From a virus: a stretch of 64,000 nt of DNA. The notes beneath the pieces are model-generated. The model saw only the letters and a list, made by a program, of their open reading frames with translations. It was not told the DNA's origin and did not search any database. A program made the translations under genes and the position numbers. Position 1 is the first letter of the stretch. Each line of letters begins with the position of its first letter. The stretch lies in the IMG/VR virus record IMGVR_UViG_3300020470_005894, positions 29,915 through 93,914 of that record. One strand, written 5' to 3'. Shown here one piece after another: positions 1-64,000 of this stretch.

Positions 1-266
1 TCCTCTTGTACTTTTGGTAATTCTAAAGTTATATCTGGATCTTGTATCGAGTATATAACTGGTGTGTGATTAACATAATCACGCTTTATCTGATCAGCAA
101 GTGAAATAAGCAGAGGTTCTATTTTTTTTACTTCCTCAACAACTTCCTCACTTTGGGTTTTAGCTTCTACTCGTATTTTAAGCATTCTATTTTCTAATAT
201 CGCGCCAGTAGCTAACCCTAGGCAGAATAAAGATATTCCAAAACCAGTGTACAATAAGGCTTCCAT
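1..266 (-). CDS. Partial hypothetical membrane-anchored protein (runs off the left edge)
   Basis: Hand translation from ATG at 266: MEALLYTGFGISLFCLGLATGAILENRMLKIRVEAKTQSEE..., open to position 1, with an N-terminal hydrophobic helix. Not in the ORF track. Confidence 0.55.
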   Translation of the reverse strand, partial: MEALLYTGFGISLFCLGLATGAILENRMLKIRVEAKTQSEEVVEEVKKIEPLLISLADQIKRDYVNHTPVIYSIQDPDITLELPKVQE

Positions 267-299
267 AGCTACTAATAACTAGTGATAAAACTAAAATTT

Positions 300-324
300 G
301 AGGCCTCTGTAAACCCAGGCCTCC
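300..324 (-). terminator. Stem-loop downstream of SSB gene (possible terminator or processing site)
   Basis: Minus strand GAGGCCT-gggtttacag-AGGCCTC followed by aaatttt, just after the SSB stop codon. Confidence 0.4.
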
Positions 325-340
325 CTGCGGTGGAGGAGCG

Positions 341-1084
341 TTAGCTAAGCAATTCAGCGAAAGCTTGGTCGACAGCACTACCATCAGTTGTACCATTATA
401 CTTGGATGATTCGTTTGACACGCTCTCGGCATCACTCTCCGAGAGCAGGAACTCATCAAGCATTGCTTGCACCTGCTCAGGCGTCTTGCGTTCAAAAACC
501 TCATCAAAGTTAGGAATTTGGTCCAAGAAAGTAGCTACCTCGTCTTGACTCTTCATCATTGGAGATGGCTTACGACGCGGTGTGATAGTCGTCTGTGGAA
601 ACTGCGCTCCAGCTGGCTTACCATAATTAATTGTAAGATCTGTCCCTTCAGCAACATCGGTGATATCACCATACTCGGGATTTAGTACTAGATTCAATAG
701 CTCCTTATAGGCAGTCTTTCCAAAGCCCCATAGACGTACGCCCTTCTCTTCTTCTCCACGAACAAGAACTGGAGCGAAGAAGCGTTGACGAGCGGAAAGA
801 TCCTTTGCCATCTTGATGGACTCATCTGTACCATCCTTATAAAGTTGACGGACAAAGTCGTTCAACGGATCATCTTCACCAAAATTTTTCTTTGGACTAA
901 GAAAACCAGCGTTCTTGCCTAGGTTGTAATGAAACCAGTATTCCTTAAATGGATCACCGTCAGGAGTTGGTACGATACGAATCGTCTGCTCTCCGTCCTC
1001 AGGGCGCCAAAAAACACTCTGTCCATTCCCGCGATTTTCCAAGGCATCGCGCTTTGCCTTCATCTTTGCTAAATCAATACCCAT
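341..1084 (-). CDS. Single-stranded DNA-binding protein, T4 gp32-like
   Basis: FWRP...IRIVP, GVRLWGFGK, YGDITD..EGTDL motifs and an acidic C-terminal tail ending DQAFAELLS. SD AAGGAG upstream. Confidence 0.85.
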   Translation of the reverse strand: MGIDLAKMKAKRDALENRGNGQSVFWRPEDGEQTIRIVPTPDGDPFKEYWFHYNLGKNAGFLSPKKNFGEDDPLNDFVRQLYKDGTDESIKMAKDLSARQRFFAPVLVRGEEEKGVRLWGFGKTAYKELLNLVLNPEYGDITDVAEGTDLTINYGKPAGAQFPQTTITPRRKPSPMMKSQDEVATFLDQIPNFDEVFERKTPEQVQAMLDEFLLSESDAESVSNESSKYNGTTDGSAVDQAFAELLS

Positions 1085-1181
1085 TGTATTTTCTCCTTTT
1101 TGCTTTTAGCTATAGTACAGTCGGCCAATCTCCCGACCGTCTGTTAATAGAATAAAAACCGTCTTTAATAAGTAAAATAAT

Positions 1182-2015
1182 TTATTCTACTTTTTGTTCT
1201 TGAATAAAAGACGCATGCTGCACGGTATATACGTAATCGTGCTCATAAGTTGTAGAATAAATGGCAAAGCCAGCGTCGTTCTTATCTGAAGAAGCTTCTT
1301 TTACAAAAGACCTTATCTTATGTAAGATATTCTTATCTTCTTCAAGTGTTTTTTCGTTTATACCATAAAAATAATTTTTTGTACGCGCAAATTTTAAATC
1401 ATAAAAAAGCTTTTCACTGCCAGTTTCGTAGTTTACAACGCCAAAAGTTGAAATTCTAGCAGTTTCTGGCTCCTTAGAGACAGATGTCAATAGCGGCTCA
1501 TTGTTTTCAAAAACATTGATCATATTATACGTGCTTGAAATAACATTGTTGATGTCTTTCCAGTAGTCTTTAATTGATATATTTTCCACTATTTCTTCTA
1601 CTAAATTATTTGAAACCACATACATCTTCTTCAACAACGCAGATCTGGCGTAGTTTTGCAAAATATTAAATGTAACATTACATTTAAGCTTCTCTTCGTT
1701 AGACATTTGACTAATATCAGGCTTTATAAACAAAACGGTTGTAGGTTCGCTTTTAATTTGTTCAAGGAGACGCAGAGCGCACCCACTTATGTTTCCGCTA
1801 CCACACATTATGAGAGTTGTGTCTCCCTTACATTTTGATAAACTTAACTTTTTATAGTTTTTTTCATAATCTTCATGAGAATTTTGATACTTAACCGGCA
1901 GAAATGTATCATACCCCTTGTTTTCTGTGTCAACACAAAAAACCTTATATTGTTCATAATTTTTAAAATTATTAGCTATTTGACAGCCAGCGTTTCCTAA
2001 TCCTATAATATTCAT
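1182..2015 (-). CDS. Divergent tubulin/FtsZ-family protein (PhuZ/TubZ-like)
   Basis: N-terminal IIGLGNAGCQIA loop, VDT, degenerate signature CGSGNISG (canonical GGGTGSG), VVSN and later INNVIS helix consistent with the tubulin GTPase fold. Confidence 0.65.
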   Translation of the reverse strand: MNIIGLGNAGCQIANNFKNYEQYKVFCVDTENKGYDTFLPVKYQNSHEDYEKNYKKLSLSKCKGDTTLIMCGSGNISGCALRLLEQIKSEPTTVLFIKPDISQMSNEEKLKCNVTFNILQNYARSALLKKMYVVSNNLVEEIVENISIKDYWKDINNVISSTYNMINVFENNEPLLTSVSKEPETARISTFGVVNYETGSEKLFYDLKFARTKNYFYGINEKTLEEDKNILHKIRSFVKEASSDKNDAGFAIYSTTYEHDYVYTVQHASFIQEQKVE

Positions 2016-3190
2016 TTAACTTCCCTCATAACACCAAAATTCTTTCCTATTCGTAAATTTGTTTTAATTTTGCCCAGCTTTGTATCTCCAAACTGCTGTA
2101 AGATCTCTTCAACTAGTGGTCGATCTTCCAGAGAATAATCAAGCACTAGGCTATCGTGCACACAAAAAGAAACAGTCGATTTTCTATCTGATAGAATTTT
2201 ATTAATTTTCATTGCTGAGTGTAAAAACATATCGCTAGCAGTGCTTTGCACAAGGTAATTAACTGCCTTATCCCTACCAACATCAATATTGCGCCCAAAA
2301 GGCGTATGAACGGCGTTATTGAGATAGTATTTTTCATATAGGCGGTCGCGATCTAAAAATTGATTTAACTTTTTATTTTTAGCTTGGGGGTTATAAAGCC
2401 ATGCAAATACTTTTTTCTTTGCTTGTTCGCGAGTATACTTCCCAGCAAAAATATTTTCAGAAATCCACTGATGAATATCTTCAGCGGGCTGGTCTTGTCC
2501 CAAAAGATAAAATAGAACTCTGATCTCTGCAGCATTGTAGTCCAACTCAATAAAACAGTCATTTGTAGGCTTAATTGCTCTTCTAAGGCTCTTGTTGAGA
2601 GTAAGAATAGGAAAACTATTTTTATTTGTAGTCAAACGACCTGTCACTGTACCAAAGGCGTTATAACTAATAAAAGGCGGTGAGCTTTTTATTTTTTGTA
2701 CAACTTTCCTTACCGCACTTTCCGACATGTCTAGATTGTGTAAATCTATATTTAATTTTTGTTTCTCAAGGACCTTTAAGAAAATTATTAAATCATACAA
2801 AAAATCATGATTTTCAGGTTTTTTTTCCTCTTTAAATACATGTTCAGTAATCTGATTTTTTACTTCAAAAAACTCCAGTAAAAACCAATCAGGCATTAAA
2901 TCATAAAAACATATATCTTGTAAATTAATTTTACTTTTTTGGAATGAATTTAGAAAAGCAGATGCCTTTTTGTTTAAGGCCAGCCAATATGGCTTCAAGT
3001 CCTCTGGGCAACAATCATCTAGTGTTTTGCCCATAGACCATATAATGCCACAATCGTAACGCTCATTGGCAAAATTAGATGCAGGAAACCAAGTTCGTGT
3101 TAAATTTAAATCCTCGCTAGCTTCTTTAATTTCACCGTCGACATACACACTGGTACATTGATTTTTATTATCAAGAACTTGAAAAAGCAA
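2012..3190 (-). CDS. Minimal family A DNA polymerase (polymerase core only), TTG start
   Basis: TVTGRL, motif A ELDYNAAEIRVL, motif B-like REQAKKKVFAWLY, AVNYLVQSTASD, motif C VHDSLV. Only 392 aa. Confidence 0.85.
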   Translation of the reverse strand: MLFQVLDNKNQCTSVYVDGEIKEASEDLNLTRTWFPASNFANERYDCGIIWSMGKTLDDCCPEDLKPYWLALNKKASAFLNSFQKSKINLQDICFYDLMPDWFLLEFFEVKNQITEHVFKEEKKPENHDFLYDLIIFLKVLEKQKLNIDLHNLDMSESAVRKVVQKIKSSPPFISYNAFGTVTGRLTTNKNSFPILTLNKSLRRAIKPTNDCFIELDYNAAEIRVLFYLLGQDQPAEDIHQWISENIFAGKYTREQAKKKVFAWLYNPQAKNKKLNQFLDRDRLYEKYYLNNAVHTPFGRNIDVGRDKAVNYLVQSTASDMFLHSAMKINKILSDRKSTVSFCVHDSLVLDYSLEDRPLVEEILQQFGDTKLGKIKTNLRIGKNFGVMREVK

Positions 3191-3197
3191 TTTTTCC

Positions 3198-4508
3198 TCA
3201 TTTTATGTTTTTTGTAGCAGTTACAGAGTGCTGTACTAGATTTGGCTCAGACGCCACGTCGAGTGCTTGTCGGCGAATTCGCTGATATTCACTTTCTTTA
3301 ACACCATGCCAATATGATCCTTTCATGTTAAAGGTAGTTACGTTAAATCCTTTTGTCAAATTATTAATATATTCTAAAGCAGCTTCGGGGCCAAAAAGTC
3401 TTTTATTATCAAGCATTTCATTAACAAAAAAATTAAAATTTTGATTCGTATGAGGCCTTTCTGCTTCCATTAACCTTAGCTTAAGGACAATTTTCAACCA
3501 GTATTCATAATAGGCTTCTCCAGATAACTCTAGAGGTGGATTTCTAGGCTTTCTATCACTTATAACTCTTAAATCTCGTGTGTCTTCTCTCTTTACGCAC
3601 TTAACATAATCCACTACTTCATAAGTGGCAAATTGTTTGTAAAAGCTATCATAAAGAGAGAAAAATAAATTTCTTAAATTTAACATCTCCTCTAAATGTG
3701 CCTTTCTGTAATAATATTTAAATACATTATCATAGCTAACCCCAAAGCGATCCATAAATCTTTGAGCGCCCGTTACGTTTGGGCGGTCTTTTTGCCCTGA
3801 GGCCAAATTAAAAACTAGTCGCCATGGCGCGTTTTTATCAATCATGAAACCAAACTTCTTAGCTTCGTTTGAGAAAAAAACGAAATTTGGGTCTTTTACA
3901 TAACTTAAGATCCTAGCATTCGTTGGCAGCCCATGTCTTTCGCGTGCTATCTCTATCATCAAACCACTTATAAAAGGGCTGCAGTGATTTGATAAAATAT
4001 ATCCAGTTTTCGTTACAGGAAAGTATTTTGCATTTCTTATCGCATAGCGCATGAACTCTTTTATAAATGAAAATTGATCTGTTATAGTTGCATGCCTCCT
4101 ATCAACCTGAAGATAGTTACTAACAAAATCTGTGTAAAGGTTATTAATATGTTGATTATAGTTGTATTCTAAATCGCCATGACCCCAAGCTTTCTCTACT
4201 TTTAAATTAGTTGGAAAAACACCATTGTTATCTAGCATGTTGCCATTTGCAGCCTTTCTCACATTTTTTCGAAAATCTTCAAAAGCTTCTGAAACAAAAT
4301 CTGCAGCAAAATGTGTGCCACGTGCGCCACCATAAATTTGTTTTAAATTACCATCGTCTAAATAAACAGCGTCGCCATCATTGTCTATCCTACCATAAAA
4401 TAAATGCTCACGCTCTAAATCAAAATTTACCACACCAGCAAGACGCGGATAAAAATCATTCAAATTATTTTTAGAATTAAAAATTGATTCTGTAATATTC
4501 TTTGACAT
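3198..4508 (-). CDS. Hypothetical protein (possibly virion/baseplate associated)
   Basis: 436-aa ORF coupled to the upstream hub-like gene; no motif recognised. Confidence 0.6.
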   Translation of the reverse strand: MSKNITESIFNSKNNLNDFYPRLAGVVNFDLEREHLFYGRIDNDGDAVYLDDGNLKQIYGGARGTHFAADFVSEAFEDFRKNVRKAANGNMLDNNGVFPTNLKVEKAWGHGDLEYNYNQHINNLYTDFVSNYLQVDRRHATITDQFSFIKEFMRYAIRNAKYFPVTKTGYILSNHCSPFISGLMIEIARERHGLPTNARILSYVKDPNFVFFSNEAKKFGFMIDKNAPWRLVFNLASGQKDRPNVTGAQRFMDRFGVSYDNVFKYYYRKAHLEEMLNLRNLFFSLYDSFYKQFATYEVVDYVKCVKREDTRDLRVISDRKPRNPPLELSGEAYYEYWLKIVLKLRLMEAERPHTNQNFNFFVNEMLDNKRLFGPEAALEYINNLTKGFNVTTFNMKGSYWHGVKESEYQRIRRQALDVASEPNLVQHSVTATKNIK

Positions 4509-7447
4509 TATCTAGGTTTCCCAGGTGTTTGCTGCCAGCCGGTAACTTTTGTTGTGTATGTCCCAGCGCTAAAAGTATTAGTAACAGTGCCAATCAAATG
4601 ATAACCACCTAAATTCATTTGATACGCTAAAGAGGACGCGTCTTCAACACTACCTAAGCCAGCCATGCTTGGATTGACATAATAGAACATTCCAGGTGTA
4701 AATAAGCTATTACCCACCAAATCTAGGTTTGTGTGATAAGGAAACTTTAACTGTTCTAGATTGCTTCCGCCATTTTCTATGGCCTCTCTGTATCTTGCCT
4801 CTGCAAGCCCGGGCAAAGCGACTCTTTCAAAATTCATCTTTGTCAATAGGCCGCGGTCGGATCCAATGTTAAAATGGTATATACCATCCTTAAGGTCTTC
4901 ATTTGGATTCCCTCTTCTGTCGCGAAGATTCTTAACTGTAGTAACATATATTAGCAAATAATCATACGAAGTTTTTATCATTGACTCGGAAGATTGTCCT
5001 TGGCCTAAAGCATTTAGATAAAGTTCTTTAAAAACAGGCCCGTCTACGTCAATAGTCCTGTGTAGTGGTAAAAGTTCTTTTGTTTTACCAACCATCCGAC
5101 CACAAATATTTATTGGTGCTTCGTCGGTTTGCCTACCAGGTAGAGCCATGGCAACAATACTAGACATGCTTTTTGGTAGTCTAATGCTGCTAGGCATGCC
5201 AACACCCATAGCAGGAATAACTAAATCATTGATACACTGAGTTAAAAAGTCACCCAAGGGCATCGACGCTCTTTTTTTTCTAATAATTGTTTTTAAAAAC
5301 CATGCTCTGAAATAATTAAAAGATATTGGAAACTGTGCCAAATTAATAGTTTTAATTTTTCCAGTCTTTTCGTCAAAATATTCTATGGGCCCTAATAGTA
5401 TTCTCATGTTGTTCAGGCCATAATTCAACCCAGCATCCTTATTTAGCTCCCCCTTTTTTTTGTTATAGCCATAGTAAGAAGTCTCAGTAAATGGTGGGTA
5501 AGCGCGATCTGATGTTTGCTCTCCAGAATCATTAGTCTGCACAGAGCCATATTGAAAAAATTCGTCTCCCACAGCGTTAGCATCAATCAAATCAAGGGCT
5601 TTAAATCCGGCATTTTTACATGCTAATTCTATTATATCTCCCAGGTAAACAAAATAAAATTTATAATTTTCTCCATCAAAATTTAAAGTCGTTGTTCTGG
5701 AGGGGTCTTTTTTCCTATCGCCAGTATTTTTATCAGTTGAACCAGTTTGATTTTCAGATAGAGCGTTGATATCTTGTGCAACTTCACTCTTTAAATTGGC
5801 ATCTGATGATATCAGCTGGTTACATCTACCAACTTTTATTTGTGGTTGCCCCTTGGGGATTGCAGTGGTGCCACCCTCTAGTATCTGCTGCATCGCTTCT
5901 TCGTAGCTAGCTCCTTGATTAGTCAACGACTCTACTGTTTGCTGTCGCTTAATCGGAGTTTCCTCTATCCCACCTAAATGTTTTATAACTTCATGCTTGG
6001 GTACGTTTATACAAAAAAGCCTAGTTTCTGGAGGTCCGTCGCCTCTCTGATCATTGCCAGTTATTAGTTGGTCAACAAAAGTTTTATATATGTCTTTCTT
6101 GAACATACCAACTCTTCTGCGCGTTATAGCTAGCATCTTATCTGCATTCGCTTTCTGCTTAAACCACAGATATATTTCTTCACCGTCTCCAATAATCTTG
6201 GTGACTCCCTTCCTTTTTGTTGTGGCTGGCCCACCTGCCTCTTCGAAGACAGAGGAGAACACTAAATCGCTTTCTAATACTTCTCTTAGCTTTTTTCTAG
6301 AAGTGCACTTATCATCTTTGCAGCCGGGCTCGTTTAGTTCCTTATAAAACGAGTGGATCATCGAAATTATTTTATAAATATGCGCAGGGTTGTTTTTTGG
6401 ATCTGCTGTTTTGGATATCTGACCTTTCCCTGCCTTTCCCATTCTTCTAGTGTCTTGAAAAATATTAACTTGGTTTGTGCCCACCATGGTCTCTAAGTGG
6501 CCGCGGTAATTGGCAGTAAGTAAGACTTGACCATCTTCTTGTATATCAAGATTGTAATCAACAAGTGTTAACGAAACAATTGTGTTTAATTTTTCAATTT
6601 CATTAACCATTTTTACTTCTTCTGCAGATAAATTTAAGCTTTGTAGTGCCTGCTTCGATGGCGAGGTATACCCCATGAGCACTTTTATGATATAATGTTT
6701 GGGATTGTAAGTTTCAGCGTCCTTGACGTATCTTGAGGGTGGCCATAATATTAAATCAACATATCTTAAGCCTCCTTTTGTAAAATGAGGCTCACCTGGA
6801 GGCTGCGCATTAACGTCTTTCAGAGATTTAAAAATTATACTCATGGAGCACTCTATGTTATTTTCCAATACGCCTAGAGACTCACCGTCTTGTTTGATTG
6901 TAAAAGATTTTAATCCTACATTACGCCAGTTTGGCTTTGTGGTTTCGTGCTTTAGATATTCGCTGACACTTACAACACTACCTAGTCCAAAACTATCTGC
7001 AAATTTAAACTCTTTGTAGCATGGGGTAGGGAGTGGTTCTGTCTTTCCCTGATCTGGGGTACCGTCCTCTGCAAATACTGTTTCTTCGAAGTTCACCTTA
7101 TAAATTCTAACTTTTGGCTGCATGAGGGATAAGACTGTATTCTTAATATTATAAAAAACACCTACATTATCAATGCCTCTTAATTTGTTCACAATTTGCG
7201 TACCATCTCCGTTAACTTGCCTGAAGGTCAAATAATTAAACAAGTCTTTTCTTGAGTTATAAAAATTATTAACTTTATCAATATTTTGACTCAATATGTA
7301 TTGTTCAATGTTGCCGCGATCACGGTTATCATTTGTTAAATTCTTTTTTCTGCGGATCGTCTCCTCAACAGTCAAGCCTTCACCAGGCTTAGATATTGAG
7401 TCTAAATCGCCCGAACCACCGGGGCTTGTTATATCTTTAGAAGCCAT
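4508..7447 (-). CDS. Putative baseplate hub protein (gp27/gpD-like), enlarged
   Basis: C-terminal LVGNSLFTPG...LGGYHLIGTVTNTF...YTTKVTG pattern resembles gpD/gp27 hubs; follows the LysM and tape measure genes. Confidence 0.55.
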   Translation of the reverse strand: MASKDITSPGGSGDLDSISKPGEGLTVEETIRRKKNLTNDNRDRGNIEQYILSQNIDKVNNFYNSRKDLFNYLTFRQVNGDGTQIVNKLRGIDNVGVFYNIKNTVLSLMQPKVRIYKVNFEETVFAEDGTPDQGKTEPLPTPCYKEFKFADSFGLGSVVSVSEYLKHETTKPNWRNVGLKSFTIKQDGESLGVLENNIECSMSIIFKSLKDVNAQPPGEPHFTKGGLRYVDLILWPPSRYVKDAETYNPKHYIIKVLMGYTSPSKQALQSLNLSAEEVKMVNEIEKLNTIVSLTLVDYNLDIQEDGQVLLTANYRGHLETMVGTNQVNIFQDTRRMGKAGKGQISKTADPKNNPAHIYKIISMIHSFYKELNEPGCKDDKCTSRKKLREVLESDLVFSSVFEEAGGPATTKRKGVTKIIGDGEEIYLWFKQKANADKMLAITRRRVGMFKKDIYKTFVDQLITGNDQRGDGPPETRLFCINVPKHEVIKHLGGIEETPIKRQQTVESLTNQGASYEEAMQQILEGGTTAIPKGQPQIKVGRCNQLISSDANLKSEVAQDINALSENQTGSTDKNTGDRKKDPSRTTTLNFDGENYKFYFVYLGDIIELACKNAGFKALDLIDANAVGDEFFQYGSVQTNDSGEQTSDRAYPPFTETSYYGYNKKKGELNKDAGLNYGLNNMRILLGPIEYFDEKTGKIKTINLAQFPISFNYFRAWFLKTIIRKKRASMPLGDFLTQCINDLVIPAMGVGMPSSIRLPKSMSSIVAMALPGRQTDEAPINICGRMVGKTKELLPLHRTIDVDGPVFKELYLNALGQGQSSESMIKTSYDYLLIYVTTVKNLRDRRGNPNEDLKDGIYHFNIGSDRGLLTKMNFERVALPGLAEARYREAIENGGSNLEQLKFPYHTNLDLVGNSLFTPGMFYYVNPSMAGLGSVEDASSLAYQMNLGGYHLIGTVTNTFSAGTYTTKVTGWQQTPGKPR

Positions 7448-7449
7448 CT

Positions 7450-7785
7450 TTAATATCCTATGCAGTATAAAATTGATTCTAGCGGAGTTGGAATGTAAAT
7501 CACTTGCCCTATTTCAAGGTCAAACTCAGTGGGCTTTTGATTGTAGAAGGCAATAACCCACCACATTGTTGGATCTCCATAATATTCGTCTGCTAACTTA
7601 AAAAACCTATCGCCCGTGCTCCAAATATATTTAACAGTTGTAAAATCTTCTCGGGCTTGCAAATCTGTAGGGTAGAACATTTTTGGTGTATTATATTGAC
7701 GTACACTCTCCAAGCCTCTTTTTTTTAAATAACTTTTGTATGTCTCAACGTCATTGATGAAAACTCTTTGATTTTTGTGCCTCAT
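7450..7785 (-). CDS. LysM-like baseplate protein (gp53/tail protein X-like)
   Basis: GDRFFKLADEYYGDPTMWWVIAFYN...GQVIYIP LysM-type motif; canonical position. Confidence 0.8.
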   Translation of the reverse strand: MRHKNQRVFINDVETYKSYLKKRGLESVRQYNTPKMFYPTDLQAREDFTTVKYIWSTGDRFFKLADEYYGDPTMWWVIAFYNQKPTEFDLEIGQVIYIPTPLESILYCIGY

Positions 7786-7796
7786 CTCAATCTCCT

Positions 7797-8741
7797 TTAA
7801 ATATTAGACTGCTCTATTCCAACGTTAGCACTGGTATCATTTATAACTGTTGTCCCTGTTTGACTTTGTTGCGCCTCAGGACTACCAGGTAGCGCACTAT
7901 TATCTGCAGTATTAACTGCTGCATCCTCTTGGACCCTGCCTGTTTCAGACGCGCTTTGATAGTCTTGTGTATCGCGCACCAATCCAAATTTGTATGGAAA
8001 ACCTGGAGCACGATGGCCGCCGCGCCAATTACCAGTTTGATGATCCCACCCAGCTGAAAAATCGTTAATAATCTCCATGTTAACAGTTAGCTTAATCACT
8101 TTAGGAATTAAGATGCGCTCACCCTCTCGTACAATATTATCAAAACCAGCTGATTTAATTAAACTTCCAGCTGTGTTTCCTCCACCTGCGGCCATGCCTG
8201 CTGGCACTGCGCCTATAAAACCTTCGCGGTGGTCGTGTGCGACGCGTACGCTTCTTATGACACAAAGAGCGCCGACACCTCCGGCCGCTGTTGACATGAT
8301 TAGATTTGCATATCTTACCCTAAAGAGTGGAGAAGCGGAAACTGATGTTGCAGACAAACTATCTTTATAGGATGGATATAGCGAAGCTAATAGCCAACTT
8401 AAGTTATTTAGGTTGTCCAGACCCTTAGAGATAGAACTAGAGGGTATTGTAAATCCTAAATTCATAGTTCTTGAGTTGCCTTGCCATACATGATATCTGT
8501 CGTTTCTACCGAATGGCTGCTCAGACTTATATTGCACGTTATAGCTATCGCCTAAAGTTGACACATAAGCCAAAAACTGTATTATAGGTGGATTTTTTAT
8601 ATGAACTGGTATTATCTCCAACACTGCGCCGCTTTGTGCAGCGCTGCTATTAATAAAGTCACGTTTTTTAAACTTAACATTCTGAAACTTATTTTTAGCG
8701 CCGTCGTATCCTGCTATTTCTGATTGAAAAAATTTAGGCAT
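7797..8741 (-). CDS. Putative tail tube initiator/baseplate protein (gp48/gp54-like)
   Basis: Sits between tape measure and LysM genes; FGR...W.GNSRTMNLGF and LYPSY...SPLFRVRYANL pattern. Confidence 0.5.
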   Translation of the reverse strand: MPKFFQSEIAGYDGAKNKFQNVKFKKRDFINSSAAQSGAVLEIIPVHIKNPPIIQFLAYVSTLGDSYNVQYKSEQPFGRNDRYHVWQGNSRTMNLGFTIPSSSISKGLDNLNNLSWLLASLYPSYKDSLSATSVSASPLFRVRYANLIMSTAAGGVGALCVIRSVRVAHDHREGFIGAVPAGMAAGGGNTAGSLIKSAGFDNIVREGERILIPKVIKLTVNMEIINDFSAGWDHQTGNWRGGHRAPGFPYKFGLVRDTQDYQSASETGRVQEDAAVNTADNSALPGSPEAQQSQTGTTVINDTSANVGIEQSNI

Positions 8742-8761
8742 TATATTTTATTCCTTTTTTA

Positions 8762-10897
8762 TTAATTGGCAAAATCTGTTTCCATACCAATGGTTGGCCG
8801 GCCCTCTGCGCGGGCCTTCATTATTGCTTTAGTTCGGTTAACTGCGTCGACGCTAGCGCTTTCTTTAATTGACTGTATTGTTTTTCCATCTAATATAATA
8901 TTAGATGTTATATCAGCTTGCAGTAATGAACCATTTTCAAGCGCTTCCGCAATACGAACTAATTGGTCCCCGGCGGGACCGCCTGTAGCGCCACGCATTC
9001 TTTCAGCTGCTAGCTCCATTAATCCGGGTGTCTCAACAGTACCGGGTGCTCCCGCTGCAGGCTTAGGTATCGCCTCTAGGCCTACTGCCTGAGCTACTGT
9101 AGGTGCTACCTGGCCTGCTAAACCAACAGCTGTCAAGCCTAAAGCTTTACCAGCTGCTTCTGAAAAGTTGCCCTCTGCGAGTGCAGCTGCAGCATCCGTT
9201 GTTCCGCCAACCAATAATTCATAAGCTGCCACGGTGCTAATTGCAGAAGCTTCAGCGTCTTGTAACATTGTGTATATTTTATTGAAAGAGTTGCTCATAA
9301 TATTTGAGCCCTCTACAGCCATCTTTCTAGTTCTGTTGACCCACTCAGAAAAACCTGCTTCAAGTTGTGAAAAGCTTCTAGTAGCTTGCTCAGTGGTAGT
9401 GAATGTGCCTTGAATCTGCTTTTGCATGTCTGCTGTTGATTTTGCAGTCGTATCAATATTTGCTGCTCTTACTTCATAATCGTCAGCGGCGCCTTCTCTC
9501 AACAAACGACCTGCCTCTTCGGCGTTGGTTAAACCAAGAGTGTTCATAATAGCCATTTTTTGATGCTTATTAGCTGTCTCAAAAGTAACGCCAGATCTTT
9601 CCATTGCATCTTGGATCATCAATATTTTCTCATCAGCGTCAGCCATGGCTAAATCAGTCATTGACAACAAGTTATCACCCATAACTGCATTAAACTTAGC
9701 AGCTGCTTCTGCGGCGCCCTTGAAAGTATCGAGGCCTGAGGCAATTGTACCGAGTCGCTCGACGCTGATACCCGTCGCTATAGACTGAGCCTCTAAGTTA
9801 GAAAACACGTTGATTGCTTCATCACCATACAAGCTCATTTGTGGAAACGTTGTGGAAAAATTATCAAATGCACGATTAGTAGAAATTTCCAAGCTGTCAG
9901 CAACTGAAACTAGCGATCTTGTTGACAAAACTGATGCTTCTGGTGTTAAGCCCAAGCCTTTATTAAACTTATCAATAATCCCGGTTGATGTATTGGCGCT
10001 GACATTAAGTTTTTCCAAACCAACGATGTTATTAGTTGTAAAAGCAGTTAAACCTTCGTTTGCGTCCATGAAAGATGGTCTAAATTCATTTACATTATTT
10101 AAAATTGCTGTTAAAACTGGACCTGTATCAGACGCGTTAGTGCCGATATCTTGCAAGCCGCCGCCTAAGTCTTGAAAAATCTTAACTTGCTCTGGATCTG
10201 CTATTCTAGAAAAATAGACTGGATCTGCAGCTGCTGACATTGTGGTGTTCCAATCGCCAATTAAGCCAGTTTGCTTAGCAATTGCTGCGCTTTGTTGGTC
10301 CATGGCAGGCAGGCCGGCTGCCATATCTTGTTGTAAACCTCTTACAAAATCTTCTCCAAAAGTGGCTGCGAGAAAAGCCATTTCAGCGTTTAACCCAGAT
10401 ATACCCTCTGAGAATCCAGTTGCTATGCCTGGTGCAACTTTAGCACCTAACTCAACTAGATTGTCCGTATCTTGTTCTTGCTGCTGCATCAACCTAAGAC
10501 GATCTTCATTGACTTCGTTCATGCCTTGACGTTGTCTTCTGTAAAATTCTTCTGTTTTTTCTCTAGTGCCTTGAAGAGCAGCATCAATTTCAGCCTGATT
10601 GGCTGTATAGGCCTCTGCTTTAGCTTGGTTCTCAAGTACTTCGCGCTTGATAGACTGTATTTTTTGCTGATCTATCACGCCCTCTTGCTTCATCAGCTCT
10701 ATTTTTCTCTGTTGAGAGGCTAAAAATTGTTGCTGTTGTTGGCTAGCAGCTTTAATTTGATTAAGTATAACAGCGTACTGAGCCAATTGTCTTTGTTGCT
10801 CAGGACCAAGCTCATCACCAAGAGCCTTAAGTTTCGTCAACTCAGCAGCAATTTGCTTTGCTATTTCAGCGACTTCTTCTGGTGTTCTCTGTGACAT
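8762..10897 (-). CDS. Tape measure protein
   Basis: 711 aa, Ala/Gln-rich and helical, directly downstream of the tail chaperone and tube genes. Confidence 0.75.
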   Translation of the reverse strand: MSQRTPEEVAEIAKQIAAELTKLKALGDELGPEQQRQLAQYAVILNQIKAASQQQQQFLASQQRKIELMKQEGVIDQQKIQSIKREVLENQAKAEAYTANQAEIDAALQGTREKTEEFYRRQRQGMNEVNEDRLRLMQQQEQDTDNLVELGAKVAPGIATGFSEGISGLNAEMAFLAATFGEDFVRGLQQDMAAGLPAMDQQSAAIAKQTGLIGDWNTTMSAAADPVYFSRIADPEQVKIFQDLGGGLQDIGTNASDTGPVLTAILNNVNEFRPSFMDANEGLTAFTTNNIVGLEKLNVSANTSTGIIDKFNKGLGLTPEASVLSTRSLVSVADSLEISTNRAFDNFSTTFPQMSLYGDEAINVFSNLEAQSIATGISVERLGTIASGLDTFKGAAEAAAKFNAVMGDNLLSMTDLAMADADEKILMIQDAMERSGVTFETANKHQKMAIMNTLGLTNAEEAGRLLREGAADDYEVRAANIDTTAKSTADMQKQIQGTFTTTEQATRSFSQLEAGFSEWVNRTRKMAVEGSNIMSNSFNKIYTMLQDAEASAISTVAAYELLVGGTTDAAAALAEGNFSEAAGKALGLTAVGLAGQVAPTVAQAVGLEAIPKPAAGAPGTVETPGLMELAAERMRGATGGPAGDQLVRIAEALENGSLLQADITSNIILDGKTIQSIKESASVDAVNRTKAIMKARAEGRPTIGMETDFAN

Positions 10898-10962
10898 ACA
10901 ACAAAACCTCTCCTAGACTTAATAAATAGTCAACAAAAAGAAATTAAAAAGCACAACAAGCA

Positions 10963-11124
10963 CTATAGCTTGCTATTATTGACAGCGTCAGCCTCTAGCT
11001 CAAATTGATGTTTTAATTTACCTATATACCATCTTCGAAGTCCAATAGGTAAGTTGTAAGCCTCTAAAAAACTAAAAATACCATGATATTGCAATATAAA
11101 AAATTCTTCATAGACAGTTTCCAT
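10963..11124 (-). CDS. Unannotated 53-aa ORF, probable C-terminal (T) part of the tail assembly chaperone
   Basis: METVYEEFFILQYHGIFSFLEAYNLPIGLRRWYIGKLKHQFELEADAVNNSKL; the frame stays open upstream into the T7 run at 11143-11149. Confidence 0.7.
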   Translation of the reverse strand: METVYEEFFILQYHGIFSFLEAYNLPIGLRRWYIGKLKHQFELEADAVNNSKL

Positions 11125-11131
11125 GTACTGC

Positions 11132-11974
11132 TCATCTAGGCCAAAAAAATTCCGCAGAAAGCGGCACCTCCATTTCCTTTTGGTGAAAGCATCTTTTGCA
11201 GGTAAAATCCTCTTTAAGCTCCACCGATGGCACTAGTTTTGCATAAATATTACGCAAATATCTTGAATCTTTTGCTGGCATGTTGTCAATAAATTGTTCT
11301 ACTTCTTTTCGGTCATAAGAGCCGTCGACAGACTCAATAAATGCAGAAAGAGCAGTAGTTATTCTTCTTTCATCGTTCTCAGAAGATAGTTTAGAAAATT
11401 CTCTTTCTGCGTGGCTATCTAATAATCTAAGACCAATCTTTAAATTTGTAACTGGAGGCCTAACTACTAGCAAGTTTGTAGAATAATCAATATTGACAGA
11501 ATTTTCTTCCATAAAAGTTTCGTCAAAACAGTTTTGGTTTATAGTCGCCTTTTCTAGATCAAATAAAAGATCGTTTTTGGTGCCACAATTTGGACATGTA
11601 ATTTTAGTTTCGTATATATTACCGTATCCTGAAATTCTAGCAGCCAACATGATAGCTGACCGGTCGCCAATAAATAAAGTAGAAGGATCTACCTCTGTAA
11701 CCAGCAAACTTTCAAACAACCTGTCCAAAACTAATTTATTTTTAATTAAGGCCGTCGAAGCTAAAATATCTTCTTCTTTAGCCGTCATGTATCTTATTTC
11801 AACTGATGACTGACCATGTAAAGGGTGCCCCTCAGGGTAGAAGGCGCCTCTAGAAGGTAAATCAACAAATTCAGTTGGTACTTGATACGATAAGCTGGCA
11901 CTACTTACGGGAGCTTTTGGAGTAGGAGTGGCATTTTGCCCGGGCCCGCTCAGGCGCCTTTGATTATTTCTCAT
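11132..11974 (-). CDS. Tail/baseplate hub assembly chaperone (T4 gp26-like)
   Basis: VDLPSRG.FYP, IRYMTAKEEDIL, two CxxC pairs (CPNC, CKRC), C-terminal FFWP; lies between tube and tape measure. Confidence 0.75.
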   Translation of the reverse strand: MRNNQRRLSGPGQNATPTPKAPVSSASLSYQVPTEFVDLPSRGAFYPEGHPLHGQSSVEIRYMTAKEEDILASTALIKNKLVLDRLFESLLVTEVDPSTLFIGDRSAIMLAARISGYGNIYETKITCPNCGTKNDLLFDLEKATINQNCFDETFMEENSVNIDYSTNLLVVRPPVTNLKIGLRLLDSHAEREFSKLSSENDERRITTALSAFIESVDGSYDRKEVEQFIDNMPAKDSRYLRNIYAKLVPSVELKEDFTCKRCFHQKEMEVPLSAEFFWPR

Positions 11975-11988
11975 TTAAGCCTCTTTTT

Positions 11989-12585
11989 TTAACCGTTGTA
12001 AACCAAACCGCCAGCAACAGACTGATAAGTAGCATAATCGTAGATGATTGTAGTGGAGATACTAACCAAATCTTCTGAGGCATACGTTAGTTTACCAAAC
12101 ATAACATTAGAAAGCCAAGCATTTTTTAAAGTCCACTCTTCAACAATTCTAGTATCGTCGACGGCGCCTTCCATGTCACCAGGATCAACGCCAACGGGCA
12201 ATATAATCCCACCGCCGTCTAGTTGTTTAATTCTTACCTCGCCAAGCGCAGAGGTTGATTGAACTTTGGTAATACCGGTTAAAAGACTAAGATTAGACTC
12301 TGGGTTGACATATCCAGCGTTTAACAGCGCGTTGTAAAACTTTGAACCAACATTTGGATCGATAGCATCCACAAATTCCATTTTAGTTGGCTGCCACTTT
12401 ACCTTGCCTGGAAATTTAAAATCATGATTTAAAACACTGTGAGTGGATTCTTTAATTTGATAGCTCGGCTTGTCGCATGTCTTAACCATAAAAGATAGAT
12501 TAGACAGCTCTGTAAAAGTAACTATAAACCTAAATTGTCTCTTAGGTTGAAAACCTCCAGGTCCTGAATTTCCAAAAAATGCCAT
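11989..12585 (-). CDS. Tail tube protein (gp19-like)
   Basis: PKRQFRF, KFPGKVKW, EEWTLKNAW...FGKLTY...YDYA; directly after the sheath gene. Confidence 0.85.
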   Translation of the reverse strand: MAFFGNSGPGGFQPKRQFRFIVTFTELSNLSFMVKTCDKPSYQIKESTHSVLNHDFKFPGKVKWQPTKMEFVDAIDPNVGSKFYNALLNAGYVNPESNLSLLTGITKVQSTSALGEVRIKQLDGGGIILPVGVDPGDMEGAVDDTRIVEEWTLKNAWLSNVMFGKLTYASEDLVSISTTIIYDYATYQSVAGGLVYNG

Positions 12586-12609
12586 TTATTTAGTCTCCTA
12601 ATTCTCTTA

Positions 12610-12617
12610 TAAATAGT
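12610..12617 (-). promoter_or_regulatory. Representative putative late-promoter motif ACTATTTA
   Basis: Same motif (or ACTAATTA) at 10923, 16078, 18762, 19970, 23502, 39595, 43587, 48586 and 63994, mostly 20-30 nt before start codons. Confidence 0.7.
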
Positions 12618-12628
12618 TCGTCTTAAAA

Positions 12629-15600
12629 TTAATCGTCAAAAGAAGCCCCGCTTCTCGTGATAATAAAGTCAAGTGCAATAAACTCAATTGCTCTTGCAGG
12701 CTTGAGGAAGATCTTCGCATACATAATATTTCTATCCACCAAATCAGGGGTGGTTGTATCTTCATCTAGCACAACCTTAAAGTCTGTCAAACCTAAGCCA
12801 GCTTGCACGCCTTCCAGGAAAGGCACAACTTGTCCAGTAAATCTATCCCAAGTTTGCTGTACATTTTGATCAAAAAGAACTCTAGAAGCGATTCTTGAGA
12901 TTTCTTTCTTTAAGAAGATTAGCAATCTTCGTACGTTAATTCGATCAAGCGCTGACTGAGTAACTTGTAGCGTCTTCTGGCCAAAAATAACGATTCCTTC
13001 AGCGGGGAAAGAGGCAATTGGGTTGATGTTAGCATCGTAGAGTGTATCTCTATCAGCTGAAGTTATCCTCTCTCTAACACCGATCACTGGAAGACCAGCT
13101 GAGCCCTCGCTAAGTCCGCCGCGTGTAAAGCCAGCTGGTGCAAACCAGACAGCCGATTTACGCTGTGAGCTTGAGAAAGTGCCTAGTGCAACAACAGAAG
13201 GCGGTACGTAAAGTACAGAATCATTAATGGTGTCTCTAATTCTAACAAACGGGTAGAAAGTACAGCCGTAGCTTGAATTAATATTTAAACCTTGTAGGTT
13301 TGTAACCACACTTGAAACTGAGCCAGCTTTTGCAGCATCAGTCGGTAGTAAAGCATGCTCATGAGGCGGCTCATAGTTGCCCTCTAGGTCAATAACTGCC
13401 ATGGCATCGCCTCGTTCTTCACAATTCTCAACCATTGCAACGTTGAGTGTCGAGTTGGTAACACCAGGTATGGCTGAAACATCATATTCGATAAATTCCT
13501 TATCAGAAGCTATGTCTAAGGCCTTTTTAATACTGTAGAAAGCATAATTTGATTTTTCTGATCCACCACTCAAAACTCTGTTTGCTAGCGGATCTTGCTC
13601 AGTAATATCAAATCCATCGAATCCACCAAACATTGGAGATGTAAATTTGTTAAATCCTTTGTCTAAAATTCCGCTCACCGAACCAGACTTGGAAGTCCAA
13701 GACTGCTGATTAGCTCTAGAACCGGATATCCAAAGTGAGTGATCAGCATCAGATAAAGATTCAGAGACATCGTCTAAAGTAAATACCCAAGACCATTGGC
13801 TCTCCGCGGAAACAATTGCATGTGGATCATGGCCTGCAGGTGAAGACCTCAAAAGATCTAAATTCGTCTCATCAAAGCGCTTGGTATCTTTGATACTGGG
13901 CTGATAGCCAAAGTATGCTTTTGTTGGTAATACCAATGAACCCTCGGAAGAAGAAACTCGCAACCTAGCAGTTGGAAATTCAAAGCTAGCTGTGATATGG
14001 TCCTGTGTGTATACCATGGTGCCGGCTACCCAATCCTGTAAGCTTTGGCCACTTCCAGTCAGAAGCGCAGTTGGCAATGATCCGCTGCCTAATGCATAAG
14101 GTGAGTCAGTTTGAGACCCACTGGCTAGGCTCCATGTTTTTGGTACGGACGGGCCGTATACACCAAATGGATGAAGGCCTCTTGCTTCGCCTGAGTCAAC
14201 AACAGGCGAAGTTTCAACTCTTATGTATTTTGATCTATTCTCATACTCGCCTAAATCAGTTATAGTTTTGTTCGTAGTGTTGTAGCCGTAATTTCGATCA
14301 CCAATTAATCGTTTAATAAAGTTAGCAGATTTTGGATTTAAGTTAACATTTGAAAAACGCTCCAAAATCTCTGGACGGTTATCATTGTCAGAAGCCTTAC
14401 GAACAACAATGCTAAAGTTACCATAATCATTAAAGTTATCAGTTGGTGCTTTAATAGCCTCAATGGAGACTTTCACGTCTCTGTTCGAAGATGCGCCGCA
14501 GCCAGGATCTTGAGTTGCCCCAGCCCCGCCCAAAGCATGAAGCTTGAACAATCTCTCAGTGTGCTGTGTTGGGTCGAAACCTGCGTAAGTGTCGCCTCGT
14601 GTGTCCTGTGATATAAACCAGCCAGTTGCCGCAGCCCGGGCATTCTGGCGCCGATCGTGCCAATTTAAATTAGAATCACTGTAGGTTCCAGCAGAAGGTG
14701 AATTTAACTGCAATATTACACCCAGCATATTTGTTTTTTGTGGTGACGATCCAGTAACTTTTAATTTGGGATTTTCTGAATCGAAAAGAGCAGATTCGTA
14801 GGTCTCGCCTAGCCAATATTTTTCTACAGTCGTCCCACCGCCAGTGTATACAACCTCACTATTAGTCTTTGTTGGATCAGTGTTAAAGACGCGTCTTGCA
14901 AAAAGCTTAGAGTCTCTGTTAAAATTAAAAGTAGTCGTTTTGAGTTCATTCTCGGTAGCACCTATAACTTTTGCCGTAAACTGCGGCCCAGACGTTGCTG
15001 TGCCAGAGCTTTTAATCAAAACACCTGCACCCTGTCGAGCAGCTCCGTCCCTAGCTGTACCGGTAAGCACTACGCCGCCATTTTGCACATACCAAACAGC
15101 AGCCAATGTACCTGTTACAGGATAATGTGCTCCGCCGTAAAGAACATTGCTAGCACCAGGAGCACCGGTGCCCATTGTAACTTGAATGTCATTTCCGACC
15201 GGGCCCGTAGTTGTTGCAGTTAGCTTAACTTGAGTGCTGCTAAGAAGTGATGCGGTGACACCGGCGATACCTGTATTGACTCCAGAGTTTGCTGCAGCAA
15301 AGTTGTGCTTGTATTGCCCGTTGCCCGTTCCAAAGTTACCGTTGATAGCGTCGACAACCGTTTCTGCAACGGTGCCAGCAGAGGGAGTAGAGCTTACTCC
15401 AACAGCTATAACTGTAGAAGTCGTCGATGAAGCGCCTGTCGCGTCCGCACCAGTTAACCTAACTGTCATTGCAGTTCCAGAGCCTCCAGCATTGCTAGGC
15501 ACCAGCACCGTAAAATCGTCACTAGCGCCGTAGCCGGAAAATTGAATTGTGCCGGCTAATGTAGAGGCAGCGGTACTACCATAAGCGTCTGGATCAGGCA

Positions 15601-16024
15601 TGACAAATAAGCCATATGCTCCGCCGGCTGACTTGAGCGCGGTATTTGGGGTGTTGTCTGTTATCCATCCAGCTAAACCAGGAGCAGTTGAGCTAGCATC
15701 AGAGGGATTTTGGCCCAATACGCGGTATACTGTACAAGGGGAGTTATTTCTCAACCAAGCTTGCACCGCATATGCTGCGTATGTAGGCGCTGTTAGAGCA
15801 CCATGCCTCCATACTTCAGTCGCTGGGCTACCGTCTGATGGGTTTCCAAAGATTGAGACAAATTCACGAAAAGAATTGACCCGTACAGGCCTGTGGGCTG
15901 GTCCTTTTTCAAAGCGCCCAATCACTAAAGGCCCCATACGCTCTGGAAGTGCTGGAATGCCTGATTCATCTATCTCATCAATAAAAATACCGGGCGATAC
16001 AAACTTAAATTTATCTACTGACAT
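12629..16024 (-). CDS. Contractile tail sheath protein (gp18-like) with large insertions
   Basis: N-terminal FVSPGIFIDEID; C-terminal WFAPAGFTRG, INPIASFP, GQKTLQ...SALDRINVRRLL, KPARAIEFIALDF. Start placed at MSVDKF (SD GAGGAG). Confidence 0.95.
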   Translation of the reverse strand: MSVDKFKFVSPGIFIDEIDESGIPALPERMGPLVIGRFEKGPAHRPVRVNSFREFVSIFGNPSDGSPATEVWRHGALTAPTYAAYAVQAWLRNNSPCTVYRVLGQNPSDASSTAPGLAGWITDNTPNTALKSAGGAYGLFVMPDPDAYGSTAASTLAGTIQFSGYGASDDFTVLVPSNAGGSGTAMTVRLTGADATGASSTTSTVIAVGVSSTPSAGTVAETVVDAINGNFGTGNGQYKHNFAAANSGVNTGIAGVTASLLSSTQVKLTATTTGPVGNDIQVTMGTGAPGASNVLYGGAHYPVTGTLAAVWYVQNGGVVLTGTARDGAARQGAGVLIKSSGTATSGPQFTAKVIGATENELKTTTFNFNRDSKLFARRVFNTDPTKTNSEVVYTGGGTTVEKYWLGETYESALFDSENPKLKVTGSSPQKTNMLGVILQLNSPSAGTYSDSNLNWHDRRQNARAAATGWFISQDTRGDTYAGFDPTQHTERLFKLHALGGAGATQDPGCGASSNRDVKVSIEAIKAPTDNFNDYGNFSIVVRKASDNDNRPEILERFSNVNLNPKSANFIKRLIGDRNYGYNTTNKTITDLGEYENRSKYIRVETSPVVDSGEARGLHPFGVYGPSVPKTWSLASGSQTDSPYALGSGSLPTALLTGSGQSLQDWVAGTMVYTQDHITASFEFPTARLRVSSSEGSLVLPTKAYFGYQPSIKDTKRFDETNLDLLRSSPAGHDPHAIVSAESQWSWVFTLDDVSESLSDADHSLWISGSRANQQSWTSKSGSVSGILDKGFNKFTSPMFGGFDGFDITEQDPLANRVLSGGSEKSNYAFYSIKKALDIASDKEFIEYDVSAIPGVTNSTLNVAMVENCEERGDAMAVIDLEGNYEPPHEHALLPTDAAKAGSVSSVVTNLQGLNINSSYGCTFYPFVRIRDTINDSVLYVPPSVVALGTFSSSQRKSAVWFAPAGFTRGGLSEGSAGLPVIGVRERITSADRDTLYDANINPIASFPAEGIVIFGQKTLQVTQSALDRINVRRLLIFLKKEISRIASRVLFDQNVQQTWDRFTGQVVPFLEGVQAGLGLTDFKVVLDEDTTTPDLVDRNIMYAKIFLKPARAIEFIALDFIITRSGASFDD

Positions 16025-16106
16025 GTCATTGCTCCTCAATTAGACAGTTCTTAAAAATATACGAACTTTTTCTTTAATAAATAGTCACACCTAGCTACAA
16101 AACCCT

Positions 16107-16958
16107 TTAAAATCTAAATTCACCGTCCTCTCCGTCAACCAAAACTCTCTCGCGAGCAAATCTGATCTGCACAGGATTCTCTCGACGAACAACTCTGGGC
16201 TGTTTTTGGTTCTTGCCATCTCCAATTAAATAGCCGAAAACATTAATGGTAATCGCTGTTTCATACTTTCTTTCATTAACCTGATAGTTTGAAATATTAT
16301 TAGAAGCCGCGTAATTTTCCTGTATAAACGCTTCGTATCTATTTAAATTGTGCTGTATCATAACTCTTTTGTGTCCATTAGAGACTCTTATGAAAGGTGT
16401 CATCAAATCATTCATCTGTTCTTGGTACTCTGTTCTAAGCGTTAATCCGTACTCAACATCAACATAAATTGGTATTGGAATCGTTATGGTCTCATAGACA
16501 ATTTTTTCATTCTTCTTAAAACGATGTAAAGGAAAATTTAGCTGTTTTTTTCTACGTAAAGCGTCTGCATTAGCAAAGTTACTTGTTTTTTCTTGCTGTA
16601 TTACTTTATTTATGGTTAAATAGCCGCCCTTGAGATCGCCAATTGGGTCAACAGTTGCGTATGGAATAGATCTGGACTTTTCACTTTTTTTAACTGCTTT
16701 TCGCTCGACAGATATTACAGGCAAAACAACCTGGCCCGTAGCGTCACGCTCGACGTTACTAGTTTTTATATTTTGTGAGCGCTCAGAGCCTGACCATATA
16801 ACAGGAACTTTTCGAAAACCTTTGTTAGTTCGTGTTTGTATTGCCAAAGTATCATTTAAAAAATTATACAATGCAAAATCTATATCTTCTAATTCAGACT
16901 TATAAAACAATACATCGCGTGAAGTTTTCTCTTCATTTCTTGTTTTTTTAGGTGCCAT
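16107..16958 (-). CDS. Tail terminator/neck protein (gp15-like)
   Basis: KVPVIW...ER, LPVISVER, PIYVDVEYGLTLRTEYQEQMNDL; position between neck and sheath. Start placed at MAPKK. Confidence 0.6.
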   Translation of the reverse strand: MAPKKTRNEEKTSRDVLFYKSELEDIDFALYNFLNDTLAIQTRTNKGFRKVPVIWSGSERSQNIKTSNVERDATGQVVLPVISVERKAVKKSEKSRSIPYATVDPIGDLKGGYLTINKVIQQEKTSNFANADALRRKKQLNFPLHRFKKNEKIVYETITIPIPIYVDVEYGLTLRTEYQEQMNDLMTPFIRVSNGHKRVMIQHNLNRYEAFIQENYAASNNISNYQVNERKYETAITINVFGYLIGDGKNQKQPRVVRRENPVQIRFARERVLVDGEDGEFRF

Positions 16959-17442
16959 CGAAATATCCCTCTCTTGTCTTAATACACTGTGCTGCAACTT
17001 CTATACGACGATCCGCTTGGCCAAATATTTCTTTGGGCTCTTTTAAGCTTACAATTTCATAAAAGTTTTTTCCATAAGCGACAAAATCGCCCTCACGCAC
17101 AAACAAGTTTTGATCTTCTGTTAATCTTCTCTTGTGAAAATGCACCGTTAGCTTTATTGCTTTATCAACTCCAAATTTATCCGTTGCTGTCTCCTCACCA
17201 TTAAATTCAACTAAAGCATGTACTCTCACAGGTGGAAGAAAGGTTTTTACAACTGCTTCATTATATAAATTATGATAATCTGTATGATCTAAGTCTATAG
17301 CATAATAAACAATTGTCTGGCCTACAACACGCTCTATTAATTCATCATTAACTTGTTTTACAAGATCTCGCTCTTTTTTACCAACAAAAAGAGGAGGTGG
17401 AGGCGATGAAGGTTGTGACCATTTGTTTTTTTCTTGTGCCAT
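16948..17442 (-). CDS. Neck/head-closure protein (gp14-like)
   Basis: LYNEA..KTF, KFGVD, REGDFV motifs; position after the gp13-like gene. Confidence 0.7.
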   Translation of the reverse strand: MAQEKNKWSQPSSPPPPLFVGKKERDLVKQVNDELIERVVGQTIVYYAIDLDHTDYHNLYNEAVVKTFLPPVRVHALVEFNGEETATDKFGVDKAIKLTVHFHKRRLTEDQNLFVREGDFVAYGKNFYEIVSLKEPKEIFGQADRRIEVAAQCIKTREGYFDGT

Positions 17443-17447
17443 TTAAT

Positions 17448-18740
17448 TTACCCTACATAAATGTACATGGGAATAGTTTTTCCCGTGTTCAGAGTGTTTT
17501 CTGTTATAGTTTTTTGTATCTCTGTCATTTTCTGATAAGTCAATTCGTCAAGCACTTTCTGCAGATCCTCTCTAAGCGCTTTTTGCTCATTTTGACCCTC
17601 GGTGACCAGCTCCTTACCGTTTAAATTAACATTATTACCTGGTATTGGAATTGTCCCAAACTTAGAGCGAATATGGCCAAGTGTCTCTTTAGACAAAGCC
17701 AGCGCAAACCTGCGGATCCACTGTTTGCCAATTGAGTTTATATTCTTATAAGGTATATTTGCTAATGGCAAAGTATTCATATTGTTAACGCCCCCCACAC
17801 GATCTGATCTGTCCTCTTGATCATCCCAGGGCTCTGGATCAATTGAGAACTCAAACCATATTTTTGTAGGCCCAACTGAAGTTGGCAAGGGGTTAATTCT
17901 TAATTTATTATTTTTAATTTGATAGGAATAATGTGAATTTCTCGTATAGATAGCGTCCTCATATGCCATGGCTTGGGCTTTGTTTTGCCATGGAGGAATT
18001 ATCTCAAATGATGAATCATCTGCGTACATTCCGTAGGTTGATAAGTTACCTACGGTGTTTAAACCACCATAATACCCATAAAATCTCCACATCGCATGAG
18101 GAGTCTTATAATAGACTCTTCTAATTATAATTCTTTTGTCGCCAACCTTATTGTAGTAAGGCATACTGCTATCACTAGTGGCAGAGCTAGAAATAATACT
18201 CTGCAAATCATAATCTTGTGTTTGTGTAACAGTGTCGACAGAACCAGAATATATTGGTACCGTGCCACCTAGACCCGTCTCACCAATACTTGAGTCCATT
18301 ACTTTTTTAGCATAACCTAAAATATATTTTGGGTATTTCAGTTCTACGTTAGAATTACTCAAAGAATCAGTTCTCTGACCATCAGAATCAAAAGTTCCAG
18401 TAACAGCACCTAGAGAACTATGGAGTATATTTTTTGACTGATGTACATTAACAATGAAAGAATATTCTAAAGTTGCCTCTTCATAAGCAGCGTAGATGTT
18501 GCCAACTGTTAACTCAATGTCTAATACATCGCCGCCTAATTTTTTGTAAGTATATGCTACCTGATCAGCAGCGCCTGTCATAAAATTAGCGTCGGCTAAG
18601 TCACCGCCAGAAGCTACGTATATACCAAAAGGATAATGACTGGTGTTTTCAGATCCATCGGCTCCCGTGCCTAGCGTGCCTGTAACTGGCAATACAACAG
18701 CTGAAGTTTGTGCTCTGGGCGTTAAAGTGGGTGTTGCCAT
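17448..18740 (-). CDS. Neck/head-tail adaptor protein (gp13-like)
   Basis: LGGDVLDIELT; WIRRFALALSKETLGHIRSKF..IPIPG..VNLNG; C-terminal PMYIYVG. Confidence 0.8.
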   Translation of the reverse strand: MATPTLTPRAQTSAVVLPVTGTLGTGADGSENTSHYPFGIYVASGGDLADANFMTGAADQVAYTYKKLGGDVLDIELTVGNIYAAYEEATLEYSFIVNVHQSKNILHSSLGAVTGTFDSDGQRTDSLSNSNVELKYPKYILGYAKKVMDSSIGETGLGGTVPIYSGSVDTVTQTQDYDLQSIISSSATSDSSMPYYNKVGDKRIIIRRVYYKTPHAMWRFYGYYGGLNTVGNLSTYGMYADDSSFEIIPPWQNKAQAMAYEDAIYTRNSHYSYQIKNNKLRINPLPTSVGPTKIWFEFSIDPEPWDDQEDRSDRVGGVNNMNTLPLANIPYKNINSIGKQWIRRFALALSKETLGHIRSKFGTIPIPGNNVNLNGKELVTEGQNEQKALREDLQKVLDELTYQKMTEIQKTITENTLNTGKTIPMYIYVG

Positions 18741-18813
18741 TCATCTGGTCTCCTATCAGTATAATTAGTTAGAAGAGAACGTTTTGTCCTGAAGACATTG
18801 GGGTATATAAAAC

Positions 18814-18849
18814 AAAACCCCGCCATGATAACTCAGGACGGGGTTTTTT
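18814..18849 (-). terminator. Rho-independent terminator, possibly bidirectional
   Basis: AAAACCCCG...CGGGGTTTT inverted repeat flanked by A and T tracts. Confidence 0.75.
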
Positions 18850-18867
18850 CTCACCAATTTTATTATT

Positions 18868-19008
18868 TTACTCTTCTTTCTTCTTTTTTGCAGGAGCTTT
18901 TTTAGGAGCAGCTTTTGCTTTTTTAGGAGCAGCCTTGGCAGCTACTGCTTTTTTTTCACGCTCAGCTTTTCTCTCCTCTATCTTTCTGATATCATTTATA
19001 ATTCCCAT
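18868..19008 (-). CDS. Unannotated 46-aa Lys/Ala/Pro-rich basic protein (histone H1-like tail)
   Basis: MGIINDIRKIEERKAEREKKAVAAKAAPKKAKAAPKKAPAKKKKEE; AGGAG SD upstream; terminator downstream. Confidence 0.7.
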   Translation of the reverse strand: MGIINDIRKIEERKAEREKKAVAAKAAPKKAKAAPKKAPAKKKKEE

Positions 19009-19017
19009 GATAATCTC

Positions 19018-19842
19018 CTAGACTTCCCAAGCGACGCGAATGTAATTAACTTGAATATTGTTAGTCGCACCGGTTGTCTCTTGGAAAAGAATTGGCCTTA
19101 AGGAACTATCATCTGGAATATTTGAGCTGATAGTTTTAACTAAAGTCATATCTCCAGGTTCAGTACCAGATGCAGCCTGAGAATGATAAAGTTTAACTAC
19201 CGAACCATCCCAGTGAAGAGCCATATTCAGGACATCATTATCAGCAGCATAAGTCAAGGCAGTCGGAAAAGCTGCAGCGATCGTCCCATCACCATTTTTG
19301 TTGTGTGCATACTGAATTGCATCAACGTTATGCGCAGGCTTGACAAATCCAATTCTGTCGGTGCCGCCGCCGGCAGCTTCAAGGTGAATCGAGTCGACGG
19401 TAATAGCATTCTCCGTAACACCGAAAAAGAATTCAGCGTCGTCATGATTTGCGACCTTAATAGAAGCTTCCATCCACCATCTTTTTGTGCTTGATGCGCA
19501 GCTAATCGGCGCAGCATCAAGGCCGATTGCTGTTTGATTTCCTGCAGAGTTGCCACCAGCTAGCTGAATAGAGCCATCTGTAAAATCACTATCACTATTA
19601 ATAGCAGTGACCGCGCCAGAGTTGGCATCGTCAAAAAGCCAGATACCAGTTGTTGCGTTATCAGCAACCGGAAGCAAATCAACCACGCCGCCTGCGTGCA
19701 TTTGTCCCATACATGCGACTTTTAAATTACGGCGCAAGCCAGGCACCATCGGAGGGCGGACATACCCCCACTCATCGTTTTTACTACGAGGTACTTCCAT
19801 AAGGCTATCAAGCCTCCTACGTCCTAATCTTCGACTTCCCAT
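19018..19842 (-). CDS. Hypothetical virion protein (basic N-terminus, beta-rich body; possible capsid decoration)
   Basis: Starts MGSRRLGRRRL; strong SD AAGGAG; between capsid and neck genes; preceded by the late-type motif. Confidence 0.5.
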   Translation of the reverse strand: MGSRRLGRRRLDSLMEVPRSKNDEWGYVRPPMVPGLRRNLKVACMGQMHAGGVVDLLPVADNATTGIWLFDDANSGAVTAINSDSDFTDGSIQLAGGNSAGNQTAIGLDAAPISCASSTKRWWMEASIKVANHDDAEFFFGVTENAITVDSIHLEAAGGGTDRIGFVKPAHNVDAIQYAHNKNGDGTIAAAFPTALTYAADNDVLNMALHWDGSVVKLYHSQAASGTEPGDMTLVKTISSNIPDDSSLRPILFQETTGATNNIQVNYIRVAWEV

Positions 19843-19861
19843 TTTTTGTTTCTCCTTTTTT

Positions 19862-19960
19862 AAGTTATCGATAACTTGATTTTAATCACGAAACATAGCC
19901 AGCCACCTCGGCTATGAATCTTCAAGGGTCAGTGGCCCCGACCCGGGAGAATAATTTCAA
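19862..19960 (-). ncRNA. Candidate structured RNA leader with two hairpins and complementary loops
   Basis: Minus strand GGGUCG-GGGCCAC-UGACCC and CAUAGCCG-AGGUGGC-UGGCUAUG; loop segments GCCAC and GUGGC are complementary; perfect palindrome AAGTTATCGATAACTT just before the SD. Confidence 0.45.
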
Positions 19961-20062
19961 GTTGTATTATAAATAGTTGATTTAAAAGTCAAAATCTCAA
20001 AAATTAGCAGCGATATTTTTTTGAGTATTCTGATTTTTTAAAGGTTAAAAGTTTTGTGACTT

Positions 20063-20266
20063 TTATTCAGACTCTTCCTCTTCAACTGTCTCCTCTGAAT
20101 CTGATACTTCTTCAGATGATTCTGGGTTAAGGGCAGATAACAAGCCAATTGCTTCTGCTAATAAACCAGCTTCTTCAAGACTAAAAGCTCCTCTTTTCTG
20201 AGCTAGCTGCGCAGCTTGAACCAATAAATCGACAGCTTGTCCCGGTGTTTCAACTCTTTGTGACAT
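20063..20266 (-). CDS. Small acidic hypothetical protein
   Basis: 67 aa, SD AAGGAG, LVQAAQLAQKRGAFSLEEA core and acidic tail. Confidence 0.7.
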   Translation of the reverse strand: MSQRVETPGQAVDLLVQAAQLAQKRGAFSLEEAGLLAEAIGLLSALNPESSEEVSDSEETVEEEESE

Positions 20267-20297
20267 TTTATTCTCCTTCTAATATGTCGGTGTCACC

Positions 20298-20326
20298 ATT
20301 ATATAGGCATAAGATATTAATGTTAA
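20298..20326 (-). promoter_or_regulatory. Sigma70-type promoter TTAACA-N17-TATAAT
   Basis: Minus strand TTAACA ttaatatcttatgccta TATAAT, upstream of the 20266 start. Confidence 0.55.
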
Positions 20327-20335
20327 ATTTTTTTT

Positions 20336-20371
20336 AAAAAAAACCCCGCCAAGGAAAACCCAAGGCGGGGC
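20336..20371 (-). terminator. Rho-independent terminator after the major capsid gene
   Basis: Minus strand GCCCCGCCTTGG-gtttt-CCTTGGCGGGG followed by a T tract. Confidence 0.85.
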
Positions 20372-20397
20372 ATAATTTAATCAACCTTTATTGGTGA

Positions 20398-22266
20398 TTA
20401 GCTAGAGCCTTCCTCACCGAGGAGGCCGCGGACAACAACAAGACCATACATATCAGGTCGGACCATCTTCTTGGCGTATCGAGTCATGACTCCCTTACGG
20501 GGCACGAAATCCTCGGTACCGAAGATCGTCGGAGTGACCTGGAGAGGCACATATGGAGCGTAAACATAGCCACTTTCAAGGAAGCTTCCGCCGCGTCGTC
20601 CAACGAGAACGAGATTACGGGGGAAGTAGGGATCGACATATACGTCCCACTTCTTGGAAAGTGAACCAACGTTGACAGCGCCAACAGAGCCCTTGTCAGA
20701 ATCATGAGTAATGCTCGCACGGAAACCAGCAGTAAACTCAAGGATATTAGCAACTTCAGGTGACGTCACCAAGAAGTTAGCTCCACCGCGAAGAGTTTTT
20801 CTGTGAATCTGAGCTGAAACATCATTAATGGTCTCAACAAGAGTCTCATACCACTCGCTAACCGTACCGGTGAAGTCCGGAGCAGCGGCAGCTGCACCAA
20901 GCTCGGAACCAGTGTTACGGCTAACAAACAAACCAGGCGAACGTGACCAGTAGAAAGTACTAGCAGTGGCGCCTTCGATGAGGTCCTTAACAATCTCACG
21001 ATCGATCTCAAGAGCAATCTGCTCGGAGAGAATCTGAGTAAGCTCAACCTCGGCGTCGAGGTTGTGGTAAGCGTTGAGGTCCTGACCAAGTTCAGGGGTC
21101 CACTTAGCTTTGAGCTTCTTCGTCATCGCGGTAACAGCAATGCTGTCGACCTTGATGTCAATCTCAGGAATCTCATCTTTTGCAGCAGCTGAAGCGCGAT
21201 TTGTATCCACTCCGGCAGTTGCACCAGCTTCTTCAAGGCCCCAGTTATCAGTTCCCTTAATCGCGCCGAGAGCATCAGCAGTCGTAAATGCGTCGATCAT
21301 TGGGTAGGTCAAAAGTAGAGCTGCCGCGTCGATGTCGCCGGCAGTAAGAGCTGAACCCTGCACGTAGAAAGTAATACCGCAGTTGTTTTTACCATGGTAA
21401 AGATTCTCTAAAGTCACACCATTGGAGGCCTTTGTGCCCAGGTGGGTTAACCTACGAAGAATCTTTGCTCCGGTACCAGGAACAGGCGTACCATCAGCCT
21501 CAGTAAGATTGAAAGCACCCATGTTTCTGAAGTTCATTTTAGCAGCCTCAGCAGCAGTAACATGAACAACAACTTCACAAATTTCATCAGTAGCCGTGCC
21601 TCCTAGGACATCGGGGTCATGACGAATAGCGTTTTTCTGTGCCTCGGTCAAGTTCTGAACCTGAACCTCAGAGCCTGCAAACGCCGTAAAGCTAGTGTGC
21701 GTAGAGCTGAAAGCAGGCGCAGTAGCAATTGTCGCGAAGGTTGTACGAGCACTAGAATCAGCAGCAAGCGCAAGAGCACCAGTCACGTGTGAGTAAGCGT
21801 TGGAAAGGTCATAGAAACCGCCGCCTTCTTCAGTGATGTCGGAAACACCACCAGTCAGCTGGCTACCAACAACTCCGCCACCATATAGCGAGTCGCTCTG
21901 ATCAATACCGAGACGAGCTGCGGTTTGGTCACTGTACTGGAAATCCAGGAAGAAAATGAGACCGGACGGCAAGCTCATTGGCTGAACCGACACGAGATCA
22001 TTTGCAAGTAGTCCACCGAATACACGACGGACAATCGGGAACGCTACGGAAGCGAATCCCTCAACATCACCAGCTGCCATAGATGAAGCCTCTTTAAGAA
22101 GCTGAGCAGCCTGATTTTCTAATAGACGGGCCATGCCCTGTCTTGAGCTATCGTCTTCAAGACCCTCAAGAAGTCCGGTGCGTTCCCACTTCTCTAATAG
22201 AGCAGCACCTTCTCTCTGGAGGCTTCTTTGTGCGATGCCTTCAGTTAGCTTTTTTAATACAGACAT
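20398..22266 (-). CDS. Major capsid protein (T4 gp23-like)
   Basis: LLEKW..TGLLEG, FPIVRRVF, VSVQPMSLPSGLIFFLDF, KLKAKWTPELGQDLNAYH.LDAEVELT, GYVYAPYVPL, GVMTRYA. Confidence 0.97.
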   Translation of the reverse strand: MSVLKKLTEGIAQRSLQREGAALLEKWERTGLLEGLEDDSSRQGMARLLENQAAQLLKEASSMAAGDVEGFASVAFPIVRRVFGGLLANDLVSVQPMSLPSGLIFFLDFQYSDQTAARLGIDQSDSLYGGGVVGSQLTGGVSDITEEGGGFYDLSNAYSHVTGALALAADSSARTTFATIATAPAFSSTHTSFTAFAGSEVQVQNLTEAQKNAIRHDPDVLGGTATDEICEVVVHVTAAEAAKMNFRNMGAFNLTEADGTPVPGTGAKILRRLTHLGTKASNGVTLENLYHGKNNCGITFYVQGSALTAGDIDAAALLLTYPMIDAFTTADALGAIKGTDNWGLEEAGATAGVDTNRASAAAKDEIPEIDIKVDSIAVTAMTKKLKAKWTPELGQDLNAYHNLDAEVELTQILSEQIALEIDREIVKDLIEGATASTFYWSRSPGLFVSRNTGSELGAAAAAPDFTGTVSEWYETLVETINDVSAQIHRKTLRGGANFLVTSPEVANILEFTAGFRASITHDSDKGSVGAVNVGSLSKKWDVYVDPYFPRNLVLVGRRGGSFLESGYVYAPYVPLQVTPTIFGTEDFVPRKGVMTRYAKKMVRPDMYGLVVVRGLLGEEGSS

Positions 22267-22307
22267 TTTTTTAATCTCCTTTATAGTTTATAATCTGTTT
22301 AACCTTG

Positions 22308-23471
22308 CTAGGATTTTATTCCTGCAAGAGATTTCCAACGATCATACGTTGGACTACTTTCTTTTTGCCTGACAGGCTCTCTTCTCCTGTTAGACAAAAT
22401 CATTGAAGAGGATTTTTCGACTGCTTCGCCTAGTGATTCCGGCCGCTTTTTACGAGAGGTGCTGCCCACTGTGCCTTCAAGGGTCTCAAATATTACTTTT
22501 GCTTCTTCAATTGTACTAGCACTAGACAGACTTTCGACAAGTTTTTTCTTTTGCCGCTCATTCATGGAGTTGCTGTTTAATACTTTGTTCTGATAAAGTA
22601 GTTTAGCATTTGCTAAATTAACCTCATCAAGTTTTTCTTTTAATTGTAGTACAGCTTGACTAAATCTAGCCGCTTGTTTATGCGACTCCTCAATAACTGT
22701 TCTAAATTGTGTGTTTTGTGTTGTTAAGTGCTCGTTAACACTTTGCAGCTTTTTCACTGCATTGTTAATCTCTGCTCTGTGCTCTCTTCTAACAGAATCT
22801 TGCTCTAGGGCTAATAATTCTTCTTCTGCCAGTCTGACGGTTGATTCTGGCAGGCCGGCCCAGCCTCCTTTACGAGTAGCCAGGGGATCAATATCAACTA
22901 TTAATGCTTCTTGAATTGCTTCCTCCAGGGTTGCCTCAAAATCTGCCTCATCAAGAACAATTTCTTCATCCATCACATCACCCTCTTCCAAACTATACTC
23001 TTCCAAGCCATACCCTTCTGTGAAAGACGCTTCGGGAGCGCCTAAACCAGGTACATTGGGATCTTCCCCGACCATTTCCTCCAGATCAACTTTGTCCATC
23101 TCAAGAAGCACATTTTCTTGTATTTCTGGGTCGTCAATAAAGTCGCCGCCGAAGCGCATTGTTTCACTTAGTTTTGTGACCTCTTTCATTAATTGTTCCA
23201 AAGGAATCTCGACTTCTTCATCTAAATCTTCTGTGGTGACTGCAAGAGGAATATGCTCCATTACTTTTGGAGGCTCTCCAGTTTCGCCCTCTTCAGCAGG
23301 ATTAGGCCCAGCGCCCATAGCAGCTGCTGGGTCTTCTTGCTCAAGCAAGGATGAAACAGCATTTTTAATTTGATTTGAATACTTTTCTAAAACTAAATTT
23401 TCAGCATTTCTAACTGCAGCCTCTTTTAAAGCAGCGGCATCAATTATCGCTTTTTCTAACATGTCAGACAT
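22308..23471 (-). CDS. Prohead core scaffold protein (gp22-like)
   Basis: Highly acidic coiled coil directly upstream of the capsid gene; LDEVNLANAKLLY and terminal RWKSLAGI. Confidence 0.75.
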   Translation of the reverse strand: MSDMLEKAIIDAAALKEAAVRNAENLVLEKYSNQIKNAVSSLLEQEDPAAAMGAGPNPAEEGETGEPPKVMEHIPLAVTTEDLDEEVEIPLEQLMKEVTKLSETMRFGGDFIDDPEIQENVLLEMDKVDLEEMVGEDPNVPGLGAPEASFTEGYGLEEYSLEEGDVMDEEIVLDEADFEATLEEAIQEALIVDIDPLATRKGGWAGLPESTVRLAEEELLALEQDSVRREHRAEINNAVKKLQSVNEHLTTQNTQFRTVIEESHKQAARFSQAVLQLKEKLDEVNLANAKLLYQNKVLNSNSMNERQKKKLVESLSSASTIEEAKVIFETLEGTVGSTSRKKRPESLGEAVEKSSSMILSNRRREPVRQKESSPTYDRWKSLAGIKS

Positions 23472-23567
23472 TTAATCTCTCCTAGAAACAATAGGTCATA
23501 GTAAATAGTAGGTAGAAGCTTTAAATGACTGTTTTTTGAAAACGTAGCTTTGTCCACTCAACCACTC

Positions 23568-26500
23568 CTAAGATGTTATAGTGTAAGCAGGGCCATCGGG
23601 AACAATTTGTACCGCCTCGCTGCTGCTGGCGGCGTTTGTAACTCGAAACAAGAAATTACGTGCTTGGCCAGGTGTAAGTGTATAGGTGGTTGCCGCTTGT
23701 CCCTGAGGATCGGTGACACCAGTTCCAAGATCTAGAACAATATTATTAGCGCCGTCGCCTCCACCTGTGTCGAAATCAAAATTACAATATTTAAAAGTGA
23801 ATATCTGGTTGTTAACACATCCTGGAATTGCAGCAACTATTTGAGCTGCAGTTGGTGTGATATCGGTACGCGTGCCTGATAGGGCACCGTTCGTACCCCG
23901 GGCGAGAGCTGCATAAATCAATTGTGCGACAGTTATGGTGTGATTACCATCGGTGTTGACTTGATTGAGAACTTGCGTTGTTATAATTGGGCCGTTCGCG
24001 CGTATGGCAAGAGCCGGCCAAGCTGAGTCTTGCTGAATGTCTAGAGGAACAGTCTTGGTAGCAGATCCATTGTCATTAACAATTTTAACTATTTGTTGAA
24101 GATTGGTTGATGTGCCGTCATATTCTGCATAAATCAAGTTACCGCCATTTAAACTATTATTCGTACATGTCAAGTTTATTACTTTACCACTCGTAAGAGC
24201 GTCGGCCGATACATCAATAGCGGTACCAGTTGTCAGTGCATCACCGTTAAGTTCTAAGATTATACCATCTGTTTGCTCAGAGTCAATTCTAAAGGCTCTT
24301 GCTGCGGTACCGTCTGTTCCATCAAAATCAATATCCAAGCCAACAATTGCGTTAGAATCAGATGCATTTGAAGCATCTTTAGTAATCTTAACGATTGTGT
24401 AATCATCTGTTGAAGTACCTGAGCCATTGATATCCAAAAGGACAGCGCCATTCAAGTTGTTGCTTGTGCTAGCTAGGGAGATACCCTTACCAGTAGTAAG
24501 GCCATCTGCTGAAATATTTATAACATTCGAACTAGTTAATGCGTCAGCTGTAATATCAACAACGTTTGCATCTTCATTCCCGGCGTCAATGTCAAGCGCA
24601 ATTGCGTCTGGGTCGTCATTGTCAATTAACAAAGCCGGCGCGCCTGAGTCTGAATCGTTTTCAATCTCAACTCCGTCACCATCAAGTTTAATGGCGCCGT
24701 CAATAGTGAATGTAAGATCAGCCGCATGCCCGCCGTCATCAACAGTGGTGATAGTAGTGGCGCCAGCAGCACCGACTTGAATTTTGAATAAATCATCTGC
24801 GTCTGCGGAACTTTGTATTGTTAAATCATCGCCACCATCAGCGCACTTAAGCACAAGGCCAAGATTGTTGTCGCCGCCTGTTGCAGTAATCTCCATGCCA
24901 GTGGCGGTACCGGCACCATTCGTGCCAGCAGTTGCAGTAATAATAGCACCTGTAACAGCTGCAGTTCCTGCATCTGCATCATGTGTCAGGGTCGGGGTGA
25001 TACTGGCACCAATCATTGTGTTAGTGCCGTTGGTCGCAGAAGTGTTGTCCATATCCAAAAACAAGCCATAAATTGTATTATTGGACGTTGTATTGCCTGT
25101 CTTGTCAAAGTTTATGTCCAAAGCTTTTATGGTTGCCGCGCTTGTATCAGTGTAAGTATGTGTAATTACAACACCATCTGCGTCGGCGGCGCCGGGATCA
25201 ATAGTCGCTTTACCATCTAGATTAAAACCGCCAACACATTTGATGGCGTCGGTAGCATCACCAGTGACAATAAGTGAGTCAGCTGACATGTCCCAATGTA
25301 TATGATTGCCTGCTGACTCTCCATAGAACTTAAAGTCAATACCATGATTATCTGCGCCACCGATAAGAATACCCTCAGTTTCACCATCGTGATCCCATGT
25401 AATTCCTACATGTGCCGCTGTAGCAGAATGCAATACAAGATCTGCGCCGTCGCCGCTGGTACCGACGTTAAGTGTGGATCCATCAAAAGTAAGTTGGGCT
25501 TCGCCGTTTAGAGCGTCCGAAGAGCTAAACGTTGCTATTCGATCATCTGAACCATTTGCGACAGCAGAAACTGCACCGCCGCCGCCACTGGCCCAAGAAG
25601 GTATACCGCTGGCTAACTTAAGGACTTGGCCATCCGATCCTTTTGCCAATCTTACATACTTAGTGCCATTATAATATAAAATGTCACCAGATGCATCTGA
25701 GCCGACAGCAAAGCCACCTGCAAAAGTAACCAACTGTGCTTCACTGATCGTAAGGGCTGTTTGGAGCCCAGAATCATTATTAGTTTTAAGAATCAGCTGG
25801 CCTTTTTCATCGTCGGATGAACCAACATGGCTAACTTCAATCTGACCTAATGCGTTATTACCATGATCCTCAAATATAATCTTGGTTTCACACCCTCCAG
25901 CAGAGTTCTCAGAAGTGCTGTTCTGCAAAGTTAGATAAGCATCGGCGCCTTTAAGCTGAAGTAGGGTGCCTGGAGCTGAATCGCCAATACCAACATTGCC
26001 ATCAGTATGAATTCGCATGCGTTCTGCAGGGGTGGCAGCTGCTGTACCACTTGATCCTGCTACGGCAGTCTTGAATTGTATTGATGAAGTGCCAGTGCCT
26101 GTAGCTGCTCCAGATGATAATACTAGATCTCCGCCAGTCCTATTTGCTGTGCCGGAACCAGCTGTTACACCGCCTGAAGTAATTGTCAGACTCTTGCCTG
26201 CTGTTCCTGCAGCCGTAGCAGTAACGCCAAGTGTTGCGTTCTGGCCGTTTCCATAAGTGACGTCTCCGCCAGAGACAGTTAGGTCACCAGTTAATGTAAC
26301 ATCATTTGGTAGACCAATTGTGACAGTGGTGCCGGTGGCCGAGGTGTTAACCTCATTGCTTGTGCCGACTATTGATAAAGTCTCGCTGTTGAGATCAATA
26401 TCAATCGTTCCTGAATCTGCAGTAACATCCAGATCTTCAGCTGTGATTAGAGCTTCAATCTTATCTTGAATAGCAGCAGATGTCATTAGGCTTGTGTTAT

Positions 26501-29243
26501 TATCCGCAAAGGATTCTCCAGACGTTTGTATAGCTGTCACACCGACACTGTCAAAAGTTAAAGTACCGCCACTAATAGTGACGGCGCCGGCGAAGGTTGC
26601 TAGTTTATTGCTGTCTAGCCTTAATACTTCGGATTGTGAGGCGTCAGCATCGGTTGTGTACATAACCAAGGCTGCCCCATTTTCACTTGCGCTCCAGCCG
26701 GCATCACAGATTGCTTCAATTCTTGCACCAACGGTGATTGTACCTGATCCGTCTTCTGCGCCGGCAAACTCAATAACACCTAAGCGATCGTCATCGGCCA
26801 TCGCGGCGGTGTCGTCGGAGGCTAGCCTTATAAAGCCACCTGATGAGCCTCCGCTGGCAGATCGATCAGTTATTGTAAGTTCCGGATCGGTGCCGGCAGA
26901 CTCCATTTTGATATCCCCAGTAAAAGTAGCCAAGCCATCGTCGTCAATTGTAAGTCTTACGGTGGGCACATGGTTGTCAGCATCATGTGTCGTCGCAAAA
27001 ACAATTTTCGATGGAACTGCACCTTCTCTGGCAACTGCATCGCCGGCAAACTGAATATAAGCAGCTAATTTTGCTTCGTCACTAGATCCATCACCGTCAT
27101 TCGTGACTCCCCAAGCAGCGATCTCGCCAATAACCTCTCCTGCGGCTGTGTGACTGCCAGCCCCAAAAGTATTAATAGTGTCATTTGCTACTTTTTGAAA
27201 TAATAGGCGGCCAGCTCCGCTGGCTCCATCGGTAGCATCTGACCAGCTGCTAATTTCAATTGTTGGACGAGATGCATCGCTGCTGGATTCTGTGTTAGAA
27301 ACCTCCAACATATAGCTCGGGTAGGGGTTGCCAATACCAACGAGACCTGTGTCTAAAATTCGCATGCGCTCGGCAATAGTTTCCCCATTGGTTGTAGAAA
27401 AGCTTAAATATGCGTCATTTTCATTACCATCCCATGTTTGGGCTGCATGTGCTGAGATTCTTGCTCCTTCACTAATTGTGTTCGAGCTATCTTCAGAAGC
27501 ACGGAAAGAAATGGCCCCTATATTATGAGTTGAAGTAATTGGAGCGTTGTCGTCTTGGACTAATATCAGGTAAGCGCCGTTGGCCGAGGAGGTGCCAGAG
27601 CCGCTGGTGTTTTTAACAGTCAAATCTCCAGCACTATATGTTAATGTAGACTCCGAAGTAACCGTACCATCGCCATCGTCTGTAAGAAGTTGATTTGCTG
27701 CCCCGTCGACGCCAACGGGATGCAAATCAGAAACAGAAAGTACGCCGCTGCTGGCGCTAAGACCAGTCGCAGAGGCAGTGCCGGCGATTGCAGTAACCAA
27801 ATCAGAGACTGATTCAGCTTTTGGTACGCCCGTGGCGCTGCCATCCAAGATTACTAAATGATCATCAGCTACAGCAACAGCTGCAGCTGCAAGGTTAAGT
27901 TTGGTCACCTGGCCAGAGCTATTTACTACTATTGCTGTGTTTGTTCCATGGGCAGAGCCATGGCCAATTTCGAGCGTATTGTCTCCGTCATCAAGTCCGA
28001 TTCGATAGTCTTGTTCGTTTCCGTCGAACACCAGCATTGTATCTTCTGCGCCAGCGTCACCGATGGTAAGCTTAGGGCTTGCTCCAGCTAATATAACTTC
28101 TCCGTCACCAGATGTTATAGTTAAGCCACCGTCTGAAGCAACTGCCAAAGTAGAAGCGTTACTTCCGTCATATGAAAGCTTAAGTTGCGTGCTAGCGCCA
28201 TATACTTCAAGTAAAGAATCCGGGTCGGAGACACCAATACCAACGTAGCCATCTTCGTCAATAACCATTTTTGTAGTTGCTGCCTCGCTCTTCCCAGTTT
28301 GGAAGACCAAAGCAGTTGAATTGACAGTATCTGAAAACGTGGCTTGTGCTATTGCTGCAATGGACGCCCCAATTTCATCTGAATCCGTACCAGTATCAAG
28401 AGGCGCGTAGAAATTAATACGTCCTAAGACATCATTTGCTACGACCGTAGGCTCTTTTGTTGCAAGCGTCAATACCGCGCCTGTTGTAGTAAGCCCACTC
28501 CTTATTTCAAGATCTGATATGGGGTCGACTGTTCCGATACCAATTTTGCCGGTAGAGCGTACAGTTAAATGTGTATCTGTAGCAGTAGAACTACCGTGAA
28601 GATTAAAAACACCACCTTGTGTATTCATCCCTCCAACGATGGAACCGTCTCTTCTAACTGATACGTGGCCGTGGCTATTGGCTGATGTTCCTCCAACAAT
28701 ATTTCCAACAACATCTAACTTGTATGCTGGAGTTGCGGATCCGATGCCGACTCTATCATTTGTGTAGTTGTATACAAAATTGCTTGATCCGCTATGAACA
28801 TTGTTTTTAGCAAAAATTACATGCTTATCATTTTCATAGCCCATATGAAAAGAAGAGGAACTTAAGCTACCAAGTACTATAGAACCGATAGTATCTTCAA
28901 AAGATAATTTCACCCAAGTGCCAGCGGCTCCCGCTGAACCAGAATAAATAACCCAATCATTATAATTCCAACTAGTGTAGCCCTCGACGTTGTGTGTGCC
29001 AGAGCTAGTAACTTGCCAATAATCACCGGCGGCTGCGGTTAACGGATATGTTACATCTGCAGAATAACCGCTAGCTCTGGTGCTACTACCTGTCTGAAAA
29101 AGACCTGCCAAAGGACCACCGTATTCACCATCGACGCCGGATCCGGTGCCAAAGTTTTTAGTAGCATCCCAATAGCCTCTAAACCTAGCGGCGCCTAAAA
29201 AGGCAATACTTCCTGTTGCTATGGCATCATATTGTGTTGGCAT
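23568..29243 (-). CDS. Large fibre-like structural protein (1891 aa)
   Basis: Gly/Ser/Thr/Asp-rich; five (V/I)GIGxxxP repeats typical of trimeric beta fibres; located in the head gene cluster. Confidence 0.6.
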   Translation of the reverse strand: MPTQYDAIATGSIAFLGAARFRGYWDATKNFGTGSGVDGEYGGPLAGLFQTGSSTRASGYSADVTYPLTAAAGDYWQVTSSGTHNVEGYTSWNYNDWVIYSGSAGAAGTWVKLSFEDTIGSIVLGSLSSSSFHMGYENDKHVIFAKNNVHSGSSNFVYNYTNDRVGIGSATPAYKLDVVGNIVGGTSANSHGHVSVRRDGSIVGGMNTQGGVFNLHGSSTATDTHLTVRSTGKIGIGTVDPISDLEIRSGLTTTGAVLTLATKEPTVVANDVLGRINFYAPLDTGTDSDEIGASIAAIAQATFSDTVNSTALVFQTGKSEAATTKMVIDEDGYVGIGVSDPDSLLEVYGASTQLKLSYDGSNASTLAVASDGGLTITSGDGEVILAGASPKLTIGDAGAEDTMLVFDGNEQDYRIGLDDGDNTLEIGHGSAHGTNTAIVVNSSGQVTKLNLAAAAVAVADDHLVILDGSATGVPKAESVSDLVTAIAGTASATGLSASSGVLSVSDLHPVGVDGAANQLLTDDGDGTVTSESTLTYSAGDLTVKNTSGSGTSSANGAYLILVQDDNAPITSTHNIGAISFRASEDSSNTISEGARISAHAAQTWDGNENDAYLSFSTTNGETIAERMRILDTGLVGIGNPYPSYMLEVSNTESSSDASRPTIEISSWSDATDGASGAGRLLFQKVANDTINTFGAGSHTAAGEVIGEIAAWGVTNDGDGSSDEAKLAAYIQFAGDAVAREGAVPSKIVFATTHDADNHVPTVRLTIDDDGLATFTGDIKMESAGTDPELTITDRSASGGSSGGFIRLASDDTAAMADDDRLGVIEFAGAEDGSGTITVGARIEAICDAGWSASENGAALVMYTTDADASQSEVLRLDSNKLATFAGAVTISGGTLTFDSVGVTAIQTSGESFADNNTSLMTSAAIQDKIEALITAEDLDVTADSGTIDIDLNSETLSIVGTSNEVNTSATGTTVTIGLPNDVTLTGDLTVSGGDVTYGNGQNATLGVTATAAGTAGKSLTITSGGVTAGSGTANRTGGDLVLSSGAATGTGTSSIQFKTAVAGSSGTAAATPAERMRIHTDGNVGIGDSAPGTLLQLKGADAYLTLQNSTSENSAGGCETKIIFEDHGNNALGQIEVSHVGSSDDEKGQLILKTNNDSGLQTALTISEAQLVTFAGGFAVGSDASGDILYYNGTKYVRLAKGSDGQVLKLASGIPSWASGGGGAVSAVANGSDDRIATFSSSDALNGEAQLTFDGSTLNVGTSGDGADLVLHSATAAHVGITWDHDGETEGILIGGADNHGIDFKFYGESAGNHIHWDMSADSLIVTGDATDAIKCVGGFNLDGKATIDPGAADADGVVITHTYTDTSAATIKALDINFDKTGNTTSNNTIYGLFLDMDNTSATNGTNTMIGASITPTLTHDADAGTAAVTGAIITATAGTNGAGTATGMEITATGGDNNLGLVLKCADGGDDLTIQSSADADDLFKIQVGAAGATTITTVDDGGHAADLTFTIDGAIKLDGDGVEIENDSDSGAPALLIDNDDPDAIALDIDAGNEDANVVDITADALTSSNVINISADGLTTGKGISLASTSNNLNGAVLLDINGSGTSTDDYTIVKITKDASNASDSNAIVGLDIDFDGTDGTAARAFRIDSEQTDGIILELNGDALTTGTAIDVSADALTSGKVINLTCTNNSLNGGNLIYAEYDGTSTNLQQIVKIVNDNGSATKTVPLDIQQDSAWPALAIRANGPIITTQVLNQVNTDGNHTITVAQLIYAALARGTNGALSGTRTDITPTAAQIVAAIPGCVNNQIFTFKYCNFDFDTGGGDGANNIVLDLGTGVTDPQGQAATTYTLTPGQARNFLFRVTNAASSSEAVQIVPDGPAYTITS

Positions 29244-29258
29244 TCACTAGTTCTCCCC

Positions 29259-29867
29259 TTAGGTCTCAGCCATGCCAGAAACGAAGTACTTCGTTATTGA
29301 ATCAGTTGCTAGCACGCAAATAACATCAACAAAATCCCCAGCAATAGCTTTATTATCAACAAAAGTAACCACATTACTACCAACAGTAATACCCTGAGCC
29401 GCATTAGCGTCTCCTGTACAGGACGCTATTCTTCCTATTATTAAATCATTAGAAGTATCGCCACGAACTATAGTTATATTATTACTTCCAGTGCCTGCGT
29501 TGTTAATAGCAAATCGACAGTGCCAACCAATGAGCTGCGCAGCTTCGGCAGCATTGGTGGCAGTAGGCAAGGTGACAGCGAAATTACCTTGATTTAAAGT
29601 TACAATGCCCCCACTGTAAATTACCGCGTTGTTTACATTAGATAGATCTAAAGCGCTATCTCTGCCTATGACAGCATATTTAAAGTGAGCAAAGCCTCCA
29701 GAACCGCCTCCGTCTAGAGAAAAAGCGTTGGCGACGCCATCATATTGTTTAAAACACAATAAAGCAGCGTTATCATTTACATTGTGTGTGAATACAGCCT
29801 GCGTGGCAACGGTATCTGTGTCCAATGTCACTATAGTATCAAGTTTTTCTCCCGGTTTAAAACCCAT
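29259..29867 (-). CDS. Hypothetical virion protein
   Basis: 202 aa with SD GGAGGAG; VTLPTAT...G..FAINN pattern seen in fibre/decoration domains. Confidence 0.5.
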   Translation of the reverse strand: MGFKPGEKLDTIVTLDTDTVATQAVFTHNVNDNAALLCFKQYDGVANAFSLDGGGSGGFAHFKYAVIGRDSALDLSNVNNAVIYSGGIVTLNQGNFAVTLPTATNAAEAAQLIGWHCRFAINNAGTGSNNITIVRGDTSNDLIIGRIASCTGDANAAQGITVGSNVVTFVDNKAIAGDFVDVICVLATDSITKYFVSGMAET

Positions 29868-29878
29868 TGCGTCTCCTC

Positions 29879-30322
29879 CTACTCAGTTATACCTGAGCCA
29901 GTCATAGCATACATCGAACCAGTTGGAATATTGGTTAACGAGGCATAAATTTGAAATCCTGCTGCGCCACCCGGTGCAGAAAGATAAAGTTCCTTGCACT
30001 TAACATCAAAATCCATAGAGTCCTCATGGCTATCTAAGCGAATGTAATGACCACGGTCTACGATTGACTCTGGACCACCGGCTGAGCTAGTAGAGACAAA
30101 ATGAATCCTAAGACCTGATGACGCAGCTGCCATCGAGCCTGAAAGTATAACTGTTACTTTTTTTGTCACGTAAGGAAACTGAACTCTCATCTCATTGTCT
30201 GCCGGTATGACAGAAGCAGTAACATAAGGGTGACCAGAAACCTGATATGATCCTACATTTCTTAAGCCAACACGCGTGGAACCCTGAAATATACGTGAAT
30301 TTGAATCTGTTGGGTTTGCCAT
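29879..30322 (-). CDS. Hypothetical virion protein
   Basis: 147 aa, GLRNVGSYQVSGHPYVTAS, SD AGGAG. Confidence 0.55.
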   Translation of the reverse strand: MANPTDSNSRIFQGSTRVGLRNVGSYQVSGHPYVTASVIPADNEMRVQFPYVTKKVTVILSGSMAAASSGLRIHFVSTSSAGGPESIVDRGHYIRLDSHEDSMDFDVKCKELYLSAPGGAAGFQIYASLTNIPTGSMYAMTGSGITE

Positions 30323-30331
30323 TTTTCTCTC

Positions 30332-30562
30332 CTACTTTATATTTAGTTTTTGATTTCTTTCTCGCTCTGCTTTTCTAGCATTGCGCTTTTTTTTAAGTTT
30401 TTCTCTTCTCTTTTTCGCAGAAGGCTTTTCAAAAAATCTTCTATCTAAATAGTCTTCTATTATTCTTTCTTTTTTAACCTTTTTCATGAATTTTTTTATA
30501 AGACGGTAACCATCGCCTTTTGTTTCTCTTAGAGAAACCTCAACGTTAACTGCTCTTTTCAT
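30332..30562 (-). CDS. rpsU: Phage-encoded 30S ribosomal protein bS21
   Basis: LIKKFMKKVKKERIIEDYLDRRFFEKPSAKKRRE matches the bS21 pattern (L++F+++...R+xYEKPSx++R); about 76 aa, very basic; ATGA overlap with the upstream gene. Confidence 0.85.
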   Translation of the reverse strand: MKRAVNVEVSLRETKGDGYRLIKKFMKKVKKERIIEDYLDRRFFEKPSAKKRREKLKKKRNARKAERERNQKLNIK

Positions 30563-30951
30563 TTTTGCCCCATTAAAGTTTTCCACTTACCACTCGAAAG
30601 TTTCTCTATAGCACTAATATCTACGCCAGTGTCTCCGGGAGAAACTCCTGACATAGGGCCACGCGAGTCATCAGGAATTTGTCTTGTTCCTGAAAATACA
30701 TCACCAAATTTATTGGATTCGTTTAATCTTTTTATCTTTTCCTGTCTTTTTCTCTCTGCGCGTTCTTCCCTCAGAGCCATTTCTTGCTGAGTGATAGAAG
30801 AAGTATTTTTTTGTTCGACAATAGTATTATTGTTTAATCCACGTGCGACTTCTGCGACAACACTAGACAGCACGCCTTCTTGCAGCAACACTTCTTTAAC
30901 TGTCTGCACTATTAATGGTTTTAAAATTTTTTTAAATTCTGATACTTTCAT
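30559..30951 (-). CDS. Hypothetical protein
   Basis: 130 aa, starts MKVSEFKKILKPLI..TVKEVLLQEG; coupled between protease and bS21 genes. Confidence 0.7.
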   Translation of the reverse strand: MKVSEFKKILKPLIVQTVKEVLLQEGVLSSVVAEVARGLNNNTIVEQKNTSSITQQEMALREERAERKRQEKIKRLNESNKFGDVFSGTRQIPDDSRGPMSGVSPGDTGVDISAIEKLSSGKWKTLMGQK

Positions 30952-30952
30952 T

Positions 30953-31588
30953 TCAATCTCTCAATATTGAGTCTATTAGCTGATCTATTTTTTTATCTTT
31001 TGATTCATTTAAATAAGCACCAATACCTGGATCCATATTGATCTTGGTGGTGACGTTCATAGAGGGTGAGAGATATGCGTTAGGAGTGGAAGGCTCAGAC
31101 ACCATATCAAAACAAATTAATTGAAAATCGTCTTGCACTTCTGTAATGCCATTCTTCTCATCAGTTGAGCCTAATCCTCTAGAAGATATTCCCAGCTTGC
31201 ATCCAGCTTTTACTAATTCTTTTAATATCTTGCCTGAAGGAGTTTCTAAAACCTCAATCTTTCCCATTACATTGTCACCTTCCCACCACATTTTAGTGAC
31301 AAGATGAGAGGCATTCTTTAAATTAATTACTGAATCATCGGGATGGTCTAATTCTCCTAGAGACCTCCTCTCTCTAATTGCTTTTTGGTAGTTTTCTACC
31401 TCTCTTTTCAAGGTTTCTCTACGATACACTCGTCCATTGCCGTTTTTTGTACCAGCTTTTTGACATATGCCCACAAGGTAGACTGCCCCCTCCATAACGT
31501 TTTTCTTCTCAGATTCAGATAAAACGTGCAGAGGACATCTACCTTCAGGACATAATTCGAAGTATTCCTGTAGAAGCTCCTTGGACAT
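30953..31588 (-). CDS. Prohead core protease (gp21-like)
   Basis: KNGNGRVY, LGELDHP, NASH, LGISSRGLGS, FDMVSEPSTPNAY. Confidence 0.95.
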   Translation of the reverse strand: MSKELLQEYFELCPEGRCPLHVLSESEKKNVMEGAVYLVGICQKAGTKNGNGRVYRRETLKREVENYQKAIRERRSLGELDHPDDSVINLKNASHLVTKMWWEGDNVMGKIEVLETPSGKILKELVKAGCKLGISSRGLGSTDEKNGITEVQDDFQLICFDMVSEPSTPNAYLSPSMNVTTKINMDPGIGAYLNESKDKKIDQLIDSILRD

Positions 31589-31592
31589 TATT

Positions 31593-31757
31593 TTACTCGC
31601 TTCCGTTGCTGTTTGATTTCATACCTTTCTGACCCCAGTTTTTAGGGTATTTATTGGCACACTTGCCAGCGTTTCTAACACCCCAAGTCGTGCTTCCTGG
31701 GCCGTGGCCTTTAGGCGCGCTTGAATTTTCTTTTACAACTTTCTTCTTGTCAGACAT
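31593..31757 (-). CDS. Small basic hypothetical protein
   Basis: MSDKKKVVKENSS..., with SD AAGGAG at about 31766; start is shorter than the ORF track call. Confidence 0.55.
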   Translation of the reverse strand: MSDKKKVVKENSSAPKGHGPGSTTWGVRNAGKCANKYPKNWGQKGMKSNSNGSE

Positions 31758-31797
31758 TTTATATACTCCTTTTAAAATGTTTAATAAAATGCGAGGC

Positions 31798-31863
31798 TCA
31801 CCCTCGCGTGTTATGACTACCATTACAGCAGCGTCTTACTTGTGGTCTATTTTGCCGTTTCAT
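31798..31863 (-). CDS. Unannotated 21-aa micro-ORF MKRQNRPQVRRCCNGSHNTRG
   Basis: Very strong SD AAGGAGGTGAT; TAATG overlap with the upstream stop; stop codon lies in hairpin GCGAGG-GTGAG-CCTCGC. Confidence 0.5.
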   Translation of the reverse strand: MKRQNRPQVRRCCNGSHNTRG

Positions 31864-32174
31864 TAGTTATCACCTCCTTTTGTATTTCTAAATTTTAAGC
31901 CGAAATCATTCAATATCATGCTCAAGAAATAACTTGTCCCGGCAGCAAGCCATCCTAAAAGTAATCCGTTAATTAAATTGTAGTCGTAAGTAAATAGTTC
32001 TGTGTAACAATTGATGCTCCACAAAAACACTCCTGACCAAAAACCTAAACAAAGAGGGCAGTGAAACAATTCACCTAGCTTTCCTTTAGAAGGTCTAACA
32101 GAATTAAAAATAGATCCGTATACTAAAATATACGTTAATCCATAAGAACATAATACAAAATACAATAATTCCAC
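31863..32174 (-). CDS. Membrane protein, DUF1360-like
   Basis: Hydrophobic helices with LGELFHCPLCLGFW (CxxC.xxW) motif; GTG start. Confidence 0.65.
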   Translation of the reverse strand: MELLYFVLCSYGLTYILVYGSIFNSVRPSKGKLGELFHCPLCLGFWSGVFLWSINCYTELFTYDYNLINGLLLGWLAAGTSYFLSMILNDFGLKFRNTKGGDN

Positions 32175-32181
32175 ATATCAC

Positions 32182-32760
32182 CTATAATCTATATATTGAA
32201 TTAATACCATAACTTATCATATTGGGTGGTAGCGAGCCTTTGTTTTGCTGATGTCTACTAGGATCAAATTCTGTAAACTCATCCGGCTCAGGCTGCAAGA
32301 ATTGTTCTTCGCTTTCCTTCTCAAATTCTTCTTTATCTTTGTAGAAAGGAAGTTCTTTGTCAATAAATTTAGACAAAGAGTATAAAACATATTCTATTTT
32401 ATCACCCTCGCCTGCAGCTTCTGGTATTTTTGCTTCCATAGACATAAAAATATTTCCAGCCTGTATACTATCATAAACTATGACACCTTGTGAAGCAAGA
32501 TGTTTAAAAAGTCTTTTTTGGCTAGTGTGTAACTCATCGTCTAAGTCATCTTTTGGGATGGAAACAATCTTACTAAGCTTACTCATAATAAATATATCCA
32601 TTTCTGGATGGTCTGAAATTATTATATTGCCATCAATTGTTGCGCGAGCTTTAAGAAATACTTTCTCTACTTCTTTATCTTGAATTTTTATTTTCAAAAC
32701 TAAAGCTTTTTTAGGCTCTTGATCTGCAGGCCCGTCGAGTACTTTTATCTTAATTGCCAT
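32182..32760 (-). CDS. Hypothetical protein
   Basis: 192-aa ORF in the portal-protease cluster; no motif recognised. Confidence 0.65.
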   Translation of the reverse strand: MAIKIKVLDGPADQEPKKALVLKIKIQDKEVEKVFLKARATIDGNIIISDHPEMDIFIMSKLSKIVSIPKDDLDDELHTSQKRLFKHLASQGVIVYDSIQAGNIFMSMEAKIPEAAGEGDKIEYVLYSLSKFIDKELPFYKDKEEFEKESEEQFLQPEPDEFTEFDPSRHQQNKGSLPPNMISYGINSIYRL

Positions 32761-33574
32761 TATTGTTTAACTCGCTAACTAGAGACTGAATTTTTAAAAA
32801 CTCAGTCAGAAGGCTTTTATCAATTGCCCTACTATCGTAATTATCTACTCTTTCTATAATTTTCTTTAATTTTTCAGATGTGTTGCTGTCAGTCTCGTTC
32901 AACTTTTCTTGTAGAGATTCTTTAACTGCTTCAATTTGCTCATAAAGAGCTAATTTAAAATCCAGGCCACCGTCTTGATATGAGGTTATGTATTTGCCCA
33001 AAAGCTTCTTTTGGCCCTCGTTTAATTTTTCTGTATACTGGTCATTAAATTTTTCTATAAATTTTTTGACTGTTAAGTTATCAATATTTTTAATTGTTTC
33101 TGCGCCATCAGATAAATTAGAATTAGAAGTCAGCCTTTTAACTATTTTCTCTTCCAACAAGACTTGATCTCGCGGCCCTAGTTTTTGTTGCAAAATTTGA
33201 TTTAAAGTTGCTAAATCTTTAAAATTAGAAACAAAAATATTCCATGAATCCTTGCCATATTTTTTATTTATTTCATTTATTAACCTAGATTGCTCAGAAA
33301 AAATCTTTCTTTTATCTAAAGATGCATATTGTTTTTTTGCTTCAGCTAAAATCTTAATAACCGTCTGGGTATCTGTGTTTTCTAAATCTTGAAAAGAATT
33401 ATATATAGCCAACTCTTTACCTAGCGTTCTGTCCTTAGAGAAAAATTCTTTAATAACATTTATAGTGTTATTTTTTCTAGTAAAATTTTCATTTATTGCA
33501 GAAACAGTCAATTCTTTTATAAGCACTTCATATAAAAAAGCAGTGTTTCTTTTCTTATTATGATTCAGTCTCAT
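32750..33574 (-). CDS. Hypothetical head-cluster protein
   Basis: Likely start MRLNHNKKRNTAFLYEVL; overlaps the portal gene end. Confidence 0.65.
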   Translation of the reverse strand: MRLNHNKKRNTAFLYEVLIKELTVSAINENFTRKNNTINVIKEFFSKDRTLGKELAIYNSFQDLENTDTQTVIKILAEAKKQYASLDKRKIFSEQSRLINEINKKYGKDSWNIFVSNFKDLATLNQILQQKLGPRDQVLLEEKIVKRLTSNSNLSDGAETIKNIDNLTVKKFIEKFNDQYTEKLNEGQKKLLGKYITSYQDGGLDFKLALYEQIEAVKESLQEKLNETDSNTSEKLKKIIERVDNYDSRAIDKSLLTEFLKIQSLVSELNNNGN

Positions 33575-35567
33575 TTTTATTATTCTCCAAAGATTCAATC
33601 AAATTTTTAATTTCAATATTATTTTTTAGTATTTCTCTTTCTTGATCGTCGTAGTAATTAGGTTCTAATCCTTCAGAAAAACTGTAATTAAGCAAACCAC
33701 CATCTTTTAAGAAAGATCTTTTGCTCTTTCCAGTGTTCTGCATGCCAGCCATGGCTTTCTGCGATTGTGTCAGGCCTCTTCTTTTGTCCAGGCCAGGCTT
33801 GTTGGGCTTGTACCACTTACCCTTTGATTTTTTTGTGCTTGTTTCAATTCTACCATATTCATCTTTCTTCGCTACTAACGAGTTGTCGTCACGCTTTCCT
33901 AACGGAGGTTCGTCTCCGCCACCAGGGGTGGCTAAAAGAGCACCTTCTTCTTCAGCGGGTGGTGTATCTTCTGCCGCAGGAGCCTCGCCGCCCATGTCAG
34001 CGCCCATATCAGCGCCCATATCAGCACCCATATCAGCACCCATATCAGCACCCATATCAGCACCCATGTCAGCGCCGCCGCCGGCTGCAGCTTGTTGGGC
34101 TGCCATAGCCTCACCTACCTGCTCCAGACTAAAGTCGTGCTTTCTATCGTAGAACATCTCAGCTTGCATCCTTTCAAATTCTTCCTCATTAATATTAAGA
34201 ATATTATTCGCAACCCACCTTCTACTGAAATAACCCTCTGTAGCTGTAGCTGCTGCTTCAAATCTAGACTTCCAGTGTTCTAATTCTTGTAATTCTGCTA
34301 ATTTTGAAGGATTATTTAGTGATAGTTTAAAGGATAGAAGATCACTACCACGATAACCTAAAGTAAATAAATGTATTGTAACAATCTTTTCTAATTCTGA
34401 AATTATAGATCTTTGGAGACGCTGAATAGTCCTTGCAAATCTAATATCTTTTTGGGCCAAAGCCGCCTTATCATCGACCGCGCCCTCTGGTTGAGTTAGA
34501 TAAGCCTGTGGTACTTTTAGCGCACTAAAAAGCTTATCTCGTAAATATTTTACATCATCAATATCGCCAGTATACTTACCACCACCAACAGACTCAATTT
34601 TTGTGCCAGAGGTACCACCGCGAACAGGGATATAATAATCCTCCTCAATACTCAGTGGATTGTAACGCAAGTCGACTCTGCCAGTATTGACATCAACAAT
34701 TTGATTTCTCTTCATTTGTGTCATTACATTTTGCATGTACTGCTCAACATCTTGTGGAGGAATATTTCCAACATCAATGTAAAAAGCCCTGCGTTCTGGA
34801 GATCTAACGATACGATACGCCATCACTGCATCCTCTAAGAGAGTAAGCTGACGCCAAATTCTTCTAGCCGGCTCCAAAACAGAAGTGCCATACGGTGCAA
34901 ATTTATCATTACCTAATATTCTAAAATGTGCAACCTGCCAATTCTCCAAAGTTAATCCAGCAGTATTCCACTGATATTGGATGTAGTTAGGGTTGTTTTT
35001 ATCTTCTCCCTCCAAACGCTCGACCTCATGAGAAGGCAAGCCGATTACATTTTTAACACCATCATCCTCTTCAATGTCTAAATAAAGAAAATAATCTCCG
35101 TATTTACACATTGACCGGCACCATCCATAGAGATTATATTCAATATTCATCACATTGTATAGTAATGTCTCAACTACAGATTTAATCTCCTCGTTAGTGC
35201 AAGTTATGTTCAACATGGGCCTGTATACAGAATAGGTGGTCATCTCATCCGCGTATATATCCAGAGCAGATGCAATTTCAGGAGTATATTCCATTTGATC
35301 AAAATCTACGTATCTATCCAACCTGTTTTGATTAGAATAGTAATCGTGGTTTAGGGCATTATAAACTTCGCTATACACAGAAGTTTTAAATTCCTGACCA
35401 CTGGCAGATCTAAAGCGCGAACGATATTTGTCTAACTTTCTTCTTCTTAATCTTCTTGTATCTTGCCTTCGGTAATTAACAATCGGACCAGATAGCAATT
35501 TAGTTAATTGCTTAAAAAGAGGATTTGTAGGATTATTAGGGTTTCTTTTGTTTATTGGTCGCGCCAT
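33558..35567 (-). CDS. Portal protein (gp20-like)
   Basis: PEIASALDIYADE, LLEDAVMAYRIVRSPERRAFYIDVGN, EEDYYIPVRGG, DDVKYLRDKLFSALKVP, DIRFARTIQRLQ. Confidence 0.97.
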   Translation of the reverse strand: MARPINKRNPNNPTNPLFKQLTKLLSGPIVNYRRQDTRRLRRRKLDKYRSRFRSASGQEFKTSVYSEVYNALNHDYYSNQNRLDRYVDFDQMEYTPEIASALDIYADEMTTYSVYRPMLNITCTNEEIKSVVETLLYNVMNIEYNLYGWCRSMCKYGDYFLYLDIEEDDGVKNVIGLPSHEVERLEGEDKNNPNYIQYQWNTAGLTLENWQVAHFRILGNDKFAPYGTSVLEPARRIWRQLTLLEDAVMAYRIVRSPERRAFYIDVGNIPPQDVEQYMQNVMTQMKRNQIVDVNTGRVDLRYNPLSIEEDYYIPVRGGTSGTKIESVGGGKYTGDIDDVKYLRDKLFSALKVPQAYLTQPEGAVDDKAALAQKDIRFARTIQRLQRSIISELEKIVTIHLFTLGYRGSDLLSFKLSLNNPSKLAELQELEHWKSRFEAAATATEGYFSRRWVANNILNINEEEFERMQAEMFYDRKHDFSLEQVGEAMAAQQAAAGGGADMGADMGADMGADMGADMGADMGADMGGEAPAAEDTPPAEEEGALLATPGGGDEPPLGKRDDNSLVAKKDEYGRIETSTKKSKGKWYKPNKPGLDKRRGLTQSQKAMAGMQNTGKSKRSFLKDGGLLNYSFSEGLEPNYYDDQEREILKNNIEIKNLIESLENNKNETES
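33991..34074. repeat. 12-bp tandem repeat x7 encoding (ADMG)7 in the portal C-terminal tail
   Basis: Consecutive CCCAT(A/G)TCAGC(A/G) units. Confidence 0.9.
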
Positions 35568-35574
35568 TTTTTAT

Positions 35575-37152
35575 TTATCCTTTTAAAAGCCATAAGTGCT
35601 CTTGAAATTTGTCTTTTTTCTTTTGCAGTGCATCCGACGACTTTTTATAGCCGTTCATGCCTGGTATTGCCGTATTCATCTTTCTGTCAGTTGAAGCCAT
35701 CGAGGTCAAAAAGACTTTGTTATACTCAATCGCCCTATGGTTTGAAGCTAAAGCTGTATCTTTCACCCAGCAACCTATTGCACAAGCCATTATAAGATCA
35801 TCATTGTGTTTTTTCATAGCTTGTGGTTTTCCATTGTGCCAAACAAAAGTCTTCATCTCATTATAAAGTCTTTTTGACTTAATTTTAAGTAGTTTATTTC
35901 TAACAAACTCTTCTAACTTCGAAACAACTAAAGGTCGGGTCTTTGAAGTTGTGGAAAACCCTGGTGTAACACCCATAGAATCAGATAAGTGCGGCTCAAC
36001 GTGTTCATGAGTTGATTTTCTAGAGTAGTATATATTAGGATATCCCAAATCTTCAAGCTTTGTCAGAGTCGCCCAGCCCACGGAGTTGTTCTCTACAACA
36101 ACCATACAATCCCCAAACTCTCTACCTGTTTGGTTGACAAGGTCGGCAAAAATATCAGGTGTGGCCTTGCCTTTATACTCGGCAACTATAGTGTTGGTGT
36201 CTAAATTGAATATATGAAAACTAGAATAATCTTGTCCGTCGCCTCTAGCTACATCTGCAGATAGCATATAAGAGTTTTCAGGAGAATATTCCTCCCATAT
36301 CCATAAATTTCTATCAAATCCAGTCTTATGCTTGGGGTCTTCTAATTCAAAACTTATCCTCTCCATATCTTCTGGGTGAAAAACAGTCTCACCAGACATG
36401 TTAAAGTTGCATTGTAGCTCCTGAGCAATTTGACGACGAGACATGTTTTTTGTCTCTTTCTCAAACCAGCCTTGATCACGGTCGGGATGCACATCCCAAG
36501 GCAATGTCACTAAGTGAAAATCGTTTTTTTCTATTTCTGCGTCGACGCAAGTCTGGTGAAACCAATTGCCAACACCATTTGGTGTTGACAGGGCAATGCA
36601 ACGACCACCAGTTGATAGTGTGGGATATAAGCCAGTCCACAATTCATCCAAGCCTTCAACGTGTGCAGCCTCGTCAATAACCAAAAGTGACAAAGCTTCA
36701 GAACGACCTGCATCTGAACTAGTAGAAGATGCTTTAATTTGAGATCCATTAGAAAGTTCAAAAGAAGTTCTGTTATCAATAGAAATTTCTGATATTCTCA
36801 TCCAGCTTGGAAGATGCTTGTGAATAGCTTTCACTTTTTTAACAAGATTCGCCGCTGTGCCAAACTTAGTTGCAATTACTAGCACATTTTTGTCTCTATG
36901 AAAAAGCATCATCCAAGCCACATAAGCGGCAGTAATTGTTGATATTCCAAGCTGACGTGCTTTCAATATCACAGTAAACCTGTGATCGTTATAGCTGCTA
37001 ACTAGATCTGTTTGAAAATCATAAGTCTTAAACGGTATCAACCCTTTCATTGGGTGTGATATCTTTGCATAATTGTTAATGAAGTATATTGGATCCTTGC
37101 CAGATCTAAGAATCTCTTTCACTATATCTTCTTTCGAAAGAGTAAAAGCCAT
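35575..37152 (-). CDS. terL: Terminase large subunit (gp17-like)
   Basis: Walker A ILKARQLGIST, Walker B LLVIDEAA, STPNG, nuclease ADVARGDGQDYS and HNDDLIMA. Confidence 0.97.
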   Translation of the reverse strand: MAFTLSKEDIVKEILRSGKDPIYFINNYAKISHPMKGLIPFKTYDFQTDLVSSYNDHRFTVILKARQLGISTITAAYVAWMMLFHRDKNVLVIATKFGTAANLVKKVKAIHKHLPSWMRISEISIDNRTSFELSNGSQIKASSTSSDAGRSEALSLLVIDEAAHVEGLDELWTGLYPTLSTGGRCIALSTPNGVGNWFHQTCVDAEIEKNDFHLVTLPWDVHPDRDQGWFEKETKNMSRRQIAQELQCNFNMSGETVFHPEDMERISFELEDPKHKTGFDRNLWIWEEYSPENSYMLSADVARGDGQDYSSFHIFNLDTNTIVAEYKGKATPDIFADLVNQTGREFGDCMVVVENNSVGWATLTKLEDLGYPNIYYSRKSTHEHVEPHLSDSMGVTPGFSTTSKTRPLVVSKLEEFVRNKLLKIKSKRLYNEMKTFVWHNGKPQAMKKHNDDLIMACAIGCWVKDTALASNHRAIEYNKVFLTSMASTDRKMNTAIPGMNGYKKSSDALQKKKDKFQEHLWLLKG

Positions 37153-37155
37153 CTT

Positions 37156-37674
37156 TTAAAGCTTGTGCTTGTTCCCGCCTTGGCTTAAAAACTTTTTGAA
37201 TTCTTTTTCCAATGGCGGCGGGCCGTCGCCGGAAGCAACGTCTTCTACATTTTCCATATCGCCAATTTTGTAGGTGCATCTGGCAGTGGCCCAACATCGA
37301 GCGCGACTGGATGATTCAACCCTAATGCTTGGGTCTCCTTGCTTAGTCAAGGTGATTCCTTTTCCTGTGTTAGATTTAAATCGTTTTTTTAATTCTTTAA
37401 TTATTTTTGCCATCATTCGGCCAACCTCAGTTTCAAAATCTTGGTTGTATATCTCTCTTAGCCTGACATCTGTATGATAAGAGAGGATTAGAGTTTGCCC
37501 GGAGACACTAATATTAAACCCATCCATTACCCTAGATCCGTAGATTGGGTGTCCTTGCTCTCTTTTTAGCCCGATCTTTACCGGTGTTCCATCTTTATTG
37601 ATAGCTCCATCGTATCCAATATCTGCAGCTGCCTGAGCAAGACTTGTTATTTTATCAACTACTTTTTGTGACAT
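37156..37674 (-). CDS. Hypothetical protein
   Basis: 172-aa ORF directly upstream of terL. Confidence 0.65.
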   Translation of the reverse strand: MSQKVVDKITSLAQAAADIGYDGAINKDGTPVKIGLKREQGHPIYGSRVMDGFNISVSGQTLILSYHTDVRLREIYNQDFETEVGRMMAKIIKELKKRFKSNTGKGITLTKQGDPSIRVESSSRARCWATARCTYKIGDMENVEDVASGDGPPPLEKEFKKFLSQGGNKHKL

Positions 37675-38050
37675 GTTCTGGTCTCCATCCTTTTAGCCAT
37701 CTGTCTTCTCGGTGATGTACATATTGAATATAACACTTATAGCAACATTGAAATTTTGTGTAAACTGCATCGTCATAATCTGTCTTCAACCTACTTGAAC
37801 AAACGGGACATGATAAATTCTTGTCTTTATTAAATAGTTTTTTACTTATTAAAATACCGTTAACATTTTCTGGCTCTGAATATGTTTCACTTTTTCTTTG
37901 CTTTTTAACCATTTCTTGCAGCTGCTCAAGATAAGCTTCTTCTTTTTCCTTGTCCCAATGCGAAGCAGGATTTTCTATAGCTTCTTGGCCATATTTTTTC
38001 TTAATGGCTTTTTCTAGTGCTGCGATATAATTTAGATCTTCCTCTTTCAT
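37655..38050 (-). CDS. Hypothetical protein with C-terminal Cys cluster (putative zinc finger)
   Basis: Likely start MKEEDLNY; CPVC...CCYKC motif. Confidence 0.6.
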   Translation of the reverse strand: MKEEDLNYIAALEKAIKKKYGQEAIENPASHWDKEKEEAYLEQLQEMVKKQRKSETYSEPENVNGILISKKLFNKDKNLSCPVCSSRLKTDYDDAVYTKFQCCYKCYIQYVHHREDRWLKGWRPEHVTKSS

Positions 38051-38505
38051 CTTGCGATTTCCACACTGGCATAAAATACTGCCACAGATAATAATATTCC
38101 AACTGTTAATCCTCCAAGTACCCACCATTCTGTGTGGTTGGGCTTCATTTCTTCTTTCAACATTAAATTAAGATCGTTAATTTGTTGTTCTTTAATGACA
38201 AGAGTCTGCTCATGAATCTTTTTTAAAGAGTCGTAATCAATCTTCAGCAGATCATAAGCCATGCGTTTATCTGCAAGATCACTTTGAAACTCTTTTCTTA
38301 ACTGCAGTTCAATCTCCATACGAAGGTATTTTTGATCAACAATCATTTTTGATGCCGCAACTGAATCAAGCAACACGCCAGGGTATGGTGCTTTTTCATC
38401 TAGAGCCAGCGAGGTAACTTTACCTTGTAGTTCATTAGCATTAGCTTGCAATGGCAGCAAAAATATTGTGATTGCAACAAAGCAAGATATAATCTTTCTT
38501 AACAT
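38047..38505 (-). CDS. Envelope protein: signal peptide, coiled coil, C-terminal TM helix (spanin-like?)
   Basis: MLRKIISCFVAITIFLLPLQANA signal-like start; WWVLGGLTVGILLSVAVFYA hydrophobic end. Confidence 0.5.
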   Translation of the reverse strand: MLRKIISCFVAITIFLLPLQANANELQGKVTSLALDEKAPYPGVLLDSVAASKMIVDQKYLRMEIELQLRKEFQSDLADKRMAYDLLKIDYDSLKKIHEQTLVIKEQQINDLNLMLKEEMKPNHTEWWVLGGLTVGILLSVAVFYASVEIAR

Positions 38506-38508
38506 ATA

Positions 38509-38910
38509 TCACCTATTCTTAAAAAATTCGACGCTAAGAATTTTTGCAATATCTTCTGCTAGCTTGTCGGGCCTATCCTTGTTTTTTTCAATTGTTTCAG
38601 CAAGCTCTTTTTGTTTTTCAACTTCAAGCTCTTCAATTTTAATGTTGTGCTCTTCTTCAATCTTTTTGATTTCTTCAACATGCTCTTTGACAACTTCGTC
38701 TTTCTTAACGTCTTTTTCCTCATTAATTTCCTTAATTACTTTTATTTCTTTTTCATAATTTTCTTTTTGTTTGGATAGCATGCTAAACAACTTCTCTCTA
38801 GAAGAGCGGCCAGACATAGCAGAAAATATCAACAATACTATTATAACAGGCCAATACCAATAATGTTTAACCCATGTCCAGACTTTTTTCCAAAAAAGTG
38901 CAGTAAGCAT
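38509..38910 (-). CDS. N-terminal TM plus coiled-coil protein (i-spanin-like?)
   Basis: Trp-rich N-terminus, WPVIIVLLIFSAM helix, then a highly charged coiled coil. Confidence 0.5.
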   Translation of the reverse strand: MLTALFWKKVWTWVKHYWYWPVIIVLLIFSAMSGRSSREKLFSMLSKQKENYEKEIKVIKEINEEKDVKKDEVVKEHVEEIKKIEEEHNIKIEELEVEKQKELAETIEKNKDRPDKLAEDIAKILSVEFFKNR

Positions 38911-38920
38911 TTTTTAGCTC

Positions 38921-39376
38921 CTATAGATCGTCATCATCGTCGGGGACCACGGGGTGCTCTTGCATCTTTTGCTTGGCCAGTGGAGAAGAAAATAGCTGAA
39001 TAAGAGGGTCTTTGCCAACAGGCACAATCCTTGCGGCGCTTTGAAGCTTTTGTGCATTGGCCAAATTATCTGCTGTTTCTTCTTCCATTCCCACCGCGGT
39101 GGCGATTGCTCTAACCGCTTCAACTGAGATAGAATCTTGAAGTTCTTCTGGCAGAAGCGGAGGAAGACCATACTCCCTGCGGCCGGGTGTATTTTTCACT
39201 AAGTCATTGTACATGACAAACAGCTCACCTAAGAGAGTACCATATTCATCTAGATCGCCTGATTGGCCAAGAGCTTGGGCGCGCCTAGCATATTCCTTGG
39301 GTGATAAAGTCAAGCCCTCTGCTAACTGCTGTTCCTCGTTAACAAATCTTCTAAAGTTTTCAAAAAGCTCTTTCAT
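38921..39376 (-). CDS. Hypothetical protein, possible internal head protein
   Basis: Likely start MKELFENFRRFVNEE; acidic. Confidence 0.55.
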   Translation of the reverse strand: MKELFENFRRFVNEEQQLAEGLTLSPKEYARRAQALGQSGDLDEYGTLLGELFVMYNDLVKNTPGRREYGLPPLLPEELQDSISVEAVRAIATAVGMEEETADNLANAQKLQSAARIVPVGKDPLIQLFSSPLAKQKMQEHPVVPDDDDDL

Positions 39377-39378
39377 AT

Positions 39379-39573
39379 TCAGCTCCCATGCTTCCACTTT
39401 GTTGCTAAGTCAACCAAAGCTTGTGACCCGATGTAAGCTAGCGTCACCGCAACCCAATCTTCACTTGTTAGGGCATTCATATATACTAGGTATGTAGCAG
39501 TACCCCATGCCAAAAACTTTCTTGAGATAAATCTCTCAGTGTGCTTGTCAAGCCATGCTCTTACTTCTGCCAT
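39379..39573 (-). CDS. Small two-TM membrane protein, putative holin
   Basis: ISRKFLAW...WVAVTLAYIGSQALVD; 64 aa; own SD and upstream late-type motif. Confidence 0.55.
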   Translation of the reverse strand: MAEVRAWLDKHTERFISRKFLAWGTATYLVYMNALTSEDWVAVTLAYIGSQALVDLATKWKHGS

Positions 39574-39602
39574 TGTTTTGGTCTCCTAATATACTAAATA
39601 GT

Positions 39603-42600
39603 TCATTCATTTACATATGCCTTTCCATTTATTTTCTCAATCATAATCTGACTATCAACAATGTCTTTGAGAGAATCTAAGTGAGAGATTAAAAGCACAG
39701 TCTTAAACTGTGTTTTGATCATATCTAGAATTCTAATGAAGCCTTCCATATTTTCTGCGTCTAAAGCTGTCCCGGGCTCATCTAAAATAAATATATCTCC
39801 CTTTGGAAGGGTGGAGACATTCAACAAAGCTAATCGGATCGCCATGGCTGCAATTGTTTTTTCTGCTCCAGACCCCATCTCGATAGGTCTTGCGTCATAG
39901 CTTGGGTGCTTGATAAGAATGTCTAGCTTTTTATCATCATTTTCAAAAAAGATATCAAATTCAACAATATTGGTTAAAATCTTTGAAATCTCGTCGTTGA
40001 TTAAAGGCAGGCGTTTTTTAATGATATCATAAGATATGCCATTTGGATGTGTACATCTCATAAATAAGTCTGCAGTTGTATACTCTTCCTGCATATCTAA
40101 AAATTTCTGCTTATGTTCTTTTAATTCTGTATTTTTTTGTTCATATCTGCCAACTGAGGTATACAAATCAATAAGATTTTTCTTTAAAACAACTGACTCA
40201 TCGTTACAGAAGTCAATTTGTTTGCTAATTTTATCTCTCTCAAGAACTAATTGTTCAAAATTTTCAATAACTTCTCTATTTTGCTCATATAATTGTTCTT
40301 TCTCCTCTAAATTTTCTAAGAAATTTTTTGCTTTCAAGAGTTTAATTTTATCTTTTTCAACATCAATCTCTAATTGTGAAACATCTTCACGCTTTGTAAC
40401 TCTTTTCTCCATTAAAAGCTGATATTTATCATAGTATTCGTTAATTTTGTGAGTATCAAGCTCTTTTAATTTTGAATTAATTGTTATCTTATTAAGAGAA
40501 AGTTGGTTAATTCCTATCTTTACTCTATTGGTATCGTCCAAAGTGTTTCTGGCATCTTTAACAAAATGACAACGATCGCTAAGTTTTATAGAGCATGGGA
40601 TATTTTTTAGAAGATTTAATTTTGTATCAATTACTCCTCTTCTGGCCTCATATGTTAAGATCTCCTCTTCAATTTGTTGCAGCCTCTGTGTATATTCACT
40701 AGCAATTTGTTTTTTAGAATTAACGTCTTCAATGTCAAAGCCATTAAGGAAATTTTCAATTTTCTGTAAAAAGTTTTTTTCATTTACCAGTGCCTCCTTC
40801 TTTTTTGTTAGGTTGACATCTAGTATTGTAGCCTGCTTTTTAATCTTCTTGAGGTCTCTAACTACTTTCTTGATATCAACCACTTCTTCTGGAATAGAGT
40901 TGATTTGATGCTCAATATTTTTAAAATTGTCTTGTAAAATTCTTAATTCTTCTAATTTTTGCTTCTCTAGTCTCTGCTGGTTGAGCATCTTAGTTTCAAT
41001 GCGCGCAAATTCAGTATTTGACAGCTGAATTTCGCTATCAAAATCCCTATCTTCCATCTTTCTTATCGCGCCTTTTAAATCAGAACAATCATCTTTTACT
41101 AATTTAAACTTTTTTTCAAAAATTTCTAAATCTAAAAACTTAGCTAAAATTTCTTTTCTACGTGTAGAGCCTTCGTTAATATATGAAAGAGAGTCTAGTT
41201 GGCTAGCCATTGAAGTAGTCAAAAAATCATCGATAGTGCCGAAAATTTTACGTATATTTTTATCTGTTTCATTTCTGGTAATCCCATTCAATGGTGTTTC
41301 TGTACCAGTTGCGTTATCATATACAGAAAATTCTATATCTGTTTTTGCCTCATCAGTTTTTTTGCCTTTTAGAGTCTTTACATACTTTTTACTAACTCTT
41401 TCAATTTTATATGTCTTTGTACCAATATCAATTTCAACATAACCGCGGCAATCCTGCTCTTCTTGGTTGATTAAATTAAAATTACGACGATTATTCTTTG
41501 ATGTAGTATTGTAGATCGTATATAACATACTGTCAATAATACTAGATTTTCCAGAAAAATTCTTTCCCAAAATACCAACAACACCGTCTAACTTTGAAAA
41601 ATCAATCGAGTTGGATTCACCATAATTAAAGAGATTATCCCACTCTAGCTTCTTTAGCTTCCAATTGATGTTTCTTCGTATGTCCTCTTCTTCTTCAACT
41701 ACAGTATTGTATTTACGATTCATTTCATAAACCCGCTTAAGGGTTTCATCGTCTGGCTGATAATCGTTTAAATACTCATTAATAAACTGCTCTTGCACTG
41801 CAATATCACGAAGATCTTCCTGAAAAAAAGAATTTGTTAAAGATTCTACGCTGCCTCTCTCTCCCGCAGATCTGCTAAGATAAGTCACGCTCTCTGGTTT
41901 AAATCGAACCTTTGCAACATCGACCGCGCGGCGTACAACATCTAAAGGTAAGTTATTCTCAGAAATAAGCCTTAATCTAGCACTTTTTTGTACATTTAGC
42001 TTGTTAGGCAGCCTACCCTTAGGAGTAAGCTTAACAGTTACAAAAGGTTTAGGATTTTGCAAAATTATATGCTTACAGGTAAAGTTATCTTTATCTAGAA
42101 TGTCCCATAATAGAAAACCCTTGTCGTTTGTTTCGCCATGGTTTTGTTGCACCGTTGATCCGCAGTATCTAATTTTACCACTTTTGTCGAGCGACTGGTT
42201 GGTTTTGTGAATATCTCCAAGAAAACCATAGTCGAAATTATTAAAAATGTTGATATCATCGTCGCCATGCTCCATTTTCCAGCCAGTATCAGTCTTTACG
42301 CCGCCAACAGAACCGTGATACAAAGCAATATTAATTCGCTCATAGCTGGTGGGATTCTGCCAATTGTCTCTGTCAAAAACTGAAAGAACGTTAATAGTAA
42401 ATTGATCATCTAATCTCACCTCCCCTGAGTCCTTAAGTAAATATAAGCTTGGATGATTTAAAGCAGAAACTATAGGTGTTAAAGCATCTTGGCGGCTTGA
42501 GTTTTTTAAATTACCGTCATGGTTGCCAAGAATCACGTAAGTTGGTGCAATATCCGCCAAGTTTCTAAGAAAATCCGAACACATCTCAACAAACTCAGGG

Positions 42601-42764
42601 CTTATTTGAGTTTTTGTATGTGCGATATCACCACAATGAATAATAAAATCTGGCTTTTCTTTTAAAAGCTTCTTATAAAGTTGTTTAAAAACTTCTCTAT
42701 ATTCTTTGTGGTATTTTAAATTACGAATATGTGTATCTGCTAGATGAGCAAATTTCATATACAC
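39603..42764 (-). CDS. Fused Mre11/SbcD nuclease and Rad50/SbcC ATPase (gp47-gp46 fusion)
   Basis: Phosphoesterase motifs DTH, GD, GNHD, GDIH; Walker A GKNFSGKSS; long coiled coil; signature GSGAE; Walker B ILDEP; H-loop ISH. Confidence 0.92.
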   Translation of the reverse strand: MYMKFAHLADTHIRNLKYHKEYREVFKQLYKKLLKEKPDFIIHCGDIAHTKTQISPEFVEMCSDFLRNLADIAPTYVILGNHDGNLKNSSRQDALTPIVSALNHPSLYLLKDSGEVRLDDQFTINVLSVFDRDNWQNPTSYERINIALYHGSVGGVKTDTGWKMEHGDDDINIFNNFDYGFLGDIHKTNQSLDKSGKIRYCGSTVQQNHGETNDKGFLLWDILDKDNFTCKHIILQNPKPFVTVKLTPKGRLPNKLNVQKSARLRLISENNLPLDVVRRAVDVAKVRFKPESVTYLSRSAGERGSVESLTNSFFQEDLRDIAVQEQFINEYLNDYQPDDETLKRVYEMNRKYNTVVEEEEDIRRNINWKLKKLEWDNLFNYGESNSIDFSKLDGVVGILGKNFSGKSSIIDSMLYTIYNTTSKNNRRNFNLINQEEQDCRGYVEIDIGTKTYKIERVSKKYVKTLKGKKTDEAKTDIEFSVYDNATGTETPLNGITRNETDKNIRKIFGTIDDFLTTSMASQLDSLSYINEGSTRRKEILAKFLDLEIFEKKFKLVKDDCSDLKGAIRKMEDRDFDSEIQLSNTEFARIETKMLNQQRLEKQKLEELRILQDNFKNIEHQINSIPEEVVDIKKVVRDLKKIKKQATILDVNLTKKKEALVNEKNFLQKIENFLNGFDIEDVNSKKQIASEYTQRLQQIEEEILTYEARRGVIDTKLNLLKNIPCSIKLSDRCHFVKDARNTLDDTNRVKIGINQLSLNKITINSKLKELDTHKINEYYDKYQLLMEKRVTKREDVSQLEIDVEKDKIKLLKAKNFLENLEEKEQLYEQNREVIENFEQLVLERDKISKQIDFCNDESVVLKKNLIDLYTSVGRYEQKNTELKEHKQKFLDMQEEYTTADLFMRCTHPNGISYDIIKKRLPLINDEISKILTNIVEFDIFFENDDKKLDILIKHPSYDARPIEMGSGAEKTIAAMAIRLALLNVSTLPKGDIFILDEPGTALDAENMEGFIRILDMIKTQFKTVLLISHLDSLKDIVDSQIMIEKINGKAYVNE

Positions 42765-42814
42765 TCCTGCGTCTTAGATAAAAATAAGTACGCAACAAAA
42801 TTAATAAAGAAAAA

Positions 42815-43561
42815 TTACTTTTTTTGATCTTTAGAGTCGCCGGTCTTTTCTTTTGAATCTTTATCTTTTGATCGACGCGGTGCTGTCGCTCTCATATTTT
42901 GTCGCGTCTGAACGCTGTCTACATCTTCACCGGTCTCAACAGAAATTAAATCGTCAATGCTTGTTCCAAGCTCAGCAATGCCACGACTTAGTTGAGGTTG
43001 AGATTGGCTCAAGAGGCCTGTCATTTGTTTGATTAGTTCATTTGTTTGCGCCAACAACTGTTCTATCTCTGGAGCATCGCCTCTTTTAAGTTGAACGCCC
43101 AATTTATCAGTTGTAGATATGTCTGCTATATTTACATCTTGATCTATTGATTTTGATGCGCCAAGGGCCGCGGCTCCCAAGCCGGCTGACCCAAGAGCTG
43201 TTCCGACGCCAGCTCCGCCGGCTGCAGCCGAGCCTTTGCCGCCTTTACGGCCCTTTGGAAAAAGATTTTTCAACCAATTCATCAGTTTACCCCCAAAGGC
43301 TGAGGCGCCTGCCCGAGCACCTAAAGCTCCTCCAGAGCCCAATGCTCCTACTGCGGCTGCTGGGGCAACCTCCATTAGTTGGTCTGCCTCGGCTGCAGGA
43401 GGTTGTTCGAGGGCGCCAACACCTAAAGTAGCCATGGGATTTGCGACATCAAAATCTGGCAAAATAGTTGCAAAAGCTTGCTCAACTTCCATCTCTCCAT
43501 AGTTGTCAACCAACCTTTGTACTTCTGCTAAAAATTTATCAATAACTTGTTCTAAAGACAT
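42815..43561 (-). CDS. Hypothetical Gly/Ala-rich protein, possible internal or ejected virion protein
   Basis: Glycine-zipper-like segments; late-type motif about 26 nt upstream. Confidence 0.5.
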   Translation of the reverse strand: MSLEQVIDKFLAEVQRLVDNYGEMEVEQAFATILPDFDVANPMATLGVGALEQPPAAEADQLMEVAPAAAVGALGSGGALGARAGASAFGGKLMNWLKNLFPKGRKGGKGSAAAGGAGVGTALGSAGLGAAALGASKSIDQDVNIADISTTDKLGVQLKRGDAPEIEQLLAQTNELIKQMTGLLSQSQPQLSRGIAELGTSIDDLISVETGEDVDSVQTRQNMRATAPRRSKDKDSKEKTGDSKDQKK

Positions 43562-43562
43562 A

Positions 43563-44516
43563 CTATATACCTCGTATTCTATTAATTAAATAGTTATCTA
43601 ATGTCAAAAGGGAAGCAGACTCTTTTCTGTTGATAAATTCTTCATTTGTCATTTCGCCTACATCGTTATATGGAGCTACGTCAATATTGTAAAGTTCAAT
43701 TCCATACTTTAAAAATAATTTAATTATATTATCAATTTTTTTTTGTACATCTGCGTCTAAAGCTAAGTAAACCTTAGTGTCATTTTCAATAATTTTTTTA
43801 AAAATCTTCGAATTATAAGTTAGTGTGGATCCTAAAAGAGGCACAGAGTTGAAGCCAGCTTTCATAGCATCAAATACGCCCTCAACAATTGTAATCTCTT
43901 CAGTAAAATCTAAGTACAACTCATTAAAAATTATATTTTTTTTAATATTAGGATTAATATATTTTGGCCATGTATTCGAATAACTTCTGCCAATATAGTA
44001 GTTTATATCACCGTCATTGTCAAAAGAAGGCACTACAATCCTACTAGCGTACTCTCCAGTTGGGCAGAAACCAATCTTCCATTTTAAAATATCTTCTCTA
44101 GAGATGCCTCTAGACTCTAAATAATTTAAAGCCGGAAGCGCGTTTCTTGGCAAGCTTGTATTTGCAAGTGAAATATAACTTAATGGTAAATCAACTTTTT
44201 GTGTTTCTTCTGCAGAATTTTGTTTTCCAAATAACTTATCAGCAAAATCGTTAATCTCTACTTGTTGATTAAGTTTTCTCCATTCCTGCTTCTGCTTGTA
44301 GTTTCCAAAACTTCGAATAATTTTATATAAATTTCTTCCAGACCAATCACAAACCCAACACTTGAAAAAACCTTTTTCTGTGTTAACAGATAATTTTCTT
44401 TTGTGATGGTCGCACTTGGGGCACTTAAACAATATTTGTTTTTCACTTTCTCTGTGAAAATATCCAAGAATATCTTTTAAAATTTTTAATTTTTCTTCTT
44501 CTGACAATCCAGCCAT
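43563..44516 (-). CDS. DNA primase (DnaG/gp61-like)
   Basis: Zinc finger CPKC...CWVC, YLESRGI, TOPRIM IVEGVFDAM and LALDAD, DVGEM. Exact start uncertain. Confidence 0.9.
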   Translation of the reverse strand: MAGLSEEEKLKILKDILGYFHRESEKQILFKCPKCDHHKRKLSVNTEKGFFKCWVCDWSGRNLYKIIRSFGNYKQKQEWRKLNQQVEINDFADKLFGKQNSAEETQKVDLPLSYISLANTSLPRNALPALNYLESRGISREDILKWKIGFCPTGEYASRIVVPSFDNDGDINYYIGRSYSNTWPKYINPNIKKNIIFNELYLDFTEEITIVEGVFDAMKAGFNSVPLLGSTLTYNSKIFKKIIENDTKVYLALDADVQKKIDNIIKLFLKYGIELYNIDVAPYNDVGEMTNEEFINRKESASLLTLDNYLINRIRGI

Positions 44517-45004
44517 CCTGCACGTGCTATCACCCAACTATCTGCCATGTCATAGCAATGAGGCTTTGGATTTCCGTGCTTAGTATATTCTATAAGAACA
44601 TCTGGCACGTTGTCAATTACATATTCTATAACACACTTTTTAGCTTTTTGACCTTTTGGTACTTTTATACCTGCTAGTTTTCTAGCGGAAGTTGCGGCAA
44701 TATATTCTGGTTCAAGGCCCCAGATTTCATAGCAAATCCAAGAGACAGCTCCGTTAAATCTGGATAAGGTTGATAAAGTTCTTGCAGAAGAAAAGCCAGA
44801 TCTAAAAGATTGCAAAGATTGTTCAATATATATTTTTTCAGGATCGGTAATAATTGTTTCTAGCCTTGCTTTAACGACTTCTACCTTATCAAAAAAACTT
44901 TTATATTTTCTAGTATCGATTGCAAAATTATAGTCAATCTTGCCTGAGCAATCTATAACAGTTACGCCAGTTATACTGGTGCTAATATCTAAACCTATAA
45001 TCAT
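44486..45004 (-). CDS. RuvC-like Holliday junction resolvase
   Basis: IIGLDISTSITG, IYIEQ and DMADSWVIA acidic catalytic motifs. Confidence 0.8.
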   Translation of the reverse strand: MIIGLDISTSITGVTVIDCSGKIDYNFAIDTRKYKSFFDKVEVVKARLETIITDPEKIYIEQSLQSFRSGFSSARTLSTLSRFNGAVSWICYEIWGLEPEYIAATSARKLAGIKVPKGQKAKKCVIEYVIDNVPDVLIEYTKHGNPKPHCYDMADSWVIARAGWLDCQKKKN

Positions 45005-45010
45005 GATATT

Positions 45011-45039
45011 ATTATATCATATGTCTAATTTAAGTTTAA
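45011..45039 (-). promoter_or_regulatory. Extended -10 promoter (TGA-TATAAT) 6 nt before the ruvC-like ATG
   Basis: Minus strand ttaaac-N17-TATAAT-aatatc-ATG with TG upstream of the -10; no SD present. Confidence 0.45.
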
Positions 45040-46228
45040 ATGTATAAGAGCGTTCTTCAAGCTTTCTTACTGGATTGGCGACGCCAGCGATTGCAATTAA
45101 ATTTTTGTCTTTATCATATATACCAATTTTAGATATATAAGTTACTGGCTTAAAGCTAGCGCTATAGTTTGTGTGACTGCTAGAAACAATGTTTTTGATT
45201 TCATTTCTAGCATCCTCATGAAATATAAACGACGAAGAAAAAGTGCGTAACATTGTACCAGATAAAAATGTTGGATTGTTTGAAAAATTAAGCTCATTTT
45301 CTTTAGCATGCGCAAACATTGTTACTGTATTTACATAATCTTGGCCATTGAATTCAATTGAATAACTTGAAGATGGTGCATTTGCAGCTGAGCCGGTGGC
45401 ACCAAAATTATACCACGAAGCACTGGTTGCGCTAGGGAAACTAGAGTCTGCGTTAAGCGGATCATACATCTCCATATGTGCAGACCCCCCGGAAGCCTCA
45501 GAAAATATGGGGGAACTTGAAGTTAATACTAAAAAACCCTCATTATATAAAGCAACACCAATCTCTTGACCAGTGGTTGATCCAGAGGTTTGATACAATA
45601 CACCATTTCTTTTTGTATCAGCAGCTTCGGCTAAAAGTGTACCAGTGACATAGTATTTTAATCTTATGCTTCCTTTTTGTATGCTAGATCCGTAAAATAT
45701 AGAAGGGATGCTTACAATATTTAATTTTTGATCTGGTTTGTTCCCTAAAGAAGATGAGTAAGCATAATGTGGACTCAACACAGTGTGGTAGTTAAGAGTG
45801 CTTTCTAATGCGTATAAAACTTTTTTCTTATCAGCTGAAAAAGTTGTTCCGTACTTATCAACAGAAATTCCAGCTAGCATTGGATAAGAGCCACTGAGAA
45901 TGTCACCGTAAACAAAATCATTATTAAAAGAATCTGTGCTGATTGTTTTAAAACTAGAAAAAGAGCCGTTTTTTGATACAAATGGATATACCATTTGTGA
46001 ATCAGTACTAGAAGATACTAGATTGCGGTTTACATTTATTTCATGTAAATTAATTTTTCCATTAGGCGTATGATAATTTTGCGCGCTTTGGTTTTCTTCA
46101 TTATAATATATCGATCCAGACCATATTAAAAAACTGACTTTTGGAAAAACCTTTATTCGGTTTCGAAATATATCAGATTTTTCAAATTTGTGGTAGTTTC
46201 CATACTTCGGGGTATGTGATGGCATCAT
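45017..46228 (-). CDS. Structural protein (baseplate or fibre attachment)
   Basis: C-terminal YISKIGIYDKDKNLIAIA...PVRK...FKLKLDI, shared with the neighbouring gene. Confidence 0.55.
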   Translation of the reverse strand: MMPSHTPKYGNYHKFEKSDIFRNRIKVFPKVSFLIWSGSIYYNEENQSAQNYHTPNGKINLHEINVNRNLVSSSTDSQMVYPFVSKNGSFSSFKTISTDSFNNDFVYGDILSGSYPMLAGISVDKYGTTFSADKKKVLYALESTLNYHTVLSPHYAYSSSLGNKPDQKLNIVSIPSIFYGSSIQKGSIRLKYYVTGTLLAEAADTKRNGVLYQTSGSTTGQEIGVALYNEGFLVLTSSSPIFSEASGGSAHMEMYDPLNADSSFPSATSASWYNFGATGSAANAPSSSYSIEFNGQDYVNTVTMFAHAKENELNFSNNPTFLSGTMLRTFSSSFIFHEDARNEIKNIVSSSHTNYSASFKPVTYISKIGIYDKDKNLIAIAGVANPVRKLEERSYTFKLKLDI

Positions 46229-46236
46229 TTCCCCCC

Positions 46237-47427
46237 TTAGTAGTCAAGCCTTACCCTCAGAGTCAACTCAGTATTAGGATCTTTTCTGATTGGTTCTGAT
46301 AATTTAGCAACCGCCATTAATTCATTGTCTGGTGAATATAAACCGACAGAAGTAATATAAGTTACTGGTAAGTCAGAAACATTATTTTTTACAACAATCT
46401 TGCTGTTAGAAACATAAGTTGGGTTGCTGCTGTAGTTATATTCATTGTGGTTAACACGACAGAAATGAATGGCAGAATTTAATTCAATAGTATTATTAAA
46501 GTCTATGTCATATATTCTATGTCTAAAGGCTTTTGCTAGTTCTTCAATAGTTCCTTTTTGCTGTGCGACATGCATATTGATTCCGCCAACATTAGTTTGG
46601 CCACCGTCGTCGGTCCAAGTCTCGCCTCCAGCCTGGAATAAAGGCGCCTTTGTCATCGCTGTACCTACAGAGCGCCATTTTCCAGAATCAGAGAAAAATG
46701 ACGACGTCAAGGCTATAATGCCTGCTTGGTAGAATATAAGGCCAACACCAGAATGATTCCCGCCGCTTGAGCCGTCATATGCTTGTGACCCAGTAAATAA
46801 TATTCCATAATCGCCAGCGGGACATGTGCGGAACTCGTTTGCAGCACCAAAATCAGCAACTGTTGTCAGCTCATAAAGGTTGCGTATGCCATTCTGCCCA
46901 CCAGGGTAAGATCCAGATCCGGCGGCCGCGATGGCGCCTGCTGACCCAGAGCGAAACAATTGCATCGAGAACGATCCTTTCTTGATTTCATCTTTGACCA
47001 ACAAGCGTGAGAAGTTTATGAAAAAACACTGGTTCATCATATCATAATTGATTACAGCGTTATCATCACCAATTGCGCCATCTGATTCAAATTTTCTAAT
47101 ACTGCCGCTTATATCATAACCAAATAAAACCTGAGCCATCTGATTGTAGATATTTAACTTTTTAGCATTTTGTGTATAGGCACTGGCACTAGCATTAGCA
47201 CTAATTCCAAAAGTAACATCAAAAATTTGATTTGCTGAAGAGCTTAAGTACGGATAATCGTAAACTGAATTGAACATTCCATGTGAAAAATTCTTAACAT
47301 TATGCTCTGTATTATCAGTGTTGTAGGTTCCAGAAGCAATTGTTCCTGTGATAGGAATTGCCTCATGAAGCATTGTTCTCGTATTTACTATATCGTCGCC
47401 TAGTAACGGTTTATAAGTTTTAGCCAT
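46237..47427 (-). CDS. Structural protein (baseplate or fibre attachment), paralogous to 45017-46228
   Basis: C-terminal NYSSNPTY...YITSVGLYSPDNELMAVAKLSEPIRK...LRVRLDY. Confidence 0.55.
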   Translation of the reverse strand: MAKTYKPLLGDDIVNTRTMLHEAIPITGTIASGTYNTDNTEHNVKNFSHGMFNSVYDYPYLSSSANQIFDVTFGISANASASAYTQNAKKLNIYNQMAQVLFGYDISGSIRKFESDGAIGDDNAVINYDMMNQCFFINFSRLLVKDEIKKGSFSMQLFRSGSAGAIAAAGSGSYPGGQNGIRNLYELTTVADFGAANEFRTCPAGDYGILFTGSQAYDGSSGGNHSGVGLIFYQAGIIALTSSFFSDSGKWRSVGTAMTKAPLFQAGGETWTDDGGQTNVGGINMHVAQQKGTIEELAKAFRHRIYDIDFNNTIELNSAIHFCRVNHNEYNYSSNPTYVSNSKIVVKNNVSDLPVTYITSVGLYSPDNELMAVAKLSEPIRKDPNTELTLRVRLDY

Positions 47428-47438
47428 AATTCTCTACC

Positions 47439-48563
47439 TTATTGAATTTTTATGTAACGTACAGGAATATCTAATCTGTAGCCAGTATTCGCCCCTATAA
47501 CTCGGACAGTTGTATCAATCTTGTAAATTTTCATTCCAGCGCTGGAAACTAGTCCATCGTCTGTTCCGAACCCCAATAAATTGCCTGATGCGTTTGCGTC
47601 CTCCGAGTCGCCAAGTTGTTCGAACAAATAAGTTGAATTCTTTAATTCTTGTGAGGCCTCAATTCTAAAATGCAAAGTGCTACCTCTTGGCCCGTCAAAA
47701 ACTTGAGGGTTGTTACCAGCTAGCGCTGCTGCAGTGGTGCGCGTTTCGTTAGCAGGTACAAGATTAGCGGGGTTAACATAACTATCACTAGTGAGATAGT
47801 AAGTAGCAATATTGTCGTCATCAATAAAATTAACAGGAGCAATATTCTCACTATTTGATTGTTTAATTCTTCCTAGTCTATAGTCCATCTCTATTATATA
47901 GGCAGTCTCCATCAAATCAGTGTCCATGCCAATTGACGGTGCAATTTGATTTGTATCTAATCCTTGATCAACACGTATCATATGATAAGCTGGAGCATGA
48001 TCAGATTCACCTGGAGTGTAACCTTGTATGCAGCCTCTAATATGAGATCCTAAGTCAATTGACTTGTTCAAATCACTAGTGGACGCCTCAGTTCTGTACT
48101 GAAAAATACGAACAAAAGTATCATTATCAACAGCTACCACAAATCCGTTATAGTATACATTAGCATCGCCGCTTAGGGCTAGGCCAGGCGGAGTTCTTCT
48201 GAATAGCCCTGATGAACCCGCTTGAGCGTCTGGCACAATACCGTCATAACCGTTATTTGCATCGTTTAATTTTAAAACAGGCATATATAATACGTTTGTC
48301 CTGCCCATTGTCATCAACCTGGATTTAACAGCAGCAGAGTTATTAGTAAAAGCTTCCAATATTGGAGTCTGCAAGATTTCTAAGTCATAGTACGCGCTTC
48401 CGCTAGCATGGTTTTTGTTGTATAAAGCATAATTTATCTCGTCATCACCTAAAGCAAATTTCGAAATTTTAAAGCTCCCATCGCCTTGAGCAAGACGAAG
48501 ACGTCCAGTGTCAGTTAGTACGGCGTCAAGAATGATGTCGCCTGAATTATCCAAAAAAGCCAT
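47439..48563 (-). CDS. Structural protein (baseplate-associated)
   Basis: N-terminal LDAVLTDTGRLRLAQGDGSFKISKFALGDDEINY; late-type motif upstream. Confidence 0.55.
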   Translation of the reverse strand: MAFLDNSGDIILDAVLTDTGRLRLAQGDGSFKISKFALGDDEINYALYNKNHASGSAYYDLEILQTPILEAFTNNSAAVKSRLMTMGRTNVLYMPVLKLNDANNGYDGIVPDAQAGSSGLFRRTPPGLALSGDANVYYNGFVVAVDNDTFVRIFQYRTEASTSDLNKSIDLGSHIRGCIQGYTPGESDHAPAYHMIRVDQGLDTNQIAPSIGMDTDLMETAYIIEMDYRLGRIKQSNSENIAPVNFIDDDNIATYYLTSDSYVNPANLVPANETRTTAAALAGNNPQVFDGPRGSTLHFRIEASQELKNSTYLFEQLGDSEDANASGNLLGFGTDDGLVSSAGMKIYKIDTTVRVIGANTGYRLDIPVRYIKIQ

Positions 48564-48626
48564 TTGTTAAACTCCTTACCTCTATTAAATAGTTGTGAAT
48601 GTTTTTATTTTCTAGTATATTATATA

Positions 48627-51542
48627 TTATTCTGTATCATTTGTTTTCTCAAAAGTGAAATTAATATCAATTTTTTTACCGCTGCCTTTTGATGTCAGCC
48701 TTAGTTTGTACTTTTTCTTTTTTTCTTCTGTAGAGAATATGCCGTCTACGTCTTCTTTTTCAGAAAAATACAACTGTTTTAAACTAGGCTTTAAATAGAC
48801 ATATTTCTGGCACTCTTTTATAAAAGTCACAGGATCCACAGGATCTATGGAAATAATTCTTATTATTGGCTTCACAGCTCCTTTTTCGTCTATCATTTCG
48901 ACTTCATAAACTGGTGAAGGATTTGAAACGTGGCCATAATCGTCAATCGCCCTAAAAGTATAATAATACTTTGTATTTGGCAAAAGAGTTTCCTCAAAAA
49001 TAGAATTTACATTGTCTTTATATAAAGAAAAATCAGAATATGAATTCGGTCTTTCTGTTATTCTAAATATTTGAAATTTTTTAACTGGATCATCGTTGGC
49101 AAATTCAACTGCTTGGTCTTCTAGAGCCTGGCTTGTATCAGGATCTGAAACCAATTGTGATCTTTTTACTAAATCAAATTTTTCGTTATCGCTGTTTAAT
49201 ATTATAACAGGCTTCTGCTTCATTCTCCCAGTTGTCCCATTCAACATTATTTTTAAGCGATCGCTAACGGAGTAATAAGGTATAATATTAACATCCGGCG
49301 GCATAGGCGGCTTATCCATTATAAGCACCTCGGGAGTTGAAAAAATCTTGTCCTCTATTACTTTTATACTTGGCTCAACTCGGACAAGAAATTTAGAGGA
49401 AAATTGGAATAATCCATTATCAAGCTCAATCGGAGGGCTTTGAATTCCATCAAACAATTCTCCACCTTGTCCTTCGGCGGGCTTTATAAGTAAATTTGAC
49501 AAATCACCCAAATCAGATTTCCTTGCTTCTTGTTCATTTGACAAAACAAAAGGAGTATCTGGATTATCTGTCGACTTCCCCCAAAAATATCGATACTTAC
49601 TACCAAATACTACACGTATTGCATAAACGTCGTATTTATATGTAGCATAGGTGTGATGCTTAAGCTGGGTGTCAACATACTTGACAATATCCAGATCAGA
49701 AGTATTGGGTATGAAAATACTTTGCACTGGCTCAAATTCGTCAGAATCTGTTTTTTTAACCATTTTTTCTATTTTGTAAAAAATATCTTCGTTGTAACAG
49801 GGTGTGCCGTTGATTATATCAAAATAACTTCTTCGATGTGTTTTATATAAGTTCAGCAACTTCATCCTAAAAGCTGTGCCGCTCATCATTTTAAAAACAA
49901 CATTATCATCATTCAATAACTTAACTGGATCATTGAAATCATCACGAACAAAAGACACATAGTTTCTAATATCTTTAGGGAAAGAATTATCAAATGCATT
50001 CATATGGCTATCGATATCTGTAGTTATAAAATTTTGTGCTTCTAAATCTAAATTAAATTCTTGCTTTTCCATAGCCTGTGATAATTCATTTTCAGAGTAA
50101 TCTATAGTAAACCCAGAGAGATCAGTATAAATTTTTTCATTAGTATATTCTCTCATCTTCTTAGGGTGAGGGTTCCATGGATCAATTATACCATATGTAT
50201 ATTGAATATTGTTTTCAGGATCATATTTTCTAGCCGCTAGCAAATAAGAATAATATCTTGTCAAGAAAAGATCTTTCATAAGATCACCAAGAGAAGTTTT
50301 TCTAGCTGCGGTAAAACTAAGCTCAGTATAGAAAGGAAAATATTTTTTATACTGGTCAACTTTGTCCATTATAGGAATGAAATTTGGACTGAAAACAACT
50401 CTAGACATTATTCTTTCTAGAGATTGTAGTTTATTTAACTTGTTTGTATTTTGAAACTTGAGACTTCCGTAGTAATCTAGACTTGCCGCAAAAGTGTCAA
50501 AATATTCTTCAAAGAGCGAATATGGATCTTGCTTAGAAAAATCAGACATAATTATTCTTTCTAAAATTTTATTTGAACCTGCGACTAGCTCATTTGTTAG
50601 TTGGTCTTCGCTGCTAATCAATAAAGTGCCATGTAAAGTCAACAAAGACTCTAGGGGATATTTTTGATATAAATTAGTGTATACGCCATAGTTATTTTCT
50701 ACATTTTCACTAAAGTTGCTTCCTTCTTCAGTTCCTGACTGTCCAGCCATAAACTGATAAGGAAAAAAATAATCAATCATCTCATCCAATTGATAAGCAC
50801 CATTTTGCAAAATTTTATCATTTTTTGCTAATCTTAAAAATGAATATATATTTGGAAGGGAATTTTGCATCCCCATTCTTCCACCTGTAACTAGCTCAAA
50901 ATTCTTACTGTCTAAAAGTTCGTTATAATAAGTCTGATAATCAGCAAAAAAAGCCTTGCCAACAGGCTGTTTTGAAATTATTTCGTCAGGAGTAAAAGGC
51001 ACTTTTGCTTTGTAATGGTGATCATAGAAATAATGATCTGGACGCACAATTGGGTTGACATTAATAGGCTGCTGAGGTTGCTGACTGGTGTCTGTATTAT
51101 TTATTCCGCATTTTGTATAAAGAGTCCAAAGCTGTACTGGAGCAGCAGCATTAGTATTGTCGCCAAGCCAATTGGTATCTTTATCCGCATATCCCTTTAA
51201 CATGATGGTTTGGTCTAACACTAAGCCTGTAGAATCATTATTGCCTTTATATTCATATGGTTCTTCGCACTGTACTAAATCAATTGTACGGCCTGCAAAG
51301 GCCTTAAATTTTTGCCAATCGTTGGATAAAGCTGTCGTTCCATTAATTTCTTGATAATCCCAGTTTTTTCCAGCGACAATCCTCACAGCATCAGAAAAGC
51401 CATGATCAAAATAAACAGCATTTGCAGGCGTAGACACTATTAAGTCCTGATGGAGTTCACCAAAATTCGACGCTTTTCTTCTAGCGTTAAAATATGATTG
51501 GTCAGATATTACCAATTTTTCTTTTCCGGTTATATCAGTCAT
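48627..51542 (-). CDS. Large hypothetical structural protein with FN3-like C-terminal segments
   Basis: YVDTQLK...YKYDVYA and LLPNTKYYYTFRAID..GHVSNPS patterns. Confidence 0.5.
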   Translation of the reverse strand: MTDITGKEKLVISDQSYFNARRKASNFGELHQDLIVSTPANAVYFDHGFSDAVRIVAGKNWDYQEINGTTALSNDWQKFKAFAGRTIDLVQCEEPYEYKGNNDSTGLVLDQTIMLKGYADKDTNWLGDNTNAAAPVQLWTLYTKCGINNTDTSQQPQQPINVNPIVRPDHYFYDHHYKAKVPFTPDEIISKQPVGKAFFADYQTYYNELLDSKNFELVTGGRMGMQNSLPNIYSFLRLAKNDKILQNGAYQLDEMIDYFFPYQFMAGQSGTEEGSNFSENVENNYGVYTNLYQKYPLESLLTLHGTLLISSEDQLTNELVAGSNKILERIIMSDFSKQDPYSLFEEYFDTFAASLDYYGSLKFQNTNKLNKLQSLERIMSRVVFSPNFIPIMDKVDQYKKYFPFYTELSFTAARKTSLGDLMKDLFLTRYYSYLLAARKYDPENNIQYTYGIIDPWNPHPKKMREYTNEKIYTDLSGFTIDYSENELSQAMEKQEFNLDLEAQNFITTDIDSHMNAFDNSFPKDIRNYVSFVRDDFNDPVKLLNDDNVVFKMMSGTAFRMKLLNLYKTHRRSYFDIINGTPCYNEDIFYKIEKMVKKTDSDEFEPVQSIFIPNTSDLDIVKYVDTQLKHHTYATYKYDVYAIRVVFGSKYRYFWGKSTDNPDTPFVLSNEQEARKSDLGDLSNLLIKPAEGQGGELFDGIQSPPIELDNGLFQFSSKFLVRVEPSIKVIEDKIFSTPEVLIMDKPPMPPDVNIIPYYSVSDRLKIMLNGTTGRMKQKPVIILNSDNEKFDLVKRSQLVSDPDTSQALEDQAVEFANDDPVKKFQIFRITERPNSYSDFSLYKDNVNSIFEETLLPNTKYYYTFRAIDDYGHVSNPSPVYEVEMIDEKGAVKPIIRIISIDPVDPVTFIKECQKYVYLKPSLKQLYFSEKEDVDGIFSTEEKKKKYKLRLTSKGSGKKIDINFTFEKTNDTE

Positions 51543-54500
51543 ATAAATTTCCTATTTCTTGTTGTAGGCCGGCTGCTCCAGTTTGCAAGTCAGTTTGAGT
51601 GCCAGCTGCGCCTGCGCCCATTTGAGAAGACTCACCACCGGTGGTGGTTTCTGCAGCTGCTGTCATTGTACCAAGATTGGTGCCAGGATCGCCAGAGATC
51701 ATTATGTTTCCAGGATTGTTAGCTGGTTTTCCAGAGGCATCTGTTTTCTCTCCCGCGGAAGATACTGCAGTTGTACCTTCATTAAACATTTTATTTTTCT
51801 GTAAGCCGTTTGATGCAAACTTGTCTTCCATCGGTCCATCCGGGCCGTAATCCGGGCCATACTTATACTCTGTCAATTGCATCATTTGGTCAAACACCTC
51901 CTCTATGTTAGCGCCAGTTGCAATTGCAGCGTCGACGCCACCTGGAAGAGGGAATCCCATTGATGCCCACGTGCTATCGTCGCCGCCGATGTCTCCACCT
52001 TGCTGAGCTACCCACACACTCTCATCACCAACAACATCCTCTGATTCTGCTGGTGGTTCTGGAATATATTCCTCGTACACAGGAGCGGGCAGGTCAATTT
52101 CCCAAACTCCATAATCCATCGTAGCGCCGGAGCCAGTAGGTTTGCCATCTATAATAAAATATCTATCTAATATCGGCGCGCTTATTCCTAAATTCTGTGC
52201 ATCTTCAGTTAGTGACATCCTGCAAAAAAGCTTTTGCTCTTCTTGCATATTGTCTAAATCTTCTGCTGTTAAAGGACCCCACATATATTCATCGTCCTTC
52301 GCTAAATTATATCCGGCAATTTGCTGTCCTATGGGAACTACATACCCAGTCGGAAATTCAGGATATGCTTTTAATACATCGACCCTGACAGTCATGCCGG
52401 CGTAGAAAAACAAAGATGATAGCCTTGAAGACCAACTAGATTCATTATTTTTATATGATCTCCATGCACTTATTGCTGCCACCATATCCTCACGAATTGA
52501 ACTATCGTCTATCTTAGAGATATGATACATCTTTTGATATGGTGGTATTTTACTGTTATCAGCTCCTGAGAATAATAAAGGTAGGTTAGGTAATGATGGT
52601 CTTTCAATCATATCTTGTGAACTGTCGAATATAAGTTTTCTAAGAAAATTTTGCGACAGCATATTGCCATCTGCATAATCATCTTTAAGCCACAGACCTT
52701 TTTTAGTACCGCCGCCGACAAATGGCTGGTGATATTCTTCATGGTCTGCGATATCCGGAAAAGTCGCTCCTGGTCTTTTACTGAAAGTATCACCATAAAA
52801 TTTTTCATAGTTTGTTAAGCTAAGCACGGATATTCCATATCTTTCTGTGAGATTCTTATAAGCCTCTCTAGTTTCAATCTGTTTCGGTGTTACATTTGTG
52901 CCAGCAACGTCATACTGTGTAGGCCCTATCGAAAAAGCATCGGTCAAATCTGCAACTGAAATATCTTTTTTATTTAAATTATAGCTTAATAAAGCCAATA
53001 AAAGTAATTCATGAGATTCATAATCTAGATAAGTGTTAGAAAAAATATCTGAAGCTTCGCCAGACGTAAAATACTTGTTTGCAATTCCACTAAATACGTT
53101 ATAAAAATAACTATATGATCTTTTTTGTAGTTTATCAGGATCATATCTTTGTATAGAATCAGAAAGCTCAATCAGCGAAGGAGACAAATAAGAGTAGCCA
53201 CTATCAGAAAATTTACCTAATTGTAAATTTTTTAATTCTGGTGGTGATTGGGGATGATTCATATCCCTATTCCACAGCTCATCAAAATTAGAAAAAGTTG
53301 AAGTATCATAGCCGTTATGAATTTTTGCAACCTCTAATTTACATCTTTCTTTGTAAGTATTAACATATATTCTACGCAATCCATAATCTGCAAAATGGTT
53401 GTTGTTTACAAAGTCGGTGCCAATGTTTAGATACTCGGCGTATATATTTTCATTTCCTGTTGTTTCAAATACATTGCTAAAAACATGACTATCGTTTATA
53501 AAAACATCTGTTGGCGACACGTCATAATCAGAAAAATTATTAAAATTATAACCGTCTGTTTTTGCTGAATTAGCTAATTCATTACCAGTCTTACTTAACT
53601 TTGTTAGATCTAATAGACTTTCAAGCTTAGCAATTGCCGACTGAAAAAACTTTCTAACAAAATCAATGCCATTAGGTGTTCCATCTTGAGGGCTAATTAA
53701 AGAAACCACCGTATAAGGACTAAAAGCGCCATCTGGTAAATTATAAAGACCAAATATAATTTTATATTTACCTAAAAGATCGGTTATTGTTTTAAATTCT
53801 GTGTTATCACCGGCTAATGCTGAAAGTCTTGGGTGGCCAATTATATAATTTGCGAATTGATCAATAAATTTATTTGATTTACTATCAAAGTAAGGCCTTA
53901 AACTTTGTTTAAGATCGCCTTGTCCTAAAAGAAGCGATTTTTTACTAGGATCTCCGCCTATGAGCTTATCAGTAAGTGGGTCAATATAATATTCCATCGC
54001 TGTTTCGTAATACTCGTCTAACATAATTTTTATAGAATTTGTTTCTCTAAGAAGATCTTGCAAGAACGCGTAAGTTCCATCCTGAAAAGTTATTTCAATT
54101 CTGTACTGATAAACACCGGCAGTTTTTTCACCAACATCCAAGTCAGAAAAAGTAAAAAACCTTTGCTTAAAGGGATTAAAATCGCCACCCATAACCAATT
54201 CTACCAAGCCATTAGTTTGATTTGGTGTTTGGTAGCCTGCGCCATCAGAAATAGTGCCTATTAAATAAGAGGGCTCTTCATATTCTGTATCATTTGCATA
54301 TCTCTCTCTTGTGGAAGTAGTTGATCTTTTATTCACTCGATCCCTAAACATTTTTATTTCTAAAATTTTAGAGTTATTAACCACCTGCAGTCTAGATTCT
54401 TCAAGAAGCGTCTTAGCAGAACCCGGCGCGTCGTTGCCGAGAGTTTTATCAAACAAGATTGGATATAACTTAGAATTGCTACGCAAAAACTGCTGTATAT

Positions 54501-55845
54501 CTATAAAGAACATACCCCTGGCGTTACTTCTTCTATCTCGGGTTAAGTATAGTTTTGAAAATTCTGCATCATTATCATAATATGAGGTACCAACAGCGTT
54601 GTACTGAGCCTCCAGCCCAGCACTCCTTCTATCGCCAAATTTACTTAAGTATTTGCGACTTTCTTTTTGAAATGGGGACAAAAAAAGCTTAACAGCGTCT
54701 TCTGCATCCTCATTAAGACTAAAAAGCGGTGATTCCACACCAAAACCCATAAAGCCATCATATGGTTGAGTCGACAAATCTACTCGAAAGTCTTGTATTA
54801 GTGCATTAGGCATTTTGTTTAAAGAAAGTCTATGTTGATTAACGCCAGACATGTGTCTTTCACCAACCATCCAGCCTCTATTCTCTCCAAAACCACCATC
54901 TCCAGCGTAGCCATCAGGAGCTGGATTAAAACCTTGAGCATGTAAGTGAACAGAGCCCTCCCAAATTTTACCGTTCGGCAGTGTGAATACTTCTCTTGTT
55001 TTTGTGGGCGCCCCGTCTTTAAACACTATCTCTGTGTTCATCGGACCTTCAATAATCATAGCCTCTAATAGATCTCCAAAATCAAAATTTATGTCATCAA
55101 AGGCCCCGGTAGCATTAAAAAAATCAGGTATGTGCAGCATTGAATAAAATAGAAATCCTAAATTAGGATCTTGCTGCAAATTATGCCTAAACGTTTGTTG
55201 AAACGGGATGACATAGTATGGCTTCCCATTTTTTATTTCTTGTCTTGCTTGACCCACAGACAGGTCTTGCATCGACCACCCCTGGCCCATAGGATTATCA
55301 ATATAGCTAGCTTTGCCAGATAAGTTTTGTAAAATATTAGAATTATTCATCCTTAAAGGAGGAGAATGAAACTCGCTGTCATCACCGAACGTAAAGTCGT
55401 CTTGCACTGGAAATATTGTTTGGCTAGCTAAGCTTATCCCCTCTCCCACACCACCTGCCGAAGCTCCACTTCCTAAACTGCTTCTTGGTATATATCCGTC
55501 ACCAACTTGCTGCTTTGCAACATAAACGCTGCCAACATCTGCATATGTCATATTTTGTGTGGGCATTGGATTATTGCTAGCTAGTAGCTTTTTTATATTG
55601 TCTGCATTTCGAAAGGGAATTACCTCAATCATCATCGAATCGTAAATATTAGCCCCTAAAATATTAAAATTATTTAACCAATTTGATTCACTTAAACCAG
55701 CAGCTGATTGGTATAGTTCAAAGTGAAGAGTAACATTGACATCGCTTGAATCCTCGGGATGATTCTCTAAAACTATGTTTTTACAATAAACATGTGGAAG
55801 AAAGCCGCCGCCAGTTATCATATCTAATATGGCAGACATTAGCAA
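51535..55845 (-). CDS. Large hypothetical protein (1436 aa), probably structural
   Basis: Long ORF overlapping both neighbours in the same operon. Confidence 0.55.
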   Translation of the reverse strand: MLMSAILDMITGGGFLPHVYCKNIVLENHPEDSSDVNVTLHFELYQSAAGLSESNWLNNFNILGANIYDSMMIEVIPFRNADNIKKLLASNNPMPTQNMTYADVGSVYVAKQQVGDGYIPRSSLGSGASAGGVGEGISLASQTIFPVQDDFTFGDDSEFHSPPLRMNNSNILQNLSGKASYIDNPMGQGWSMQDLSVGQARQEIKNGKPYYVIPFQQTFRHNLQQDPNLGFLFYSMLHIPDFFNATGAFDDINFDFGDLLEAMIIEGPMNTEIVFKDGAPTKTREVFTLPNGKIWEGSVHLHAQGFNPAPDGYAGDGGFGENRGWMVGERHMSGVNQHRLSLNKMPNALIQDFRVDLSTQPYDGFMGFGVESPLFSLNEDAEDAVKLFLSPFQKESRKYLSKFGDRRSAGLEAQYNAVGTSYYDNDAEFSKLYLTRDRRSNARGMFFIDIQQFLRSNSKLYPILFDKTLGNDAPGSAKTLLEESRLQVVNNSKILEIKMFRDRVNKRSTTSTRERYANDTEYEEPSYLIGTISDGAGYQTPNQTNGLVELVMGGDFNPFKQRFFTFSDLDVGEKTAGVYQYRIEITFQDGTYAFLQDLLRETNSIKIMLDEYYETAMEYYIDPLTDKLIGGDPSKKSLLLGQGDLKQSLRPYFDSKSNKFIDQFANYIIGHPRLSALAGDNTEFKTITDLLGKYKIIFGLYNLPDGAFSPYTVVSLISPQDGTPNGIDFVRKFFQSAIAKLESLLDLTKLSKTGNELANSAKTDGYNFNNFSDYDVSPTDVFINDSHVFSNVFETTGNENIYAEYLNIGTDFVNNNHFADYGLRRIYVNTYKERCKLEVAKIHNGYDTSTFSNFDELWNRDMNHPQSPPELKNLQLGKFSDSGYSYLSPSLIELSDSIQRYDPDKLQKRSYSYFYNVFSGIANKYFTSGEASDIFSNTYLDYESHELLLLALLSYNLNKKDISVADLTDAFSIGPTQYDVAGTNVTPKQIETREAYKNLTERYGISVLSLTNYEKFYGDTFSKRPGATFPDIADHEEYHQPFVGGGTKKGLWLKDDYADGNMLSQNFLRKLIFDSSQDMIERPSLPNLPLLFSGADNSKIPPYQKMYHISKIDDSSIREDMVAAISAWRSYKNNESSWSSRLSSLFFYAGMTVRVDVLKAYPEFPTGYVVPIGQQIAGYNLAKDDEYMWGPLTAEDLDNMQEEQKLFCRMSLTEDAQNLGISAPILDRYFIIDGKPTGSGATMDYGVWEIDLPAPVYEEYIPEPPAESEDVVGDESVWVAQQGGDIGGDDSTWASMGFPLPGGVDAAIATGANIEEVFDQMMQLTEYKYGPDYGPDGPMEDKFASNGLQKNKMFNEGTTAVSSAGEKTDASGKPANNPGNIMISGDPGTNLGTMTAAAETTTGGESSQMGAGAAGTQTDLQTGAAGLQQEIGNLYD

Positions 55846-56840
55846 ATCTCCCCGGGAGTATCTGAGCCACCTTCGTAAATATTAAAGGTTTTTCTCTTTT
55901 GTTTATCAATAACTTCTTGACAATGTAAAGTTCTAGGATCTGCAAAAACACCCAGCTTTTGATCAATAGGATCAAGCTCGCATAAAATTTCTTCATCTAT
56001 CTCGTCATCTATTAAGATATCAAAATAATACTCAGAATTTTTCATATTTTCAACAGGATCAGTTTCATCCATAAAAGACAATTCACTTTCCGGATCATGA
56101 TGTGTAGAGAATGATAGAGGCCTTAATGTTTCTAATATTTTGCCATTTTTTTCTTCTTCTAAAATCTCATAAAGCTCGACATCAAAGTTTTTTTTCTGAT
56201 AAAAACCATTTTCCTCAGAAACTTTTAATAATACATACATCTCTTCTTCTGTGGATGTTATTGCTATATCTGAAAAAAGAGGTCCTTCTTCAAATTCGTC
56301 TAGTATATCCTCACCTTCAATACCCTCATCCTCTAAATTAATAACTTTAATTTTTGTATGACAATCTAGTTGAGGAGTTAAAATATTATTACTTCCGCCA
56401 TCGGGCCCGGGAAGATCTTGATAAGTCAAGGCGCCGGATAAATGACCATTCAAAAATAAAACCGACCAAGACGGTATATATTCTGAATTTATATCACTAG
56501 CCCCTAAAGGCTGTGTCAAAGCATAGTTTTTCTCTGGACTTCTTTGTAATGTTGCGGCGCCTACAGTTTCTTTTCCTGATAAAACTAAATTGTAATTATT
56601 GCCAAATTGCCTCTCTAGGGATGAAAAGCTTATTTGAGGATGACATGTTTGAGTAGATCTTATTCTCTCTTCAGACTCATTTTGAAGCTCAACAATTCCT
56701 GCTTTTTCAGAATTATACAAAATATTATCGTCAAAAAAAGAATAATATACAGGAGAAAACTCTCCTTTAGATAACAGATGACGTCCAAATTGAGTTAATT
56801 TAATATCTATGACTTCTTCTTTTTTATTAAAAAATTCCAT
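55839..56840 (-). CDS. Hypothetical structural protein; N-terminus resembles 47439-48563
   Basis: IDIKLTQFGRHLLSKGEF...FFDDNILY. Confidence 0.55.
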   Translation of the reverse strand: MEFFNKKEEVIDIKLTQFGRHLLSKGEFSPVYYSFFDDNILYNSEKAGIVELQNESEERIRSTQTCHPQISFSSLERQFGNNYNLVLSGKETVGAATLQRSPEKNYALTQPLGASDINSEYIPSWSVLFLNGHLSGALTYQDLPGPDGGSNNILTPQLDCHTKIKVINLEDEGIEGEDILDEFEEGPLFSDIAITSTEEEMYVLLKVSEENGFYQKKNFDVELYEILEEEKNGKILETLRPLSFSTHHDPESELSFMDETDPVENMKNSEYYFDILIDDEIDEEILCELDPIDQKLGVFADPRTLHCQEVIDKQKRKTFNIYEGGSDTPGEIC

Positions 56841-59800
56841 TATTTATTTACCAACATATCTATGTCAATCTTGAGTGTTTCTATCAAAGAAAAATAATCG
56901 TAAGGCCAGTTTGAGCCCCAAACTTCACTATAAGTAATATTCTCTAGTATTGATTCACCAGAAACTTGTTTTTGATTTTCTCCTGTGTGAGCATATGGTG
57001 TAACATATTTTGCTCTCATTAATTCGTGCACCTGCCTATCACGATATTTTTTAAAATCTTTTGCCCCTCTCTGCTTTACCTTAAATACCATAAATTTTAT
57101 ATTTTTATAAAAATCTTTTGTACTCCAATTTGGTATTATAGATTTTTCCTCGTCAACATAGGCTTTAAAGAATGCAGGATCTTTTAACATACCTTGTGCT
57201 CGTAGAGGCGGAGACAAAAAGTTTTCATATCCCAAATCTTTAAAATATAATCTGTCTGTAGAGCCAGGAGTATTAAACGCTTCTTCAAAAATTGATTCAA
57301 AAGTTCTTCCCCCGCTTTCTGTAGCAATGACGCCAGCGGATCCAAGGTCATCGTAATTTCCTTGTCCAGCCAATATCTGATTGATGTATGCTATGACCGC
57401 TGCATCGCGCTCTTGGGGCCCATCGAATTCTAAAGTAGTATCCACTATTTGTTCTATAATTGTTTTAATTTTAGCACGAAATGCTGCTTCTTTACTAACA
57501 ACTGATTTTACACCATATGGCATCCATTCTGGCATAATTCCATCTGAATTCATTGGAGATAAAGAATTGGGCGATATTGATAAAGTACTAATGGCTTTTT
57601 CAATTTTTTGTGAAATTGTTGGCATAATACCTTGATATATATCGATTAAATCTTGTTTTGAAAAAGTGTGAGTAAATGGCACAACCATCATTTGAAATGG
57701 ACTGACATTACCATTGTGTATAAAATCAAACTCTGGCGGCAGTTGATAGCCTAAATTATGATAAGGATTTGCTAAATTATCAGTGTTTAAGAAAGGTTGT
57801 ATATCACCAATAAGAGTAGAAAGCATAGTTCCAACATCAGTTTGCAGCAAAGAATCCAAGTTTTTATTAAAAACAGCTGGAGTACTGCAGCCTAATAAAT
57901 TATAATTTTTTTGGTTTGGTACTAAATCATTACCAAAATCATGGCCATGGTAGAACTGCCCTCTTTTATGTCTAGGGATGTATTTTGATGTAAGGATCAT
58001 ACTAAGCATATTTTGAAATAAAACCGGTTGAATTGGCAAAAAATGTTTACCAGGTATAATTTCTACAGTGCTGTATAAATTGTAAAAACCAGTTTCAGCT
58101 TTACCCATTATATAATTTGCATTACTGTGGGTGCCGTCATCAAGTGGCTTATATAAATCATGGTACCCCTCAATAAATTCTATTGTCTGTTCACTCATCT
58201 TAGGACTGTATTTAATTGGAGTATCAAGATAAGGGATAATCACAATTGCCTCATGCACAGTTTTGCTGTTAGCAATTTTTCCAATTGGATATTTTTTAGT
58301 TTCGAAATCAATACGAGGAGCCAAAGAACCAGTTTTATTAGTAGTATTATTCTCCTCGGGAGGTAAAGTAAAAAATCCTCCTGGTGTAACGCCATCTGCA
58401 CTCGCGTTATTTGCCACAAATCCAACAGAACCAGAGATGTTTTCTTCTTGTGTGTCTGAAAACATACTTTTTATTTCTAAATAGAGGCCCTTATCCAACT
58501 CACCGAGCGCTTCTTCTTTTAAAACAGCACCTATTGCTTTTTTATCATAAGGATCTGTGCCATAACCACCCCAGAGGCCTCGGCCAGTTTTTATATCATG
58601 ATAAATATTTTTCACTAGACCAGTTTTTTCAAGAGGTTCTTCTAATATTTGGCCAGTTTGTCCGATATTAGATGCAAAAGATGACGTATATGCAAAAGAA
58701 GAAGAAAAGTCTAGCACTGGGCAGACCCACCATGGCGCAATATAAGAAGCATATTGAATCTCCGCAAAGGTATCTGCACCGGCAGCAGGACCAACAAACA
58801 AAAGATTCGAAAATTCTACACTTGCATCAATTTTCATTCTGTTTTGACCGGTTACCTCATAAGATGATGTAGTTGGCAAAGTTAAACAAAGAGCACGTTC
58901 GTCGCCATGATATGAGCCGGTGTCATATCTTTCAAAATTAAAAGAATTTTTAAGACTCTGGCCCCACAAAAAAGCATAAGTATCATCGATGGCTTGAGGC
59001 TCGTATTTTAAAATTTTACTACTAGCACCATAAAAATATGGAGGAGTATATGCTTGATAAGCTGGATCTTGTAAATTAAAATATAAATAAAGCTCAAAAT
59101 CGTAGCTAGCCAGTATTGGCTCCTCAACTAAAATTGGATCAAAAGCGCTGGTCTGTCCTAAGTCTGGAAGTAAAGCTTTACCTGCGCCTCTAACAGCTGC
59201 GTTAGTGCCATATCCATGAATATTAGGTGTGACACACTCCATAGCAGGACCATAAATATAGCCGCGCATGGTACTACCAAGTTTAGTTAAGGAAGATTCT
59301 CCGGCTAATAAAGGAGAGTTGCTGCCATCTAAGAATTTTCCTCCAATGCCAGCTTTTCTGGGTCCTTCGCACATAACTTGGTCTTTCCCTGCCTTAAGTT
59401 TGACTTCCATGACAAATTCTCTACCTAAGTCTCCTTCACTAAATTGTGCATTCAGAGAGTTTCTCGTTATGATTGGTAGTTTTAAACCTTTAGGGTAGGA
59501 TGAAAGATCTCCTATATTAATGCTGGGCTCTGAATCAGCAATAAAAAATTCCATTGTTTCGGCTAGATAATTATTAATGGCAGAATGATATAGATTTGCG
59601 TCTACATTAAACCTACTACTTAATATCTCATCTTTGAAACTATTATCGAAGGCCCCGCCGAACTCTGGGCTCAATATAGGAAACGAAGTATATCTAGCGC
59701 CTGGCGTTCCAGCCATGCCAACTGTTCCACGACGGTACTCAAAGCCTGGTAGAGTATACGCGCTGTCGGAAGTGGAGCGGCGATCTGCCTCAACAAAATC

Positions 59801-62800
59801 AGATGGCAGAAAGACGTTTCTGCCATTAAGTAAATCAATTGGTGGGTCAGTATCAAAATCGTATAAAGCTCTAAATGGCAGTCGATGAGTGGGCGGAGTT
59901 ACCAATACAGATGGTATGGCTTTTGCAGCGCCCATCATTTGGCAACCGCCAAAGTTAAACGAAGCAGAAATATGTATATTCAAATTATCTGGATTTTTGT
60001 CAGACCAGCTAGAAAAAGGTGTGTCTGGATCTGTACCGGTTGCAGATCCTTGGAATAAAAATCCGCCGTCTGTTGACGCGTATGCTACAGTAGTTGATCC
60101 AGTTGGAAACCAGTACTCGGGCGTAAATTTTGCAATACCTTCATTGTTTGAAGCGTAAATAGGCCAGTCGACAGCAATACCGGACTTGATAGAATTATAT
60201 AGTATGCCCGGGCCAAACAAAGGTTCAAGGATAGTTTGTTTTGTCATTTCTGCTCTAGTGCGAAGATTAGTTACATTAGAGTAGGACTCTTGTTTAACAT
60301 GTGATTTTCCCATTCTATATGCGACTATTGGGTTGTTGCCCGCGTTATATAGAAATCCGTCATTAAAGTGTCTCGCTACTTGCACCGTTCTAGATACAGG
60401 ATAAAAACCATCTGTAATTCTCATTTTTTTATTAGCTTTAACATTAAAACTAATAATATCAGGTATTGTGTTTTCGCCCTGAGAAAAGCCTTTTCTTCCG
60501 TTTGATAAAAGATTATTAAATGATGAAAAATCATCAGATGAAAAATACAAGGCTTCAAATTTGACGCCCTGCTGATCAAGGCGCCAGTGATTTCTAAACG
60601 TTTCTGTATTTCCCATAGTGACAAAAGAACTAGTTACTTCTGAACTGGCTGGGTTAGTTTCATGAGACCAAGCGTTTGGATCTTTAGAGTCCAAATATTT
60701 AAATATCTCAGATTCAGTTATATCCTGCCCTCCGGTAAAGCCAACAACAGTTAGCTGGCTTATATCAGTGGTAATACTTACATTACCAGCTTCCCCTGCT
60801 GTAACTTGTGTGAGAGTAATGCTTTGTGGCCCGTCACGCCCAGAGGGTGGCGCCTCGGAAACTGTAATTTTATTGCTATGCCCATTTCCATGCTCAATCG
60901 CCTCTTTGAGCGAGATTAGGAACTCCTGCTGTGTGCCTGACGATAAGTTAATGCTAACTGCGACTCCACCGTCTTCATCAGAACCTGCTGTGCCAGCACC
61001 AGTATCGGTGTTTGCGTCATTAGATAGTATTGTACCAGTCTCTGTGCTACCATCGCTAGCAGAATTAGTAATAACATATCTTACTGTCTTGCCATCAGAC
61101 GAAGTGATTGTAATGTGTTCCTTTTCTGTCATGCCAGACGTAGCGTCGCCATCAGCAACAGTAATTGTTGCTGTAGCTACTTTATTATTTTCTGGAAACG
61201 CATCACGCGCACTTGAGGATACAATTCCGCCATGAACTGTGAAAATATCACTCTTGTTTGTGGTCGAATTATCTATAGTATATGGACTATTTGCTGAACT
61301 CCTGTTAAGAGGCACCATTATATTTATTTCTGGGCTCAGAGGATCTCTTTTAATCTCCACTCTATCAAAAACGTTTTTTTGTCTAGCTAAACCATAATCT
61401 AAAGGAAAGCCTTTTTTATAATATTCGCTTAGGTGCTCTGATATATTAAATTCAGGTACAATAGAATAGTCTCTTCCCATATGTTTTAAATTACCAAAAA
61501 AATCTTCATACGTGTTATACCATGGGTCATTACCACGAATTTTATTAGTTGCATAAAACGGTGTATTATAGGGAAAAGTATGTCTATTATACTGGATTGA
61601 TGCTTTTCCTTGCCCATACCCAGATAAATCTGATACGGCCGAGCCTGTTCTGTAATAAAACAGCGTTGGCTTGGTGCTATACACTAATTCGCCGGCAGAT
61701 CCAGTTTTTAAATTCAAAATAGAAGCCGTTATCATTTGAGCAATTTGCATTCTTGCAAATGGCGCATCTGCGTCATTTCCGTAAGCAAATCCAATTCTAT
61801 CGTGTCTTGTGTGATTTTGAGAAACAGTCAATTGTGAAATAGTGGTTGAAACTATAGTGTTTCCAGCAGCTCCTGTATCTCTTTGTGTCAAAGTAATTGT
61901 CTGCGCGCCGTTAGCAGCGCTGCCAGGAAGATTAGTGGAAACAATTCTACCACCAGTTTTTGCATTGATAGCAGTATGTAGCCCAGATAAGAAATCATAT
62001 TGAGTTGCAGAAGACAAATTTATGCCTATAGCAATCATGTCGGGGCTGCCAAGATTAAAAGGCGTACTATTTGGCACTGTGCCGGCACCGATGTCATCTC
62101 CGATTGAAAGGCCGGCGCCTGTGGTTGCTGCACCAGATTCTGCGATATTAGAGACAATGAAAATAAAGACTGTACCATCAGTGGCAGTCATCTTAAGATA
62201 TTCTCCCTCGGTCATACCAGTAGACGCATCACCGTCTGCAACAGAGACTGTACAATTTGCAGCCGATAGTGTTGTTGCTCTATGTGGAGTGAGCCCAATT
62301 TGAAGGCCTTCACCACCCATGGAAGAAGTTAGGTATATTGGCTTATCATAAATATCTTGTCTGGGATCAAGCGGCCAGATACTTAAAGCGCTTATTTCAT
62401 AAGGTTGATAAGACTCCAATTGCGAAAACATTGAAAAAGGAGGTAGATCTCCAATATCTGTGATGCCGCCACCAACGGTGGCGCCTGTAAGCGCATTTTG
62501 TTGGTTAATCACTACACCGTTAATGAGAAATTTTGTATTATTGTTCCATTGCTTGTCGGCTGGCAGCTGCCCAATAGCCGAGGTTGCAATTAAATTACCA
62601 GAAAACCAATTTTGATATAAATGTGTGTCTGTCGCATCGGTAGTAGTTCCTATTCCAGCTGTTTGTTTTTGATAAGCTGTCTTCTCTCTTGTATAACCCC
62701 ATAATTTATGGACCGAAGAAATAGAATTTGCTGCGCGATCATTTGTTCTTAACCTTGTAGTGCCATCTGATGCAGCGCTTACGGTACCACCGCCCTGTAA

Positions 62801-63967
62801 GCTTTTCCAGAATGTTCTTTTGTCACCAGGTCTAAAATCATATTTTTTAATTGTTAAATACTCGATGATGTTATTGCCATCGATGTCTTTGGATTGGTCA
62901 TCGAAGAATCCTAATGCATGGCTACCAGTTTCTTCGTAGAAAGGGCGTGTTAATTTATAAGTTCTATACGAGTTTATATCTCTTGGGTATAATCTTTCTG
63001 AAAGTATGTAAGAATTAGCACCATTTTTTGCTGCAGCATGCCACAAAGAATAAGTTTGCGTATTTAAATGCTTATAGCTTGTCCAGCCGGCATATGCGCC
63101 TTCAGAAGAAGTAAGCAAATCGCCTGACGATATTCTTAAAATAGTATTCAAATCTTTGTTAGAGAAATAGTTGACGTGGTTCATCATTGATTGACGTACG
63201 CGTGCAGGTTGGCCTCCGACGTCATCAATATCATACGTAAAAGGTTTGTATTTTGTTGTTACTACAGGCTCATAATATTGGTTAAGATACGCACTGTCAG
63301 TATAAACTCTGCTTAATTCAGGGGCTTGTCCCAAGTCAAAGTTATCAGAAGAGCCGACATGTGCAGGCAAGGAGTGTCTACCGGAAGGCAAGTAAGTAAT
63401 CCAACCGTACTGGCCATCAGCATAAGTTTTACCAATTAGTATATCGCTTTTTTGTTGGCCCACAACCTCATCTAATCTGCTTCCTAAGGCAAAAGTTGTA
63501 GTTTGCGTTCTGCCAATTAATTCATTAGGTATAGGATCGCTCTCATCAATAGAAAAAGTATTTTTTCTCCTGTGATATCTTGCAATAGGGTGCTGCCCAC
63601 CTCTAATTTGCTTCCAAGAAGGATGTTGGTAAGGTCCATTTCTGTGATGCAAAAGACCATTTAGAACTTTAGCTATACCTTCCTGGTGGCCCACACCGCT
63701 GGCTCTAATTATTAATCCTCCTTGATAATTATAATCGGTATTAGATCTGTGCACAAAATCTTCATATCCTAGAAAATTTTGGCTGGCTGTTATTGGATCG
63801 TATATGGTACTATTAAGGCCTACAAAATCATTCATAAGATATTGTCCGCCGACATGCCCGGCAGAACGAGGATAGCCATAGTATGTGGTCTCGACGCCAT
63901 CAAGCGTACTCATACTGAAGCCAATCTCGCTCGAACTCATGAAATTTATTGATCCACTTAAAGCCAT
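56840..63967 (-). CDS. Very large virion structural protein (2375 aa) with two internal repeat domains
   Basis: Long ORF with two copies of a T(V/I)xVADGDA..GMTE...TQ..xGxAGN...ISQLTV domain; late-type motif at 63994. Confidence 0.6.
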   Translation of the reverse strand: MALSGSINFMSSSEIGFSMSTLDGVETTYYGYPRSAGHVGGQYLMNDFVGLNSTIYDPITASQNFLGYEDFVHRSNTDYNYQGGLIIRASGVGHQEGIAKVLNGLLHHRNGPYQHPSWKQIRGGQHPIARYHRRKNTFSIDESDPIPNELIGRTQTTTFALGSRLDEVVGQQKSDILIGKTYADGQYGWITYLPSGRHSLPAHVGSSDNFDLGQAPELSRVYTDSAYLNQYYEPVVTTKYKPFTYDIDDVGGQPARVRQSMMNHVNYFSNKDLNTILRISSGDLLTSSEGAYAGWTSYKHLNTQTYSLWHAAAKNGANSYILSERLYPRDINSYRTYKLTRPFYEETGSHALGFFDDQSKDIDGNNIIEYLTIKKYDFRPGDKRTFWKSLQGGGTVSAASDGTTRLRTNDRAANSISSVHKLWGYTREKTAYQKQTAGIGTTTDATDTHLYQNWFSGNLIATSAIGQLPADKQWNNNTKFLINGVVINQQNALTGATVGGGITDIGDLPPFSMFSQLESYQPYEISALSIWPLDPRQDIYDKPIYLTSSMGGEGLQIGLTPHRATTLSAANCTVSVADGDASTGMTEGEYLKMTATDGTVFIFIVSNIAESGAATTGAGLSIGDDIGAGTVPNSTPFNLGSPDMIAIGINLSSATQYDFLSGLHTAINAKTGGRIVSTNLPGSAANGAQTITLTQRDTGAAGNTIVSTTISQLTVSQNHTRHDRIGFAYGNDADAPFARMQIAQMITASILNLKTGSAGELVYSTKPTLFYYRTGSAVSDLSGYGQGKASIQYNRHTFPYNTPFYATNKIRGNDPWYNTYEDFFGNLKHMGRDYSIVPEFNISEHLSEYYKKGFPLDYGLARQKNVFDRVEIKRDPLSPEINIMVPLNRSSANSPYTIDNSTTNKSDIFTVHGGIVSSSARDAFPENNKVATATITVADGDATSGMTEKEHITITSSDGKTVRYVITNSASDGSTETGTILSNDANTDTGAGTAGSDEDGGVAVSINLSSGTQQEFLISLKEAIEHGNGHSNKITVSEAPPSGRDGPQSITLTQVTAGEAGNVSITTDISQLTVVGFTGGQDITESEIFKYLDSKDPNAWSHETNPASSEVTSSFVTMGNTETFRNHWRLDQQGVKFEALYFSSDDFSSFNNLLSNGRKGFSQGENTIPDIISFNVKANKKMRITDGFYPVSRTVQVARHFNDGFLYNAGNNPIVAYRMGKSHVKQESYSNVTNLRTRAEMTKQTILEPLFGPGILYNSIKSGIAVDWPIYASNNEGIAKFTPEYWFPTGSTTVAYASTDGGFLFQGSATGTDPDTPFSSWSDKNPDNLNIHISASFNFGGCQMMGAAKAIPSVLVTPPTHRLPFRALYDFDTDPPIDLLNGRNVFLPSDFVEADRRSTSDSAYTLPGFEYRRGTVGMAGTPGARYTSFPILSPEFGGAFDNSFKDEILSSRFNVDANLYHSAINNYLAETMEFFIADSEPSINIGDLSSYPKGLKLPIITRNSLNAQFSEGDLGREFVMEVKLKAGKDQVMCEGPRKAGIGGKFLDGSNSPLLAGESSLTKLGSTMRGYIYGPAMECVTPNIHGYGTNAAVRGAGKALLPDLGQTSAFDPILVEEPILASYDFELYLYFNLQDPAYQAYTPPYFYGASSKILKYEPQAIDDTYAFLWGQSLKNSFNFERYDTGSYHGDERALCLTLPTTSSYEVTGQNRMKIDASVEFSNLLFVGPAAGADTFAEIQYASYIAPWWVCPVLDFSSSFAYTSSFASNIGQTGQILEEPLEKTGLVKNIYHDIKTGRGLWGGYGTDPYDKKAIGAVLKEEALGELDKGLYLEIKSMFSDTQEENISGSVGFVANNASADGVTPGGFFTLPPEENNTTNKTGSLAPRIDFETKKYPIGKIANSKTVHEAIVIIPYLDTPIKYSPKMSEQTIEFIEGYHDLYKPLDDGTHSNANYIMGKAETGFYNLYSTVEIIPGKHFLPIQPVLFQNMLSMILTSKYIPRHKRGQFYHGHDFGNDLVPNQKNYNLLGCSTPAVFNKNLDSLLQTDVGTMLSTLIGDIQPFLNTDNLANPYHNLGYQLPPEFDFIHNGNVSPFQMMVVPFTHTFSKQDLIDIYQGIMPTISQKIEKAISTLSISPNSLSPMNSDGIMPEWMPYGVKSVVSKEAAFRAKIKTIIEQIVDTTLEFDGPQERDAAVIAYINQILAGQGNYDDLGSAGVIATESGGRTFESIFEEAFNTPGSTDRLYFKDLGYENFLSPPLRAQGMLKDPAFFKAYVDEEKSIIPNWSTKDFYKNIKFMVFKVKQRGAKDFKKYRDRQVHELMRAKYVTPYAHTGENQKQVSGESILENITYSEVWGSNWPYDYFSLIETLKIDIDMLVNK

Positions 63968-64000
63968 TTTTTCCTCTTGTTTATCCTATCATATAATTAG

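Follow-up and report, generated by a model that had tools for sequence, protein, structure and literature searches.

Organization of the locus

The analysed window is a 64,000-nt stretch of a viral record (IMG/VR record IMGVR_UViG_3300020470_005894, positions 29,915 to 93,914), and the genes considered here are all located on its minus strand. Two conserved genes (979 and 436 aa; 3198..7447) lie upstream of a miniature family A DNA polymerase of the divPolA1 type (PolA, 392 aa; 2012..3190, an ORF call with a TTG start), which is followed by a minimal tubulin/FtsZ-superfamily protein recognised by its fold in AF2, Foldseek and VIA-align (Tub, 277 aa; 1182..2015), a 97-nt spacer (1085..1181) and a gp32-type single-strand DNA-binding protein (SSB, 247 aa; 341..1084). 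The TTG start of PolA has a GAGGA Shine-Dalgarno sequence 4 nt upstream, and its TGA stop shares the tetranucleotide ATGA with the ATG of Tub (2012..2015, TCAT in the letters of the window), as the initial annotation had read it and as the ORF calls and the window letters bear out. The gp32-like SSB that it had placed behind the tubulin-like gene was recovered with Pfam (gp32, 2.1e-12) and PHROGs (phrog_1192, 2.9e-26), and is 44–89% identical among relatives. The spacer before it contains a hairpin (1117–1140) and a GGAG Shine-Dalgarno sequence (1093–1096).

The earlier claim of translational coupling between PolA and Tub stood in part: the overlap is present here and frequent in relatives, where the same 4 nt recur in 29 of 72 loci and the two genes abut within 20 nt in about 50, but it is not universal, a gene of 0.3–2 kb being inserted between PolA and Tub in 22 of these loci. 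One such optional ORF of 103 aa had no Pfam family; its start (KLVRD-IP) is one that we take to resemble MazG/PRA-PH-type NTP pyrophosphatases. The 979- and 436-aa genes precede PolA in every locus with enough flank and gave no match to a Pfam or PHROG family; because they are positioned after the sheath, tube and hub genes, we infer a baseplate role for them.

PolA and the replication block

PolA was described initially as a miniature PolA, and this was well founded: the 392-aa protein matches Pfam DNA_pol_A (5.4e-15) and aligns with E. coli Pol I in hhalign at a probability of 95.4%, placing motif A at D217/E222, motif B at R254/K258/F262/Y266 and motif C at H345-D346-S347; the equivalent of E883 is an invariant Ser. 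Its AF2 model (pLDDT 91.9) had VIA-align Z scores of 22.1 to Klenow 352–928 and 23.4 to Pol nu, with 373 of 392 residues fitting onto Klenow 352–928. Since 392 residues span 577 residues of Klenow, the domains must be shortened, and since the alignment starts at Klenow residue 352, a reduced exonuclease-like N-terminus appears to be retained. This part (residues 1–143) matched exonuclease folds weakly (Z 5.5–6.0), and hhalign against the Klenow exonuclease domain returned nothing usable, the motifs being not alignable. No PolA-type 3'-5' exonuclease (PF01612) was found above the cut-off in the virus's own record or in two complete relatives. The homologues are uniformly about 392 aa long. The calculated pI of PolA is 8.3, that of Tub 5.7.

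The profile of the PolA family matched ORF1 of the divPolA1 type phage, Flavobacterium phage immuto (1.2e-14). The gene is therefore the divPolA1 described in 2024 by Yutin, Tolstoy, Mutz, Wolf, Krupovic and Koonin (Virol J 21:200; PMC11348598), and not a new polymerase type. In that enzyme the palm is conserved, the thumb is truncated and the exonuclease is inactivated, its catalytic Asp residues being replaced (PMC11348598); the marine protein shares its small size, the catalytic residues of the palm and apparently the exonuclease-like N-terminus. The context is also alike, a regular polymerase being encoded in addition and SSB, RecA, a 5'-3' exonuclease and DnaB lying downstream, as in immuto. 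The marine clade differs in the length of PolA (392 versus 441 aa in immuto) and in having Tub between PolA and SSB; neither tubulin nor FtsZ is mentioned in the text of PMC11348598. Tub was not detectable in the cultured divPolA1 phages immuto and Microcystis phage Mel-JY01, where the slot between divPolA1 and SSB holds ORFs of 151 and 171 aa (immuto) or a 428-aa ORF among others (Mel-JY01). These were considered as a split or a long tubulin, an idea that at the level of sequence appears unsupported, with no detectable similarity to Tub.

The clade consists of marine, T4-like and so far uncultured myoviruses with genomes of about 180 kb. Their block runs divPolA1 > Tub > gp32 SSB > RecA/UvsX ... 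5'-3' exonuclease > DnaB helicase > RNR ... DnaE, the exonuclease being a separate gene and DnaE measuring 1141 aa. As the phage also encodes DnaE, PolA is not its sole polymerase. Of the polymerase-tubulin-SSB module proposed initially, the order proved to be conserved, but PolA is neither the only polymerase nor a polymerase domain alone. A beta-clamp (DnaN N-terminal domain, PF00712) was not detected in the virus's own record or in the two complete relatives.

Fold of Tub

The 277-aa protein was modelled by AF2 with a pLDDT of 93 and a pTM of 0.90, and the model consists of a Rossmann-like nucleotide-binding domain, a core helix H7 (residues 151–170) and a C-terminal beta-sheet domain; it lacks H2, H8 and a C-terminal tail. 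The chain ends about 9 residues past the last strand, and across the family 2–12 variable residues follow a conserved I/V-Q. Foldseek against the PDB returned FtsZ (3.8e-13, TM 0.70) and TubZ (1.2e-12) with a probability of 1.00, and VIA-align gave Z scores of 24.5 to CetZ (3zid), 22.7 to TubZ (4ei7), 21.1 to FtsZ (2vaw), 20.6 to tubulin and 16.5 to PhuZ. A search of the ESM Atlas was concordant. The tubulin fold suspected from the sequence was thus borne out by the structure-based searches, and the model has a genuine two-domain tubulin/FtsZ fold.

The GxGxxG start of the protein might have been misleading, with Tub being a Rossmann-type NAD(P)-binding enzyme unrelated to tubulin. Sequence searches did give weak Pfam and PDB matches to TrkA_N, 3HCDH_N and KtrA, confined to residues 3–87. 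The top 17 VIA-align matches, however, all belong to the tubulin superfamily and cover residues 1–275 (Z 15.8–24.5), whereas the best match outside it, an SDR, reached Z 9.8 over residues 1–137 only. The core helix and the C-terminal beta-sheet domain also speak against such an enzyme, and this candidate was rejected as having next to no probability.

The fold is practically invisible to sequence methods. Pfam gave sub-threshold Rossmann matches only and no PF00091, PHROGs gave no match, and phmmer and a 137-sequence profile found nothing in the PDB except KtrA/Rossmann matches to the N-terminus. There was no tblastn match of Tub in 50,697 phage records. The hhalign probability was 0.8% for E. 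coli FtsZ and 2.7% for phiKZ PhuZ, negatives from single sequences that are weak because sequence methods fail on Tub in general. Among 137 family representatives PF00091 touched a single one, below the cut-off (5.6e-4). No paper on this tubulin family was found in the literature.

Putative nucleotide-binding motifs

Both motifs named in the initial annotation are there, GLGNAG at residues 5–10 and CGSGNISG at 71–78. The former is the T1 loop (G5-L-G7-N-A-G10), with G/A at all three positions in 129 of the 137 representatives. The T4 loop, G72-S-G74-N-I-S77-G78, keeps four of the seven positions of the signature [SAG]-G-G-T-G-[SA]-G, the Thr and the fifth-position Gly being replaced; the strict signature fails while the fold is kept. 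Position 74, the third glycine of the signature, is G in 79/137 and D/E in 26/137. In the register of hhalign against E. coli FtsZ, an alignment with a probability of 0.8%, residues of Tub fall on T1, T4, T5, T6 and H7. Besides G5/G7/G10 of T1 and G72/G74/S77/G78 of T4, the protein retains N136 (T6), N156 (H7) and N171-x-E173 (T7), whereas the T3 loop of FtsZ is replaced by an E-x-Y-E motif.

The statement that no clear T7 loop exists probably has to be revised: a T7-type loop, NNEPLLT (171–177), directly follows H7. Its N171, E173 and P174 are invariant or nearly so in close relatives, and no H8 is predicted behind it. In the superfamily an acidic T7 residue activates hydrolysis in the neighbouring subunit; at position 173, the candidate for it in Tub, 60 of the 137 representatives have an acidic residue and 40 have K/R. 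All seven pocket positions are kept by only 45/137; Tub of this phage keeps every one of them together with the acidic T7 residue. The best-conserved residues of the family (Q120, R124, S125, Q272 and E48/Y50/E51) include none of the classic GTPase residues. The family shows uneven erosion of its GTPase motifs, and with a signature loop at 4/7 and a full pocket in one third of the representatives, "degenerate" was a fair description.

Distribution and synteny of the Tub family

The family is large, phage-only and marine: it comprises 253 clusters at the 90% identity level, and 755 representatives were obtained at 50%. Public runs matching parts of the window are exclusively marine DNA metagenomes, no RNA run being listed. 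The order PolA > Tub > SSB was found in 80/80 related viral contigs and in 14/14 of a distant branch, so that the arrangement is not due to chance, and the pairing of PolA with Tub, whose absence from relatives was to count against the initial idea, is conserved in all 94. Over these 94 loci the identity of Tub falls to 29%, and the frames are intact (275–290 aa) in each. Tub is under purifying conservation. Each of the two complete relatives of ~180 kb has a single copy.

A second tubulin or a chimallin elsewhere in the genome, which the initial annotation had proposed to look for, was not detected: no PF00091 match and no match to phiKZ gp54 were obtained in the virus's own record (52% complete) or in the two complete relatives, gp54 being a single-sequence query of a fast-evolving protein used with no positive control.

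Comparison with known tubulin systems

The archaeal cell-shape protein CetZ (3zid, 4b45) is the best structural match of Tub (Z 24.5 and 23.5), with an rmsd of 2.8–2.9 Å over 252–257 residues of both domains and a T1 loop of the same G-x-G-x-A-G type. In comparison, Tub is only 12–13% identical, about 60 residues shorter and without the helix after S10, H2 and H8; its signature loop is reduced to G-x-G-x-x-S-G, and it is viral and sits in a replication operon. PhuZ, the spindle protein of the nucleus-forming Chimalliviridae jumbo phages, is likewise a phage-encoded tubulin fold (Z 16.4–16.5), and PhuZ of phage Noxifer in BFVD matches Tub at 1.6e-6. It is nevertheless the farthest of the tubulin-family matches. 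Tub has no acidic C-terminal tail, and its phages are T4-like, of about 180 kb, with chimallin and a canonical tubulin undetected in the two complete relatives.

TubZ, the type III partition GTPase of Bacillus plasmids of the pBtoxis/pXO1 type, belongs to the structures nearest to Tub (Z 22.7 for 4ei7; 21.1 for 3m8k, with 20% identity) and is similarly encoded by mobile elements or phages and associated with DNA. That Tub is a segregation motor of the TubZ kind, partitioning phage genomes for instance during pseudolysogeny or a carrier state, is in our view very improbable. PhuZ and TubZ filaments make use of C-terminal tails, which in PhuZ lock the subunits into the filament, and none is predicted for Tub. 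Beside the gene, neither a TubR-like gene or adaptor nor tubC-like or centromere-like iterated repeats were seen, the 97-nt spacer being one hairpin with no iterons. Furthermore, the surroundings are those of a replication block of a lytic, T4-like phage rather than of a partition cassette, and the annotated parts of the genome showed no integrase or partition genes. The precedent of a phage-borne TubZ partition system, in Clostridium phage c-st, is known to us as cited in PMC7824862.

FtsZ is close in structure (Z 21.1; Foldseek 3.8e-13), sharing the hhalign register on T1, T4, T5, T6 and H7, but far in sequence, with 11–14% identity and the hhalign probability of 0.8%; in addition to the E-x-Y-E motif at T3, Tub has no C-terminal linker or peptide. 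Blocking of host division is common among phages, and Tub could mimic FtsZ and so cap or poison the Z-ring of the host during infection. Its FtsZ fold would fit, and the variable T7 face with Lys/Arg at position 173 in 40/137 representatives might suit a capping subunit. Apart from the low identity, co-assembly with host FtsZ is unlikely because Tub lacks the T3 loop, H2 and H8 or has other elements in their place, and the fixed position within replication genes argues for a role in replication. We regard such a mimic as quite improbable.

Proposed role of Tub

The reading we favour, although tentatively, is that Tub represents a new and very compact tubulin/FtsZ family, specific to a marine T4-like phage clade, and acts as a nucleotide-binding, self-assembling protein of the replication module. 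Tub is a fixed single-copy component heading the replication-recombination block, probably transcribed early together with divPolA1. It may bind guanine nucleotide in a reduced pocket formed by T1, T4, T6 and H7, and could self-assemble head-to-tail through the T7 face. To our knowledge, FtsZ, the tubulins, BtubA/B, TubZ, PhuZ, CetZ and OdinTubulin all polymerise, and every characterised two-domain member assembles head-to-tail. The resulting assembly would be a scaffold by which replicating DNA, or the machinery for replication and recombination, is concentrated or positioned, with divPolA1 and/or SSB as probable contacts, rather than a PhuZ-type nucleus spindle or a TubZ-type partition motor. 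The fold, the retained pocket, the intact frames, the fixed position in 94/94 loci, the single copy in each of the two complete relatives, the replication genes downstream and the sigma-70-like promoters upstream of PolA are in favour of this reading; the unconstrained GTPase motifs, the top-conserved residues outside the GTPase set and the lack of H8, a tail, an adaptor and centromere-like repeats are against it.

The main competing explanation, possible though doubtful, is that Tub is a non-polymerising pseudo-GTPase and an accessory subunit of divPolA1, namely a DNA-holding, processivity or recruiting partner of a thumb-truncated, proofreading-less PolA, comparable to thioredoxin with T7 DNA polymerase. 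Several observations agree with this: Tub is next to PolA in the gene order of 94/94 loci, mostly with an ATGA or 1–2 nt junction; 373 of 392 PolA residues fit Klenow 352–928; erosion has affected the GTPase motifs and T7, with Q120, R124, S125 and Q272 nearly invariant; the charges of the two proteins are complementary (pI 5.7 and 8.3); and a phage beta-clamp was undetected in the complete relatives. The truncated thumb and inactivated exonuclease of divPolA1 (PMC11348598) point in the same direction. On the other hand, divPolA1 occurs with no detectable Tub in immuto and Mel-JY01, 22 of the 72 loci have a gene between the two, and adjacency in a phage operon gives no evidence for a physical complex. 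A PolA-Tub fusion was not found among proteins longer than 485 aa, which is a weak test. A more far-reaching version, which we consider unlikely, would make Tub, with the smallest complete fold of the tubulin/FtsZ type known, a subunit of the DNA polymerase or replisome that has been co-opted for a non-cytoskeletal task and partners the thumb-less divPolA1 and/or gp32. If true, it would be the first tubulin-superfamily protein engaged in DNA synthesis rather than in a filament, and widespread in ocean phages.

With Tub fixed between divPolA1 and SSB, a protein of the cytoskeletal type may take part in DNA replication in phages that probably form no nucleus. As far as we know, phage tubulins have so far been met in two settings only, the PhuZ spindle and TubZ of Clostridium phage c-st. 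Tub would be a third phage lineage. It is abundant, ocean metagenomes yielding hundreds of clusters, and far smaller than the others; sequence-based annotation misses it, and it is integrated among the replication-recombination genes of T4-like phages of ordinary size in which a nuclear shell is undetected. If Tub polymerises, it would offer a minimal tubulin for filament mechanics and extend cytoskeletal organisation of phage replication beyond the jumbo phages; if it does not, it would be the first case of a tubulin fold turned into a partner of the replisome or polymerase.

Expression signals around the module

A scan of window positions 1–8000 gave 31 promoter-like sites versus 24.4 ± 4.9 in shuffled sequences, which is no excess. 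Terminator-like sites numbered 12 versus 5.6 ± 2.2, about 2.9 sd above the shuffles, none of them at the gene ends of the PolA-Tub-SSB module. Sigma-70-like promoters are located upstream of PolA wherever a spacer is present, and in several relatives a TTGACA-N17-TATAAT-like element lies directly past the Tub stop. In an alignment of 24 Tub-SSB spacers (RNAalifold energy -14.9), compensatory changes maintain the stem, the loop is conserved and a ACTATAGCT box is present. SSB has a promoter-like element and a leader hairpin of its own.

Gene arrangement at the locus

All genes called in the first 8 kb of the window lie on the minus strand. In transcription order, the module opens with a 979-aa ORF (4508-7447) and a 436-aa ORF (3198-4508) located directly before PolA (392 aa, 2012-3190; Pfam DNA_pol_A, 5.4e-15), followed by the 277-aa ORF of the tubulin-like protein Tub (1182-2015), a Tub-SSB spacer of 97 nt (1085-1181) and the SSB gene (247 aa, 341-1084; Pfam gp32, 2.1e-12). 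The TGA stop of PolA overlaps the ATG of Tub as ATGA at 2012-2015. ORF calls and Pfam thus bear out the arrangement described in the initial annotation, including this overlap, the polymerase and the gp32-type SSB. PolA starts with TTG, 4 nt past a GAGGA Shine-Dalgarno, while the public-record call begins at an internal ATG, is 378 aa long and omits the region 3149-3190. Since the homologues are almost all 392 aa and the GAGGA-N4-TTG arrangement fits, the longer form is preferred, and the public call probably lacks the first 14 codons.

Tub has a reduced tubulin/FtsZ fold

Tub had no Pfam family above threshold, with only sub-threshold Rossmann matches at the N-terminus, and a PHROGs search returned no family. 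Its AlphaFold2 model, based on a 27-sequence alignment, was confident (pLDDT 93.0, pTM 0.90) and contained no disordered segments. The top Foldseek matches in the PDB were exclusively FtsZ and TubZ, aligned over the full length with a TM of ~0.7 (SaFtsZ, 3.8e-13; TubZ 4ei7, 1.2e-12). An independent exhaustive structural search of the model over 48,161 chains (VIA-align) retrieved CetZ (3zid, Z 24.5), CetZ2 (4b45, Z 23.5), TubZ (4ei7, Z 22.7; 3m8k, Z 21.1 at 20% identity), FtsZ (2vaw, Z 21.1), eukaryotic, bacterial and Asgard tubulins (Z 19.4-20.6), c-st TubZ (4xcq, Z 18.6) and PhuZ (Z 16.4-16.5). The best non-tubulin match was an SDR (5if3), covering only residues 1-137 of Tub at Z 9.8. Among the predicted viral structures of BFVD, the best match was an 'FtsZ' of an uncultured Caudovirales phage (6.2e-14), with PhuZ of phage Noxifer at 1.6e-6. 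Moreover, the exact Tub sequence is present in the ESM Atlas with a separate confident model (pTM 0.90); its neighbour clusters are all viral, and one is auto-named 'Tubulin/FtsZ GTPase domain-containing protein (Fragment)'. Judged by its predicted structure, Tub is a genuine and complete tubulin/FtsZ-fold protein, and the tubulin fold proposed initially, which was to be checked on such a prediction, held in AlphaFold2, Foldseek and VIA-align alike. A Rossmann-enzyme identity was rejected because the structural searches point to the tubulin/FtsZ fold (Z 16.4-24.5 for tubulin structures against 9.8 for the SDR), and we give it next to no weight.

The N-terminal domain of the model runs S1, H1, S2, S3, a short helix (47-52), S4, H4, S5, H5 (106-124), S6 and H6; the core helix H7 (151-170) and a short T7 loop follow, and the C-terminal domain comprises four main strands and two helices. 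In contrast to FtsZ, Tub lacks H2, H8, the helix between main strands one and two of the C-terminal domain and the C-terminal extension, and therefore represents a minimal version of the fold. In hhalign, similarity to E. coli FtsZ had a negligible probability (0.8%), and the register was nonetheless the one expected structurally, placing GLGNAG on the GGGGG run of T1, CGSGNISG on the GGGTGTG signature, IKPD on TKPF of T5, SNN on PND of T6 and DYWKDINNVI on DAFGAANDVL of H7. Where FtsZ has its T3 loop, Tub carries a family-specific motif, E48-x-Y50-E51.

Family conservation and proposed role

A word-indexed search gave 253 Tub clusters at 90% identity, all of ~275-290 aa, from marine metagenomes, including Tara, on contigs up to 186 kb. 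Exhaustive HMMER against 1.84 billion representatives found 755 homologues at E <= 1e-3, of which 300 reached E <= 1e-30. The frames are intact and the length is constant down to 29% identity; Tub is therefore under strong purifying selection. Full-text searches of open-access PMC and bioRxiv turned up no description of the small family, and PhuZ and TubZ as the only phage tubulins. We regard Tub as a novel family in an unfamiliar setting, the tubulin/FtsZ kind itself being known. At least one member has been flagged by some annotation pipeline, as the automatic name indicates.

In close relatives (at least 51% identity), G5, G7, G10, G78, N136, N156, E173, P174 and L176 are invariant, and G72, G74, S77 and N171 are conserved in at least 90%. 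Across 137 diverse representatives (27-47% identical to the window's Tub), the most conserved positions were G7, Q120, R124, S125, L81, Q272, G72, Y23 and E48/Y50/E51, and the classic GTPase positions were conserved less than these. In T4, position 74 is G in 79 of the 137 and D or E in 26, and position 77 is S or T in 110; N136 of T6 is kept in 110 and N156 of H7 in 113, whereas position 173 of T7 is acidic in 60 and K or R in 40. All seven pocket positions are kept in only 45 of the 137, and together with the acidic T7 residue in only 25, the window's Tub included.

We tentatively favour, with somewhat less than even confidence, a nucleotide-binding, head-to-tail self-assembling scaffold or positioner: Tub would bind nucleotide and self-assemble head-to-tail, and the assembly would scaffold or position the replication-recombination machinery or the replicating DNA. 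Nucleotide binding, assembly and partners are all steps that we infer. Self-assembly is favoured because, to our knowledge, the characterised two-domain members of the tubulin superfamily all polymerise, because the window's Tub retains the reduced pocket in full along with an N-x-E T7 loop, and because its gene is embedded among DNA-handling genes. As the main rival, Tub could be a pseudo-GTPase that does not polymerise and acts as a partner of the thumb-less divPolA1-type polymerase, a reading that we regard as possible but doubtful. Erosion of the signature and of T7 across the family, together with the near-invariance of its non-GTPase residues and the loss of H8 and the tail, points in that direction, as do the complementary charges of the two proteins, the Tub family being acidic (median pI 5.65) and PolA basic (pI 8.3). 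The scaffold and polymerase-partner readings are not exclusive, as a filament could recruit the polymerase.

Synteny in related phages

Where the flank was present, PolA lay directly upstream and SSB directly downstream of Tub in all 80 related IMG/VR loci (Tub identity 36-64%), and both ORFs upstream of PolA were likewise retained. The same order recurred in 14 of 14 loci from a separate scan seeded by one of the most distant of the listed representatives (29-37% identical to the window's Tub). The pairing of polymerase and tubulin-like gene, whose conservation the initial annotation had put up for checking, is accordingly a stable feature of the relatives.

Among 72 resolved junctions, 29 show the 4-nt ATGA overlap, and in about 50, these 29 included, the two genes are no more than 20 nt apart, a tight coupling that speaks for a polymerase partner. 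Against it, genes are inserted between PolA and Tub in 22 of the 72 (~30%; 0.3-2 kb), and no PolA-Tub fusions were found, a weak test. In the two loci that were read, L031 (5690-6001) and L062 (5693-6004), the insert holds a 103-aa ORF that is coupled by overlap to the gene on either side and has no match in a Pfam search; its KLVRD-IP start presumably recalls MazG/PRA-PH NTP pyrophosphatases.

Two complete relatives (180.7 kb with terminal repeats; 184.2 kb) each encode exactly one Tub and one PolA of 391-399 aa. As to the second tubulin or chimallin suggested for a search, PF00091 found no tubulin in either of them, and chimallin was not detected in a single-sequence search that had no positive control. 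Tub is thus a single-copy gene at a fixed position, heading the replication-recombination block. Neither TubR nor a centromere was detected, and a TubZ-like partition protein appears very improbable; that Tub caps the host FtsZ is also a long shot.

PolA belongs to the divPolA1 family

PolA yielded a confident AF2 model (pLDDT 91.9) that resembles family A polymerases from end to end, scoring Z 23.4 against Pol nu and Z 22.1 against Klenow; in the Klenow comparison, 373 residues align with positions 352-928. Over residues 1-143, exonuclease folds give weak matches (Z 5.5-6.0), so PolA probably retains a reduced exonuclease-like N-terminus. In hhalign with E. coli Pol I (95.4% probability), D217 and E222 of motif A correspond to D705 and E710, R254, K258, F262 and Y266 of motif B to R754, K758, F762 and Y766, and H345, D346 and S347 of motif C to H881, D882 and E883. 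The two metal-binding aspartates, the steric-gate Glu (E222) and the O-helix residues are therefore kept. Motif C (residues 343-351 region, 2156-2164) reads H-D-S, with the Ser invariant in 28 homologues as against Klenow E883; we take H-D-S to be the form of T7 RNA polymerase.

The divPolA1 family was described from Flavobacterium phage immuto and relatives, 14 phages in all with sizes of 155-190 kb, which additionally encode a regular polymerase belonging to family A, B or C; its palm is conserved, the thumb truncated and the exonuclease inactivated, and conserved replication genes lie downstream (Yutin et al. 2024, Virol J 21:200, PMC11348598). The PolA family profile matches immuto ORF1 (441 aa) at 1.2e-14, and the downstream order in immuto (SSB, RecA, 5'-3' exonuclease, DnaB, RNR) is that of the window's phage; by profile and gene order, PolA is therefore a member of this already known family. 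The words 'tubulin' and 'FtsZ' are absent from the text of that paper (PMC11348598).

Immuto fills the slot from divPolA1 to SSB with two hypothetical ORFs of 151 and 171 aa (L103:1346-2318), and Mel-JY01 fills it with hypothetical ORFs measuring 129, 110 and 428 aa (L104:5675-7692). The Tub family profile had no match in either genome, and hhalign, a weak test, gave no Tub similarity in the three slot ORFs compared. Hence divPolA1 exists without detectable Tub, which counts against the polymerase-partner reading. The unrelated-looking slot ORFs could be functional analogues of Tub. Tub looks like a marine-clade feature added within a conserved block.

Transcription signals and the SSB leader

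Relatives with a spacer before PolA carry clear sigma-70-type elements there, as sequence patterns: TTGACT-N17-TATATT in locus L024 and TTGACA-N17-TATTAT in L031 and L036. These suggest an early or middle unit that begins with PolA-Tub, as opposed to PolA-Tub forming the end of the structural operon before it. The window's own spacer is 7 nt, so any putative PolA promoter would fall inside the 436-aa gene.

In 24 aligned Tub-SSB spacers (loci L002-L054 and 1085-1181 of the window), several relatives show a near-consensus sigma-70 promoter-like element just past the Tub stop. A hairpin (1117-1140 in the window) has an 8-bp stem preserved by compensatory changes and the loop GAGATTGG, conserved as GAGATT/AATATT, and a conserved ACTATAGCT box precedes a strong Shine-Dalgarno. 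By these sequence patterns, SSB has its own control region. T4 gp32 autoregulates, and by analogy the leader may be a gp32-type autoregulatory translational operator or a transcript-boundary element.

The phage genome around the module

The source record is 93.9 kb long (CheckV completeness 52%), of which the window covers bases 29915-93914. Past SSB, outside the window, follow a 97-aa ORF, RecA/UvsX, dCMP deaminase, GDP-mannose dehydratase, a stand-alone 5'-3' exonuclease, a DnaB-type helicase and a class II RNR, and farther downstream DnaE (1141 aa), dUTPase, an IMPDH/GMP-reductase family enzyme, ClpP and GroEL. DnaE is a full-length Pol III alpha (L083:1369-4794, in the same genome beyond the window start) with PHP, Pol III alpha, fingers and HhH domains, and the small PolA is therefore an additional polymerase. 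A DnaN N-terminal domain and a PolA-type 3'-5' exonuclease (proofreading) were undetected in the 52% complete record and the two complete relatives; the phage may rely on its host for clamp and proofreading, or its own versions may have diverged beyond detection.

Four very large minus-strand ORFs take up about a third of the window: 2375 aa (56840-63967), 1436 aa (51535-55845), 971 aa (48627-51542) and 1891 aa (23568-29243). None matched Pfam at E <= 0.01, and the 971-aa ORF had no PHROG match either. The window also encodes a primase and a T4-like contractile-tail module with sheath, baseplate hub, major head protein (phrog_138), portal (phrog_213) and TerL; among cultured phages, TerL places Flavobacterium phage vB_FspM_immuto and Microcystis phage Mel-JY01 closest, at ~43% identity. 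A fused SbcCD-type (gp47/gp46-type) nuclease is encoded by a single 1053-aa ORF (39603-42764, minus strand), which in PHROGs is SbcD-like over residues 1-376 and SbcC-like over 184-1053.

Follow-up and report, generated by a model that had tools for sequence, protein, structure and literature searches.

A conserved structured leader with covarying kissing loops before the post-capsid gene of uncultured marine 'far-T4' myoviruses, a candidate translational gate

The purine riboswitches (RF00167), especially the translational adenine riboswitch 'add', are built as a three-way junction of P1, P2 and P3, with docking between the 7-nt loops of the latter two. As a 5' leader, 'add' couples the accessibility of the Shine-Dalgarno (SD) sequence to this fold via alternative pairing. 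Gene-specific structured leaders of assembly-protein genes are also known as autogenous operators, for example in the targets of T4 gp32, gp43 and RegA, in ribosomal-protein leaders and in P22 scaffolding; in the last two cases, the protein controls its own synthesis by feedback. The phi29 pRNA (RF00044) is a phage RNA with two complementary loops that is encoded near the head genes; it is transcribed separately as a non-coding RNA, and loop pairing from one molecule to the next builds a ring on the portal. In the T4 late genes soc, e and I-TevI, the SD is hidden in RNA secondary structure, but the late promoter lies inside the hairpin and late transcripts therefore escape the block. To our knowledge, structured regulatory RNAs before phage structural genes are rare, and a loop-loop helix backed by covariation is found in few natural cis-regulatory RNAs.

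Here, a leader that resembles each of these systems in part was analyzed by computation. It lies in a stretch of 64,000 nt (the window) from an IMG/VR virus fragment of 94 kb. Judged from comparative sequence analysis, it is most likely a cis-acting 5' leader, conserved and about 120 nt long, in the late mRNA of the post-capsid gene (gene X) of an uncultured marine 'far-T4' myovirus clade. It is of a known kind, i.e., an SD-hiding leader on a riboswitch-like three-way junction. New are the RNA family itself, its covarying kissing loops, the predicted competition between its helices P1 and P4, and the link of the cassette to an arm on interchangeable capsid proteins.

Position and distribution of the leader

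In all loci, the leader was located between the terminator of the major capsid gene and the following gene (Table 1). The order was capsid gene, terminator, promoter-like motif, leader and gene X, followed by genes homologous to those for the 430-aa and 164-aa proteins of the window. An equivalent terminator was present upstream of the leader in 7/7 relatives derived from the protein search; that of the window was absent from the list of the terminator scan, probably because its loop exceeds the limit of the scan. Among the matches listed, a capsid homologue ended about 100 nt before the leader's anti-SD in 233 of 253 loci. The capsid protein of the window was nearest to those of three 'far-T4' myoviruses, namely Flavobacterium phage immuto, Microcystis phage Mel-JY01 and Rhodothermus phage RM378, with which it shared 41-48% identity along about 60% of its length.

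Table 1. Features of the leader and of the adjacent genes, numbered by position in the window.
Feature	Position	Strand	Remark
Major capsid protein gene, gp23-like, upstream neighbour	20398..22266	minus	PHROG 138, E = 4e-72
Terminator of the major capsid gene, stem CCCCGCC...GGCGGGG followed by U-run	20336..20370	minus	identified by eye
Late-promoter-like motif CTATTTA	19976-19970	minus	family form CTAnTTA; C6, T7, A8, T11 and A12 invariant in the alignment
P1 5' strand AACUUGA	19963-19957	minus	at or close to the predicted transcript 5' end; pairs with 19879-19873
Anti-Shine-Dalgarno UUCUCC, strand joining P1 and P2	19951-19946	minus	pairs with GGAGAA in the MFE fold
Hairpin P2 (A) GGGUCG[GGGCCAC]UGACCC	19944-19926	minus	loop A GGGCCAC
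Kissing helix, loop A half GCCAC	19936-19932	minus	pairs with 19906-19902
Hairpin P3 (B) core CAUAGCCG[AGGUGGC]UGGCUAUG	19916-19894	minus	19890..19920 with the 2-bp extension GA:UC
Kissing helix, loop B half GUGGC	19906-19902	minus	pairs with 19936-19932
P1 3' strand UCAAGUU	19879-19873	minus	overlaps P4
P4, perfect 16-nt palindrome AAGUUAUCGAUAACUU	19877-19862	minus	
Shine-Dalgarno region AGGAGAA	19856-19850	minus	SD GGAG at 19855-19852
Start codon AUG	19842-19840	minus	
Gene X, 274-aa protein with basic N-terminal arm MGSRRLGRRRL and ConA-like lectin beta-sandwich	19018..19842	minus	

The distance from the CTATTTA motif to the start codon was 134 nt. At the five other minus-strand CTATTTA sites of the window (48592, 39601, 23508, 12616 and 10929), the motif preceded the start codon by 25-37 nt (n = 5). 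Thus, the leader is unusually long, as the original prediction had noted from the same window.

Protein homologues led to 61 viral loci, seven close ones of which carried the leader with visible compensating changes. DNA patterns were then run on viral and metagenome collections and yielded at least about 120 matches each, many of them on contigs from marine surveys, e.g., TARA. The first loose DNA pattern returned mostly chance matches, which were sorted by a descriptor and then by a covariance model. In total, the leader was found in at least 253 marine viral or metagenomic loci with at least about 180 unique sequences, and is thus abundant in the ocean. With the covariance model R1, each of 97 loci gave exactly one match (97 in all) and the window gave one, while there was no match upstream of distant homologues. 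The four pattern matches in prokaryote genomes were all rejected by the covariance model; these genomes thus gave neither a hint of a prophage nor a clue to the host.

The element was expected to be a novel structured RNA, and this was borne out by Rfam 15, which had no match in the 64-kb window at gathering scores and only chance-level matches, none of them on the hairpin pair, at E values up to 10 in positions 19700-20150. The model, run with filters off, did not find the element in phages immuto and Mel-JY01, both of which also carry a TATTTAT(A) motif after the capsid-gene terminator. The closest cultured relatives have leaders of 20-40 nt at the equivalent position. Searches of cultured phage records by blastn and tblastn revealed nothing similar to the region or to the 274-aa protein, a viral-contig scan from the single protein gave no match, and no prior description of the leader was found in the literature.

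In metatranscriptomes, two runs of one sample contained a 151-nt contig of a close variant, which begins at about 19974 and takes in the leader, the SD and the AUG. It differed from the window by the changes C-G to U-A, U-A to U.G and G-C to G.U, by which the stems were kept. This contig, which is of read length and may be DNA carry-over, hints that the hairpins and the ORF lie on one transcript. Metatranscriptome contigs over the stretch were of read length only and uninformative on transcript ends.

Hairpins and loop-loop helix

The two hairpins, their complementary 7-nt loops, each closed by G.U, and the 16-nt palindrome were found in the minus-strand sequence exactly where they had been predicted. 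The leader folded with an MFE of -36.4 kcal/mol as compared to -24.6 ± 3.9 kcal/mol for shuffled sequences (z = -3.0). In alignments of relatives, P2 was 94-96% paired, with 3-4 pairs that changed on both sides, and P3 was 91-92% paired, with 5-6 such pairs, one of which occurred as UA (32), AU (30), CG (8) and GC (8). For 97 non-redundant leaders, pairing amounted to 95.5% for P2 (three double-changed pairs) and 91% for P3 (five). Shuffles of these 97 leaders never matched the observed percentage paired, the double-change cells, the extra pair types or the covariation score. The exception among the controls was the number of double-changed pairs, which was equalled in 52 of 500 shuffles for alignment A3 and in 97 of 500 for alignment A4. 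When the partner was slid by 1-3 columns, pairing dropped from 90% to 40-53%.

Some of the search patterns had fixed the loop sequences and CUCC, and the invariance of these in the respective sets is partly due to the search. Since the loop sequences had been fixed in the first patterns, a second sample was chosen by downstream palindrome, SD and start codon only, and loci derived from the protein search were added. The samples unselected on loops and CUCC were smaller and mostly of one palindrome subtype. In the loop-unselected sample, the loop pair was GCCAC/GUGGC in 136 cases, GCGGC/GCCGC, i.e., with the strands swapped, in 13, and GCCGC/GCGGC in 2; locus L005 added the type GCCCC/GGGGC. 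In the model-based alignment of 48 distinct loop-unselected sequences (A5), the five kissing pairs were 100% paired, and two of the five were double-changed (C-G 35 and G-C 13 at one; A-U 33, G-C 14 and C-G 1 at the other). The single position left free on both sides in the loop-based set was complementary in 158/158 genuine instances. Loop variants occurred with all three downstream protein families (see below) and thus are not the accident of one clade.

The loop-loop helix is, therefore, supported by covariation, to which pairing within one molecule and pairing between molecules look alike. By this comparison, P2 and P3 are shown as hairpins whose loops hold them together through a G+C-rich helix of 5 bp. 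The original prediction had staked itself on conservation and covariation in related phages; when this comparison was run, both the stems and the loop-loop pairs were found to covary. Conservation and covariation in the relatives confirm, at the level of sequence, a genuine folded RNA of about 120 nt beyond chance.

In the junction, the unpaired GAA that separates P2 from P3 and the unpaired UG that follows P3 were conserved to at least 90%. A candidate tandem G.A was observed at 19923-19922 with 19887-19886. The core motifs of the hammerhead, of other ribozymes and of the kink-turn were absent or did not fit in geometry. A local GAU...AUC hairpin of the window's MFE fold was not conserved in the L007/L190 group and was discarded. 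The terminator scan made a terminator-like call at 19914-19900 in the window. An intrinsic terminator or attenuator in the leader was rejected, as most relatives have AAUCAUUG after P3 instead of the U-run.

Closing helices and the Shine-Dalgarno sequence

The comparison of relatives shows a predicted three-way junction closed by P1 (AACUUGA:UCAAGUU), with a helix between the anti-SD and the SD as the other closing helix. The outer helix UGAAA/UUUCG, which had originally been proposed to close the junction, was at most an extension of hairpin B by 2-3 bp and does not close it. About 90% of the P1 cells were paired. P1 was recovered by RNAalifold, which returned P1, P2 and P3 on A5, an outcome favoured by the prior fitting of A5 to the proposed structure. 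In an alignment-free comparison, the duplex of the 5' segment with the segment after P3 averaged -7.8 kcal/mol as compared to -3.9 kcal/mol with shuffled 5' segments, and 93% of 168 leaders outdid their own shuffles by more than 2 kcal/mol. Variation in P1 was mostly one-sided (U-A to U.G), and P1 was weak in the L019/L063 group. Compensated versions were seen by eye in L190 (UUGAAU/AUUCAG), L210 (UUUCAA/UUGAGG) and L007 (CCUAAGAAAU/AUUUCUUGG). Because P1 and P4 both use GUUA, they are mutually exclusive; neither P1 nor this exclusion had been part of the original prediction.

Of 158 leaders, 154 had a perfect palindrome of at least 12 nt, unbroken through its centre, at P4, and at least five sequence versions of it occurred. 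Most leaders have a palindrome 2 nt longer than that of the window, and the register of the anti-SD shifts by 1-2 nt among leaders. Since these shifts misalign the columns, the column counts for P4 and the anti-SD:SD helix on A4 are uninformative, and both were assessed by anchor-based analyses instead.

Contiguous complementarity of 6-10 nt between anti-SD and SD was found in 142 of 144 leaders unselected for it. The mean run was 7.9 nt, as compared to 5.6 nt after shuffling of the region and 3.2 nt for another 20-nt window of the same leader. The flanks covaried as well: where the base 5' of CUCC was C, the base 3' of GGAG was G in 10 of 15 cases, while with U it was G in 18 of 143. In the MFE fold, CUCC:GGAG was paired in 124 of 177 unique leaders, and the MFE fold of the window was closed by UUCUCC:GGAGAA, i.e., by the anti-SD:SD helix. 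Thus, the leader carries a conserved and covarying anti-SD that is complementary to the SD, as in an SD-sequestering translational leader, with a predicted effect on translation. This pairing, which the original prediction had not contained, strengthens its reading of the element as a cis-regulatory leader.

That prediction had offered a self-assembling virion RNA as the alternative. Loop pairing between molecules and dimerisation through the palindrome, as in a phi29-like RNA acting as a multimer in capsid assembly or in the virion, would fit the covariation equally well. The symmetry of the palindrome, which a plain hairpin does not need, and the location in the capsid gene module agree with it. 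However, the element runs straight into the SD and the ORF with no conserved terminator between, as the U-run at 19914-19900 is missing in most relatives, and it bears an anti-SD; for these reasons a self-assembling virion RNA is disfavoured. P4 also tolerates G.U pairs, and the Rfam pRNA model gave no match. Altogether, this alternative appears very unlikely. The palindrome could also be read as a DNA operator for a dimeric DNA-binding protein with the RNA folds being secondary, in line with perfect palindromes of 12-16 bp between promoter and gene. However, the spacing of its GTTA half-sites is 2, 4 or 6 bp depending on the version, which a single mode of dimer binding would not accommodate, 60 leaders have G..T (G.U in RNA) as the outermost pair, and the covariation of P2, P3 and the loops would be left unexplained. 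This makes a DNA operator the least probable of the explanations considered.

For the window, the P1 junction state and the anti-SD:SD state were predicted at -36.2 and -37.8 kcal/mol, respectively; these and the following conformer energies are nearest-neighbour predictions without a kissing term. The first 92 nt of the window's leader alone were predicted to fold into the P1 junction, and P1 was predicted in 175 of 177 leaders cut before the SD. When the anti-SD was forbidden to pair, the mean cost was 4.9 kcal/mol, P1 came back in 159 of 177 leaders, and GGAG became fully unpaired in 105.

Our main reading, to which we assign a probability of about 0.6, is a cis-acting translational gate that hides the SD by alternating between the P1 junction and a fold with P4 and the anti-SD:SD helix. 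During transcription, the leader would fold first as the P1 junction with the SD free, while in the more stable end state, P4 and the anti-SD:SD helix would block the ribosome. This path from an open to a closed SD is suggested by the prediction of P1 in nearly all cut leaders together with the energetic cost of blocking the anti-SD. Such a default-off gate would be odd for a protein that is probably needed in hundreds of copies. In structural terms, P1 and the anti-SD:SD helix could also form together as a pseudoknot, in which case there would be no switch.

The leader might also work without any effector, by protecting the 5' end of an abundant late mRNA, by setting a fixed or slowly decaying translation rate, or by responding to temperature. 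With P1, the transcript would be base-paired from its predicted start, and a paired 5' end stabilises bacterial mRNAs; moreover, the passage from the P1 fold formed first to the more stable SD-blocked fold could serve as a timer without an added factor. For mRNA stability, however, a simple 5' hairpin suffices, and such a role would call for neither covarying kissing loops nor an anti-SD nor so strictly maintained a palindrome, while the closest cultured relatives manage with their short leaders. An effector-free leader is, therefore, considered rather unlikely.

Gene X, a possible trigger and comparison with known systems

The ORFs downstream of the leader fell into three clusters: F1 with about 195 aa (131 unique), F2 with about 273 aa (35, including that of the window) and F3 with 145-267 aa (17). 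Four full-length singletons and two ORFs of eight residues remained outside. Among the matches listed, tblastn matched the window's 274-aa protein in 25 of 253 loci. Profiles of F1 and F2 aligned over their first approximately 52 columns only (95.5% probability), and common to the three unrelated bodies were only the first 11-14 residues or so, MG-x-RR-x-G-x-(K/R)-R-L. Each of the 253 leaders among the matches listed preceded an ORF with this arm. In the arm, all four codons were used for Gly7 and all six each for Arg10 and Leu11; since synonymous codons vary freely, it is the arm peptide that is under selection, not the RNA. The leader is missing from lectin-domain homologues without the arm, the upstream DNA having been checked for L008-L016 only. 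In L008-L016, the protein begins with a short MSQTK, and in P0008 and P0015 with a tail-fibre-like N-terminus. The association of leader and arm may represent one conserved recombination flank and hence is not independent evidence of binding. An LxE prohead-protease site after the arm (SLME in the window) was dismissed, as it is not conserved among homologues. The downstream 46-aa Lys-rich ORF had no tblastn match in the 253 loci as a conserved partner, a test limited by its low complexity.

PHROGs and Pfam had no family for the 274-aa protein. Its AlphaFold2 model (pLDDT 86) showed a ConA-like lectin beta-sandwich with a low-confidence N-terminal arm, and Foldseek matched it to legume and ERGIC-53 lectins and to SO2946-like phage proteins. 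The F1 model was a jelly-roll (pLDDT 92), which was most similar to the capsid chains of phages GP4 (Z 7.3) and Pam1 (Z 7.0) and to the KHP40 cement protein (Z 6.5); these predicted similarities have modest scores, yet they form a coherent set of capsid and cement jelly-rolls. From this we infer that gene X may encode a swappable capsid surface protein, i.e., a decoration or cement protein, anchored by the conserved arm.

As regards what might trigger the translational gate, the leading guess is a protein. It is favoured because the leader occupies one gene position, because the three unrelated bodies share only the arm, and because the sequence of P4 is conserved. The favoured effector would be the product of gene X itself, acting via its conserved basic N-terminal arm; such feedback would couple synthesis of the decoration or cement protein to the free binding sites on the capsid. 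In its full form, as an assembly-sensing riboregulator, the arm would both anchor interchangeable decoration or cement proteins and bind its own leader, perhaps at P4, tipping the junction to the SD-blocked fold when free capsid sites run out. This proposal is tentative and, by our estimate, stands well below even odds.

A small-molecule or ion riboswitch is less likely than feedback from the protein's own N-terminal arm. The docked-loop three-way junction would then be an aptamer, and the bound ligand would free the SD by enclosing the anti-SD in the junction. The P1-P2-P3 architecture with its pairing 7-nt loops fits this, as do the conserved unpaired junction bases and the energetics, with nearly isoenergetic folds in the window and the average cost of blocking the anti-SD across the family. 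However, the leader occurs at one gene position only, before a virion structural gene without a metabolic link, and is followed by three unrelated gene-body families. No Rfam riboswitch model matches, and P4, which lies outside the putative aptamer, has the strongest sequence conservation apart from the loops. Therefore, a riboswitch is regarded as distinctly unlikely.

Since the cassette with its arm of 11-14 residues precedes unrelated bodies, it appears to be a portable unit for control and anchoring of capsid surface proteins. If the protein's own arm were the trigger, this would be a new case of assembly-coupled translational feedback in viruses, and an assembly-sensing riboregulator would amount to Nomura-type autogenous control of phage capsid decoration by a portable leader-plus-arm cassette. 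If a metabolite were the trigger, a new riboswitch class would govern virion composition. With either trigger, the leader is well suited to be proposed as a new Rfam family and to be studied structurally, and offers a compact natural kissing-loop switch for RNA engineering.

The leader differs from the phi29 pRNA in being part of an mRNA with anti-SD and SD, and the RF00044 model did not match it. Unlike in the T4 soc, e and I-TevI hairpins, the anti-SD of the leader lies downstream of the late-type promoter and, hence, would be contained in the late transcript. To the purine riboswitches, the leader has no sequence or model similarity, and its junction core was not recognized by the family model. 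Its loops join by five contiguous Watson-Crick pairs and not by base quadruples, its anti-SD is located in the 5' junction strand, and it precedes a gene of the virion module but never a purine gene. With autogenous operators, the leader shares its exclusive occurrence with arm-bearing genes, for which shared descent of the flank is possible, and a gene product with a basic segment as putative RNA binder; feedback by unassembled protein would make biological sense. It differs from them by an architecture unlike that of any of these operators and by a putative binding segment that is a short arm on unrelated bodies.

Palindrome P4 and a predicted alternative pairing of the anti-SD

The DNA palindrome P4 of the folded mRNA leader is perfect through its centre, both in the window and at the equivalent position in related leaders (154 of 158). 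It was found in at least five versions, i.e., TTATTGCAATAA, GTTATCGATAAC, GGTTACGTAACC, GGTTAACGTTAACC and TATTATATAATA. A self-complementary loop is not required for a plain RNA hairpin. In an IMG/VR contig of 141 kb (L423:8008-8083), the palindrome GTTATTGCAATAAC was followed by AAGGAGAAAATTATG and the two hairpins of the leader were missing (covariance model E = 0.21). This stretch may represent a reduced or an ancestral form of the leader.

The MFE fold of a longer window transcript placed the anti-SD of the leader in pairing with an SD-like sequence inside gene X, the ORF behind the leader, and the true SD was displaced. A second, weak match of the covariance model in the window is probably due only to a promoter-like motif and an SD.

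Window features around the leader and elsewhere
Feature	Position	Strand	Remarks
P4 palindrome	19862-19877
Internal SD-like AGGAGG	19813-19818		Codons 9-10 of the 274-aa ORF (Arg codons AGG AGG)
Weak covariance-model match	1082-1182	-	25 bits, E = 0.24
46-aa Lys/Ala/Pro-rich ORF	18868-19008	-	Directly 3' of gene X
67-aa acidic ORF	20063-20326 (with its promoter)	-	Between capsid-gene terminator and leader
Predicted sigma-70-type promoter of 67-aa ORF	20326-20298	-	TTAACA-17-TATAAT, near-consensus, 11/12 matches
gp23-like capsid gene	20398-22266	-	622 aa

Small ORFs flanking the leader and gene X

In most relatives, no gene separates the leader from the terminator of the capsid gene. A homologue of the 67-aa acidic ORF was present in four loci, where it is located downstream of gene X, and this ORF looks like a mobile small gene. 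For the 46-aa ORF, tblastn yielded no match among the 253 related loci, a test weakened by the low complexity of the sequence; thus, this ORF was considered not to be conserved with the leader.

Capsid neighbourhood and virion proteins

Microcystis phage Mel-JY01 has a gene annotated as ribosomal protein S21 (L470:143-370) a few genes before its capsid gene. This arrangement may be a common trait of this phage group, in which strong SD sites are used.

The gp23-like capsid protein is long, and its match to relatives is split into two pieces that account for only some 60% of the protein; this pattern points to a large inserted domain. Two homologues with the ConA-like domain of the gene X protein (P0008 and P0015) carry a tail-fibre-type N-terminus (KGYF.TGD.PT...F.DL.DS) in place of the basic arm. 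Since these N-termini differ from the basic arm, the same ConA-like domain is attached to different virion anchors.
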